This document shows positions 1-64,000 of a stretch of DNA of 64,000 bases, one piece after another. The position numbers were made by a program, and so were the translations under genes. The notes beneath the pieces were generated by a model, which searched no databases, was not told the origin of the DNA, and saw only the letters and a program-made list of their open reading frames with translations. Position 1 is the stretch's first letter, and every line of letters starts with the position of its first letter. Origin of the DNA: Ranitomeya imitator (taxonomy: Eukaryota); contig NC_091287.1 of assembly GCF_032444005.1 (NCBI RefSeq), forward strand, positions 503,936,001 to 504,000,000, given 5' to 3'.

Positions 1-1386
1 ATAATCCCGCATAGCAGTATGCTCTGGCACTGACAGATTGAACAAACGACCTTTAGGAAATTTACTGCCTGGAATTAAATTTATAGCACAATCGCAATCC
101 CTGTGAGGAGGAAGCGAACTGAGCTTAGGCTCCTCAAAAACATCCCGATAGTCAGACAAAAACACAGGAATCTCAGAAGGAGTAGATGAAGCGATAGAAA
201 TCGGAGGTGCATCATCATGAACCCCCTGACAACCCCAGCTTAACACAGACATTGATTTCCAGTCAAGGACTGGATTATGAGTTTGTAACCATGGCAGACC
301 AAGCACTAGGACATCATGCAAATTATACAGTACCAGGAAGCGAATCACCTCCTGATGAACAGGAGTCATACGCATGGTCACTTGTGTCCAGTACTGAGGT
401 TTATTCATAGCCAAAGGTGTAGAATCAATTCCCTTCAAAGGAATAGGGACTTCCAGAGGCTCCAAACTAAACCCACAGCGATTGGCAAATGACCAATCCA
501 TAAGACTCAGGGCAGCGCCTGAATCCACATAGGCATCGACGGAAATGGATGATAATGAACAAATCAGAGTCACAGACAGAATGAACTTAGACTGTAAAGT
601 ACTAATGGCAACAGACTTATCAACCTTTTTTGTGCGTTTAGAGCATGCTGATATAACATGAGCTGAATCACCACAATAAAAGCACAACCCATTTTTCCGC
701 CTATAATTTTGCCGTTCACTTCTGGACTGAATTCTATCACATTGCATTATCTCAGGTGACTGTTCAGACGACACCGCCAAATGATGCACAGGTTTGCGCT
801 CCCGTAAACGCCGATCAATCTGAATAGCCATAGTCATAGACTCATTCAGACCAGTAGGCGCAGGGAACCCCACCATAACATCTTTAATGGCCTCAGAAAG
901 GCCATCTCTGAACTTTGCAGCCAGGGCGCACTCATTCCACTGAGTAAACACCGACCACTTCCGAAATTTTTGACAATAAATTTCTGCTTCATCTTGCCCC
1001 TGAGAGAGGGCCAACAAAGCTTTTTCAGCCTGAATCTCTTGGTTAGGTTCCTCATAGAGCAAACCCAATGCCAGAAAAAACGCATCCGCATTAAGCAACG
1101 CAGGGTCCCCTGGTGCCAATGCAAATGCCCAATCCTGAGGGTCACCCCGCAGGAAAGATATAATAATCTTGACTTGCTGAGCAGGGTCTCCAGAGGAGCG
1201 AGATTTCAAAGAAAGAAACAACTTGCAATTGTTCCTAAAATTCAGAAAACGAGATCTATCTCCAGAAAAAAACTCTGGGACAGGAATTCTAGGTTCAGAC
1301 ATAGGAGCATGTACAACAAAATCCTGTATATTTTGAACCTTAGCGGCAAGATTATTCAGGCTGGAAGCCAAACTCTGGACGTCCAT
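1..1386 (-). CDS. Ty3/Gypsy gag-protease-(pol) polyprotein, 5' part; ORF runs off the left window edge
   Basis: Hand translation from ATG at 1386 is open for 462 codons to position 1: MDVQSLASSLNN..., CCHC knuckle CFYCGDSAHVISAC, protease VDSGA and LGLPWLQTHNPVLDW, pre-RT motif LPPHRDCDCAINLIPG. Probably absent from the ORF track because no stop lies in the window. Confidence 0.9.
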   Translation of the reverse strand, partial: MDVQSLASSLNNLAAKVQNIQDFVVHAPMSEPRIPVPEFFSGDRSRFLNFRNNCKLFLSLKSRSSGDPAQQVKIIISFLRGDPQDWAFALAPGDPALLNADAFFLALGLLYEEPNQEIQAEKALLALSQGQDEAEIYCQKFRKWSVFTQWNECALAAKFRDGLSEAIKDVMVGFPAPTGLNESMTMAIQIDRRLRERKPVHHLAVSSEQSPEIMQCDRIQSRSERQNYRRKNGLCFYCGDSAHVISACSKRTKKVDKSVAISTLQSKFILSVTLICSLSSISVDAYVDSGAALSLMDWSFANRCGFSLEPLEVPIPLKGIDSTPLAMNKPQYWTQVTMRMTPVHQEVIRFLVLYNLHDVLVLGLPWLQTHNPVLDWKSMSVLSWGCQGVHDDAPPISIASSTPSEIPVFLSDYRDVFEEPKLSSLPPHRDCDCAINLIPGSKFPKGRLFNLSVPEHTAMRDY

Positions 1387-1574
1387 GATAAACAGCTGGG
1401 ATCAGAGCCATTCAAAGATTAAGAGGAGGAGGAAGTAGCCAGGCTGCAATAAGGCTAGGCAGCAAACTCTGAGGGAAAGAGAAAGAAAAAAATAAAAATA
1501 AAAAAAAAACTTCCTCAGACTACTTATCCTCCTACTTCAGCCAATACAATTAACACTTTGTGGGCCGGTTATAC

Positions 1575-2315
1575 TGTCATGATCCCAATGGCAGGGGATC
1601 ACAAAAGGACAAGCACAGATACAAACAAGCTCTAGGGCGATGGAACCTGAGCTGACCGCGACCCTGAACCTAACACACAAATAAAAGTAGCCGGGGAACG
1701 TGCCTACGATGATCCTAGACGTCTCGCTCCAGCCGAAGATCTAACTTCCCCTATTAGAAGAAACACAGACCTCTCTTGCCTCCAGAGAAATACCCCACAG
1801 AAATAGCAGCCCCCCACATATAATGACGGTGAAATGAGAGGAAAGCACATACACAGTATGAAAACAGTTTCAGCAAAATGAGGCCCGCTAAAGCTAGATA
1901 GCAGAGGATACAAAAGTGAACTGCGCGGTCAGCGAAAAACCCTTCAAAAAACCATCCTGAAATTACTTGAACTCATGTGCCAACTCATGGTACATGAGGA
2001 GCAATTTCAGCCCACTAGAGCAACCAGCAGCAAAGAATCAAATCTCTGCAGGCTGGACTAAAAACCAAATAAAGCAAAACACCAAAACAGGAAAATCCAA
2101 ACTTAGCTTGACCAGAAGGTTCTAGGAGCAGGGAGCAGAGGTAACAAGACACACTGGATACATTGATAACCGGCGAGGAAATGCCAGCAAAGCCAGGTTA
2201 AATAGGAAACTCCCATATCCTGATGGAACAGGTGGAACCCAGAGACCCAGGAAAGACAAGTCACCCAGTACCATCAGCAACCACCAGAGGGAGCCCAAAA
2301 ACAGAACTCACAACA
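1575..2315 (-). mobile_element. 5' LTR of the Gypsy element
   Basis: TG...CA termini (TGTCATGA...TCACAACA on +), directly upstream of gag on the minus strand; shares a block (TTGCCTC..GAGAAATACCCC..GCAGCCCCCCACATATAATGAC) with the solo LTR at 54626-55429. Confidence 0.85.
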
Positions 2316-2665
2316 GTATACCCCTTCTCACATGTAAAGCGCCATGGAATAAATGGCGCTATAATAATAAATAATAATAAGGACTTCACCTAGAGACGCC
2401 ACTGATGAGTCAGTGTGTTACCTGTACACTGACACTATACACTGTGTACACAGGACCTCTGTATATAGTATAATGTCACTGGTGATCACTGTATTACCTG
2501 TACACTGACACTATATACAGAGGTCCCCTCCTCCCTGCTTCTGTACCTGTTCGTGCCTTGTTTTTTGCTCATGTTTATTGTATTTGTCTATATTTGCCCC
2601 CTTTTTACATGTAAAGCGCCATGGAATAAATGGCGCTATAAAAATGTATAATAATAATAATAATA
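2316..2665 (+). mobile_element. Two L2 LINE 3'-end remnants (~2316-2380 and ~2520-2665)
   Basis: TGTAAAGCGCCATGGAATAAATGGCGCTATA followed by (AAT)n, the same terminus as the L2 copy at 47751-48815. Confidence 0.7.
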
Positions 2666-4326
2666 TACAGAGCTCCTGTGTATAATGTCACTGGTATTCA
2701 CTGTATTTCCTGTACCAGGACACTGCATACTAAGTACAGATCTCCTGTGTATAATGGCACTTATGGTGATATTAGTATTGTGTTTTTTTTTTATTAATGA
2801 TCAGTATTGTAATATTCAGCCACTATGTGGTGGTAATATGCTGTCTGGCCATGGTGTGGCAGTATTTGTTCCTTGGGTGTGCTGTTATTTGGTCACTATG
2901 TGGTGGTAATATGTTGTCCGGTCATGGTGTGGCGCTATTTGTTCCTTGTATGTGCTATTATTTGGTCACTATTTGGTGGTAATATGTGTTCTGGACATGG
3001 TGTGGTGGTATTTGTTCCTTGTATGTGGTATTCTTGGTTACATGTGGTGGTAATATGTGGTCTGTACATGGTGCGGCGGTATTTGTAAATTGGATGTGAT
3101 ATTAGCCGGTCACTGTGGTTGTAAAATGAGATCTGGTCATGGTGCAAAGGTATTTGTCTCTTGTATGTGATATTATTGGTCATTTTAAAAATTGAAAAAT
3201 AAATAAAAATATACCTAAATTGTGTTGCATATTTTAACAAATGTTTAATAGGTTAGAGTAGAGCAGGGCACGGCCAAAAGAGTCTACCTTGTTGTGGTGG
3301 TGGTTTGAAAAATCTTTTGGCCAAAACTAAAGCTGCTGGCTATGTATGTGATCTGGTGATGGGAACTGTAAGGCTATGTTCACACCTTGCGTCGGGTCCC
3401 TGCGGGTTCTCCCGCAGCGGATTTCATAAATCTGCAGGGCAAAACAACTACGGTTCTCCCTGCAGATTTATCGCGGTTTGTTCCGCGTTTTCCGCTGCGG
3501 GTTTCCGCCTATACTATTGATGCTGCATATGCAGCAATATGCAGCATCAATAGTAATGTTAAAAATAATAAAAATTGGTTATACTCACCCTCTGATGTCC
3601 GGATCTCCTGGGCGCTGCACCCGGCGGTCCGGTTCCTAAGATGCTGTGGGAGAAGGACCCTTCGTGACGTCACGGTCATGTGACCGCGACGTCACCGCAG
3701 GTCCTGGTCGCACAGCAACTCTGACCGGACGGCCGCGTGCAGCGCCCAGGAGCTCCGGACATCAGAGGGTGAGTATAACCAGATTTTTTATTTTTTAACC
3801 CTAAATATGGTTCCCAGGGCCTGGAGGAGAGTCTCCTCTCCTCCACCCCGGGTACCACCCGCACATTATCCGCTTACTTCCCGCAACGTGGGCACAGCCC
3901 CATGCGGGAAGTAAGCGGTTCAATGCATTCCTATGGGTGCAGAATCGCAGCGATTCTGCACAAAGAAGTGACATGCTGCGGGTTGTAAACCGCTGCGTTC
4001 CCGCGCGGTTTTTCCCTCAGCATGTGCACAGCGGTTTGCGGTTTCCATAGGGTTTACATGTTACTGTAAACGCTATGGAAACTGCTGCGGACCCGCAGCA
4101 TCAAAATCGCGGCGGTTCCGCGGTAAAAACCGCTAAGTGTGAATATAGCCTTAATGTGTGATTGTGAGGACGTGGTGCAGTTGTGGAGTTTTTCTATGAG
4201 TGGGCAGTGGGACTGTGGAAGGTTCGAGAGGTGGAGGCGGGGATGAGGTGGAGCCTGGGCAGAGCCTCAAGCGGGCCCTGAAAATATTGCCAGTATGGGG
4301 CCCCGAAATTCCTAGTGGCAGCCCTG
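2395..4326. mobile_element. Old non-autonomous hAT-like element (right end ...CCTAGTGGCAGCCCTG), interrupted by a Harbinger-type MITE
   Basis: Internal GGTCACTATGTGGTGGTAATATG repeats and a terminus shared with the element at 19255-19979/33740-34350; left end not found. Confidence 0.55.
3372..4150. mobile_element. PIF/Harbinger-type MITE
   Basis: TIR GGCTATGTTCACAC / GTGTGAATATAGCC, flanked by TAA and TTA; palindromic body. Confidence 0.8.
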
Positions 4327-4617
4327 ATCATATGTACTCAAGAATAGTGAATAAACCAAAAATAAAAAATGTATATAAAATATAGAATTTTTATTTGATC
4401 ATAATATTAAAATATAAAGGACATTAAAAGGGGAAACAAAGTGACCAAATATGCCGAAACCACTGCACACAGATAATTATATTGCGCACAAAGACTAAAT
4501 AACATGATCATACATTTTCAAACCCCATATAAATAGCCTGTAGAATAACTATAAATGAATACAGCAAACATGTATATATGAAAAAGGCATAGATAAATGG
4601 GGAAATGAGTAGAATAA

Positions 4618-5385
4618 GGGTACCGTCACACTATACCATTTCGATCGCTACGACGGTACGATTCGTGACGTTCCAGCGATATAGTTACGATATCGCTGTG
4701 TCTGACACGCAGCAGCGATCAGGGATCCTGCTGAGAATCGTACGTCGTAGCAGATCGTTTAGAACTTTCTTTCATCGCTGGATCTCCCGCTGTCATCGCT
4801 AGATCGGTGTGTGTGACACCGATTTAGCGATCTAGCGATGCGATCCAGCGATGCGTTCGCTTGTAACCAGGGTAAACATCGGGTTACTAAGCGCAGGGCC
4901 GCGCTTAGTAACCCGATGTTTACCCTGGTTACAAGCGTAAAACTAAAAAAAAAACAAACGGCACATACTTACATTCTGGTGTCCGTCAGGTCCCTTGCCG
5001 TCTGCTTCCCGCACTGTGACTGACGGCCGTAAAGTGAAAGCAGAGCACAGCGGCTGTGCTTTCACTTTCACTTTACGGCCGGCAGTCAGTGAGTGCGGGA
5101 AGCAGACGGCAAGGGACCTGACGGACACCAGAATGTAAGTATGTGCTGTTTGTTTTTTTTTAGTTTTACGCTTGTAACCAGGGTAAACATCGGGTTACTA
5201 AGCGCGGTCCTGCGCTTAGTTACCCGATGTTTACCCTGGTTACCCAGGGACCTCGGCATCGTTGGTCGCTGGAGAGCTGTCTGTGTGACAGCTCCCCAGC
5301 GACCACACTACGATTTACCTACGATCACGGCCAGGTCATATCGCTGGTCGTGATCGTAGGTAAATCGTATAGTGTGACGGTACCC
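4618..5385. mobile_element. PIF/Harbinger-type MITE
   Basis: TIR GGGTACCGTCACAC / GTGTGACGGTACCC, TSD TAA on both sides; near-perfect internal palindrome. Confidence 0.85.
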
Positions 5386-5921
5386 TAACATATACCAGTG
5401 GTCCGTACCCCGTGGCTCCTGTGACTGCATGTTTAGCATATTTAGCACTTAGTAGACCTCCTTTGGCCCTTTTGACTAGTTGCAATCATTATGCATAGCC
5501 AAACACCAGCTTCTGGCAGCATATCTGTGGAATCTTAGCCCATTCCTCATGGGCAATGGCCTCCAGTTCAGTAATTTTCTTGGGTTTGTATGTTGCAATG
5601 GCCTTCTAAGAATTCCAGATAAGATTTTTCTATATGGTTCAAGACAGGCACCTGTGACGGCCACTCCAGAATCTTACAAGACTTCAAGACCAAACCGTGG
5701 TGAATGATTATTGAGGTGTACTTGGGATAATGGTCCTACTGAAAGGTCCAATGATGCCCAAGCTTCAGCTTCCTCACAGAAGGTATGATATTTTCTCCTA
5801 GGATTTAATGATACTTGATTGAATTCATTTTGCCCTCCAGAAGTTCCAGTCTTACAATGTTAAAGGAAGCAAAGCAGCCCCAGAACATCGCTAACCCACT
5901 GTCATGTTTAACTGTAGACAT

Positions 5922-8002
5922 TGTGAAAGGGAGAGCCAGGCCCGTAGTCATGGCTGAGAATGTCTGGTTAGGCGCACCCTGGCCTCTTGCCACATATAAA
6001 CAATGTCCCTTTCCTCGCATACCTTCTGCTGCACCCTCTGCACCGTCAGGGTCCCATTGGGGCTGCTGAAGCTCGGTTGCTGGAGTTGTTGAGCACAAAG
6101 AGACAGAGTCCTTTTCAACCTTTAAACAAAGAACTTTACTTGGTTCCAATCGCAGCACATCCACATCAGTTTCAGCATCAACACAGAGTATGACATTGTT
6201 CACGTCCTGTACTTTCCCTGTGTCTTCACTTATTCCTCCCAGGATGTCCACTGGACGTACCAACCAGTTCGGTACTGCAGCGTCCTCCCTGTTCAGCATG
6301 ACTGCTCTTAGGACTCCCTCAGCTCTTTCGCACCAGACAGAAGGGTGTCTGCCCACGTAGAAAGCTGCCGCATTTTGGAGCGACCTATATCTTTATCCTG
6401 CTGCAATTCTTTAGCTGCAACTTGCTGGCCCACTGGCATTGGATGGCTGGGCCCTTTTCTTTAACATTGCGTAGCTGCTGCACTGTCCCGGGCTCTTAAG
6501 CCCTTTGGGATGCCTGGGGTTCCCTGGCTCCTCTGAGCTGTACCAGCTCCTTGGCTTCACCAACCGAAAAGCTGTAAATCCTCCTATCTTATCACAGCTG
6601 ACTCCTCCTATTAGTTAACTATTTACTATAACTCTATGTACCTTTCTCTATAGTATTCTAACATGGCCCCTTCTAGTGGCTGAACTGTATACTTGTAATG
6701 ACCAGAGGTCCGAATATGATCCAGTGAGTCACAAACCAAGACCAAGGCGGAAATCTCCAACGGTATTTACTCAAAGGCAAAATAATCAAGGTAATATGGA
6801 GAATATTAAGGCAGGTGCACCCCAAAGATACACTAGCTCAGCAGCAGCTGAAATCACTGTGCCACTCCAAGGTCTCCTGAGAACTGTATACTACAACAGA
6901 CTAGTAAGAAATTTACCTAACAGGCAACTAAAAACAGGAACAAGTGTAAATTGAATGTAGTGTTATTAAGGGAGCCCCTGGAATGGCACATTGAGTATAA
7001 CTTACACAACTCTAATATAAGATACACCTCTAAAGTAACAACTTAACACTCTGAGCAGAGATACCCGGGTATCTATAACTATGGTACCGTATCCTGAGAT
7101 AGATTTCCTCTCAGGCAGGAATCCGCACAGGCTGTAGCCAGTCCATATCTTCAGCGCCAATAAGTTACAGCAAGCTCCTCTTGTCTTGTCGGCCGATGCC
7201 GAGCCCAAACGCCGGGGACTTAGTTAGTGGTCTCACGATGTTGTCTCTGCTTCTGTAGCTCCTAGGAATGGTTCCACGACAATCCGTCCGTCTCTGTATC
7301 AGCCGTCTGTCCAGACTTGTTTCTCCACTCAATGCACAGGGAATCCACAGACTTCCAAATTCGTACTGGGTTCTTAGTAAAGTCTCAGTCTTTTCTTAGA
7401 TAAGGTTAGCTCTTCTCCAGGGGAAACGTTAGCAACACAAGTCTCTCATAGAGTTAAACAAAAGGTTAGCTCTTCTCCAGGGGAACGTTAGCAACAAAAA
7501 GTCTCTCAAAAGCTTCTTTTCCTCCAAAAACACTTGCAGTAAATCCACACACAGTCTCTTTTTTTTTAAGATCTCACAGCAGCTTCTCCTTTGCTTCCCG
7601 CCTTTTTCTCTCTCAGCTCTCACTTCCTAGTTTCACTTCACACACGAGACACTGGACCCCACCCCCCAGCACACATTGTCTCTGGGAGTTTTGCACTGTC
7701 TGTCTTCTGCTGCAACAGGCAAAAACCACAGGGTCCTAGTGCCCTCTCAGTGGGACTACAGTTCACCCTCTTACATACTATGCCAAGTGTGCTAATTAGA
7801 GTACTGCACTTTCCCTATAACACATCATATAACACAATAGAAATATATACACTTAGCAGCATGGAAGACACAACACACACACACAAGCAAGACACCAAAA
7901 GGATAGTGCCAAGGACATTAAATCATTTCTGCAATACAAGTGTAAAACATTAACCATTAGAACGTGTGTGAGAGAACAAGACAGTCTTTGTAACCCCTTA
8001 CA
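5922..8002. mobile_element. Probable long solo LTR (~2.1 kb) inserted in the Tc1 transposase
   Basis: TGTGAAAGGG...CCCCTTACA termini interrupting the Tc1 sequence; flanks ACAT/ACAC (one mismatch); short internal duplication at ~7405-7510. Confidence 0.5.
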
Positions 8003-8899
8003 ACACCACCGTGTCATCAACATGTTTCTCTGTAGGCAGCTTATTTTTTACATCTTATGCTTGTTTCTTCTCTAGACATACAAGTGATTCAAAGGTCTGA
8101 AACGTTCCAGTTTTATTTAATCGCTTCACAAAACGGAATCCCCAAACTTTTGTGGCTTATTTATATGGCTTTGAGCATGTTGGAGGTGACTTTTATTGTG
8201 CTTTTGTGTCAATAGGGGGGTATGTCTTAGAGTTCGGGCATGGAGACCATCAGCATTTACTATGCACATTGCTTGCGAACTGAAACCTCAGTGTCTGCTG
8301 CTACTAGATCCTGCCGCAGATCTTTTGCAGTCACTCAAGATTGCAACTGGTAATAGATTCTTCTTTCTACCACATCCATGTCATTAAGCCTGTGTTCCTG
8401 TAACTTTGATCTTTTGAACTCTACTTCCATCTGTATCTCTAGGAACATTCACTTTTTTTTGCGCAAGGCAATGATCCATTTTCTTATCTTTTCGGGCCAC
8501 TTTCTGGTCATCCCAAGAATATTAGTGAACTGGAGACAGGGCCGGACTGGCCATAGGGCACTTCTGGCAAATACCAGAAGGACCGGTGCCAGTAGTGGGC
8601 CGCTGCACTTTTTCCCCCCCTCCCCCTGCCAGTGCCGCCGCCACATTCAACTATACCGGCGTCTATGACGTCGGTATAGTTCAATGCAATGATGGAGGAG
8701 AGAGCGTCCGCTGACGCTCCCTCTCCCATCATTCCCCGCTCTGCCTCTGACACTTTGGGTGCGCGATGACGTCATATCATCGCGCACCTGCTGTGTCCCG
8801 GGCAGACTGCAGCCGCCGAGACAGGAGACAGGAGCAGCGCGGGCAAGAGGAAAGGTGAGGAGAGTGTTTTTTTTTTTTTTTAACTGGACTGTGGAGCCA

Positions 8900-9253
8900 T
8901 GAGATGTGGGTTGTGCTGAATATACCACTGTGTTGGCTGTGCTGTGTATATACCACTGTGTGGGCTGTGCTGTGTATATACCACTGCTGTGCTGTGTATA
9001 TACGACTGTGTGGGCTGTGCTGTGTATATACCACTGTGTGGGCTGTGCTGTGTATATACCACTGTGTGGGCTGTGCTGTGTATATACCACTGTGTGGGCT
9101 GTGCTGTGTATACTACTACGCGGGCTGTGCTGTATATACTACTACGCGGGCTGTGCTGTATATACTACTACGCGGGCTGTGCTGTATACTACTACACGGG
9201 CTGTGCTGTATACTACTACACGGGCTGTGCTATATTATGCAGGCAGTGCTATA
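8900..9253. repeat. Minisatellite (28-bp GTGTGGGCTGTGCTGTGTATATACCACT, then ~24-26-bp units); related degenerate array at 12093-13100
   Basis: Visible tandem units; source of the spurious Cys/Tyr-rich ORFs. Confidence 0.9.
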
Positions 9254-9344
9254 AATCCTACACGAGACCAAAAAAGGAGTATATGTCCCACTCAATTAAA
9301 CCTTGTTTAAATATTTTATTAATAAATACACAATATACACAGTA

Positions 9345-9608
9345 GGGGCAGCACGGTGGCGCAGTGGATAGCACAGCAGCCTTGCAGCGCTATCTAATCC
9401 CACCCAGGACAACATCTGCAAAGAGTTTGTATGTTCTCTGTGTTTGCGTGGGTTTCCTCCGAGCACTCCGGTTTCCTCCCACATTCCAAAGACATACTGA
9501 TAGGGATTCTAGATTGTGAGCCCCATTGGGGACAGTGATGATGTGTGCAAAACTGTAAAGCGCTGCGGAATATGTTAGCGCTATATAAAAATAAAGATTA
9601 TTATTATT
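9345..9608 (+). mobile_element. tRNA-derived SINE (V-domain-like, L2-type tail), nested in the PLE
   Basis: A-box TGGCGCAGTGG, central GGTTTCCTCCGAGCACTCCGGTTTCCTCCCACA, (ATT)n tail, AGTA on both sides. Confidence 0.8.
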
Positions 9609-9939
9609 AGTAACAAATCAATACAAAACAGACATGAAAAAGCTCAGACAGCAACTCATGTGGAAAAAGAGCGACACAACTGGAATACCAGACTGAGTCA
9701 GTGAGCAGACCTAACAGGCATATAGTCCAGATTGACCAATATCCATTAAAACAAGTAAAGCCCCATAATACGGCTGGATATTTGGTGAATACATAACAAC
9801 CTCTATGCACAGACATCAGTGAACAGTTCCCTAGTCTCTGATACTAAATTAAGCATGGTGCAAGAGAAAAATCAACGGACCCCTTTAAAGGACGCTCAGC
9901 TTACCCATAATAAAATCCGTCAGTGTGCGCTCCACAGCA

Positions 9940-9977
9940 GCCCCAACGCGCGTTTCGCGTTGCCTTCTTCCGGGGGC
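9940..9977 (-). ncRNA. Minimal Type I hammerhead ribozyme-like motif (degenerate core)
   Basis: Minus strand GCCCC-CGGAAGA-AG-GCAACGC-GAAA-CGCGCG-UU-GGGGC: 5-bp stem I, short stem II, palindromic stem III ACGCGCGU; core has U4G and a GUU cleavage triplet. Confidence 0.6.
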
Positions 9978-11057
9978 TGTATGTGTGTGTCATTCCCATA
10001 TGCTTATATGACCCTCAAGCAGCTGTTCCCACTCCTAATCATCCTTGCCCAGCACTTGCGCACTAAGATGTATTGCGCGATCTTGCGGCCGTAAAGCGAT
10101 ATCCGCGAATGCGCATTGAGGTACCAATAGCCGATTGTGTATCCAGGCAACGGCACAATGTTGGTATGCCGCTGCCTAACAGATACCACAGCACATGCGC
10201 CATGCAACGTACCCTCCAAGATGCATCGCCGCAGACCGCACACATGACAGAGCGGGCGAGGGGAAATCCCCATGACGTCATATCGCCCACCTGACATTAT
10301 GGAGGCCCACAGGGATGCACCAGGATACATCCACAGCGGACATGCGCACATGCTGAGAGGTAAATACAGTGGGATGAACATAAAGGGAGAAGAGGAAAAG
10401 GAGAGCGAAAAGGACCAACTAATCAAAAAAATTTGTTTTTCCCCCCAATTAGAGAAAAGAGGTAGGGGAAAAGGAAAAATAAAAATAAAAGAAAAAAAGA
10501 GGAACCCTATATAATACAATATCGTGAAAATATGAGAATATAATATATAAAACAGAGAAAGGCAACATCTCATGTCTTCCAATCAATTAAAGTGAAAAGT
10601 GCAAAAAGTGACCAATATCACGAATATATTTATAAAATAGTCTGATAATTAATAATATCTATATAAATCCCCTAAACATATAAGTCAAAGACATCAGTAC
10701 AATAGTGACATATATAATAATCTTAGTGTACATAGTCATTGGTTATCCTTATTTAGAGTTCCTCGATTCATTTACTTCATCCAAATCCCATTCATAAATG
10801 TCCCGCAGATCCAATGTGAAAGAGACTCAGAATTTGCCATGGACCATTCCTCCAAACCTCCCTCCAAGACGGGAAAAGCAGCTCCAAGGAACTTCTGCAT
10901 ACGGGAAGTCGACCACAAGATGGTAAGGAATGATGCACAAATAACTACATAAAGTGACAAAAGACACACATAATTAAAAACCAAGACCCAAAAAACAGAC
11001 CTAACCAAAGGACCACAAACACAGGAACAGCTATTACAATGTTTATTCAGTACTCCT

Positions 11058-12063
11058 TCAGAGAAATGCCGAAAAACTCAGTTGTTCATTAAGGCCCATT
11101 GGGACCATAGTGCCCAATGTTGTAATCCACCGGCACTCTAATTGGGCCAGCGTCCTCTTCAAATCACCACCTCTAATACCACCTCTCACTCGGTCAATCC
11201 CGATTACTTGAAGGTCTTTTGGGTTACATCCATGATATGATTTAAAGTGGCGTGGAATCGTTTTTAGAGTGGTGCAATCCTCAATCCCCGCGGCTGCCTG
11301 GATGTCTCTGACATGCTCACGGGTACGTACCCGGATCTCACGTGAAGTTAATCCGATATAATTTAAATTACAGGTACATCTGGCCAAATATATCACGAAG
11401 GTAGTACTACATGATATATAGTCTGTGATTTTAAAATTTCTCCGGCCATCTGAGGAGGAGAAGGAAACTGCCCTAGTGTGGTTCCGACATGCCATGCAAT
11501 CACCACATGGATAAAATCCCCACTTACGTTTTCCTGCTCCGAACCACTCAGGTGTTTTAGCCACATAATGGCTACAGACCAAGATGTCCTTCAGATTCTT
11601 GCCCCTCCTCGCCGTCATGAGGGGTGAATCCGAAAGACATCTTGCTAAACTTGGTTCCGTCATCAAAATAGGCCAGTGCCTCTTTAAAATTTCATACATC
11701 TTCCCCCATTGATGGTTAAAGGTAGAAATATACCGTATCCCCGAATTCTCGTTTGTCCGTTTTTCTTGGATTTAATAAGTCACATCTTTTCGATTTCCTG
11801 GCACGGGTGAGTCCAGATTTAATACTCCTCTTACTATATCCACGTGCCAGGAATCTCTCCCCAAGGTCCAAGGATTGTCTCTCAAATGCCTCATCCGTAT
11901 TGCAAATCCTCCTCATACGGAGAAATTGTCCAGTAGGAATAGCTCTGATAGTTGAGCTAGTATGGGAGGATGATGCATGGAGGAGGGAATTGACAGACGT
12001 CTCTTTCCTAAATACATCGGTGTTGTTGGATCCGTCCTCCTGGACCAGCAAACTAATATCCAA
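11058..12063 (-). pseudogene. PLE RT thumb (11716-12063) and GIY-YIG endonuclease (11058-11699), frameshifted near 11730
   Basis: TDVFRKETSVNSLLHASSSH...IPTGQFLRMRRIC; PCGDCMAC; VIYLARCTCNLNYIGLTSREIRVRTREH; WITTLGTMVPMGLNE. Confidence 0.85.
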
Positions 12064-13700
12064 AAAGGAGATTTTTTTCCGGTGGAAAAAAAATACTACT
12101 ACGCGGGCTGTGCTGTATATACTACGACGCGGGCTGTGCTGTATATACTACTACGCGGGCTGTGCTGTATATACTACTACACGGGCTGTGCTGTGTACTA
12201 CTACAGGGGCGGTGCTATATCATGCAGGCAGTGCTATATACTATGCAAGTTGTGCTATATTATATGCGGGCTTTGATATATACTATGGCAGGTATATTAT
12301 ATTCTATGGGGGATGCCGTGTTATATACTATGTGGCTGTGTTATATACTATTGCGGGGGTATATTCTATTCTATGGGGGAGGCTGTGTTATATACTATGG
12401 GGGGTATATTATAATCTATGGGGGAGGCTGTCTTATATACTATGGGGGGCTGCATTATATTCTATGGGGGCTACATTATATATTATGGGGAGGTGGGCTG
12501 CATTATATTCTATGGGGGGCTGTATTAGATTTTATGAGGGATGAATCCTTTTATGAGGATGATCATACTCTTTGATGGGGCTGCATTATATTCAATGGGG
12601 AGGTGGGCTGTATTCTATTCTATTCGGGGCTACATTATATTCTATGGGGGGCTGTATTATATTTATATTCTATGAGGGGTGATTGCATCATACTATATGG
12701 GGGGCTGCATTATATTCTTTGGGGGGTTACATTATACTCTGGGGTGGCTGCATTATACTCTGGGGTGGTTGCATTATACTCTGTAGGGTGGTGGCTGCAT
12801 TATACTGTATGTGGGCTGCATTGTACTGTATTGAGGACTATGGGGAATACATTATACTATATGAAGAACTATGGGGTGCATTATAGTATGGGAAGTGAAT
12901 TGTACTACATGGATGACTATGGCGGAGCATTATACTATATGGAGCACTATGAAGAGTGTATTATGCTGTATGAAGGACTATGAGGAGTGTAATATACTAT
13001 GTGGAGGACTGAGCAGTGTATTTTAATATATGGAGGACTATAGGGAGTGTATTATACTATATGTAGGACTGTGGTGCAGATTATAATATATGGAGGACTA
13101 TGGGGTGTATTTTACTAAACAAGTAAAATGCTGCATATTCAGATTGTTTTTGCCAGAACAAAAATCCTTGTTCTCAGCAGCACATCGCCAGCATAAACTT
13201 CAGATGTGCTGCTGATAACATGATACTGTATGGTGATCTGTTAGTGATCTGTTAGTGATGGTTCTGTCCCATCATTATTCCTCAGCTGGTGGAAAGAGGC
13301 AGGGAAACAAGTGTTGAACAACTTCAGTATTGTCGATCAAACTCATTTAGCGGCCTGAACTCAGCGCTTGTAAATACAACCGAAATGCTTTTGTGTGACG
13401 TGCAATATGTTAGCATTTGGGGCCCCATTTTAAACTTTGCCTAGGGCCCCACTTTGCCTAAAACCGGCCCTGCCTACAAGTGTACAAAGATATTATACAG
13501 TCATCATGTGACAAGTGGGCCTGTGTGACTTCAAATGCCAGGGCTGAATTTTAGTCCCAGTCCGGCCCTGACTGGAGACCATTGCCTATGAGGGTTGAGC
13601 TAAGATTCTTCAGGAACGAAGTCAGAAGCTAGTGCATGGCTATGCATTACCTTTGCAGCAGGTCATAACAGCCAAATTCGCTCTTCTAAGTAGTAAAGAC

Positions 13701-13774
13701 TAGGGATAAGCGAATTTGATCTGCTCATGACTTATTCGGCAAGCTATAGAGCTTACCAAATTCGCTCATCTCTA
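13701..13774. mobile_element. 74-bp minimal hAT MITE
   Basis: TAGGGATAAGCGAA / TTCGCTCATCTCTA termini; TSD GTAAAGAC/GTAAAGAT. Confidence 0.7.
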
Positions 13775-14195
13775 GTAAAGATGCTTGTCATGAAGGGGTT
13801 GAATTCTGAGATTGCAATAGTTGATATTTTACTTTGAATTTGTATAAACTTCTCGTAACCGTTCTATTAGATGTGCTGAGTTCTTCTAACTATTCTTGTT
13901 TGACTGTTTTACTGCAAACAGCAGAACGTTTGTAAATTTTGATAATAAACCTAAATTTGTAATGGAGGTTGAATAATTTTGATTGCAAAGGTATACATAT
14001 CTCCGGAACTGCTGCTTCATAGTTCAAAATACTTATTCCTTAAAATAAAAAAATAAATAAATGAACCCATATATTATATTTTATGAGTATATAAAGAACT
14101 ATATAAAGAACAATTGAGGGCTGTGATTTGAAGACATGTGATGTACGGTAGATACAAGTAGTCATTGATATTTCCAAAGTCTTCATCACACTGAC

Positions 14196-14220
14196 CTGTT
14201 CGAAGGATGTATGACCTCCA
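14196..14220 (-). CDS. Candidate 25-nt coding exon (WRSYILRT) of an unidentified gene
   Basis: Acceptor TTTTGTTGCAG, donor CAG|GTCAGT; phase fits the exon at 17703-17755. Confidence 0.35.
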
Positions 14221-14679
14221 CTGCAACAAAACCAGTTTTTTTTGTGGACAGGCAAGACAAGTACAATAAGTACAGTTTGGCATTTGTCAAAAGGCATCCA
14301 TGATGTAGCAATAGAAATGCTGAACATATGAAAAGACAAATAAATACAATACATTCTCAGCATTGGACCTGGGTTCTTTAGACCCGCAAGCCAAAATCAC
14401 TCTAAGTCAAACCTTCGTCTATAAAGAACATATACACATCCTATATTATTTACATCTATTTCAAGTGTGTTTATTGAATTTTTATATAAAGAAAGGGGAA
14501 AAAGGGAGCATAAGATAAAAGGGAAAGGGAAGGAAGGGGTAAATAAATTGGATTAGGAAATATAAAGGGGTAGGGCAATAAATTTAGAGAACGCAAAGTT
14601 TACAATACACACTGTCATAGCACTGACCAACATTATACAACAATATGTGCTTCTTACATTATGTTATGATAATGAGTAC

Positions 14680-14833
14680 NNNNNNNNNNNNNNNNNNNNN
14701 NNNNNNNNNNNNNNNNNNNNNNNNNNNNNNNNNNNNNNNNNNNNNNNNNNNNNNNNNNNNNNNNNNNNNNNNNNNNNNNNNNNNNNNNNNNNNNNNNNNN
14801 NNNNNNNNNNNNNNNNNNNNNNNNNNNNNNNNN
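14680..14833. other. Assembly gap
   Basis: Run of N. Confidence 0.98.
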
Positions 14834-16159
14834 CCCACTCTCTTTTAAAACAGTACAGTAAATGAAAAACGCTGATTAATAGTCTTGTGGAAGTCAGAAT
14901 TAAATTAAGACCGTCTATTACTTACATCTAACCTACGTTGCTATTATAGTGGCATGTAAACGTTTGGGCACCCCGGTCAAAATTACTGTTATTGTGAATA
15001 GTTAAGCAAGTTGAAGATGAAATGATCTCTAAAAGGCCTCTAGAAAAATGTTTAAAAAAGGGTAATTTTGAAATTTAAAAAATATATATATATTTATCAT
15101 CTACACACCTATAAGGACACAAATTGTAAAACGATCACAATATTTATCCTGCACAGTAAACACTGTGAACAAAAAAGAAAGCCTGTGCCCAAATTGCTGT
15201 TTTTGTTGCTCGCTTCCCCAAAAATCTACATAAAAAGTGACTCAAAATGTTGCCTATAAATAAGTAGAAACAAATGCTATCAAACAGCTCAGTTGAGTGA
15301 AAAACACAAATGTTATGGACCATTAAATGCAGTATCACAAAAAATATTGTTTTTACTAAACAAAAACTATATAATATATATATATAAAATATATCAAATT
15401 TCATTTATTATTCAGCTTGTCCAGAATAAAGTTCACATGACAACCTCTATAAAACAGAAATCGAAAACAATGTCAAGATTGTTGCTTTTTTTTTTTCACC
15501 CACTCCCAAAATAAAAATAACAGACATCATGTTAAAAAAAAACTACAACTTAGCATGAAGAAACAAGCCCTCATATGGCTATGTCATCAGGAAAATAAAA
15601 AAGTAATGATTTCTGCGAAGCAGGGAGAAGACAAAATAACCTGCGGCGTCCGTAAAAGAGAGCTGTGCCGTCAGACTACTAGAGGAAGCTTTGGAGTCCA
15701 GCACATCAACGGCCATGAAACGCAATGACAGATAAAATACAATAAGAAGCAACCATGTGTATTATGAAGCAAAATAAATCTAAAATACAATTCCTTACGG
15801 GGATACACAGGTGGCTTTAAACACATAGGGGCTCAAAGGTGATCGCCTTCTCATCTCGGCACCTCATGTACAGCCTTCAGCTACACGCTGCACGTGCAGG
15901 CGAGAAGACCTGCGACCAATGTAATTAAAAGGCTGATGAAAAGGTGTGTGGTAACACGTTGTAAAATACCACTTCTACTTTCATCTGTCTGGACTTCAAT
16001 TTTTTTATTTATTTTTTTTTTTTAAAGCTGAACTTTTTTAGATTTTAGGCCAGAGACAAGATGCAGAGGTTGGGCAAAATTGTTAGGCTTAGCTTAACGA
16101 GCATGACAGATTAAAATATAATAGAAATGATGGAGCAACTGGCACAAGCAAAAACATTC

Positions 16160-16343
16160 GGGCTCATACTCACATGTGAGAAACTCGGATGAGTCTCGCA
16201 CATCAATACCCAGCATTGCCGCCGACCCTTGGATCAGAGCGCTCAGTAGCATGTATTTCTATGCAGCTTAACGCTCCGACCCGAGTGTGCCGAGTATTGA
16301 CGTCCGAGACTCGTCCGAGCTTCTCGCTTGTGAGTATGAGCCC
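16160..16343. mobile_element. Small Harbinger-type MITE
   Basis: GGGCTCATACTCAC / GTGAGTATGAGCCC TIR. Confidence 0.7.
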
Positions 16344-16706
16344 TTAGGCTACTTTCAGGAGCTTCTTGGCAACAGCCCACTGTCGTTCTCACGCACCTAT
16401 TTTATATTTGTGAAAGGTACATTTATCATTTATTTTTTTTGCCTCATTCATTTTTACACTAAGCTCTCACTACTCATTAAGATGATGCTGAAAACAAATT
16501 CCCTGCCTCCAGGGGCCTTATAGTAGCAGTTAAGAACATTTTTTTGCAAAAGTAGTAAATCATAAGAATAAACATAGAAGATTGGTGATTAGAAAACTAA
16601 AGTCAGCATCTATTACACCGCACAATGAATGCTATAAAAATGAAACAGAAAAAAACAATTTCCAAAAAATTTGCACAACTCTTTATGTCCATTCCTCATC
16701 CTCCCC

Positions 16707-17358
16707 TAGAGATGAGTGAATAAGTTCGAGTGGAAATGAATAATATTTGAATTGTACAAAAATCTACGTTTGCCAAAATGTGGATTTTTTTTGCAATTCG
16801 CTTTCGCATAGACTCAGTAAAATGAGAACTGCTGGTCGCCATTTTTCTGATCCAAAATGGGTCATGAAAAAGTTTTAAAAAATCCTTATACTCACTTCTT
16901 CTGCCCGTCCTGTACTAATTGCCACCCATCTGATCCTTGCCACATCTTTTGATTCCCCGTTACAAAAGTTGGAATCCCTGGGCCTCTCATGCTAAGCTAA
17001 GATGTCATGCTTTCATGAGGTCCGTGAGGGATCTCCCGGGACTCCATGAAAGCCAGAAGTGCCGGCTGAAAGTAAGAGGCACATGAATGGTGGGGGATCA
17101 GAAGATGCGATGAGCATCAAACCGAGGACAGTTAGGAGTGGAAGTACCGGAGACGTGAGAAGTAAGGTTAGTGTAAAGATTTTTTATTGTTTTTTTTACA
17201 TATTATGTTTATTATGCTCTGCGGTATGCAGAGACCTCACACCATATAAGGGACAATACATTTGCGGCTATAACTTACTGTATGTGTGAATCAAATTTTC
17301 TAAGTAAAAAACGCATGAACAGGTGAATTCAAATTTTGTTTGATCCGCTCTTTCTCTA
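16707..17358. mobile_element. Diverged hAT MITE (TAGAGATGAG family)
   Basis: TAGAGATGAGTGAA ... CCGCTCTTTCTCTA termini, loosely palindromic; TSD not preserved. Confidence 0.55.
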
Positions 17359-17702
17359 CACCCCCAACCAAAAAAAGTTATTAAGTTTCTCAATACATTA
17401 TAAGGTACATCACGTTAGCCGATAAACAACCACAACTGTACCAGGAACTTGTCAGTAAAGTAAAAAAAAGTTATTAGTATTGAAAGGTGAGATGGGGGTC
17501 TGTCAGTAGTGACCCCTATAGTTTGTGAAAATGAAGTATTTGCATGGCATATTTAATTGCGTGTCACTTCCGCAGTTTTTGCTAACTAGCAGATACAATG
17601 CAGGTGGACAACAGTACAGCTCCTATCAGGGTTGTCTGAGCACTGAGCAGACGGGGTCACAATTGGGCAAAGAAAAGTGTGCTACATAATACTTCATCTT
17701 AC

Positions 17703-17755
17703 TTGTAGAGAAGAAAGAATGTTGTGATGCACCAGGTCATTTATCTTGTTTATAG
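17703..17755 (-). CDS. Candidate 53-nt coding exon ((S)INKINDLVHHNILSSLQ)
   Basis: Acceptor CCTCTTCAATTTAACAG, donor CAA|GTAAGA; lies in non-repeat sequence. Confidence 0.45.
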
Positions 17756-17888
17756 CTGTTAAATTGAAGAGGTCAAGGCCATTTAGTGATCACAGAGTGA
17801 CTGCTCCTGGATCCTCTAGCCGCAGGACAAGCACGTGTCTTGAATGGCTTTCAGCATAAGAAAGGAAGAATTCTGCTTAGTTCTTCAA

Positions 17889-19147
17889 AAGTGATGAGCG
17901 AATATACTCGTTACTCAAGAGTTCCCGAGCACGCTCGGGGGTCCTCCGAGTATTTTTTAGTGCTCGGAGACTTAGTTTTCCTTGCAGCAGCTGAATGATT
18001 TACATCTGTTAGCCAGCTTGATTACATGTGTGGATTCCCTAGCAACCAGACAACCCCCACATGTACTTATGCTGGCTAGTAGGTGTAAATCATTCAGCTG
18101 CAGCGATTAAAAATAAATCTCCGAGCACTTACAAATACTCGGAGGACACCCGAGCGTGCTCGGGAAAACTCAAGTAATGAGTATATTCGCTCATCACTAG
18201 GGTTGAGCGAAATGGGTTGGCCAGATTAAGAAGTCGACGACTTTTGGCAAAGTCGGGTTTCATGAAACCCGACCCGACCCCTGTGTGGGGTCGGCCATGA
18301 AGTCGGCGATCTTCTGATCTGGAATCGGAATTCCGATACCGAGTTCCGATATGTTTAAGATATCGGGAATCGGTATCGGAATTCATATTTAAGTGTAAAA
18401 TAAAGAATAAAAATAAAAAAATATTGATATACTCACCCTCGGACGCGCCCTGGTTCTCACCGGCAGCCTTCCTTCCTAAGAATGAGCGCCTGAAGGGCCT
18501 TCAATGACGTCGCGGCTTGTGATTGGTCACGTGAGCGGTCACATGGGCGTCACGCGACTAATCACAAGCCGCAACGTCATCTAAGGTCCTTCAGGCGCTA
18601 ATTCTTAGGAAGGAAGCGTCCGAGGGCGCGTCCGAGGGTGAGTATATTCCTGATAGGTATATACTCACCCTCGGACGCGCCCTGGTTCTAACCCGCAGCC
18701 TTCCTTCCTAAGAATCAGCGCCTGAAGGACCTTAGATGACGTCGCGGCTTGTGATTGGTCGCGTGACGCCCATGTGACCGCTCACGCGACCAATCACAAG
18801 CCGCGACGTCATCGAAGGTCCTTCAGGCGCTCGTTCTTAGGAAGGAAGGCTGCCGGTGAGAACCAGGGCGCGTCCGAGGGTAAGTATATCAATATTTTTT
18901 ATTTTGATTCTTTATTTTACACCTAAATATGGATCCCAGGGCCTGAAGGAGAGTTTCCTCTCCTTCAGACCCTGGGAACCATTAGAAACCCAATGCACTG
19001 CATTGGGTTTCGTGTTTCGGCCGACCCCGACCCGACTTTTCTATAGGATCGGCCGATTTCACTCGACCAGGACTTGAAAAAGTCGGGTTTCGTGAAACCC
19101 GACCTGATCCTATAAAAAGAAAAGTCGCTCAACCCTACTCATCACTA
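17889..19147. mobile_element. hAT MITE (AAGTGATGAGCG...CGCTCATCACTA) with a nested element in its right TIR
   Basis: Exact 8-bp TSD TTCTTCAA (17881-17888, 19148-19155). Confidence 0.9.
18198..19137. mobile_element. 940-bp non-autonomous relative of the large hAT, in opposite orientation
   Basis: TIR TAGGGTTGAGCGA; TSD CTCATCAC (18190-18197, 19138-19145); both subterminal regions align with the ends of 19980-33739. Confidence 0.9.
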
Positions 19148-19297
19148 TTCTTCAATATAAAAGGGATTTCATAAAGATTTTTTTGCAATGGCTATTTTTT
19201 TTTTATTTTTTTAAAGTGCACAGAATGTTCTAAGTATGGCATATTTTTTTGCCTAATTGTCACTGGTGATCACTGTATTACCTGTAAACTGACACTA

Positions 19298-19777
19298 GAG
19301 TTGGGAAAAAAAAGTATTTAGTCTGCCACCAATTGTGCAAGTTCTCCCACTTAAAAAGATGAGAGAAGCCTGTAATTGACATCATAGGTAGACCACAACT
19401 ATGTGTTGCCCAGTGACAGGCCCAAAACATCACTGCTCTAGAGGAGATCTGCATGGAGGAATGGGCCAACATACCAACAACAGTGTGTGGCAACCTTGTG
19501 AAAAATTACAGAAAACGTTTGACCACTGTCATTGCCAACAAAGAATATATAGCAAAATATTGAGATGAACTTTTGTTAATGACCAAATACTTATTTTCCA
19601 CCATATTTTGAAAAATAAATCTTGCCAAATCAGACAAGGTGATTTTCTGGATTTGTTTTCTCATTTTGACTCTCATAGTTGTGGTCTACCTATGATGTCA
19701 ATTACAGGCCTCTCTCATCTTTTTAAGTGGGAGAACTTGCACAATTGGTGGCTGACTAAGTACTTTTTTCCCCACTA
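19298..19777. mobile_element. Non-autonomous Tc1-type element
   Basis: Long TIRs (GGGAAAAAAAAGTATTTAGTC.GCCACCAATTGTGCAAGTTCTCCCACTTAAAAAGATGAGAG and its inverse) with TA flanks. Confidence 0.75.
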
Positions 19778-21179
19778 TACAGAGCTTCTGTGTATAATGT
19801 CACTGGTGATCACTGTATTACCTGTACACTGACACTATACACTGTATACTATGTACAGAGCTCCTGTGTATAATGGCAATTATCGTAATATTAGTATTGT
19901 GTTTTTTTGTTAATGATCAGTATTGTAGTATTCGGTCACTATGTGGTGATAATATGTGATCTGATCATGGTGTGACAGTTAGAGTTGAGCGACCTTGACC
20001 TTTTTAGAGTCGAGCCGGGTTTTGCGAAACCCGACTATGTCCAAAGTCGGGTCGAGTGAAATCGGCCGATTATGACGTAAAGTCGGGATCGACCGAAACA
20101 CGAAACCCAATGCAAGTCAATGGGGCAGCATAGTCGGCAGTGAGTGGGGGCCAGGAAAACACCTAGAGTGCCCATTTTAATGTCAAAACCATCCATTCTT
20201 CTTAATGAAGCTTGTCAAGCGTAATTTACCTTAAAATAATTGGAAGGCATTTGAAATTGGGGGTCATTTGGCTAAAGTTGTGGGGGGTAGGGCTGGTTCA
20301 AGTAATTAGTGGGCCCAGTAAATCTGGACCACGTCACGGCAGTGGAGCAGGGAGAGGTAAGTATTTCAACTTTGCAAGTGCTGTGATCCTGAGCAAGCAG
20401 GGGGGGGCCCACTCGTTGGCATTGGCACTGGCACAGGGCCCCTCAAAGTACAGCGGTGTGTTTGCACGGCGGGGGCGCCTCCCACCGGCAGCAACACTTT
20501 TGCGTACTATGAGAGGCCCTGTGCCAGTGACGTCGCCAACTAGTATTCCTCCCCCCACCTGATGAAGGAACCTGCACTTTCATCTGCACCTTCCTCTTTG
20601 TCCCCGTGTAAGGTGGTATGGTATGCGGGAAGAGCAACCTGACTTTCAGCAGGGTCACAATGTTGTTGTGTAGCGTGCACGGGGAATGTTGCGTTATGGG
20701 TCAATGTACCAGCAGACTCATCTATCACTGGCTGGGCAATGGGCACGATGAAGTGGAAACACAGATATAGGCCCAAAGAAGAAAGTGGGCTAAATGCAGT
20801 TCAAAATTGGTAACACAGGAATAACCAGGGGGCATTGCAGTGGAGGACAACTGGAATGAGAGGCTGACACAGAGAGTAGGGCCAAATCAGTAAGTAGTCG
20901 AAATGCAGTTCAAAATTGGCAACCGTAGTAAACAGGCGGCACAGCTTTGTTCAGTGGAGGAGAACAGCAAGGAGTGGCAGACACCGATAGTAGGCCCCAA
21001 CCCAACTAGTAGGCCAAATGCAGTCTAACATTAACAACTACTTAACGAGAGGCTGAAAATGGAATTTCAGGACAGGAAACCAGGAGAACAGCAAGGAGTG
21101 GCAGACACCGATAGTAGGCCCCAAACCAACTAGTACGCCAAATGCAGTTGTTCCATTTAACCACAATTTAATGATAGCC

Positions 21180-22660
21180 TGAAGATAGAAGCTCAGGAAA
21201 GGCAACCTGGGGAACACCTTGGAGTGTAACACACCATCTCTCTCCACCCCATACCCATTTTGTAGGCCTAATGCTGTGTACTTTTCTACAACTACTAAAC
21301 GAGAGTCGGAAGACCGAAGCAATGGCAAGGAAACCTGGGGAACACCTTGGAGTGTAACACACCATCTCTCTCCACCCCATACCCAATTTGTAGGCCTAAT
21401 GCAGCCTACTTTCCGACACCTACTAAACGAGAGCATGAAGATCGAAGCTCAGGAAAGGCAACCTGGGGAACACCTTGGAGTGTAACACACCATCTCTCTC
21501 CACCCCATACCCATTTTTTAGGCCTAATGCAGTGTACTTTTCTACAACTACTAAACGAGAGTCGGAAGACCGAAGCAATGGCAAGGAAACCTGGGGAACA
21601 CCTTGGAGTGTAACACACCATCTCTCTCCACCCCATTCCCCATTTTTTAGGCCTAATGCAGCCTACTTTCCGACACCTACTAAACGAGAGCATGAAGATC
21701 GAAGCTCAGGAAAGGCAACCTGGGGAACACCTTGGAGTGTAACACACCATCTCTCTCCACCCCATACCCATTTTGTAGGCCTAATGCTGTGTACTTTTCT
21801 ACAACTACTAAACGAGAGTCGGAAGACCGAAGCAATGGCAAGGAAACCTGGGGAACACCTTGGAGTGTAACACACCATCTCTCTCCACCCCATACCCAAT
21901 TTGTAGGCCTAATGCAGCCTACTTTCCGACACCTACTAAACGAGAGCATGAAGATCGAAGCTCAGGAAAGGCAACCTGGGGAACACCTTGGAGTGTAACA
22001 CACCATCTCTCTCCACCCCATACCCATTTTTTAGGCCTAATGCAGTGTACTTTTCTACAACTACTAAACGAGAGTCGGAAGACCGAAGCAATGGCAAGGA
22101 AACCTGGGGAACACCTTGGAGTGTAACACACCATCTCTCTCCACCCCATTCCCCATTTTTTAGGCCTAATGCAGCCTACTTTCCGACACCTACTAAACGA
22201 GAGCATGAAGATCGAAGCTCAGGAAAGGCAACCTGGGGAACACCTTGGAGTGTAACACACCATCTCTCTCCACCCCATACCCATTTTGTAGGCCTAATGC
22301 TGTGTACTTTTCTACAACTACTAAACGAGAGTCGGAAGACCGAAGCAATGGCAAGGAAACCTGGGGAACACCTTGGAGTGTAACACACCATCTCTCTCCA
22401 CCCCATACCCAATTTGTAGGCCTAATGCAGCCTACTTTCCGACACCTACTAAACGAGAGCATGAAGATCGAAGCTCAGGAAAGGCAACCTGGTGAAAACC
22501 TTGGAGTGTAACACAACCTGTCTCTACACCCCATACACAATTAGTAGGCCTAATGCAGCGTAGTTTCCAACAGCTACTAAACGAGAGCCGGAAGATCGAA
22601 GCTCAGGAAAGGCAACCTGGGGAACACCTTGGAGTGTAACACAACCTCTCTCTACACCAC
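21180..22660. repeat. 128-bp tandem array with alternating A/B units and a 513-bp higher-order period, inside the hAT
   Basis: Identical ORF-track translations recur at 21219/21732/22245, 21347/21860 and 21475/21988. Confidence 0.92.
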
Positions 22661-23169
22661 GGAAGGGCTGATTCTTAGGAAGGAAGGCTGTTGTAAATAA
22701 GCATTGCGCGTCCGAGGGTGATTATATTCTTATTCGGTATCTACTCACCCTCGGACGCGCCATGCTTCTTGATTTGTAATTAATGTTTATTTGCAATGTG
22801 CTTTTGACTTACTCAATTATTTTTTTAATTATTGATTTTATTAAATTAATAGTTTAACATCTTATTGGAAATAATTTAAAGGAGACGCGACAGGACAACA
22901 CTCGGTGGATGCCATATCTGTGTTAACAACTCCAAAAAACTTTCAGTTAACTTCTTGCAGGAGAAAGAAATTGTAGCTGTTGGACCTTTGTAGTACAGTT
23001 CCAGATATTTGTTGTGTGTTTGTTTTGATTGTTAAAATGTCTGCATTTGAGATCTCAACACGATCTTATTTTTATAATCAAATTAATTTTTTAAATATTT
23101 TATTAGGTTGGTTCAAGGGGTACACGGGCCGCAGTAGACAGGTCAGTGGAGGCCTAGTGGAAGGAGGGA

Positions 23170-26100
23170 CCACAGACAGGCATCGAAGGCCTAAAATAAT
23201 AACACATGGCTGTAGGCAATTTTAAATTGGTTCCAGGGGTACACGGGCAGCAGTGGTGTGGTCAGTGGAGGCCTAGTGGAAGGAGTGACCACAGACAGGC
23301 ATCGAAGGCCTAAAATATTAACACATGGCTGTAGTCAATTTTAAATTGGTTCCAGGGGTACTTGGGCAGCAGTGCCCTGGTCAGTGTAGTAGTAGTTGAA
23401 AGAATGGACCGCAGACAGGCATCGAAGGCCTAAAATAAAAAAATTGGGCTGGCTGTAGGCAATTTTAAATTGGTTCCAGGGGTACACGGGCAGCAGTGGT
23501 GTGGTCAGTGGAGGCCTAGTGGAAGGAGTGACCGCAGACAGGCATCGAAGGCCTAAAATAATAACACATGGCTGTAGGCAATTTTAAATTGGTTCCAGGG
23601 TTACACGGGCAGCAGTGGTGTGGTCAGTGGAGGCCTAGTGGAAGGAGTGACCGCAGACAGGCATCGAAGGCCTAAAATAATAACACATGGCTGTAGGCAC
23701 TTTTAAATTGGTTCCAGGGGTACATGGGCAGCAGTGTATGGTCAGTGGAAGTCTAGTGGAAGGAGTGACCGCAGACAGGCATCGAAGGCCTAAAATAATA
23801 ACACATGGCTGTAGGCAATTTTAAATTGGTTCCAGGGGTACACGGGCAGCAGTGGTGTGGTCAGTGGAGGCCTAGTGGAAGGAGTGACCGCAGACAGGCA
23901 TCGAAGGCCTAAAATAATAACACATGGCTGTAGGCACTTTTAAATTGGTTCCAGGGGTACATGGGCAGCAGTGTATGGTCAGTGGAAGTCTAGTGGAAGG
24001 AGTGACCGCAGACAGGCATCGAAGGCCTAAAATAATCACACATGGCTGTAGGCAATTTTAAATTGGTTCCAGGGGTACACGGGCAGCAGTGGTGTGGTCA
24101 GTGGAGGCCTAGTGGAAGGAGTGACCGCAGACAGGCTTCGAAGGCCTAACATAACAAACTTGGGCTGGCTGTAGGCACTTTTAAATTGGTTCCAGGGGTA
24201 CATGGGCAGCAGTGTATGGTCAGTGGAAGTCTAGTGGAAGGAGTGACCGCAGACAGGCATCGAAGGCCTAAAATAATCACACATGGCTGTAGGCAATTTT
24301 AAATTGGTTCCAGGGGTACACGGGCAGCAGTGGTGTGGTCAGTGGAGGCCTAGTGGAAGGAGTGACCACAGACAGGCATCGAAGGCCTAAAATATTAACA
24401 CATGGCTGTAGTCAATTTTAAATTGGTTCCAGGGGTACTTGGGCAGCAGTGCCCTGGTCAGTGTAGTAGTAGTTGAAAGAATGGACCGCAGACAGGCATC
24501 GAAGGCCTAAAATACAAAAATTGGGCTGGCTGTAGGCAATTTTAAATTGGTTCCAGGGGTACACGGGCAGCAGTGGTGTGGTCAGTGGAGGCCTAGTGGA
24601 AGGAGTGACCGCAGACAGGCATCGAAGGCCTAAAATAATAACACATGGCTGTAGGCACTTTTAAATTGGTTCCAGGGGTACATGGGCAGCAGTGTATGGT
24701 CAGTGGAAGTCTAGTGGAAGGAGTGACCGCAGACAGGCATCGAAGGCCTAAAATAATCACACATGGCTGTAGGCAATTTTAAATTGGTTCCAGGGGTACA
24801 CGGGCAGCAGTGGTGTGGTCAGTGGAGGCCTAGTGGAAGGAGTGACCACAGACAGGCATCGAAGGCCTAAAATATTAACACATGGCTGTAGTCAATTTTA
24901 AATTGGTTCCAGGGGTACTTGGGCAGCAGTGCCCTGGTCAGTGTAGTAGTAGTTGAAAGAATGGACCGCAGACAGGCATCGAAGGCCTAAAATAAAAAAA
25001 TTGGGCTGGCTGTAGGCAATTTTAAATTGGTTCCAGGGGTACACGGGCAGCAGTGGTGTGGTCAGTGGAGGCCTAGTGGAAGGAGTGACCGCAGACAGGC
25101 ATCGAAGGCCTAAAATAATAACACATGGCTGTAGGCAATTTTAAATTGGTTCCAGGGTTACACGGGCAGCAGTGGTGTGGTCAGTGGAGGCCTAGTGGAA
25201 GGAGTGACCGCAGACAGGCATCGAAGGCCTAAAATAATCACACATGGCTGTAGGCAATTTTAAATTGGTTCCAGGGGTACACGGGCAGCAGTGGTGTGGT
25301 CAGTGGAGGCCTAGTGGAAGGAGTGACCACAGACAGGCATCGAAGGCCTAAAATATTAACACATGGCTGTAGTCAATTTTAAATTGGTTCCAGGGGTACT
25401 TGGGCAGCAGTGCCCTGGTCAGTGTAGTAGTAGTTGAAAGAATGGACCGCAGACAGGCATCGAAGGCCTAAAATAAAAAAATTGGGCTGGCTGTAGGCAA
25501 TTTTAAATTGGTTCCAGGGGTACACGGGCAGCAGTGGTGTGGTCAGTGGAGGCCTAGTGGAAGGAGTGACCGCAGACAGGCATCGAAGGCCTAAAATAAT
25601 AAAACATGGCTGTAGGCAATTTTAAATTGGTTCCAGGGGTACACGGGCAGCAGTGGTCTGGTCAGTGGAAGTCTAGTGGAAGGAGTGACCGCAGACAGGC
25701 TTCGAAGGCCTAACATAACAAACTTGGGCTGGCTGTAGGCACTTTTAAATTGGTTCCAGGGGTACATGGGCAGCAGTGTATGGTCAGTGGAAGTCTAGTG
25801 GAAGGAGTGACCGCAGACAGGCTTCCAAGGCCTAACATAACAAACTTGGGCTGGCTGTAGGCACTTTTAAATTGGTTCCAGGGGTACACGGGCAGCAGTG
25901 GTCTGGTCAGTGGAAGTCTAGTGGAAGGAGTGACCGCAGACAGGCTTCCAAGGCCTAACATAACAAACTTGGGCTGGCTGTAGGCACTTTTAAATTGGTT
26001 CCAGGGGTACACGGGCAGCAGTGGTCTGGTCAGTGGAAGTCTAGTGGAAGGAGTGACCGCAGACAGGCTTCGAAGGCCTAACATAACAAACTTGGGCTGG

Positions 26101-26830
26101 CTGTAGGCACTTTTAAATTGGTTCCAGGGGTACATGGGCAGCAGTGGTCTGGTCAGTGGAAGTCTAGTGGAAGGAGTGACCGCAGACAGGCTTCCAAGGC
26201 CTAACATAACAAAATTGGGCTGGCTGTAGGCACTTTAAATTGGTTCCAGGGGTACATGGGCAGCAGTGTATGGTCAGTGGAAGTCTAGTGGAAGGAGTGA
26301 CCGCAGACAGGCTTCCAAGGCCTAACATAACAAACTTGGGCTGGCTGTAGGCACTTTTAAATTGGTTCCAGGGGTACACGGGCAGCAGTGGTCTGGTCAG
26401 TGGAAGTCTAGTGGAAGGAGTGACCGCAGACAGGCTTCGAAGGCCTAACATAACAAACTTGGGCTGGCTGTAGGCACTTTTAAATTGGTTCCAGGGGTAC
26501 ATGGGCAGCAGTGGTCTGGTCAGTGGAAGTCTAGTGGAAGGAGTGACCGCAGACAGGCTTCCAAGGCCTAACATAACAAAATTGGGCTGGCTGTAGGCAC
26601 TTTAAATTGGTTCCAGGGGTACATGGGCAGCAGTGTATGGTCAGTGGAAGTCTAGTGGAAGGAGTGACGGCAGACAGTCTTCGAAGGCCTAACATAACAA
26701 AATTGGGCTGACTATAGGCACTTTTAAATTGGTTCCAGGGTAACACGGCCAGCAGTGGCCTGGTCAGTGTAGTAGTTGTAGAAAGAAGGGACCGCAGACA
26801 GGCTTCGAAGGCCTAACATAACAAAAATGT
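23170..26830. repeat. ~119-121-bp tandem array (~30 copies) inside the hAT
   Basis: Unit TTCCAGGGGTACACGGGCAGCAGTGG...GAAGGCCTAA...GGCTGTAGGCAATTTTAAATTGG repeated throughout. Confidence 0.95.
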
Positions 26831-27284
26831 CAAAACAATGGTATTGTCAGTGCCAGGCATTGAAGGATGTCAGCGCCTAGACTACACATTGGTGAAGCTG
26901 TGAGAGATAATTTTGCTAGTGGTAGAGCACTGTTTGAGCTGGGGGGGGAACTGGCTTGTGGCCGGCGGTACAGGCACAGGGCCCTTCATATTACAACGGT
27001 GTGTCTGACGTTGGGTGCGCACCACCACCGCCAGAGACACTTTATTGTACTATGAGGGACCCAGTGGCAGTGCCGTCGACCAAAAGCGGCCACACCCACC
27101 TCTTCAGACAAACAGCACTCTCAAGGGTCCAAGCGCAAAGTGGCGATAGCACGGCCCCGTGTGGGGAGTTTGGCCATTTCGTGAGGTGGAAACATGTCGT
27201 ATGCTGGACAATCAGGTGAAGAAAATTACGAGATTGGAAAAGTCATTCAGAATAGTCCACAGGCAAGACCTTTTCATAGGAAAG

Positions 27285-30200
27285 CTAGGTGTCAGCCGGG
27301 CAGGGTGGGGCAAAAGATTTTGAAATCCAGTTGTGGTTCATTTTAATGAAGGTTAGATCATCTACATTTTGGGTAGCCAGACGAGTCCTTTTTTCTGTTA
27401 GTATTGAACCTGCAGCACTGAATACTCTTTCTGATAGGACACTAGCTGCCGGGCAAGCAAGCTCCTGCAATGCATATTCTGCCAATTCTGGCCAGGTGTC
27501 TAATTTGGATGCCCAGTAATCAAATGGGAATGACGGTTGAGGGAGAACGTCGATAAGGGATGAAAAATAGTTTGTAACCATACTGGACAAATGTTGTCTC
27601 CTGTCACTTTGAATTGATGCTGCAGTACCTGTCCTGTCTGCGGTCATAGAAAAATCACTCCACAACCTGGTCAGAAAACCCCTCTGTCCAACGCCACTTC
27701 TGATTTCTGCCCCTCTAACACCTCTGGTCTGCTGGCCCCTGGAGCTCGTGTGAGAACGATCACGGGCGCTGTGTGCAGGGAATGCCAGAAGCAAACGGTC
27801 AACAAGAGTTGATTGTTTTGTTGCTAATATTAGTTCCAAGTTCTCATGTGGCATAATATTTTGCAATTTGCCTTTATAGCGAGGATCAAGGAGGCAGGCC
27901 AACCAGTAATCGTCATCGTTCATCATTTTTGTAATGCGTGTGTCCCTTTTGAGGATACGCAAGGCATAATCCGCCATGTGGGCCAAAGTTCCCGTTGTCA
28001 AATCTGCGGTTGTGCTTGGTTGAGGGGCAGTTGCAGGCAAATCTACGTCACTTGTGTCCCTCAAAAAACCAGAACCCGGCCTTGCCACGCCACCAATTTC
28101 CCGTGCCCCCGGGAAAGCTTCCTCATTAAAAATATACTCATCCCCATCATCCTCCTCATCCTCCACCTCCTCTTCGCCCGGTACCTCGTCATGTACACTG
28201 CCCTGACCAGACAATCGCTGACTGTCATCAAGGCTTTCCTCTTCCTCTGGTGCAGACGCCTGATCCTTTATGTGCGTCAAACTTTGCATCAGCAGACGCA
28301 TTAGGGGGATGCTCATGCTTATTATGGCGTTGTCTGCACTAACCAGCCGTGTGCATTCCTCAAAACACTGAAGGACTTGACACATGTCTTGAATCTTCGA
28401 CCACTGCACACCTGACAACTCCATGTCTGCCATCCTACTGCCTGCCCGTGTATGTGTATCCTCCCACAAAAACATAACAGCCCGCCTCTGTTCGCACAGT
28501 CTCTGAAGCATGTGCAGTGTTGAGTTCCACCTTGTTGCAACGTCTATGATTAGGCGATGCTGGGGAAGGTTCAAAGAACGCTGATAGGTCTGCATACGGC
28601 TGGAGTGTACAGGCGAACGGCGGATATGTGCGCAAAGTCCACGCACTTTGAGGAGCAGGTCGGATAACCCCGGATAACTTTTCAGGAAGCACTGCACCAC
28701 CAGGTTTAAGGTGTGAGCCAGGCAAGGAATGTGTTTCAGTTGGGAAAGGGAGATGGCAGCCATGAAATTCCTTCCGTTATCACTCACTACCTTGCCTGCC
28801 TCAAGATCTACAGTGCCCAGCCACGACTGCGTTTCTTGCTGCAAGAACTCGGACAGAACTTCCGCGGTGTGTCTATTGTCGCCCAAACACTTCATAGCCA
28901 ATACAGCCTGCTGACGTATGCCAGTAGCTGCCCCATAATGGGAGACCTGGTGTGCAACAGTGGCAGGTGCGGATGGAGTGTTTGTGCGACTGCGGTCTGT
29001 GGACGAGCTCTTGCTTCTGCAGGAGGACGAGGAGGAGGAGGAGGAGGAGGGGGTGCGAACGGCTACAGACAACTGTTTACTAGACCGTGGGCTAGGCAGA
29101 ACTGTCCCAAACTTGCTGTCCCCTGTGGACCCTGAATCCACCACATTTACCCAGTGTGCCGTGATGGACACGTAACGTCCCTGGCCATGCCTACTGGTCC
29201 ATGCATCTGTTGTCAGGTGCACCTTTGTGCTCACAGATTGCCTGAGTGCATGGACGATGCGCTCTTTAACATGCTGGTGGAGGGCTGGGATGGCTTTTCT
29301 GGAAAAAAAGTGTCGACTGGGTAGCTCGTAGCGTGGTACAGCGTAGTCCATCAGGTCTTTGAAAGCTTCGCTTTCAACTAACCGGTAGGGCATCATCTCT
29401 AACGAGATTAGTCTAGCTATGTGGGCGTTCAAACCCTGTGTACGCGGATGCGAGGCTAAGTACTTCCTTTTTCTAACCATAGTCTCATGTAGGGTGAGCT
29501 GGACTGGAGAGATGGAGATCGTGGAACTAGCGGGGGTGCCGGTGGACATGGCAGACTGAGAGACGGTGGGAGATGGTATTGTTGCCGCCGGTGCCCTAGA
29601 TGCAGTGTTTCCTACTACGAAACTGGTGATTCCCTGACCCTGACTGCTTTGGCCTGGCAAAGATACCTGCACAGATACAGCAGGTGGTGCGCTAAATGGT
29701 GGTCCTACACTGCCGGAAGGGATGTTGCGTTGATGACTAGCTTCATTGGCCGAGGGTGCAACAACCTTAAGGGACGTTTGGTAGTTAGTCCAAGCTTTCA
29801 AATGCATGGTGGTTAAATGTCTATGCATGCAACTAGTATTGAGACTTTTCAGATTCTGACCTCTGCTTAAGGAAGTAGAACATTTTTGACAGATGACTTT
29901 GCGCTGATCAATTGGATGTTGTTTAAAAAAATGCCAGACTGCACTCTTTCTAGCATCGGATACCTTTTCAGGCATTGCAGACTGAGCTTTAACCGGATGG
30001 CCACGCTGTCCTCCACCAGGTTTTGGCTTTGCCACGCGTTTTGGGCAAGATACGGGCCCGGCAGATGGAACCTGTGGCGATGTTGATGCCTGCTGCGGCC
30101 CCTCCTCCTCCGCTTCAGAACTGCTGCCGCCTGCACCCTGTTCCCCCAATGGCTGCCAATCGGGGTCAAGAACTGGGTCATCTAATAACTCTTCTTGTAC

Positions 30201-30734
30201 CTCCTGCGCAACTTCGTCTGTGTCACCGTGTCGTTCGGTGGTATAGCGTTCGTGATGGGGCAACATAGTCTCATCAGGGTCTGATTCTTGATCAGCACCC
30301 TGCGAGGGCAATGTTGTGGTCTGAGTCAAAGGACCAGCATAGTAGTCTGGCTGTGGCTGTGCGTCAGTGCACTCCATGTCAGATTCAACTTGTAATGGGC
30401 ATGGACTGTTAACTGCTTCACTTTCTAAGCCAGGGACGGTATGTGTAAAGAGCTCCATGGAGTAACCCGTTGTGTCGCCTGCTGCATTCTTCTCTGTTGT
30501 TGTTTTTGCTGAAGAGGACAAGGAAGTGACTTGTCCCTGACCGTGAACATCCACTAACGACGCGCTGCTTTTACTTTTACCAGTTTCACGAGAGGAGGCA
30601 AAAGAGCTAGAGGCTGAGTCAGCAAGATAAGCCAAAACTTGCTCTTGCTGCTCCGGCTTTAAAAGCGGTTTTCCTAATCCCAGAAAAGGGAGCGTTCGAG
30701 GCCTTGTGTAGCCGGACGACGAACCTGGCTCCAC
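27285..30734 (-). CDS. hAT transposase (zf-BED, DDE, C-terminal dimerisation domain); likely true start is the ATG at 30859, cut off by a 1-nt frameshift
   Basis: BED finger SAVWHFF...CQKC...MHRHLTTMH; HLTTDAWTS; VSDNGRN; CLAH; RWNST; ACPAASVLSERVFS. The ORF-track start is a GTG. Confidence 0.93.
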   Translation of the reverse strand: MEPGSSSGYTRPRTLPFLGLGKPLLKPEQQEQVLAYLADSASSSFASSRETGKSKSSASLVDVHGQGQVTSLSSSAKTTTEKNAAGDTTGYSMELFTHTVPGLESEAVNSPCPLQVESDMECTDAQPQPDYYAGPLTQTTTLPSQGADQESDPDETMLPHHERYTTERHGDTDEVAQEVQEELLDDPVLDPDWQPLGEQGAGGSSSEAEEEGPQQASTSPQVPSAGPVSCPKRVAKPKPGGGQRGHPVKAQSAMPEKVSDARKSAVWHFFKQHPIDQRKVICQKCSTSLSRGQNLKSLNTSCMHRHLTTMHLKAWTNYQTSLKVVAPSANEASHQRNIPSGSVGPPFSAPPAVSVQVSLPGQSSQGQGITSFVVGNTASRAPAATIPSPTVSQSAMSTGTPASSTISISPVQLTLHETMVRKRKYLASHPRTQGLNAHIARLISLEMMPYRLVESEAFKDLMDYAVPRYELPSRHFFSRKAIPALHQHVKERIVHALRQSVSTKVHLTTDAWTSRHGQGRYVSITAHWVNVVDSGSTGDSKFGTVLPSPRSSKQLSVAVRTPSSSSSSSSSCRSKSSSTDRSRTNTPSAPATVAHQVSHYGAATGIRQQAVLAMKCLGDNRHTAEVLSEFLQQETQSWLGTVDLEAGKVVSDNGRNFMAAISLSQLKHIPCLAHTLNLVVQCFLKSYPGLSDLLLKVRGLCAHIRRSPVHSSRMQTYQRSLNLPQHRLIIDVATRWNSTLHMLQRLCEQRRAVMFLWEDTHTRAGSRMADMELSGVQWSKIQDMCQVLQCFEECTRLVSADNAIISMSIPLMRLLMQSLTHIKDQASAPEEEESLDDSQRLSGQGSVHDEVPGEEEVEDEEDDGDEYIFNEEAFPGAREIGGVARPGSGFLRDTSDVDLPATAPQPSTTADLTTGTLAHMADYALRILKRDTRITKMMNDDDYWLACLLDPRYKGKLQNIMPHENLELILATKQSTLVDRLLLAFPAHSARDRSHTSSRGQQTRGVRGAEIRSGVGQRGFLTRLWSDFSMTADRTGTAASIQSDRRQHLSSMVTNYFSSLIDVLPQPSFPFDYWASKLDTWPELAEYALQELACPAASVLSERVFSAAGSILTEKRTRLATQNVDDLTFIKMNHNWISKSFAPPCPADT

Positions 30735-31179
30735 AGCTCCAGACTTGGTGCATTATTTTTTTCCCCACGACCACCTGATGCTCCACCACTACCACTACCC
30801 TCATTACCAGCTGACAATGAACGCCCCCGGCCACGACCTCTTCCACTAGACTTCCTCATTGTTTTAAAAACGTAACCAAACTAACGTTATTTGTTGCAGT
30901 CACACAACTTACACGGTGAGCTATAACTTCAGTATGATTTAGCTACCCCTTTACAGGTTGGTGAGACCACAGCGAAAATCAGGCCCAATGTTACACACTC
31001 TTTTTTTGGTGGCTGCAAATTAGAGAGATGCCCCACACGCAGGACTGTCACTGAAGCACAAATGTTAATATTAATGTCACACTATTATTTTTTTTTTATT
31101 TTTATTTTTTTCAGGAACACTTTAGAAACCCCCCCAAAAAAAAAACATTGATTTTTGCAGGGAGAATTTAGAAAACAAA

Positions 31180-32940
31180 TGTAACAAACTATATGCTTTC
31201 TATGGGCCACTGAGTGAGAGATGACGCACACAGGAATCAGGAGTGGCACACAAGCCCAGAGGCCAATATTTTTCTACCAATGATTGATGGAGTTATTTTC
31301 TCTGGTAGATTTTGGAACCCAAATCAAGGAAAAAAAATATAGGCTTTCTATGGACCACAATTGGAGAGAGAGAGAGAGAGAGAGAGATGGCACACCCAGG
31401 AGTCAAGACTGGCACACAAGCAGAAAGGCCAATATTAATCTCCCACTGTTTTTTTTTTTTTTTTTCAGGGAGACTTTAGAAAAAAAAATAATAAAAAAAA
31501 TATGATTTTATCAGGAAGAATTTAGAAACCAAATAAAATAAAATGATTTTTTCAGGGAGAATTTATAAAACAAATAAAACCAAAAATAGGCGTTCTATGG
31601 CCCACTGACTGAGAGATGACGCACCCAGGAGTCAAGACTGGCACACAAGCAGAAAGGCCAATATTAATCTCCCACTGTTTTTTTTTTTTTTTTCAGGGAG
31701 ACTTTAGAAAAAAAAATAATAAAAAAAATATGATTTTGTCAGGAAGAATTTAGAAACCAAATAAAATAAAATGATTTTTTCAGGGAGAATTTAGAAAACA
31801 AATAAAACCAAAAATAGGCGTTCTATGGCCCACTGACTAAGAGAGAGAGAGAGAGATGGAACGCTTAGTACTGGCACACAAGCCCAAAGGGCAATATTAA
31901 TCTCCCTTTTTTTTTCCAGGGAGAATTTCTAAAACCCCCCAAAAAAAAAAAAATAGGCTTTCTATGGCCCACTATTTGTGAGAGAGATGGGACGCTCAGG
32001 ACTGGCACAGACGGCACGCTCAGGACTGGCACAGAAGCCCAGAGGCCAATATTAATCTCCCTTTTTTTCTGGGAGAATTTATAAAACCAAAAAAATATTT
32101 AAATAGGCTTTCTATGGCCCACTATTTGTGAGAGAGATGGCACGCTCAGGACTGGCACAGATGGCACGCTCACAACTGGCACACAAGCCCAGAGGCCAAT
32201 ATTAATCTCCCTTTTTTCAGGGAAAATTTATAAAACCAAAAAAAAAATTAAATAGGCTTTCTATGGCCCACTATTTGTGAGAGAGATGGCACGCTCAGGA
32301 CTGGCACAGATGGCACGCTCACAACTGGCACACAAGCCCAGAGGCCAATATTAATCTCCCTTTTTTCAGGGAAAATTTATAAAACAAAAAAAAAAAATTA
32401 AATAGGCTTTCTATGGCCCACTATTTGTGAGAGAGATGGCACGCTCAGGACTGGCACAGATGGCACGCTCACAACTGGCACACAAGCCCAGAGGCCAATA
32501 TTAATCTCCCTTTTTTTCAGGGAGAATTTATAAAACCAAAAAAAAAATTAAATAGGCTTTCTATGGCCCACTATTTGTGAGAGAGATGGCACGCTCAGGG
32601 CTGGCACAGATGGCACGCTCAGGACTGGCACACAAGCCCAGAGGCCAATATTAATCTCCCTTTTTTTCAGGGAGAATTTATAAAACCCCAAAAAAAATAA
32701 AATAGGCTTTCTATGGCCCACTATTTGTGAGAGAGATGGCACACTCAGGACTGGCACACAAGCCCAAAGGCCAATATTAATCTCCCACTGTATTTTTATC
32801 AGGGAGAATTTATACACCCCACAAAAAAAAATACAGAAAAATGAAAAGGCTTTCTATGGCCCACTATGTGAGAGAGATGGCACACACAGGGATGGCACTC
32901 TAGCAGAAATGCCAAATTGCCAATCTTAATCTCCCACCCA
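31180..32940. repeat. ~120-150-bp tandem repeats upstream of the transposase
   Basis: Recurrent GGCTTTCTATGGCCCACT...GAGAGATGGCAC...GGCCAATATTAATCTCCC. Confidence 0.9.
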
Positions 32941-33429
32941 AAAAAAAAAAAAAAAAAACACAGGGAATGTCCTACAATTACTATCTCCCTGCCTGCAGTA
33001 ATCTCAGCCAGGTATGGCAGGCAGCTACTATCTCCCTGCCTGCAGTAATCTCAGCCAGGTATGGCAGGCAGCAATAAGGAGTGGACTGATGCACAAATGA
33101 AATAAAAAGTGTGGACAAACAAAAAAGATAGCTGTGCAGAAAGGAAGGAACAAGAGGATTTGTGCTTTGAAAAAAGCAGTTGGTTTGCACAGCGGCGTAC
33201 ACACAGCAATGCAGCTATCAGGGAGCCTTCTAGGGCAGCCCAATGAGCTACAGCGCTGAGGGGAAAAAAAAAAAAAAAAAACTTCCACTGTCCCTGCACA
33301 CCGAGGGTGGTGTTGGACAGTGCAAATCGCTGCAGCACAAGCGGTTTTGTGGTTAATGGACCCTGCCTAACGCTATCCCTGCTTCTGACAAAGTGGCAGC
33401 AACCTCTCCCTAAGCTCAGATCAGCAGCA

Positions 33430-33495
33430 GTAAGATGGCGGTCAGCGGGAACGCCTCTTTATAGCCCCTGTGACGTCGCAGACAGCAAGCCAATC
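33430..33495 (-). promoter_or_regulatory. Putative hAT transposase promoter
   Basis: CCAAT 33490-33494, CRE-like TGACGTC 33471-33477, TATAAA 33458-33463 (minus), YY1-like CCGCCATCTT 33432-33441, in the right order and pointing to the transposase. Confidence 0.6.
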
Positions 33496-34414
33496 ACTGC
33501 AATGCCCTTCTCTAAGATGGTGGGGACCAGGACCTATGTCATCACGCTGCCCACACTCTGCGTTTACCTTCATTGGCTGAGAAATGGCGCTTTTCGCGTC
33601 ATTGAAACGCGACTTTGGCGCGAAAGTCGCGTACCGCATGGCCGACCCCGCACAGGGGTCGGATCGGGTTTCATGAAACCCCGACTTAGCCAAAAGTCGG
33701 CGACTTTTGAAAATGTTCGACCCGTTTCACTCAACCCTAGTGACAGTATTTGTTTCTCGTATGTGTTATTATTCGGTCACTATGTGGTGGCAATATGTGG
33801 TCTGGTCATGGTGTGACAGCATTGTGGTATTATTATTCGATCACAATGTGATGGTAATATGTGTTCTGCTCATAGAGTGGCAGTTTTTCTCTCTTATATG
33901 TGGTATTATTCAGTCACTATGTGGTTGTATGCTGTGGTGGTATTTGTCCCTTGTATGCGGTATTATTGGTCATTTAAAAAAAATGATTGTGACCCATTCA
34001 CTTAAAGAAAAATAAAGAAAAATATACCTAAAAAGAGAACAGGATAGTTTAACAAATATTTAATAGGCTAGAGTAGAATAGGGCCCTGCCAAAAAAGTCT
34101 ACCTTGTCATGGTGGAAGGCTTAAGAAATGTTTTTGCCAACACCAAAGTTGATTGCTATGTATGTGATATGGTGTTCAATGGGAATTTTTAATATGTAAT
34201 TGGTAAGGACGTGGTGCTGAAGTACAGTTTTTCCAAGAGTAGGCTGTAGGACTGTGAAAGGCTTGAGGGGTGGTGGAGGTGAAGCTGGGGTGGGGCCTGG
34301 GTGGTGTCTCAAAAATGTTGCCAGTACGAAGCCCTGAAATTCCTAGTGGCAGCCATATGTATATATATAACATATACAGTATAGTATATAGACGACACAA
34401 CATTGACAGCAGCA

Positions 34415-35155
34415 AGCGTAGACGGAATGAAGGACTTACTATGGAGTGTCAAGTTGGAAAGCTTGAACAAGGTACTGCTACTCAACACAAAGAAGACAAA
34501 GATTTGCCAGGTATGACTGGGACACATTTGAGATTGACGGTGATGAACTGGAAGTTTTAAAGGGCTGCAACCTACTCGGATCAATGATCACTCAAGATGC
34601 AGCGATGACACCAAGAGTCAATATGAGAATATCTATATTCAATTATAATCAACAATGAAGTCACTGGACAAGCTCTTCAAATTGAGGAACATCTTACTGG
34701 AGACAAAGAAACAGCTCGTACATAGTTTGGTCTTTTCTGTGATAACAAATGGATGCTAATCCTGTACAATAAAGAAACAAGACATAAGTAGAATTGATGC
34801 CTTCAAAATACGGTGCTGGAGAAGGATTTTATCAATACCATGGATGGCAAGAAGAACAAACAAATCACTTTTGGAACAAATCAAGCCAGACATGTCACTC
34901 GAAGCAAGGATCACCAAGCTACGACTTGTCTACCTTGAACGCATCATACAAAGAGAGCAATCACTGGAGAAGGACATCATGGTTGGAAGAAAAGAAGGAG
35001 CAAGGCAAAGAAGACCAGCAACCTGATAGCTTGATACTATCAAGATAATGGCAGAGAAGACCCTGGTGGACCTATCTAGACTTGCACAAGATTGATCTTC
35101 CAACAGAGCGTTCATCATCAAGTCGTCATGACTCGAGATCGAGCTAAAGGTCCTT
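34415..35155 (+). pseudogene. Degenerate RTE-clade LINE 3' fragment
   Basis: IDAFKIRCWRRILSIPWMARRTNKSLLEQI...LEKDIMVG, typical of the RTE ORF2 C-terminus; frameshifts and stops. Confidence 0.7.
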
Positions 35156-35176
35156 AAAAAAATAAATAAATAAAAC

Positions 35177-35177
<1 letters not shown>

Positions 35178-35238
<61 letters not shown>
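35178..35238. repeat. (TA)n microsatellite
   Basis: Direct reading; another (TA)n lies at ~60330-60380. Confidence 0.95.
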
Positions 35239-35239
<1 letters not shown>

Positions 35240-35720
35240 TGTATTTTTCGGATTATACAAGGCACTATTTTCGCAAAAATTTGAGGGGAAAATGGGGGTG
35301 CGTCTTATAATGCAAATGTACTTTACCGCTATCATTGCTGCAGGCCGCAGGCTGGGATGAAGGGGTGTCCGTCGGTGCTGTGGGTGTCCGGAGCTGCTAC
35401 CCAGTGATTTGCGGGTGTCTCCGGTGCCCGCCAATCCTGCAGGCAGGGGTGTCTGGCGGTGCTACTGCGGGTGTCCGACGCTGCTGCCCAGTGCTCTGCT
35501 GGTGTATCCGGTGCTGCCAGTGCGCGACCGGTACTGCCCGATGCTACTGTGACGGTCTCCGATGCTGCCGGGGCCCACCCCAGCAGTCCCATGATTTCCT
35601 GTGCGGTGGACTCCGGTTAAATGGCCGATGCGCAGATGGAGATCTCGGCACCGAGATCTCGGGAGATGAGATTTCAGCATTGTGGTTTGTTCGGCTATTT
35701 TCTTGCTGAGGGGGGCAAGG
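35239..35720. mobile_element. Partial pogo/Tc2-like non-autonomous element with a GC-rich minisatellite
   Basis: Starts CTGTATTTTTCGGATTATA...GGGGTGCGTCTTATA after a TA run; right end not found. Confidence 0.5.
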
Positions 35721-35779
35721 TTACCTTTCAAATGGTGTATCATTTGTGTGTGTGGGTGAGCATGAACGGAGATACAAAG

Positions 35780-36170
35780 GAATCATCGAAAGAGAGTGTT
35801 TTGAAATAATATAGAAGGATTTTTGAGTAAAATGTAAATTGTTCTTTTATTCTATAAACTACTGACAACATGTCTCCAAAGTTCCAAGCAATAAATTTTG
35901 TATTTATTTTATGAAAATGAGAAATGGTCAAAATAACAAAAAAATGCATTCCTTGCAGAACTCAAATAATTAAAAAAAAAATTCAGTATCATTTATAAAC
36001 AACAATACTAATGTTTTAACTCAGGAAGAGTTCAGAAATTAATATTTTGTCGAATAACCATGATTTTTAATCACAGTTTTCATGCTTCTTGGCATGCTTT
36101 CCACCAGTCTTTCACACTGCTTTTGGGTGACATTATGCCACTCCTGGTACAAAAATGTAAGCAGTTCTTT
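35780..36170 (-). mobile_element. Tc1 3'-end fragment
   Basis: QEWHNVTQKQCERLVESMPRSMKTVIKNHGYSTKY matches the Tc1 transposase C-terminus. Confidence 0.75.
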
Positions 36171-37010
36171 GCATTGCGTATTTGAAATCTGCAACGTGTT
36201 AATTTCTACGAGGGTGTGTGTGGATTTTCCCCATAGAATTACATTGTATGCGGAAAATCCACAGGTAAAAGACACATATGGTGCGAAAACGCACTAAAAA
36301 CACATGTAAACCGCTAAACACTAAAATAATAAAGTTATGTCGCAGCAAAATATCAGGAAATATAAAAAACAAAGCAGTTTTACTTAAAACAGGACATACC
36401 AAAAAAAGACAAAAATAGCAGCATCAAAAACGTGAGAAAAATGCATATTAAAAAATACACTTAAAAACACAATGAAAAAAACGCAAGTAGCCTGACTTAT
36501 CTAATAGGTGTAGAAAATTTGCATCATCAAAAGCTGATCAAATACTCGTCGCCTTTTAGTTCTCAACAAGAAAGGAGAAGCTGTGCTACAGTGCATAAAA
36601 AATGTGGCATTAAAAATAAACACACTATTTAAAATAGTAAAAAGAGAATATTAATAAAACACTAATTATGAGCCACGATTTTGCATTTTATACCCTTGAA
36701 AAGTATTCTCTTCTCATAAAGAGCCTTGATGATGCAGAATATAGTGTGGTATCGCCCCTTCCCGGCAGTCAGTGTTTTATTGCAGGCAATCCATTGGAAA
36801 TGAACAAAAGAACAGTTTTAGGATCTTTTCTCCTGTCTGTACAATAGAGCCGTCATTATACTGGGTTATTTCAAGCTTTCTACAGCTAAAATCTTTACAT
36901 TATACTGAAATGAAGCCAGTGTAGGATTCAGAAACTCAGGAAATTACTTTTACAATGCAAAAAAAATGAATGGCTTCTGATTTTATTTATTTTTTTAGAA
37001 TTTTCTTTAC

Positions 37011-37063
37011 AAGCCATTGTAAACTCAGAAAAATTGTTGGCTGAAAGTTGTGACTGCCGGTGT
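37011..37063 (-). CDS. Candidate 53-nt exon holding a possible start codon (ATG at 37017)
   Basis: Strong acceptor TTTATTTTATTCATTTTCCTAG, donor CTT|GTAAAG, Kozak context ACAATGG; joins in frame to 17755. Confidence 0.45.
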
Positions 37064-37164
37064 CTAGGAAAATGAATAAAATAAAAGATAGGGAAGAAAA
37101 TAAAAATTAGGTGATAATTAATCTGATTCTGGCAAGTTTTCTATTCAGCTGTTTTCTGTCTATT

Positions 37165-37920
37165 TCTGGTTAAGTAGGATAACATCAGCACTCGGATAAA
37201 TGAGTTCATTCTCTGTTGTCGGTATTAATGCTGGAAAAAGAGGAACGTATACTGGATTGCGATTTATTTACCAACGCGTTTCAGAGTTCCAAACGTCTTC
37301 AGGACAAACCACAGTATAAGTGGTAAGTGGGATAACATCAGAACTGGAATGAATAGGGTAATTCTGCACTGCCGGTATTAATGATGGATAAAGAGGACCG
37401 CATACAGGAATGCGGTTTATTATCCAACGTGTTTCGGAGTTCCAAATTTCTTCAGCACAAACCACAGTCTAATTGGTAAGTGGGATAACAGAGAACTGGA
37501 ATGAATAGGTTAATTCTGCGCTGCCCGTATTAATGATAGACAAAGTGGACCATATTCAGGAATGCGGTTCATTAGTCAACGCGTTTCAGAGTTCCAAACC
37601 TCTTCATCAGGACAGACCACAGTCTAAGTGGTAGGTGGGATAACATAGAACTGGAATGAATAGGGTAATTCTGCACTGCCAGGACTAATGATGGATAAAG
37701 AGGACCATATACAGGAATGCGGTTTACCAGTCGACACGTTTCGGAGTTCCAAACTTCTCCATCAGGACAAACCACAGTCTAAGTGGTAGGTGGGATAACA
37801 TAGAACTGGAATGAATAGGGACTAATGATGGATAAAGAGGACCGTATACAGGAATGCGGTTGACCAGTCAACACGTTTCGGAGTTCCAAACTTCTCCATC
37901 AGGACAAACCACAGTGGTAG
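37165..37920 (-). ncRNA. Tandem array of five ~153-155-bp units, each with a Type I hammerhead ribozyme motif (retrozyme-like)
   Basis: Cores at 37271-37305, 37424-37458, 37575-37613, 37730-37768, 37867-37905. Copy 3 reads GUC-CUGAUGA-AGAG-GUUUGGAA-CUCU-GAAA-CGCG-UU-GAC on the minus strand. Unit starts (GGATAAC) at 37177, 37330, 37483, 37638, 37793. Confidence 0.85.
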
Positions 37921-38240
37921 TTGGCACGACAGTCATAATGGCCATTATTACACCTCCTACAGTCCAGATTTAAAAGTCAAGGCTCCTTAAACCCAGTGCA
38001 AACTCTGATCTCTTTATATGGGTGCATTCCCACTACTGTATTTTAAGTTCATGGAAAATCTGACCTCACAATGACGGCACTGATCAAATTGTTTTTATTC
38101 TTGTGTGAATTTAGCCTATGGGGCAGAGGGACCTTTCACACAGAATTTTTTTACATGGATTTTGACAATCCACATCTAGATCCAGTTCACATACTCTTTT
38201 TTGAATAGGATTCTTATTAATTGGGAAAATACGCCTACAA

Positions 38241-38584
38241 GGCCTCATTCACATGTTTAAACACATATGTGGAAAAATGGTACTGGTGTCATCAGTGTAT
38301 GGTCCGTGTGTCCGTTTTTAGCATCGGTGTGTCATCAGTGATTTTCATGGATGGATAAAGAAAGAAATAAAGGACAAAGCTTCTCTTATGCTTAGCAATG
38401 TGAAATACTGACCGCACACGAATGTGTTTATCACAGACCCATAGACTTGTAACCCTCTTCATTCGTGCTGCCAGAAAAAAAAAAAAAGAGGTGAATAGAA
38501 CCATAGATTATAATAGGTACATATTCAATCCATGGAAAAACACAGATATGACACAGATAACAATGCGGACACCTAAATAATGCC
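38241..38584. mobile_element. Harbinger-type MITE (diverged); a smaller one at ~38645-38830
   Basis: GGCCTCATTCAC...AATAATGCC termini followed by TAA; the small copy matches 63757-63947. Confidence 0.55.
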
Positions 38585-38924
38585 TAATGCACATGGTGAT
38601 TTTTTTCCACGTGGAAAATTCTTGAGTTGTCTCTGCATAAAGCCACATTAAAACGTTCAGTATTTGGTCTGTATTTTACACCAGTATTTGTAAGCCAAAA
38701 CCAGGAGTGGAACAATCAGAGGAAAAGTGTAATAAAAACATGTCAACACTTCTACATTTATCACCCACTCCTGGTTTTGGCTCACAAATACTGATGGAAA
38801 ATACTGACCAAATACTGAACATAACCATTTTAAAGTCTGTATTCTTATCCATGTATAGTGCTAAGTATAACAGAGTACACCCCCTTTGAAAAGTAACGCT
38901 TTTCTAAATTCATTTTTCTAAGTG

Positions 38925-39100
38925 CATGATGCCTACAGTGAAACATGGTGGTGGCAATGTCATGTGGGGCTGCATGAGTGTTGCTGGTGTCTGAATTCAC
39001 AGATATAGTGCTCTATACTAAATATAGTTGCCAACTTGTTCATTCCATGCCCTGAAGACTTGGTGCTGTCCTTAAAAGTCATGGAAGTCATAGAAAATGC
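38925..39100 (+). mobile_element. Tc1 transposase fragment
   Basis: TVKHGGGNVMWGCMSVAG in + strand translation. Confidence 0.6.
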
Positions 39101-39219
39101 TAGATGTAACATAGTAACATAGTAACATAGTTAGTAAGGCCGAAAAAAGACATTTGTCCATCCAGTTCAGCCTATATTCCATCATAATAAATCCCCAGAT
39201 CTACGTCCTTCTACAGAAC

Positions 39220-42000
39220 CTAATAATTGTATGATACAATATTGTTCTGCTCCAGGAAGACATCCAGGCCTCTCTTGAACCCCTCGACTGAGTTCGCCAT
39301 CACCACCTCCTCAGGCAAGCAATTCCAGATTCTCACTGCCCTAACAGTAAAGAATCCTCTTCTATGTTGGTGGAAAAACCTTCTCTCCTCCAGACGCAAA
39401 GAATGCCCCCTTGTGCCCGTCACCTTCCTTGGTATAAACAGATCCTCAGCGAGATATTTGTATTGTCCCCTTATATACTTATACATGGTTATTAGATCGC
39501 CCCTCAGTCGTCTTTTTTCTAGACTAAATAATCCTAATTTCGCTAATCTATCTGGGTATTGTAGTTCTCCCATCCCCTTTATTAATTTTGTTGCCCTCCT
39601 TTGTACTCTCTCTAGTTCCATTATATCCTTCCTGAGCACCGGTGCCCAAAACTGGACACAGTACTCCATGTGCGGTCTAACTAGGGATTTGTACAGAGGC
39701 AGTATAATGCTCTCATCATGTGTATCCAGACCTCTTTTAATGCACCCCATGATCCTGTTTGCCTTGGCAGCTGCTGCCTGGCACTGGCTGCTCCAGGTAA
39801 GTTTATCATTAACTAGGATCCCCAAGTCCTTCTCCCTGTCAGATTTACCCAGTGGTTTCCCATTCAGTGTGTAATGGTGATATTGATTCCCTCTTCCCAT
39901 GTGTATAACCTTACATTTATCATTGTTAAACCTCATCTGCCACCTTTCAGCCCAAGTTTCCAACTTATCCAGATCCATCTGTAGCAGAATACTATCTTCT
40001 CTTGTATTAACTGCTTTACATAGTTTTGTATCATCTGCAAATATCGATATTTTACTGTGTAAACCTTCTACCAGATCATTAATGAATATGTTGAAGAGAA
40101 CAGGTCCCAATACTGACCCCTGCGGTACCCCACTGGTCACAGCGACCCAGTTAGAGACTATACCATTTATAACCACCCTCTGCTTTCTATCACTAAGCCA
40201 GTTACTAACCCATTTACACACATTTTCCCCCAGACCAAGCATTCTCATTTTGTGTACCAACCTCTTGTGCGGCACGGTATCAAACGCTTTGGAAAAATCG
40301 AGATATACCACGTCCAATGACTCACCGTGGTCCAGTCTATAGCTTACCTCTTCATAAAAACTGATTAGATTGGTTTGACAGGAGCGATTTCTCATAAACC
40401 CATGCTGATATGGAGTTAAACAGTTATTCTCATTGAGATAATCCAGAATAACATCCCTCAGAAACCCTTCAAATATTTTACCAACAATAGAGGTTAGACT
40501 TACTGGCCTATAATTTCCAGGTTCACTTTTAGAGCCCTTTTTGAATATTGGCACCACATTTGCTATGCGCCAGTCCTGCGGAACAAACCCTGTCGCTATA
40601 GAGTCACTAAAAATAAGAAATAATGGTTTATCTATTACATTACTTAGTTCTCTTAGTACTCGTGGGTGTATGCCATCCGGACCCGGAGATTTATCTATTT
40701 TAATCTTATTTAGCCGGTTTCGCACCTCTTCTTGGGTTAGATTGGTGACCCTTAATATAGGGTTTTCATTGTTTCTTGGGATTTCACCTAGCATTTCATT
40801 TTCCACCGTGAATACCGTGGAGAAGAAGGTGTTTAATATGTTAGCTTTTTCCTCGTCATCTACAACCATTCTTTCCTCACTATTTTTTAAGGGGCCTACA
40901 TTTTCAGTTTTTATTCTTTTACTATTGATATAGTTGAAGAACAGTTTGGGATTAGTTTTACTCTCCTTAGCAATGTGCTTCTCTGTTTCCTTTTTGGCAG
41001 CTTTAATTAGTTTTTTAGATAAAGTATTTTTCTCCCTATAGTTTTTTAGAGCTTCAATGGTGCCATCCTGCTTTAGTAGTGCAAATGCTTTCTTTTTACT
41101 GTTAATTGCCTGTCTTACTTCTTTGTTTAGCCACATTGGGTTTTTCCTATTTCTAGTCCTTTTATTCCCACAAGGTATAAACCGCTTACACTGCCTATTT
41201 AGGATGTTCTTAAACATTTCCCATTTATTATCTGTATTCTCATTTCTGAGGATATTGTCCCAGTCTACCAGATTAAGGGCATCTCTAAGCTGTTCAAACT
41301 TTGCCTTCCTAAAGTTCAATGTTTTTGTGACTCCCTGACAAGTCCCCCTAGTGAAAGACAGGTGAAACTGCACAATATTGTGGTCGCTATTTCCTAAATG
41401 CCCAACCACCTGCAGATTTGTTATTCTGTCAGGTCTATTAGATAGTATTAGGTCTAAAAGTGCTGCTCCTCTGGTTGGATTCTGCACCAATTGTGAAAGA
41501 TAATGTTTCTTGGTTATTAGCAGAAACCTGTTGCCTTTATGGGTTTCACAGGTTTCTGTTTCCCAGTTAATATCCGGGTAGTTAAAGTCCCCCATAACCA
41601 GGACCTCATTATGGGTTGCAGCTTCATCTATCTGCTTTAGAAGTAGACTTTCCATGCTTTCTGTTATATTTGGGGGTTTGTAACAGACCCCAATGAGAAT
41701 TTTGTTACCATTTTTCCCTCCATGAATTTCAACCCATATGGACTCGACATCCTCATTCCCTTCGCTAATATCCTCCCTTAAAGTGGACTTTAGACAAGAC
41801 TTTACATAGAGACAAACCCCTCCTCCTCTCCGATTTTTACGATCCTTTCTAAACAGACTGTAACCCTGTAAGTTAACTGCCCAGTCATAGCTTTCATCTA
41901 ACCATGTCTCGGTTATTCCCACTATGTCAAAGTTACCTGTAGATATTTCTGCTTCTAGTTCTTCCATCTTGTTTGTCAGGCTTCTGGCGTTTGCGAGCAT
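39220..42000 (-). CDS. CR1 ORF2: APE endonuclease and reverse transcriptase, 926 aa, uninterrupted
   Basis: GITETWLD, GDFNYPDINW, LDFSKAFDTVPH, GVPQGSVLGP, FADD. Confidence 0.95.
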   Translation of the reverse strand: MLANARSLTNKMEELEAEISTGNFDIVGITETWLDESYDWAVNLQGYSLFRKDRKNRRGGGVCLYVKSCLKSTLREDISEGNEDVESIWVEIHGGKNGNKILIGVCYKPPNITESMESLLLKQIDEAATHNEVLVMGDFNYPDINWETETCETHKGNRFLLITKKHYLSQLVQNPTRGAALLDLILSNRPDRITNLQVVGHLGNSDHNIVQFHLSFTRGTCQGVTKTLNFRKAKFEQLRDALNLVDWDNILRNENTDNKWEMFKNILNRQCKRFIPCGNKRTRNRKNPMWLNKEVRQAINSKKKAFALLKQDGTIEALKNYREKNTLSKKLIKAAKKETEKHIAKESKTNPKLFFNYINSKRIKTENVGPLKNSEERMVVDDEEKANILNTFFSTVFTVENEMLGEIPRNNENPILRVTNLTQEEVRNRLNKIKIDKSPGPDGIHPRVLRELSNVIDKPLFLIFSDSIATGFVPQDWRIANVVPIFKKGSKSEPGNYRPVSLTSIVGKIFEGFLRDVILDYLNENNCLTPYQHGFMRNRSCQTNLISFYEEVSYRLDHGESLDVVYLDFSKAFDTVPHKRLVHKMRMLGLGENVCKWVSNWLSDRKQRVVINGIVSNWVAVTSGVPQGSVLGPVLFNIFINDLVEGLHSKISIFADDTKLCKAVNTREDSILLQMDLDKLETWAERWQMRFNNDKCKVIHMGRGNQYHHYTLNGKPLGKSDREKDLGILVNDKLTWSSQCQAAAAKANRIMGCIKRGLDTHDESIILPLYKSLVRPHMEYCVQFWAPVLRKDIMELERVQRRATKLIKGMGELQYPDRLAKLGLFSLEKRRLRGDLITMYKYIRGQYKYLAEDLFIPRKVTGTRGHSLRLEERRFFHQHRRGFFTVRAVRIWNCLPEEVVMANSVEGFKRGLDVFLEQNNIVSYNY

Positions 42001-42137
42001 GCAGTTTAGAGGATTTTGTTTTGTTCCAATCTCTTCACTGTGGATTGTTTTAGAAATGTTCTTACCTCCCTTCTGAGTATGTTTTCCTGGGTCGTCTTTG
42101 TTCGAGTCTAATGTTTTTCTTCCTGTCCCCTCTTCTT

Positions 42138-42520
42138 CTAGTTTAACGCCCTCCTGATGAGTGTAGCGAGTCTTCTGGCGAATGTGTGTTTCCCAGGTTT
42201 GTTGAGGTGTAGTCCGTCTCTGGCGAGGAGTCCATCATACCAGTAATTCACACCGTGGTCCAGGAATCCAAATCCTTGTTGTCTGCACCATCGTCTTAGC
42301 CAGTTGTTTGCATCAAGGATCCTGTTCCATCTCCTGGTGCCATGCCCGTCTACTGGAAGGATAGAAGAAAAAACTACCTGTGCATCCAGTTCCTTTACTT
42401 TCTTCCCCAACTCTTCAAAGTCCTTGCAGATTGTCGGTAGGTCCTTCCTTGCCGTGTCATTGGTGCCAACATGTATCAGAAGAAATGGGTGGACGTCCTT
42501 GGAGCTGAAGAGCTTTGGTA
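42138..42520 (-). pseudogene. CR1 ORF1 C-terminal SGNH-esterase fragment
   Basis: LLIHVGTND...DGLHLN motifs; N-terminus missing. Confidence 0.85.
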
Positions 42521-42539
42521 AAAAGAAAGTCTGATTATC

Positions 42540-44073
42540 CATTTAATTTCTCTCTCCTCTGATGTGATCGCACTTCAAAGGAGAGAGAAACAGGGTGCCT
42601 CGATCCCCCCCTGGTACCTCCGTTGTCCCTGCAATCCCTATTATGTCCCCCAGCCGCCAACGTCTTCTTCCAGAAGAAAATGGTTGGCACATGCGCAGTG
42701 CGCCTGCCGAGACCTGCCAGCTGGCACCCTGCAACAATAGAAAATTTTTCCTATTGGTTCATTTTGATCACTGTGATAGACCCTATCACAATGATCAAAA
42801 TAATAAAATAGTAAATTAAACCCCCTTTTAACACCCCCTTAGTTAGGTAAAAATAATGAAAAAAAATATATATTTATTTCAATTTTTTCATTGGGTTAGA
42901 GTTGGGCTAAAGTGAGTTGGGGGTAAAGTTAGGGTTAGGGTTGGGCTAAAGTGAGTAGGGCTAAAGGTAGAGTTAGGGTTGGGCTAAAGTAAGTTGGGCT
43001 AAAGTTAGGGTTAGGGCTAGGGTTAAGGTTAGGGCTAGGGTTATGGTTAGAGTTGTGGTTATGGTTGGGATTAAGATTAGGGTTGGGATTAGGGTTAGGG
43101 GTGTATTAGGGTTAGGTTTGTTGTTAGGGTTATGCATAGGGTTGGTATTAGGGTTAGGGGTGTGTTGGGGTTAGGGTTGGAGTTAGAATTGGGGCATTTC
43201 CACTGTTTAAGTACATCAGGGGGTCTCCAAATACGACATGGCGCCACCATTGATTCCAGCCAATTTTGCGTTCAAAAAGTCACGGTGCTCCCTCTCTTCT
43301 GAGCCTTGCAACCAAACAGTGGCTTTTCCTCACATATGGGGTATCGGCTTACTCAGAAGAAATTGCACAACAAATTTTGTGGTCCATTTTCTCCTGATAC
43401 CCTTGTGAAAATAAAAAAATGGTTCCAAAGTAAATTTTTTGTGAAAAAAGTAAAATGTTCATTTGTTCCTTCCACTTTGCTTTAGTTCTTGTGAAGCACC
43501 TGAAGGGTTCATAAACTTCTTGAATATAGTTTTGAGCACCTTGAGGGGTGCAGTTTTTAGAATGGTGTCACTTTTGGGTATTTTCTGTTATATTGACCCC
43601 CTGAACTCGCTTCAAATGTGAGGTGGTCCCTAAAAAAATGGTTTTGTAAATTTTGTTGGAAAAATGAGAAATTGCTTGTCAAATTTTAACCCTTATAACT
43701 TCCTGACAAAAAAAAAATGTTGTTTCCAAAATTGTGCTGATGTAAAGTTGACATGTGGGAAATGTTATTTATTAACTATTTTGTCTGACACGACTCTCTG
43801 GTTTAAGGGCATAGAAATTCAAAGTTTGAAAATTGCAAAATTTTCACAATTTTTGCCATATTTCGTTTTTTTTTCATAAATAAACGCAAGTTATATTGAA
43901 GAAATGTTATCACTACCATGAAGTACAATATGTCACGAAAAAAAACAGTCTGAGAATCAGCGGGATCCGTTAAAGCGTTCCAGAGCTATAACTTCATAAA
44001 GTGACAGTGGTCAGAATTGTACAAATTGGCTTGGTCATTAAGTACCAAATTGGCTCTGTCACTAAGGGGTTAA
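42540..44073. mobile_element. piggyBac-like non-autonomous element, right part
   Basis: Ends AAGGGG|TTAA at 44070-44073; left end not visible beyond the CR1 junction. Confidence 0.55.
42885..43195 (+). repeat. Degenerate telomere-like (TTAGGG) array inside the piggyBac-like element
   Basis: TTAGGG mixed with TTGGG, CTAGGG and GGGCTAAAG variants. Confidence 0.85.
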
Positions 44074-44376
44074 GTACCTTTACTTTGCTATCTATGTTAT
44101 GTTCACAAAGGAGCCAGGAGTCAGGCTAATGTATGCCATCATGGAGTGTTCATACATTTACTGACAAATTGTAGAATGTGTGGGAACCTGTTCTGGAAAT
44201 TATGAAACAAATATCCTTTTCCTGTGGAACAATACTGATTCAAGGCTGGGTGACTTCCTGGAAGTCCAGCATAAAACAGGTGCACCTGGAGGTAAGCCAG
44301 CACCAGTCTCTAGCTGCCCTTTCTATATAGATAGAATAAGTATACTATGGCATTAGTCAACCCAGTAATGCTATTA

Positions 44377-44566
44377 TTAAAGTGGTACTTCCATCTCCAA
44401 GATCCTACCCCGATATGTAGTATATGTAATAATAATAATAATATTAGCAAATATCACCAATTAGAAATGTAGTGTAGTTCTTCCGATTCACTATGTTGCT
44501 TACCCCATATGCAGAGCATTGTAGTAACTTAGGTATAGGATCTTGGAGATGGCAATACCCCTTTAA
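44377..44566. mobile_element. T2/Kolobok-type MITE
   Basis: TTAA at both ends; CCATCTCCAAGATCCTA / TAGGATCTTGGAGATGG inverted. Confidence 0.75.
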
Positions 44567-44678
44567 GTTATGCACTGACAGGTGAAAAGCAAAGTTATTA
44601 GTGTATGAAGTCAAAGTGAAAGAAATACACATTAAATCTTTGCATATTTCTTAGCACGTGCAGAGTGATATTACATCT

Positions 44679-47010
44679 TGTGGAGTCACGGGGGTCAGCG
44701 GGTGCTCCAGTCTGCTGGCTCAAGACCATATAGGCAAGGGCTCATCCCACCGAACGCTCACTCTCCTTTTACGGTGGCCATAATACTACTCCGACAACAC
44801 AGGGTAAGGGTAAAAGAGTGTGGAAATACTTTATTGAACCACGAACAGACAATAACACATAGAACAATCCAGCAAAATACCCAAGATGGTGCAAAATTAC
44901 AGAGTCTCACCCTTCCGCTGACTCGCCGGGATTAAAGCAGCTGCGACTTCCAGGGCCGAGTTCCTACACCTGTTGCACCCACAGAGAGGAGGTAACGACA
45001 AGCTTAGCAACCTGAGAATCCATTGAGGTACGAGGCCAGGTAACCGGAGGGTCATAACCTGGCTTCTCCGAACATCTCCATGGAGCCAAGTGATCAGTGG
45101 GTCCCAATCCTGGCTTTCCCAAACGTATCTGCAGCGCCCCAGAGATCTGGTCGTTGCAGTATGACACTCTGCCGCTAAGGGGAGTGATGGTACGTCTGAT
45201 GGCACTGAAGGAATTCTACTGACCAGGTATCACCAGCACACATTACACTTCACACTCCGGCCACTAGGGGGAGAAAAAGGCTTTATTTATTGGGCCACTC
45301 CTCACACTGGTAAAACTAGGGGTTGGATAGGAAGTTAGTCAGAAGCTGACTGGGTTGGATTCAGGCAACATCCTGTGGCAGGGGGTGTTGCAGGGAGAAG
45401 ACACAGGGGGGTCCCTGTCAGGCGTGGGAACCTGGCAGGTGCCTAGCGAACAGAGCAGAACGTAACGGAACCGCGCCTGCACACCCCGCGGCGGTATCCA
45501 AGAGAGAGACACGAAGGGAAGGATATTGTGGAACAGTGAGAAACGAGATCAAGCACAAAGGAGAACCAGTAGGAGTCGTGCCGTGAGACCGAGGCATCAT
45601 CCTACTGAGGCGCGTAGCCGGTGGACGGAACACCGCGGGAGTAACTGACTCTAGGCCTTACTTCGAACTCCGCAGGACAGTTAATTATAGGTTGGCTGTC
45701 TACCTTAAATTTCCTACGAAGACATAGGGGACAACGCGTGGAGAGGGGCGTCTCTAGGGTCCCGGAAGAGCTCCGAGCCTTCCCGTCATACGGATGCGTC
45801 CTAGCCATAACATACTGGGGGACGAGAAACTAGTAACATCTGGAACAAGCGAGAGAGAGTTAGAAAGAACGAACGAACGAGAACAGCAGTTGTGAGGACT
45901 ATTTCGAATGCTCAGCAGGGTAGCACTACAACACACAGGCGCTAGTGGTAGGCACTGATTTCCACCTGCAAAGGGAACTCTGGATGTGCCCATCGGACCG
46001 GCCGGTCTCAGATAGCCCTGTTAAGCGTGCTCTGGATTGAGGATCCTGAAGTCTTCAGTAAAGAGGTAAAGAGACTGCAACCTTGTGTCCTCGTTATTGA
46101 CTGCACCTCACACCATTGCCATCCACCTTACTGGGAAGCCCTGGGGACATACTTCACCTGTGGGAAGGTATACCATCCAGCTGCCATTCCATCACCCCAG
46201 CGGACCCCACAGCAGCGTCGGTCACCCTGACCGAACACCACAGGTGGCGTCCCGAACCCTTGACAGATTGTACCACCTTTATTGGACGCCCCTTAGCAGG
46301 GTCGCGGACCGGGTCTAGCCACCGTGACAGCCTCAGAACCGAACCAGAGAGGCCCGGTACCGAGAACTCGTGGCCCTGTGTCTGGGGGTGCTCCATATCC
46401 ATAGGGCTCAGGAGACCGGTGGACCCAAATCCTGGCTTCCCCAAACATATCTATTGGTTCAGTTATGGTCAATGGAGCAGATCTGTATTCTATCACCCGG
46501 TGCTGTGGTCTTCTAAGCTGGCATCTTGTAGAATGTCAAATCTATGTCCCTTGTGATGGAGCCATGATATCCTGGCTGCTTGTCTTGTAAAGTGTTCCTG
46601 ACTGGGGTTTTGAAAAGAGTCTCTGGTTCTTTGGATCTCTTTTTACATAGGCTTATCCCTTTTATATAGTTCACAACTGTTGTCCTTCAAGCCATCATCC
46701 AGAGATCAAGAGGAAGATGTAATGAGCTTAACTCGCATTGTTTGAGTATTTATAAAATTTGCATAGTTTTTACTCTTCTGTTTTGCAAGTCAACAAGCCA
46801 CAGGGTCCCACACAATGGTCAATCAACATATCATCAAACATCTATTCTTCAATTACCCTGCGTCTCTTTCATCCAGGATAACAACATAATATTACACACA
46901 ATGTTACAACAAACGTCAAAAAGTCAATATTACAGCCTCTTACGAACAATAGTCTGTGTTTTCTTGTCCAACCAAAAAAACACAAATTCAAAAGTCAACC
47001 TATAGATAAC
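44679..47010 (-). mobile_element. Probable older LTR interrupted by a solo LTR
   Basis: Starts TGTGG, carries a minus-strand AATAAA near 44830, and its internal ~50-bp repeat continues across the inserted LTR; right boundary approximate. Confidence 0.4.
45130..46395. mobile_element. Solo LTR, 1266 bp
   Basis: TGCAGCGCCCC...GGGGGTGCTCCA termini with exact 4-bp TSD TATC. Confidence 0.85.
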
Positions 47011-47051
47011 AGACAATGCCTCCTGGCTTACTGAAAATAGTTTTCTGGATA

Positions 47052-47690
47052 TTAAAGTGAACTTCTGTCACTAGGTTTGGCCGATAAGAGATACGGCCAT
47101 CACCTTTCAGGGCTGATATACAGCATTCTATAATGCTGTACATCTGCCCCCAACCCAACCTGCAAAAGGAGAAAACTTTTACTATACTCACCTGCGGGGT
47201 GGGACGGTCCAATGGGCGTCGCAGGTCTTGGTCTGGCTCTTCCCTTCTCCTTGCGATGCCGCCCTCCTGCTTACTTCGTGTGGATGACGTGTCTCCTCAG
47301 CACCGCGCTCCTGTGCAGGCGTATTTATGTCCTGTTGAGGGCAGAGCAAAGTACTGCAATGCGCAGGTGGCGGGAAAGGTCAAAGAGCCCCAGCGCATGT
47401 GCTCTGCAGTACCTTGCTCTGCCCTCGACAGGGCAGAGAAGTACGCCCACGCAGGAACGCTGTGCCGAGGAGACTGTGTGGATGACAAAGCAACCAGGAG
47501 GATGGGGATAGTAAGAAGAAGAGTGACACCCACCGGACCACCCCGCAGGTGAGTATAATAAAAGGTGTTTTTCTTCTCTTACAGGTTGGGTTGGGGGAAG
47601 ATATACAGCCTTATAGAATGCTGTATATCAGCCCTGAATGGTGATGGCCGTAACTTATACCGGCCAAAACTGGAGACAGGTTCATTTTAA
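47052..47690. mobile_element. T2/Kolobok-type MITE
   Basis: TTAA flanks; long arms (GGCCGATAAG...CAGGGCTGATATACAGCATTCTATAA) repeated in inverse. Confidence 0.8.
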
Positions 47691-47750
47691 GATTAAATGC
47701 TGTGTTGTCACACATCTTTCTCACCATATTCACTAAGCTACCATTATAGC

Positions 47751-48815
47751 ATTATTATTATTAGACATTTTTATAGCGCCATTTTTTCATGGCGCTTTAC
47801 ATGTGAAAAGAGGCAAATATAGAAAAATAATATAGATAAAGTACAATAATATAGATAAAGTACAATAAACATGAGCAAAAACAAGGCACACACAAATAAA
47901 GAAGGAGAGACGACCCTGCCCGCGAGGGCTCACAGTCTACAGCGGATGGGTGAGGATACACTAGGAGAGGGTAGAGCTGGTTGTGTGGTGGTTCAGCAGA
48001 CTAAGGATCACTGCAGGTTGTAGGCTTGTCGGAGGAGGTGAGTCTTCAGGTTCTTTTTGAAGGTTTCCGTGGTAGGCGAGAGTCTGAGGTGTTGGGGTAG
48101 AGAGTTCCAGAGTATTGGGGAAGCACGGGAGAAGTCTTGTATGCGGTTGTGGGAAAAGGAGATGAGAGGGGAGTAGAGGAGGAGATCTTGTGAGGATCGG
48201 AGGGTGCGTGTAGGTAAGTACCGGGAGACGAGGTCACAGATGTATGGAGGAGACAGGTTGTAGATGGCGGTGTCATAGTAAGGGTTTTGAACTGGAGCCT
48301 CTGGACAATAGGAAGCCTGTGAAGGGCTTTGCATAGGGGAGAGGCTGAGGAATAGCGGGGAGACAGGTCGATTAGTCGGTTAGCAGAATGTAGGATGGAT
48401 TGGAGTGGTGCCAGAGTGCTAGAGGGGAGGCCAGAGAGTAGGAGGTTGCAGTAGTCGAGGCGGGAGATGATAAGGGCGCGCACTAGTGTTTTTGTGGTTT
48501 CGTTGTCAAGGAATGCGCGGATCCAGGAAATATTTTTGAGTTTGAGACGGCAGGAGGAGGCAAGGGCTTGGATATGTGGCTTGAAGGAGAGGATCACCCC
48601 GAAGCACCGAGTGTGCAGGACTGGGGAAAGTGAGCAGCCATTGACATTGATAGATAGGTTTGGTGGAGGGGTAGAGTGAGAAGGGGAAAGATGATGAATT
48701 CTGTTTTGTCCATGTCCAGTTTTAGAAAGCGAGCAGAAAAGAAGGCCGAGATAGCAGACAGACAGTGTGGCATTTTGGTCAGAAAGGAGGTGAGGTCAGG
48801 TCCGGATAGGTAGAT
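47751..48815 (-). mobile_element. L2 LINE 3' fragment (RT C-terminus, 3' UTR, tail)
   Basis: ALIISRLDYCNLLLSGLP...PILWNSLPQHLR...FKKNLKTHL; L2 tail TGTAAAGCGCCATG...GGCGCTATA. Confidence 0.85.
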
Positions 48816-49040
48816 CTACCATTATTGGTGGTTGTAGAATTGTATTATTTAACTTTGGCTTTGGAAAGGAAAAGAAAAAGATTTGGAGAAACCCTATTTA
48901 AATGACAGTGACATTAGCAACTTCACTGTAGTCCACCTGGGATAAACCCATTTACAATTATTGATGACTGCAGACTATAGCGTTACATAATGAGGCACTG
49001 GGGTGGGGTGGGCACCAGACTAGCTAAAATGGCACTATAA

Positions 49041-49329
49041 GGCCTCATTCAGACGTCCATTTTTCAACTACTTTCAAAAACTAATCATAGAAATGTCCAT
49101 TCTGAGTCGTGGATCAAAAGTCTATGGATCCATGAAAATCAGCCAACAGATGGCATCAGTGTGCTGTTCGTGATTAACATTGTAATGTATTGGAGAAGCT
49201 TTGTAATTCATTTTTTTTATATGAGAAAATCACTGATGAAATACCAAACACCGATAAAAATTGGATGAAAAATACTGATGACGTTAGGACCGTTTTTTAG
49301 CTAAAAATCACTAACATCTGATTGAGACC
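49041..49329. mobile_element. Harbinger-type MITE (diverged)
   Basis: TAA-GGCCTCATTCAGACG ... CATCTGATTGAGACC-TAA. Confidence 0.6.
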
Positions 49330-49565
49330 TAAATGGTGGCATTGTGGTCACCTAGTTCATCCACAGAATTTATGGATGACCCATGGAGGGACCCTACAGC
49401 AGTGCTGTAACTTGAAGCTTGTAGGCCCCAATCACAAATCTTCTACAGGGCCCCCAACTAGCATGGGTCTTCAATGAACTTGGTCTCCTATGGTCCAAAA
49501 AGGAGCTTTTGGTCTCCCCTAGGCTTTAGGCAGCCAGTAGAGCTGCACCAACGCACACCAATGAT

Positions 49566-51013
49566 CATAGTAACATAGTAACATAGTTAGTAAGGCCGAA
49601 AAAAGACATTTGTCCATCCAGTTCAGCCTATATTCCATCATAATAAATCCCCAGATCTACGTCCTTCTACAGAACCTAATTGTATGATACAATATTGTTC
49701 TGCTCCAGGAAGACATCCAGGCCTCTCTTGAACCCCTCGACTGAGTTCGCCATCACCACCTCCTCAGGCAAGCAATTCCAGATTCTCACTGCCCTAACAG
49801 TAAAGAATCCTCCTCTATGTTGGTGGAAAAACCTTCTCTCCTCCAGACGCAAAGAATGCCCCCTTGTGCCCGTCACCTTCCTTGGTATAAACAGATCCTC
49901 AGCGAGATATTTGTATTGTCCCCTTATATACTTATACATGGTTATTAGATCGCCCCTCAGTCGTCTTTTTTCTAGACTAAATAATCCTAATTTCGCTAAT
50001 CTATCTGGGTATTGTAGTTCTCCCATCCCCTTTATTAATTTTGTTGCCCTCCTTTGTACTCTCTCTAGTTCCATTATATCCTTCCTGAGCACCGGTGCCC
50101 AAAACTGGACACAGTACTCCATGTGCGGTCTAACTAGGGATTTGTACAGAGGCAGTATAATGCTCTCATCATGTGTATCCAGACCTCTTTTAATGCACCC
50201 CATGATCCTGTTTGCCTTGGCAGCTGCTGCCTGGCACTGGCTGCTCCAGGTAAGTTTATCATTAACTAGGATCCCCAAGTCCTTCTCCCTGTCAGATTTA
50301 CCCAGTGGTTTCCCGTTCAGTGTGTAATGGTGACATTGATTCCTTCTTCCCATGTGTATAACCTTACATTTATCATTGTTAAACCTCATCTGCCACCTTT
50401 CAGCCCAAGTTTCCAACTTATCCAGATCCATCTGTAGCAGAATACTATCTTCTCTTGTATTAACTGCTTTACATAGTTTTGTATCATCTGCAAATATCGA
50501 TATTTTACTGTGTAAACCTTCTACCAGATCATTAATGAATATGTTGAAGAGAACAGGTCCCAATACTGACCCCTGCGGTACCCCACTGGTCACGGCGACC
50601 CAGTTAGAGACTATACCATTTATAACCACCCTCTGCTTTCTATCACTTAGCCAGTTACTAACCCATTTACACACATTTTCCCCCAGACCAAGCATTCTCA
50701 TTTTGTGTACCAACCTCTTGTGCGGCACGGTATCAAACGCTTTGGAAAAATCGAGATATACCACGTCCAATGACTCACCGTGGTCCAGTCTATAGTTTAC
50801 CTCTTCATAAAAACTGATTAGATTGGTTTGACAGGAGCGATTTCTCATAAACCCATGCTGATATGGAGTTAAACAGTTATTCTCATTGAGATAATCCAGA
50901 ATAACATCCCTCAGAAACCCTTCAAATATTTTACCAACAATAGAGGTTAGACTTACTGGCCTATAATTTCCAGGTTCACTTTTAGAGCCCTTTTTGAATA
51001 TTGGCACCACATT
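49566..51013 (-). mobile_element. CR1 copy 2, 5'-truncated, RT frame open
   Basis: Nearly identical to 39107-40560; (TTACTATG)n tail. Confidence 0.93.
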
Positions 51014-51329
51014 CACACAGATCACACAGATTCCAGCAATTAAAATTAGGAAAACCTCTGTTGCTGCAGTGAGGATAACTCTATGGCTGATCAGCTAATA
51101 TTCTTTATTTCTCTCTGACCTTATACTTTACTGCCTGTGGAGTTTACACTGTCTGGTGTCACCGAGGCATAAACTAGGTCACGTCTGGTCTTCTAAGAGC
51201 AGCTTTCACTGAGAACAGCAGACAGGAGACGATCAATAAATCCATAGATCTGATTGTCCCTGTCCCATAAATGCCAATTGTATAGTCTGGAGCTAATCAC
51301 TAGTGAAAGTTAAGAAGAGAAAGGGGGCA

Positions 51330-51445
51330 GGAGCAACCAATCAGAGGGCGTGCCTGTAAGATGGGGGCTGGCGCATCCAATGAGAGGGCGTGCTCAGGAG
51401 AAGGGGGGCTGCTGCAGCCAATCAGACCGCGGGCTTCAAAGTGAA
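51330..51445 (+). promoter_or_regulatory. Host-gene promoter: three CCAAT boxes 40-41 bp apart plus a CHR-like TTCAAA
   Basis: CCAAT at 51337, 51377, 51418; CGCGG 51428-51432; TTCAAA 51435-51440; CpG-rich, non-repeat sequence. Confidence 0.7.
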
Positions 51446-51604
51446 CTTCAGGAACTTCTCACCGTGGGAGAGCAGCAGGCACGGAGGGTCATCGCTCACG
51501 GTGCGGGCGGGTGCTGGGTGTGTGGAATCCGGGTGATCGCCCGAGGGTGACACTAGGTGGATTATATCAGCTCGGTGATCCTGGAAAGTCTGTCCTCCCT
51601 GCAG
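51445..51604 (+). other. Probable non-coding first exon
   Basis: CpG-rich stretch after the promoter ending at a consensus donor CAG|GTAAGA (51604/51605); start site approximate. Confidence 0.55.
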
Positions 51605-51859
51605 GTAAGATCCAGCACTGGTCCTCATTCTGGGGTCTGTCCGTGCTGCTCTGAGGGTGGGGAGGAGGGATGACAGGCAGGGAAAGGAGGAGGCTGGGGA
51701 CAATGGCAGCCGGGAGGGCAAAAGAGCAGCCAGGGGGACAACACAGAGACAGCAGTGAAAAGATCAGCAGGAAGAATGGAAGAAGTGAGCGATAAAGGAG
51801 GAGAAGGAGAAAGGGGTTCTATTCTGTCCTAGAGACAGGTGCACTGGTGTCATGGGGGC

Positions 51860-52700
51860 AATGGAAGCTGTGCTGATATGGGGAGGCTGTGCAGATATGG
51901 GGAGGCTGTGCAGATATGGGGAGGCTGTGCAGATATGGGGAGGCTGTGCAGATATGGGGAGGCTGTGGTGTATGGGGAGGCTGTGCAGATATGGGGAGGC
52001 TGTGCCAGTATGGGGAGGCTGTGCCAGTATGGGGAGGCTGTGGTGTATGGGGAGGCTGTGCCAGTATGGGGAGGCTGTGCCGGTATGGGGAGGCTGTGCC
52101 GATATGGGGAGGCTGTGCAGATATGGGGAGGCTGGTGTATGGGGAGGCTGTGCCGATATAGGGAGGCTGTGCCGGTATGGGGAGGCTGTGCCGGTATGGG
52201 GAGGCTGTGCCGGTATGGGATGCTATGCTACAGGTACGGACTGGGGCTGAAATTCAGCCCTGGCATTTGAAATCACTCAGGCCCATGTTGTCCTCGTCCC
52301 CAAGAACCAGATGGGATATATTACTAATATTACCCTGGATGGAGGAAAGAAAGATTTACTACATGACTAATATTTCAAATGATACCCTTGACCTCCTGGG
52401 GTAGGTGACTGAGTCAGTGACTTTGTGCTTCATCACAACTGTTAACAGTATGGGTGTCCTGAGAACATCGATTCTGTTAACAATGTAGCAGACAAAGCAG
52501 CCCACAACCAGACCGGCCCTTCTGGCATTTGCCAGAATTGCCCAATGGCCAGTCCGGCCCTGCTATGCTATATGGCAGGCTGGACTGTATGGGAGGCTAT
52601 GCTATATGGCAGGCTGGACTGTATGGGAGGCTATGCTATATGGCAGGCTGGACTGTATGGGAGGCTATGCTATATGGCAGGCTGGGCTGTATGGGAGTCT
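51860..52700. repeat. G-rich minisatellites (19-bp TATGGGGAGGCTGTGCAGA; 34-bp unit at 52563-52700)
   Basis: Visible tandem units; spurious Gly/Cys ORFs. Confidence 0.9.
52231..52562. mobile_element. 332-bp hAT MITE, same family as 8537-13570, inverted
   Basis: CAGGTACGGACTGG / CCAGTCCGGCCCTG; exact TSD CTATGCTA. Confidence 0.88.
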
Positions 52701-53044
52701 GTTGGAGAATTCTTCAGTCGCATGATGCAACTATTTATTTATTTCATTTTTTATTTTGAAACTCGACTCCCACATGGATATTGCTTCCCATTGAGGTCTG
52801 TTGCAATATCTGCTGCTGTTTCATGACTTTATGAATGTGCGACTAATGCGGTACCGGATCTGTGCTAATCTGGCCATACACATAGATGGCATTTGGCTGA
52901 CTGCTAACAGCTTGTATTCACATGGAGTTTTGTTAAGTGGATTCTCTCCAAAATCCCACTCAGAATGACTTGGGAAAACTCTTCCTATTTACTATCAAGG
53001 AATATCAACTACTGTTTATAGAATTTGTTTTTTTTTATTTTCTC

Positions 53045-54231
53045 TGAAAGGGAATCTGTCAGCAGGTTTTTGCTACCTCCTCTGGGAGCAGCATGATGTA
53101 GACAAAGAGGAGCTGAATCCACCATGTATCACGTAAGGTATGTTTCCACGTTCAGGAAACGCTGTGTTGAGCCGCAGCGTCCAGATGTTACAGCATAGTG
53201 GAGGGGATTTAATGCAGTAAAAGACGCATGCGGCAGACCCGCGGAAACGCACATGCGGTGCGTCTTTTAAGAATGCAGCATGTCCTTACATTGCAGAAAA
53301 AAACGCAAGGACAACACAGGTGACCTGCCAGTGACCTCAGGTGCAGATTTGGTCAGGATTTTACCTGCATAAAATCCTGACCAAATCCTGAATGTGAACA
53401 CATACCCTTAGATTACTGGGTGCAGCCGTTCTCACAGAATCAGAGCTTTTAGAGTTAGCAATACAGCAGAGCTGAGGAAGCTAACCCCGCCCACACCATG
53501 CTCTCTTTGTAGAAAATCCATAGACATGTGCTCTTCACAGCCGGGGGCGTTGTCGGACTAGGCGGCATATGCTGCTGTCCAGCAATGATAAGCTTCCCCT
53601 ACTAAAATAATCATTGCACGCAAACAAAAGAATGGAGCTTGATAAGAGACGCATCTCTGAAATTTATGTTTTAACTTCTACAGCATGCTGTCTTCAAATT
53701 ACATAGGAAAAACCTGCTGATGGATTCCATTTAAAGGGCATCTGTCAGAAGAATGCACCCTTCTAAGCCGTCTATTTAGGCATGCAGGTCATAGAAAGAT
53801 GAATAAAATGTTACCTTGGTTTCTGTGAGCCAATGTTTTATTCCAGATAAATCCACTCTCTTACTATGTGAATGAGCTGTTCAGATCTATGGGCGGGACA
53901 TAGATCTCCCTGAGAATCTGCCTCCAGAGCTTATTTTAAATGAAAGGGGGCGTTACCAGTGTGAGACATGTAATGACTGACAGGCCAATCTCCTGATCTA
54001 CATGTCTCACACTGATAACTTCCCCTTTCATTTAACATAAGATACTCGGAGAGATCTATGTCCGGCCCATAGTCCTGAACAGCTCATTTACATATTAAGG
54101 AAAACATGGATTTCTCTTGAATAAGACATCGGATCGCAGATATTGAGGTATCCCTGTATTCAGCTTCCTATGACCTACATGTCCATATAGACGCTTAGGA
54201 GGGTAGATCCTACTGACAGATCCCATTTTAA
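53045..54231. mobile_element. Two adjacent T2-type MITEs sharing a TTAA (53045-53734, 53731-54231), the first with a nested Harbinger-type MITE (53137-53407)
   Basis: AGGGAATCTGTCAG/CTGATGGATTCCAT and AGGGCATCTGTCAG/CTGACAGATCCCAT termini; nested GGTATGTTTCCAC/GTGAACACATACCC. Confidence 0.75.
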
Positions 54232-54625
54232 GACCTTTAGAGGTTTTTGAAAAACACCTGATTAGGGGAGAGAGAGTTCATGTCACTTTTTGCTCAGATC
54301 TTGATGGAATCCGCTCCAAAATGAGCACTGTCCAATCACAAGACTGCAAAAAAACGCTTTCAAAACTGTTTCAGGAAAAGGAAAACTCATTGTTTTTTGA
54401 TTGCCTTAAAACTGTGTGAACATGGCCGGAGGGGGATTAGTGACTGATATTTCTAGTGCTGTGCGAACACACCCAAATAGAGACGAGCAAAGTCTTTTTT
54501 CTGAGTTTTTGAGAGTGGAAACTTTCTAAAATCCTCCTCTGAAGCTTGAAGTTTCCACTTCAAAAACTCAGCATAAAGCCTCCCCCTTAGGGCTTTTCAG
54601 ACGAGCAGATTATACAGACGCGCAC

Positions 54626-55429
54626 TGTTATGAAAGGCAATTCAGTACCACAATGGACATAGCGGTCAGAGCACATACAGTGATCTGACAATAACCCCAA
54701 ATCATAGAACGAGCTCTGAGACGTGGGAACTCTGCAGACCGCAATCCCCAATCCTCTCCAAACAACACTAGAGGCAGCCGTGGATTGCGCCTAACTCTGC
54801 CTATGCAACTCGGCAAAGCCTGAGAAACTAACTAGCCTGAAGATAGAAAATAAGCCTACCTTGCCTCAGAGAAATACCCCAAAGGAAAAGGCAGCCCCCC
54901 ACATATAATGACTGTGAGTTAAGATGAAAAGACAAACGTAGAGATGAAATAGATTCAGCAAAGTGAGGCCCGACTTTCTTAACAGAGCGAGGATAGAAAA
55001 GGCAACTTTGCGGTCTACACAAAACCCTAAAGAAAACCACGCAAAGGGGGCAAAAAGACCCTCCGTACCGAACCAACGGCACGGAGGTACACCCTTTGCG
55101 TCCCAGAGCTTCCAGCAACAAATTAGACAAGCTGGACAGAAAAAAATAGCAAACAAATAGCAAAGAAGCACTTAGCTATGCAGAGCAGCAGGCCACAGGA
55201 ATGATCCAGGGAAAAACAAGTCCAACACTGGAACATTGACAGGAAGCCAGGATCAAAGCATTAGGTGGAGTTAAGTAGAGAAGCACCTAACGACCTCACC
55301 AGATCACCTGAGGGAGGAAACTCAGAAGCCGCAGTACCACTTCCCTCCACCAACAGAAGCTCACAGAGAGAATCAGCCGAAGTACCACTTGTGACCACAG
55401 GAGGGAGCTCTGCCACAGAATTCACAACA
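54626..55429. mobile_element. Solo LTR (804 bp) related to the Gypsy LTR at 1575-2315
   Basis: TGTTATGA...TCACAACA; direct repeat GCGCAC on both sides. Confidence 0.9.
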
Positions 55430-55799
55430 GCGCACTAGTCGTACCGCAGCACTGTCTAATGTAATTCAGTTTGGCTGTGTTCAGTCCAAATTACAATTTA
55501 ATTTTAAAAAAACAAATCGCAACCTGCACAATCCTCTTCCGTGTATCGGATGAGACTCACCCGTTCAAGTTTCAGTAAAAAAAAAAAAAAAAAAAAAAAA
55601 TTGGATCCCATATAGATCTGTATAGCACTCAGTTTTTATTTTTTTTACAGATCCATTGCAATTATTAACATAGGAAACTGTATTTTGTATTTTTAAAATA
55701 CTACTTTATAAAAACAAGGATTCAATATGGACAAAAAAATAGAAGATGAATGCAGATGACTGTAGAGATGAAAATTGTTATATATATATATAAAATATA

Positions 55800-57587
55800 C
55801 TAGCTGAAGAGCCCGGCGTTGCCTGGGCATAGTAAATATCTGTGGTTAGTTATAGGACCTCACTTCTCTTATTTTCCCATCATGCCTCTCATTTTCCCAA
55901 TCACATCTTTCATTTTCCCCCTCACTCCTCTCATTCCCCCCTAACACTTGTCATTTCGACCTCACATCTGTCATTTTCCGATCACTCCACTATTTTCCCT
56001 CACTCCTCTCATTTTGCCCTCACACCTTTTCATTTTCACCTCACACCTCTCATTTTCACCTCCGTATATACATGTTTGTCATCTCCCTTATATAGTATAC
56101 ACCTGTATGTCATCTCCTGTGTATAGTATATACCTGCTGTGTGTCATCTCCCCTGTATATAGTATATACCTGCTGTGTGTCATCTCCCCTGTATATAGTG
56201 TATACCTGCTGTGTGTCATCTCCCCTGTATATAGTATATACCTGTATGTCATCTCCTATATATAGTATATACCTCTGTCATCTCCTTCTATATATATATA
56301 TATAGTATATATCTGTGTCATCTCCCCTGTATATAGTATATATCTGTGTGTCATCTCCTCCTGCATATAGTATATACCTGTATGTTATCTTCTATATATA
56401 GCATATACCTGTATGTCATCTCCTCCTGTATATAGTATATACCTGTATGTCATCTCCTCCTCTATATAGTATATACCTGTGTGTCATCTCCCCTGTATAT
56501 AGTATATACGTGTGTCATCTCCCCTGTATATAGTATATATCTGTGTCATCTCCACTGTATATAGTATATATCTGTATGTCATCTCCTCCTGTATTAGACC
56601 TCGTTCACACATTATTTGCTCAGTATTTTTACCTCAGTATTTGTAAGCTAAATTGGCAGCCTGATAAATCCCCAGCCAACAGGAAGCCCTCCCCCCTGGC
56701 AGTATATATTAGCTCACACATACACATAATAGACAGGTCATGTGACTGACAGCTGGCGTATTTCCTCTATGGTACATTTGTTGCTCTTGTAGTTTGTCTG
56801 CTTATTAAGCAGATTTTTATTTTTGAAGGATAATACCAGACTTGTGTTTGTTTTAGGGCGAGTTTCGTTTGTCAAGTTGTGTGTGTCGAGTTGCATGTGA
56901 CAGGTTAGTGTAGCAAGTTGTGTGCAGCAAGTTTTGCGCATGGCGAGTTTTGCGCATAGCGAGTTTTGTTTGGTGCCTTTTGAGTATGTGCAAGTTTTGT
57001 GTGAGGCAACTTTTGCATGTATTGCAACTTTTGTGCATGTGGCAATTTTTCCACGTGTGCAAGTTTTGCGTGTGGCGAGTTTTCCATGAGGTGAGTTTTG
57101 CACTTGTGGCGAGTTTTACGTGAGCCTAGTTTTTGCATGTGGCGAGTTTTGCGTGTGGCGAGTTTTGAGCGGCGACTTTTGTGTTTCGACTTTTATGTGG
57201 CGAGGTTGGTGTATTTGTGGTGAAATGTGTGCTGAGGGTGGTATATGTGTTCAAGCACGTGGTAGTGTGTGGCGCATTTTGTGTGTGTGTTCATATCCCC
57301 GTGTGTGGTGAGTATCCCATGCCGGGGCCCCACCTTAGCAACTGTACGGTATATACTCTCTTGCGCCATCGCTCTCACTCTTTAAGTCCCCCTTGTTCAC
57401 ATCTGGCAGCTGTCAATTTGCCTCAAACACTTTTCCTTTCACTTTTCCCCATTATGTAGATAGGGGCAAAATTGTTTGGTGAATTGGAAAGCGCGGGGTT
57501 AAAATTTCACCTCACAACATAGCCTATGACGCTCTCGGGGTCCAGACGTGTGACTGTGCAAAATCACACACATTCAGCTTTATATAT

Positions 57588-57591
<4 letters not shown>
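55800..57591 (-). mobile_element. Non-autonomous Helitron with internal minisatellites
   Basis: Minus-strand 3' end with hairpin CCCAGGCAACGCCGGG then CTAG followed by T; 5' end ATAATATATAAAGCTGAATGTGTG; no TSD; ~31-33-bp and ~16-bp tandem units inside. Confidence 0.75.
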
Positions 57592-57618
<27 letters not shown>

Positions 57619-58024
57619 TTTCTCATGAGCTCCCCTGACTCTGGTTTTAGAATATGAGGTTGGGTGTTAAAATCCAAGATGCCTGATTCTTGTTTTTCCT
57701 GATTGCTGATGTTGAGGGTATACAGACTAGTTACTTGGAGTCTCCGAGATTGACCTGATATTATGTGATAAGATCAGATTTAGTTCATTGTAGGGCTGGA
57801 GATAAGCTGCTGCCAGACAACTTCATTGGCGGAGTGAAAACGTGGAGATCAGTTAAAATCGATCTGGTCCCAACCTACTATGTATAAAATTGTCAGTAGA
57901 TCACATGAAAATTGGATCTACCACCTATATCCAGTATGTATGGCCGTCTGAGCGACATGATGACATCCTTCACCCGTAGATTAAGGCTATGCTCACATGC
58001 ATCAGCTGCTTTTGGCATTCAGAG

Positions 58025-58295
58025 TTTTATTTATTTACTTACTATGCTTTACTTACATATCGCTAACATATTCCGCAGCACTTTACACACATTATCATCA
58101 CTGTCCCCATTGGGGCTCACAATCTAAATTCCCTATCTGTATGTCTTCGGAGTGTGGGAGGAAACTGGAGAATCTGGAAGAAACCCACGCAAACACGGGG
58201 AGAACATACAGACTCCTTGCAGATGTTGTCCTTGGTGGGATTTGAACCAAGGGTTGCAAAGCTGCGGTGCTAGCCACTGAGCCACCGTGCTGCCC
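58025..58295 (-). mobile_element. tRNA-derived SINE, same family as 9345-9608
   Basis: A-box TGGCTCAGTGG, B-box GGTTCAAATCC, same body and tail. Confidence 0.8.
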
Positions 58296-59606
58296 TAAAT
58301 ATGCTAGTTATTGCAGTGTTTAGGGGTGCGAATGACATGTGTGTTTTCATTTACAGTAATTGTTTAATAAAGTTGGGGGGGGGGAGGTTTGCAGCATTTT
58401 TGCACTTTTTGCCTTCTATGGGTGCCAAAAACAATGGAACAATTGACATGCTGCACATTTCAAAAACACTCTAGTTCTCAAATTCACGGGTGGAAAAAAA
58501 AAAAAAAAAGCAAGTACAACAGATTTTTGAAATCTTGTAGCTTTTTCTGGTACTGTAAAATTAAAAAACAGTTGTTTTTTTTTGCATAAAAGGAGCCTCA
58601 AATGCAACATATGAACATATAAATTATACTAGAAAATCCTTCTTCTATAATCTATATATCCGGCATAGCATGGGGGTTTATCTTGTAGATTCCCTCTTGA
58701 TATTTCATGTTTTTTAATTGTTTGGTATTTTTCCACATTGTTTATACAAATGAAAGTATTTGGGTAATTATTGTTAAATGATCGCATCTCAATGTCTCCG
58801 TCCTGACCGTCTGCACGAAAGCCTGGCAGCCTTGTCTGGAGCTTTTCCTACCCTGAGATGCTCCATGGGCCCGGTGTAATTATCCCGCTTCTCCAGAGTT
58901 CACCTATTATCACTTTTTAATGACATGTTGGTGATTCGGTCTCCACAAAGCCGGGAGTTACGTGACACTTTGTATAGTCAATTGTTTAATTGTAGACTTC
59001 TTCTTTTACCAAATGACAGCCCAGTGCAGAATTTCTGGATGATGAGAGATTGGGAAGGAGGGGAACCAGGAACCGCCTAAACCTCTGGTAATGATTCTTC
59101 ACTAGATGATCATCACCTAAATTCCTATCTGTCGGGCTTTGTTCATATTGTGTTTTACCGTCACGTCAGAAGCTCTGGAAAATGGGACTTGGGTCATTGA
59201 CTGCAATGGTGCAGACAGTCACTGAGGGTATAATTTTCGGCCATATGTGCTTATTTATGACTGGCACCAAGACGTGGTAAGCTCATACCCCTATATCCCA
59301 TTCTTCCAGGGCATTGGACGTAAGCCCCTAAGGAGCAACTGACATAAGGATAACCCGCAATGTGAACCTGGCCTTAGAAAAAGATTCATTATGTGTGAAA
59401 CCTTTCTTGTATCCATTGCTCTCTCTATCTCATGTAAATTTGTCACTTCTAGCTCATATGTATCCATTCCATGTCCATTTTTATAAAGTTATGCGTTAAT
59501 CGCTCATAACTATTTGTGCAACTGTGGTTCTTCCAAAAAGCGTGTTTTGTTTTTTTTGTTTTTTTTAAATTTGCAAAATTTTTACTTGCAAAACCAGGAA
59601 CTCAAT

Positions 59607-59749
59607 NNNNNNNNNNNNNNNNNNNNNNNNNNNNNNNNNNNNNNNNNNNNNNNNNNNNNNNNNNNNNNNNNNNNNNNNNNNNNNNNNNNNNNNNNNNNNN
59701 NNNNNNNNNNNNNNNNNNNNNNNNNNNNNNNNNNNNNNNNNNNNNNNNN
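59607..59749. other. Assembly gap
   Basis: Run of N. Confidence 0.98.
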
Positions 59750-60321
59750 GCTTAGGAGATAACAGGAGGCACACTCTCTTCAGTGTTCAAGTGGGTTTAT
59801 TGCTCCATAAACCACATAGCAGCATGAACAACAGGTAAACAGTCTTACGTCAGACAGATGAATCCTCAATGTCCATAGTAGAGCTCCGCTCTCTCTCAGA
59901 CGTCTGTCCCCACTTGGAACCGTCCAACACACAGGCCACTCTGCAGTGTCCAGCCAGGACACATGGAAGTCTGTCCACTCTTGCAGACTCCCAAACACAC
60001 TCACCACATGGGCTACACACACCTCTTTACATAAGTGTAACCACACCCAGATGCCTGTCACATGGCCAGTCAGGTGAGTGTGACATCACCACAGGTCATT
60101 CAACACAAAACTATCTTAGGTATTCAAACACGCCTCTTAGGGTGGGTTTGTAGGTGACTGAACCCACCCATCTCTCCAATCACCTGGAAGCCTTCCCAAT
60201 GTAAACAAATCCCTCAGCAGTAGATCTGCTTGAGCAAAACATACCCAGGCTTCCATCACAGGGCCACCCACCTCTGCGATACATAGTGTCCATTAATCAC
60301 ATGACCTTTAGCCACGCTACA
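59750..60321 (-). mobile_element. Probable LTR truncated by the gap
   Basis: Terminus ...GCCACGCTACA (TGTAGCGTGGC on minus), minus-strand AATAAA near 59800, ATAT flank. Confidence 0.5.
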
Positions 60322-60328
60322 ATATACA

Positions 60329-60384
<56 letters not shown>

Positions 60385-60469
60385 ACAAGAATAAATGGAA
60401 CCTTTTTTTCTTTTTCTCATTGTTCTCGTTCACATTTTTTATTTTTTTTTGCAATCCATTTTTTGTTTT

Positions 60470-60947
60470 AGTAACCTAGTTAGTAAGGCCGAAAAAAGAC
60501 ATTTGTCCATCCAGTTCAGCCTATATTCCATCATAATAAATCCCCAGATCTACGTCCTTCTACAGAACCTAATAATTGTATGATACAATATTGTTCTGCT
60601 CCAGGAAGACATCCAGGCCTCTCTTGAACCCCTCGACTGAGTTCGCCATCACCACCTCCTCAGGCAAGCAATTCCAGATTCTCACTGCCCTAACAGTAAA
60701 GAATCCTCTTCTATGTTGGTGGAAAAACCTTCTCTCCTCCAGACGCAAAGAATGCCCCCTTGTGCCCGTCACCTTCCTTGGTATAAACAGATCCTCAGCG
60801 AGATATTTGTATTGTCCCCTTATATACTTATACATGGTTATTAGATCGCCCCTCAGTCGTCTTTTTTCTAGACTAAATAATCCTAATTTCGCTAATCTAT
60901 CTGGGTATTGTAGATCTCGCATCCCCTTTATTAATTTTGTTGCCCTT
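60470..60947 (-). mobile_element. CR1 copy 3, short 3' fragment
   Basis: Matches the 3' end of 39107-42520. Confidence 0.9.
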
Positions 60948-61660
60948 TGTTTTGAGCCTGTTCTCATCATGAGTGTGCCATCTTCTTCTTTTATTCTAAA
61001 CAAGGGGAAAAATAATGTTGCATCTCCTAACTTGAGTGATTAAAAAACGGACACTAAAGTTCTTGCATTAAAGAAAAATGTGAAAAATGGATGTCACGCT
61101 GATAGTAAAAACAGGCACACAAATGAAAAATGGATACTGTCAATTCAGATACTATCCAGATGAGACTGTCCATTTTAGGACAGGTGCAGACGAGTGTATT
61201 TTCGGTCAGAGTGCGATCCAACCATACATCGGACCAATGAGGCCATGCAGGCATTCAATATTTTACTCAGTCTGCCCGAGGAAAAAAAATTGCTGTATGC
61301 CCGAGTTTGATCTGATATTCGGATCGTACTTTACCTTGCAAGTCCATGGAAACCATCGCACTGCACTCAGGTGACATCTGAGTGCAGTCCGATATCAGTG
61401 CACTGACAGAATGGAGAAGATGTTGATATTGGATTTTCACGTTTTCTTAATCGCATTTACAGAACTATAATGTAAACATTTGCGCTGAGGTCGGCCAGCG
61501 TCTATGAAGTGTTTTCACAGGTGTGGATGTGTTTATTTTCACTGGTGATTCCTACGTGTCACATTGTAATGACAGGAGCGAGACTTCCATGATCTATAAT
61601 TTTAAGCCTTTTTTTTTTTTATGTTGTAAGGAACAAGAGATCACCGAGAAGCAACACCGT

Positions 61661-61803
61661 GCCTCATTTATCAAAACTATCTTTTGTCAGCCATAGCAAC
61701 CAATCAGAGCTCTGCTTTCATTTGTAAAAGTACTCTGGATAAATGAAAGCTGTGCTGTGATTGGTTGCTATTGGCAACCAAGACTGTTTTGAGAAATGAG
61801 GCC
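61661..61803. mobile_element. Small palindromic MITE
   Basis: GCCTCATTTATCAAAAC / GTTTTGAGAAATGAGGC; internal CAACCAATCAG / GTGATTGGTTG. Confidence 0.65.
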
Positions 61804-61966
61804 TATTTTGTTCCGTTGCTTACTTGTTGTATTCTGCCACTATAATATGGACGACTTTCAGCATCTGTAGCAGAAGTGCAACACTCAAACCCTACTGAAC
61901 CAAACTTGGATCTCCACAGGGTTTCGTGGCGACCTAAGCTTGGTTCAATGAAAAGCCTGTGGGTAA

Positions 61967-62336
61967 GGCTACTTTCACACTAGCGTCGGCCCGTCGCAGT
62001 GCGTCGGGCCGACACATCCTGGGACAACGCAGCACAACGGGGGCAGCGGATGCAGTTGTACAACGCATCCGCTGGCCCATTGTGAGTTGCGGGGAGGAGG
62101 GGGCGGAGTTCCGGCTGCGCATGCGCGGTCGGAAATGGCGGACACGACGCACAAAAAAACGTTACATGTAACATTTTTTTGTTCCAACGGTCCGCCGCAA
62201 CCGTCGCACGACGGTTGCGACGTGTGGCAATGCGTCGCTAATGTTAGTCTATGGGGAAAAAAACGCATCCTGTCAAAGTTGTCTCCAAAACGACGCATTG
62301 CGACGTGCGTCGTACGACGCTAGTGTGAAAGTAGCC
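61967..62336. mobile_element. Harbinger-type MITE
   Basis: TIR GGCTACTTTCACACTAGCGTCG / CGACGCTAGTGTGAAAGTAGCC, TSD TAA. Confidence 0.88.
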
Positions 62337-62545
62337 TAAAGGGGCCGGTTGTGATTGTGGGGGGGGGGTCAGTTTTGATTGTGGGGGGGTCAGTTGTTCT
62401 TCTATGAAGAGTACGGTAATTAAAAATAAATGGCCCTTATATACCGTAGTGCTGTTATAATTTACGGTACGTTACAGATCTCAAAACGTGGTCCCTTCCA
62501 TCAGCACTTGTCCAAATTTCTTTATTTTAGGCAAGTTCAAATTTA

Positions 62546-62863
62546 TTAAAGGGGTTGTCCACTTCTAGACAGCCCCCTATTAATCGGTGCAGGTGGTTGA
62601 AAAAAAAATTGATACCTTTTGGACCGGCGCTTCACCTCTCTAATCCCAGCCGGTCTGCTGAGATCAACATATAGAAGGGGGTTCATGTCCGTTCTGAAGC
62701 CAATCAGCAGACACCTATTGGGTGACATTTATGAGATGTTGATCCCGGCTGCCGAAGTAGCGCTGAGTATAAAGGCGCTCCTCCAAGCTGGTCTGACAGA
62801 TTTCGATATTTCATTTTTTTTTTTTTTACCACCTTGGACCAAGCAATGGACATCCCCTTTTAA
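62546..62863. mobile_element. T2/Kolobok-type MITE
   Basis: TTAA-AGGGGTTGTCCA ... TGGACATCCCCTT-TTAA. Confidence 0.75.
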
Positions 62864-63756
62864 ATAAAGGTTGAGAAGAATATGAATGTTTTCTTTAAGA
62901 AACTGCCACTCATGCTTAAAGTCTGAGACTGGTATTGCAGGTCTGTTCCATTCAGGTGAGAACTAGGACCAAGTATGATCCTCTGTAGATCTGAGATGGA
63001 CTCCTGATAGACGGGACAAGATGTAGTGCAGGTAGATGAATGAGATATTTGGGTTTAGATTTGCCCCGATATCATGTGGTGTCACAGGTTGTAGGATCCT
63101 CCCCGATGCTGAGACGCCTCTATCTTCTGAGTCCTAATAAAAGTATGAGATTAAACCCCTTTTTTAGACGCTGGGTATCAAGTTGTCAAAATTGACAATG
63201 CTGACAATCAGCTAATCGTTCTTTGCCTTGGGGGAAGTAACTTGCGCAAATGTCACAGCTAATCCGGCCAAGCCCCAAAAACAAAACTGGTGAAAGTAAT
63301 GTACGCGGGAACACGCGGAAGACAAGCGCAGACCTTAGCCTTGAGTATTGGGGTGTCATATTTTTATTTTCTTTGGTGGTCCAGCAATGATTGATTCATC
63401 AATGTGTGAGCTTGGCGTGCAACTACAATGAAATACATTTTTGTTTGAAAAAGCAATTTTTTTAAAATTATCGTTTTGACTCTGTTTTAGGATAATTGAC
63501 ATTGCGGCAAGACTTCATGTTACCCAGTCACATGACATTATGCCCTTGTAGCATGTGCCGTCACCGGCCCAGTATACCCAAGCCATTGCAATGCTGATTT
63601 CAGGGGAAAATCCACTTTTCAGTTGTGTGACCATAGCCCGGAGCAGAGTCGGCATCCTGCGGCACTCCTGCTGTCCTAAACCTACAAATCCCAGTATGCT
63701 TTGACAGACTGTCAGGATATGCTGGGACTTGTAGTTTCAGAACAGCTGGAGTATCA

Positions 63757-63947
63757 GGCTGCCATCACACTATTAGTATTTGGTCAGTATTTTACATCAG
63801 TATTTGTAGCCAAAACCAGGAGTGGAACAAATAGAGGAAAAGTATAATAGAAACATATGCACCACTTCTGTATTTATCACCCACTCCTGGTTTTGGCTAC
63901 AAATACTGATGTAAAATACTGACCAAATACTGAGTGTGACGACAGCC
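63757..63947. mobile_element. Small Harbinger-type MITE (next to a palindromic CTACAAATCCCAG element at ~63670-63750)
   Basis: GGCTGCCATCACAC / GTGTGACGACAGCC, TCA on both sides. Confidence 0.75.
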
Positions 63948-64000
63948 TCACACGGGGTCCTCTCCCCTCTGTACCAGTCTGTCATTGTAAATTTGTTTAC

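What the first reader, a model, noticed from the sequence alone, without database searches (positions are those of the whole stretch)
37165..37920. Tandem hammerhead-ribozyme array (candidate frog non-LTR retrozyme, ~154-nt unit)
Seen: five units (periods 153, 153, 155, 155; last unit has a deletion), each with CUGAN(GA/GG)...GAAA on the minus strand. Copy 3 has the canonical core CUGAUGA, 4-bp stem II AGAG/CUCU, palindromic stem III ACGCGU and stem I GUC/GAC; copy 4 has the GUC triplet but a CUGAUGG core. In copy 4 stem I extends past a 4-nt bulge (UGUGGUUU/AAACCGCA), the usual Type I layout. Established: minimal Type I hammerheads with palindromic stem III in short tandem repeats define newt satellite 2 and metazoan non-LTR retrozymes; they cleave as dimers, give small circular RNAs and are linked to Penelope-like elements. 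Inference: a non-coding self-cleaving retroelement with an unusually short unit. No single copy is fully canonical, so this locus may be decayed.
Basis: partly seen in the sequence, partly recalled or inferred. Interest (0 to 1): 0.85.

Follow-up and report, generated by a model that had tools for sequence, protein, structure and literature searches.

The report
Decayed frog hammerhead-ribozyme repeat array
This is a real five-unit tandem repeat derived from a self-cleaving hammerhead RNA element of a kind already well described in frogs, but it is an old, worn-out copy in which only one unit still has an intact-looking ribozyme, so it is an ordinary relic and not a discovery.

Summary
Window 37165-37927 is a minus-strand tandem array of five ~155-bp units (74-98% identical), each starting with a hammerhead-like domain. 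Only unit 3 (37622-37468) fits a complete type I hammerhead: CUGAUGA core, 4-bp helix II, GAAA, helix III of one A-U pair around the palindromic CGCG, GUU site, helix I GUC/GAC plus a 6-bp outer helix. Chance gives ~0.0007 such motifs per window. Units 1-2 have G at core position 9 and a helix II mismatch; units 4-5 lost helix II through a 3-nt deletion.

No Rfam hammerhead model matches, and the five units show no compensatory changes. Public contigs of the same species and of a second organism show that only the hammerhead domain has many relatives in the genome (~20-180x single-copy depth). The rest of the unit is essentially single-locus. Both array edges lie on organism B contigs that continue into ~96%-identical flanks, so the array is old. 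No target-site duplication, Penelope ORF or transcript of this array was found.

It belongs to the animal non-LTR retrozyme / Penelope-type hammerhead repeats, described in all sampled amphibians with units of 51-972 bp, so ~154 nt is not unusually short. The scan already noted younger hammerhead retrozymes elsewhere in this genome. Interest is low.

The parts
37165..37927 (-). Whole tandem array: five ~155-bp units flanked on both sides by single-copy DNA
   Evidence: Summed contig depth is single-copy (about 14 and 9) at 37069-37202 and 37940-38207, and raised only inside the array.
37778..37914 (-). Unit 1 (137 nt, 18-nt internal deletion). The hammerhead-like domain has core CUGAUGG (G at position 9), helix II GAAGUU/AACUCC with one A.C mismatch in the register with an extra base after position 9, and a GUU site.
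37623..37777 (-). Unit 2 (155 nt). Same defects as unit 1, but it keeps the GUC triplet (37735-37733) in a CpG context and has the best outer helix I (UGUGGUUU/AAACCGCA).
37468..37622 (-). Unit 3 (155 nt), the only unit with a complete hammerhead layout
37563..37621 (-). Unit 3 hammerhead domain:
- helix I 5' strand 37621-37611
- core CUGAUGA 37610-37604
- helix II 37603-37600 with 37591-37588, loop 37599-37592
- GAA 37587-37585
- helix III A-CGCG-U 37584-37579
- position 17 (U) at 37578, so the predicted cut lies between 37578 and 37577
- helix I 3' strand: GAC 37577-37575, 4-nt bulge 37574-37571, outer strand 37570-37563
   Evidence: Descriptor hits. The minimum-energy fold reproduces helices I and II. 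The related-contig depth peak lies here, 1170 in bin 37538-37604.
37315..37467 (-). Unit 4 (153 nt). A 3-nt deletion leaves CUGAAGA but removes helix II. Helix III has a CpG-to-CpA change and inner helix I has changed (GGA).
37165..37314 (-). Unit 5, the most diverged (74-78% to the others). It has the same 3-nt deletion and no helix II, and its tail fades into the flank.

Best explanation
The array is an old, fixed and mostly inactivated tandem copy of a hammerhead-bearing non-coding repeat. It belongs to the class known as animal non-LTR retrozymes, whose ribozymes are related to those in the terminal repeats of Penelope-like elements.

How the class works is taken from the literature, not shown here. 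A multimeric transcript is made. Hammerhead domains of neighbouring units pair through their palindromic helix III into a double hammerhead and cut after position 17. The unit-length RNA is circularised by a host ligase and is thought to be copied back into DNA by a Penelope-like reverse transcriptase.

At this locus only unit 3 keeps a fold compatible with cleavage (predicted cut between 37578 and 37577, minus strand). Units 1-2 carry a core change and a helix II mismatch. Units 4-5 lost helix II. The array most likely no longer self-processes efficiently and persists as neutral DNA. Its unit structure was partly reshaped in place: units 1 and 2 are a recent 98%-identical duplication.
For: Shown:
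- The five-unit array is real.
- Unit 3 passes a strict amphibian-type descriptor: CUGANGA, helix II of at least 4 bp, GAAA, A + palindromic tetraloop + U, non-G at position 17, helix I of at least 3 bp. Chance expectation is 0.0007 per window, and no shuffle of 1500 also had the 6-bp outer helix.
- Helix III (one A-U pair around CGCG) is the amphibian signature described in PMC7229834 and PMC4209133.
- Several core differences between units sit in CpG contexts, so ACGCGU and GUC|GAC are the likely older states.
- In the register with one extra base after position 9, units 1-2 have G10.1-C11.1 and a 6-bp helix II with one mismatch. About 94% of the related contig depth at 37881 carries the C-to-U change that repairs that mismatch. 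This is the Penelope-type design of PMC4209133.
- Summed contig depth is 240-1170 over the hammerhead-domain bins of units 1-3, reaching ~2500 at 37594. Elsewhere in the array it is 33-101, and in the flanks 9-14. Both DNA runs show this.
- Contigs of two runs guessed to be RNA touch essentially only unit 3's hammerhead domain. They diverge from it at 37575, 3 nt past the predicted cut, into a related CCGCAUUC-containing strand.
- Organism B contigs run from ~96%-identical flanks across both array edges.
- A unit 3 homodimer is predicted 9.5 kcal/mol more stable than two monomers, with the palindrome paired between molecules and helix II kept.

Inferred: membership of the retrozyme life cycle, the Penelope dependence, and present inactivity.
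Against: - No Rfam hammerhead model matches at gathering score, at E<=10 on 1.1 kb, or at E<=10 on unit 3 alone.
- Only 1 of 5 units is complete.
- Among the five units there are no compensatory changes, and helix II pairs in only 65% of cells.
- Unit 3's fold is no more stable than shuffles, z = 0.06.
- No target-site duplication lies at the edges.
- No Penelope-like ORF is in the neighbourhood. The adjacent retroelement is an APE+RT LINE.
- The non-ribozyme ~90 nt of the unit has almost no relatives at 80% likeness or more.
- No listed RNA run holds the array.
- I could not read the sequences of the related genomic copies, only depth and a truncated table of differences.
Confidence: 0.75

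Rival explanations
1. The array is an ordinary local satellite or minisatellite that grew by unequal crossing-over. The hammerhead-like letters in one unit are a coincidence, and the element never encoded a ribozyme.
For: - No Rfam hit.
- A loose descriptor finds 0.2 motifs per window by chance.
- Only one unit is complete.
- No compensatory changes.
- No target-site duplication.
- The whole unit appears single-locus and no transcript was seen.
Against: - The strict descriptor gives 0.0007 per window by chance.
- The depth excess is confined to the hammerhead domain, in two organisms.
- Relatives carry the change that completes helix II.
- Helix III is exactly the amphibian type.
- CpG-decay logic points back to GUC and ACGCGU.
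Confidence: 0.1
2. The array is a still-active retrozyme. It would be transcribed, cleave as dimers and yield ~155-nt linear and circular RNAs.
For: - Unit 3 is complete and unit 2 keeps GUC.
- Dimer pairing is favourable.
- The array lies on the same strand as, and downstream of, a LINE with intact ORFs, which could supply read-through transcription. This last point is speculation.
Against: - Cleavage at both ends of a unit needs two competent, neighbouring domains. The neighbours of unit 3 have G at position 9 plus a helix II mismatch (unit 2) or no helix II (unit 4).
- Units differ by up to 26%, which means an old array.
- The putative RNA contigs cover essentially only the domain shared with other families, not the rest of the array.
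- No listed RNA run holds it.
Confidence: 0.05
3. The array is what remains of tandem terminal repeats (pLTRs) of an autonomous Penelope-like element whose coding part was lost or truncated. It would then not be a separate non-autonomous retrozyme family.
For: - The units 1-2 design (extra base after position 9, G10.1-C11.1, 6-bp helix II, palindromic helix III) is the Penelope-type minimal hammerhead.
- The 2026 preprint finds retrozymes and pLTRs to be sister sequences.
- Paralogous contigs show an opposite-strand joint at the domain, 37614 with 37916. Inverted arms are typical of Penelope-style insertions.
Against: - No RT or GIY-YIG remnant lies within several kb. Flanking ORFs have no Pfam domain, and the nearby RT belongs to an APE-type LINE that ends near 39100.
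- Both flanks are single-copy.
- Five head-to-tail units are more typical of retrozyme arrays.
Confidence: 0.1

Closest known systems
Animal non-LTR retrozymes (Cervera & de la Pena 2020, PMC7229834; Li, Clavereau & Pollet 2026, bioRxiv 10.64898/2026.07.22.740005)
   Same: - Head-to-tail tandem repeat of a short, non-coding, low-GC unit (43% GC here).
- Each unit begins with a type I hammerhead domain.
- Helix III is amphibian-style: one base pair plus a palindromic tetraloop, which implies action as a dimer.
- The host is a frog-type genome with Penelope-like elements. That last point rests on earlier scan notes, which I did not check.
   Different: - Only one of five ribozymes is intact.
- No target-site duplication.
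- No dispersed copies of the whole unit at 80% likeness or more.
- No RNA evidence.
- The unit length sits at the low end of the 150-450 bp range first described, but well inside the 51-972 bp range later reported.
Minimal hammerheads of Penelope-like element terminal repeats (Cervera & de la Pena 2014, PMC4209133)
   Same: [quoted passage not shown]
- Such motifs number thousands per frog genome (~9000 in X. tropicalis) and cleave poorly in vitro.
   Different: - No Penelope RT/GIY-YIG ORF accompanies this array.
- Units 1-2 have G, not A, at position 9.
- Unit 3 fits the canonical register (no extra base, 4-bp helix II) better than the Penelope register.
Newt / salamander satellite 2 hammerhead repeats (about 330-350 bp; as summarised in PMC7229834)
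   Same: Tandem satellite-like organisation, a type I hammerhead with very weak palindromic helix III, and dimer-dependent cleavage.
   Different: The unit here is half as long, there is a single small locus in place of very high copy number, it is a frog and not a caudate genome, and no transcripts were seen.

Membership tests
Hammerhead ribozyme, type I | Conserved core CUGANGA ... GAAA with a non-G at position 17 after U16.1 | tested here: met
   Met in unit 3 only: CUGAUGA 37610-37604, GAAA 37587-37584, U at position 17 (37578). Units 1-2 have G at position 9. Units 4-5 keep CUGAAGA only through a 3-nt deletion that destroys helix II.
Hammerhead ribozyme, type I | Three helices around the core, helix I open-ended (helix II hairpin, helix III hairpin or dimer, helix I formed by the flanks) | tested here: met
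   Unit 3 has helix II of 4 bp, helix III of A-U plus CGCG, and helix I of 3 bp + 4-nt bulge + 6 bp. Across the five units 86.7% of cells pair, against 29-42% for slid controls. That comparison is biased, because the structure was derived from one of these sequences.
Hammerhead ribozyme, type I | Match to the curated Rfam covariance models (Hammerhead_1 and relatives) | tested here: not met
   No hammerhead family appears at gathering score, at E<=10 on 37000-38100, or at E<=10 on unit 3 alone. I could not test whether the models tolerate a 1-bp helix III.
Hammerhead ribozyme, type I | Compensatory base changes supporting the helices | tested here: inconclusive
   There are 0 pairs with changes on both sides among five closely related units, too few and too similar sequences to decide. 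One informative indirect case exists: the 11.2 C-to-U in related contigs completes helix II.
Hammerhead ribozyme, type I | Self-cleavage | not testable with these tools
   Needs in vitro transcription of monomer and dimer constructs.
Animal non-LTR retrozyme | Head-to-tail tandem repeats of a short non-coding unit, each with a type I hammerhead | tested here: met
   Five units of 137-155 bp, each starting with the hammerhead-like domain. ORFs across the array have no Pfam domain. Only one domain is intact.
Animal non-LTR retrozyme | Mobile: dispersed copies in the genome, and insertions bounded by target-site duplications when young | tested here: not met
   No shared word of 7 nt or more at the two edges. 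The non-ribozyme part of the unit has depth compatible with this locus alone, plus a few ~80% relatives. This is expected for an old family, because copies more than 20% diverged are invisible at the threshold used.
Animal non-LTR retrozyme | Expressed as unit-length linear and circular RNA | tested here: inconclusive
   No listed RNA run holds the stretch. Contigs of two putative RNA runs cover essentially only the shared hammerhead domain of unit 3. Contigs cannot show absence.
Penelope-type minimal hammerhead | Extra nucleotide between 9 and 10.1, G10.1-C11.1, long helix II, palindromic 15.2-16.2 (PMC4209133) | tested here: met
   Units 1-2 read extra A, then G-C, A.C, A-U, G-C, U-A, U-A, with helix III ACGUGU. 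However, position 9 is G. Unit 3 fits this register poorly (G.U, A.C, G.U, then three pairs).
Penelope-type minimal hammerhead | Located in the terminal repeat of an element encoding RT + GIY-YIG endonuclease | tested here: not met
   The only RT nearby (39220-42000, minus strand) carries an Exo_endo_phos (APE) endonuclease and belongs to a LINE with an esterase-like ORF1. Flanking ORFs have no domains.

The most novel reading that the evidence does not exclude
Unit 3 might still cleave, together with a neighbouring unit or in trans with the abundant related hammerhead RNAs of the genome. The locus would then release a ~155-nt RNA, which would be among the shortest vertebrate retrozyme RNAs. 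Alternatively, the array has been kept in two species for some host use. Nothing seen here favours either idea beyond the intact look of unit 3 and the presence of the array in both organisms.
Probability: 0.05. Interest if true: 0.35.

Novelty: new member of a known kind. Interest (0 to 1): 0.15.

Why it matters
It matters little beyond annotation. The locus adds one old, short-unit (~155 bp) example to the hammerhead repeats already catalogued in amphibians. It shows how such arrays decay: CpG transitions in helix III and at the cleavage triplet, a core substitution, and a small deletion that removes helix II. It also carries a practical lesson. Rfam hammerhead models do not pick up this amphibian / Penelope-type design with a 1-bp helix III, so a descriptor search or read depth over the domain is needed to recognise such relics.

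Tried and rejected
- Rfam, whole window at gathering score, the array at E<=10 and unit 3 alone at E<=10: no hammerhead. The only weak hits are chance snoRNA matches.
- One metagenome scan with a degenerate core / loop II / GAAAC pattern, hoping for host-derived frog DNA: four contigs, all chance matches with unrelated flanks and no helix II. They were not used.
- The search of earlier findings by sequence was blank.
- The supplement of the 2026 preprint that is held as text is an oligo order form without family sequences.
- Target-site duplication search at the array edges: nothing.
- Penelope remnant search: the 926-aa ORF upstream is an APE+RT LINE, not a Penelope-like element. Ten flanking ORFs have no Pfam domain.
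- Pair counting on five units: uninformative, with no double changes.
- Thermodynamic stability of the domains against shuffles: not distinctive for unit 3.
- I considered that units 1-2 carry a 1-nt insertion in the core, or a 2-nt position 7. Without the relatives' sequences I could not choose between these and the register with an extra base after position 9.

Full report

Yes. On the minus strand the stretch 37927-37165 is a head-to-tail array. Tandem Repeats Finder gives period 155, 3.9 copies and 86% matches for 37220-37820. Cutting at the recurring CTGTGGT gives five units:
- u1 37914-37778 (137 nt, an 18-nt internal deletion)
- u2 37777-37623 (155 nt)
- u3 37622-37468 (155 nt)
- u4 37467-37315 (153 nt)
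- u5 37314-~37165 (degenerate)

Pairwise identity runs from 98% (u1/u2) to 74-78% (u5 against the rest). A 17-nt word of the domain occurs five times in the window, all here, against 0.12 expected. Only the list of periods is slightly off: the spacings are 153, 155, 155 and 137.

**2. Is it a hammerhead?**

The curated test fails. No Rfam hammerhead family appears at gathering score on the window, at E<=10 on 1.1 kb, or at E<=10 on the 76 nt of unit 3 alone.

A loose home-made descriptor finds only unit 3, and random sequence yields 0.2 such hits per window, so that result alone is weak. A strict descriptor follows the published amphibian layout: CUGANGA, helix II of at least 4 bp, GAAA, A + palindromic tetraloop + U, non-G at position 17, helix I of at least 3 bp. 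It again finds only unit 3. It is met 0.0007 times per shuffled window, and never together with a 6-bp outer helix I in 1500 shuffles.

Unit 3's minimum-energy fold reproduces helices I and II but is no more stable than shuffles, z = 0.06. A unit 3 homodimer is predicted 9.5 kcal/mol better than two monomers. In it the palindrome pairs between the molecules and helix II is kept, which fits the double-hammerhead mode.

**3. The other units.**

Units 1 and 2 have G where A9 should be. In the canonical register their helix II does not form. PMC4209133 reports a different register as characteristic of Penelope-type hammerheads: one extra base between positions 9 and 10.1, a G10.1-C11.1 pair, a long helix II and a palindromic helix III. 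In that register units 1 and 2 read A, then GAAGUU/AACUCC, six pairs with a single A.C mismatch at 10.2/11.2.

Units 4 and 5 share a 3-nt deletion that leaves CUGAAGA but abolishes helix II.

Eight of the 51 variable columns have the CpG-to-TpG or CpG-to-CpA signature. They include the 11.1 position of helix II, two positions of helix III and the cleavage triplet. ACGCGU and GUC|GAC are therefore the likely older states.

Among the five units there is no pair with changes on both sides, and helix II is paired in only 65% of cells. The sample is too small and too related to decide anything.

**4. Evidence from outside the window.**

*Depth.* The flanks are single-copy: summed depth about 14 and 9 in X1 and about 10 in X3. 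Inside the array the bins holding the non-ribozyme parts have 33-101, about what cross-laying of five units would give. The bins holding the hammerhead domains of units 1-3 have 240 (unit 2), 397 (unit 1) and 1170 (unit 3), with about 2500 at 37594. Both organisms give nearly the same figures. So the ~60-nt ribozyme domain has many relatives in the genome, while the rest of the unit is essentially confined to this locus.

*Differences.* At 37881 about 94% of the related depth (39 contigs in X1, 47 in X3) carries the C-to-U change (minus strand) that turns CUCC into CUUC. This completes the 6-bp helix II of the Penelope-type register. No difference of 10% or more is listed within unit 3's domain, so the relatives laid there appear to share its letters. 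The table was truncated, so this is an inference.

*Putative RNA runs.* Their contigs lie essentially only on unit 3's domain. Three X14 contigs leave the local sequence at 37575, 3 nt beyond the predicted cut, and continue into a different but related helix I strand that contains CCGCAUUC. This shows transcribed relatives, if those runs are RNA. It does not show transcription of this array.

*Age.* Organism B contigs run from flanks about 96% identical across both array edges: 36600-37375 with 30 differences, and 37749-38312 with 22. The array therefore predates the split of the two organisms, and I saw no sign that it is an insertion polymorphism.

*Inverted copies.* A few paralogous contigs join 37614 to 37916 on opposite strands. 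This hints at inverted arrangements of the domain elsewhere.

**5. Surroundings.**

I found no target-site duplication. No tRNA gene lies between the array and the LINE, and no Rfam family reaches gathering score anywhere in the window.

The 926-aa ORF upstream on the same strand (39220-42000) is an APE endonuclease + RT. It is preceded by an ORF with a GDSL/SGNH esterase-type domain (42138-42542). The element appears to end in an 8-bp microsatellite near 39076-39131. This is a CR1/L2-like LINE, not a Penelope-like element. ORFs flanking and crossing the array have no Pfam domains. Array GC is 43%, window 44%.

**6. What it is and how it works.**

The best reading (about 0.75) is an old, fixed, largely inactivated array of a hammerhead-bearing non-coding repeat of the animal non-LTR retrozyme / Penelope-type class. 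The class mechanism comes from PMC7229834, PMC4209133 and the 2026 preprint, and none of it is shown here:
- a multimeric transcript is made;
- neighbouring hammerheads dimerise through the palindromic helix III and cut after position 17;
- a host tRNA ligase circularises the unit-length RNA;
- Penelope-like reverse transcriptase is presumed to copy it back into DNA.

Here only unit 3 could contribute a competent domain, and its neighbours are defective. Release of a unit-length RNA from this locus is therefore unlikely.

The rivals are a chance motif in a plain satellite (0.10), a still-active retrozyme (0.05) and a remnant of tandem Penelope terminal repeats (0.10).

**7. Comparison with what is known, and novelty.**

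Type I hammerheads in short tandem repeats of 150-450 bp are described across metazoans and as ~170-400-nt circular RNAs (PMC7229834). Non-LTR retrozymes were found in all seven sampled Amphibia, with consensus lengths of 51-972 bp and 57 families in Xenopus, and 8 of 9 tested Xenopus dimers did not cleave (bioRxiv 10.64898/2026.07.22.740005). About 9000 minimal hammerheads occur in X. tropicalis (PMC4209133). A ~154-nt unit is therefore not unusually short, and the kind is known.

Earlier notes of this scan, which I did not check, report several young hammerhead retrozyme arrays (316-, 353- and 384-nt units) and Penelope-like elements elsewhere in this same genome, which one note calls a poison frog. 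The scan has thus found this kind before, on other DNA of this genome.

This locus is a further, decayed member. Interest 0.15.

Noticed in passing
window 38208-38542 (+ strand), A-run at 38476-38489: A hyper-abundant short repeat lies ~300 bp from the array. Summed contig depth reaches ~61,700 against ~9-14 for single-copy flanks, in both organisms, and it is abundant in the putative RNA runs. It ends in an A-run and contains CATCAGTGT / GTGTCC motifs. Other genomic copies show 'goes back 41-55' joints, meaning a variable internal ~41-nt tandem. It looks like a SINE-like retroposon with an internal minisatellite. ARAGORN finds no tRNA there.
   Followed up: partly
window 39076-42542 (- strand): An apparently intact LINE. 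ORF1 is 134 aa with a GDSL/SGNH esterase-type domain (42138-42542). ORF2 is 926 aa with APE endonuclease + RT (39220-42000). The 3' end is probably marked by 8-9-bp microsatellites at 39076-39131. This is a CR1/L2-like architecture on the same strand as, and upstream of, the hammerhead array.
   Followed up: partly
window 27285-30734 (- strand): A 1149-aa ORF with a BED zinc finger and a hAT C-terminal dimerisation domain. It is the transposase of the large hAT element that another first-stage note places at 19980-33739.
   Followed up: partly
window 38655-38820: A 56-nt inverted repeat, 93% complementary, with arms 54 nt apart: a MITE-like or hairpin element between the LINE end and the abundant repeat.
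   Followed up: no
window 37614 / 37916 (joint seen in paralogous contigs, not in the window itself): Two X1 contigs and one X3 contig join the 5' part of the hammerhead domain to itself on opposite strands. This suggests head-to-head (fold-back) copies of related hammerhead repeats elsewhere in the genome.
   Followed up: no
window 36935-37068: An A/T-rich stretch with moderately raised depth that is also hit by one putative RNA run (X10 depth 108). It is probably low-complexity cross-matching.
   Followed up: no
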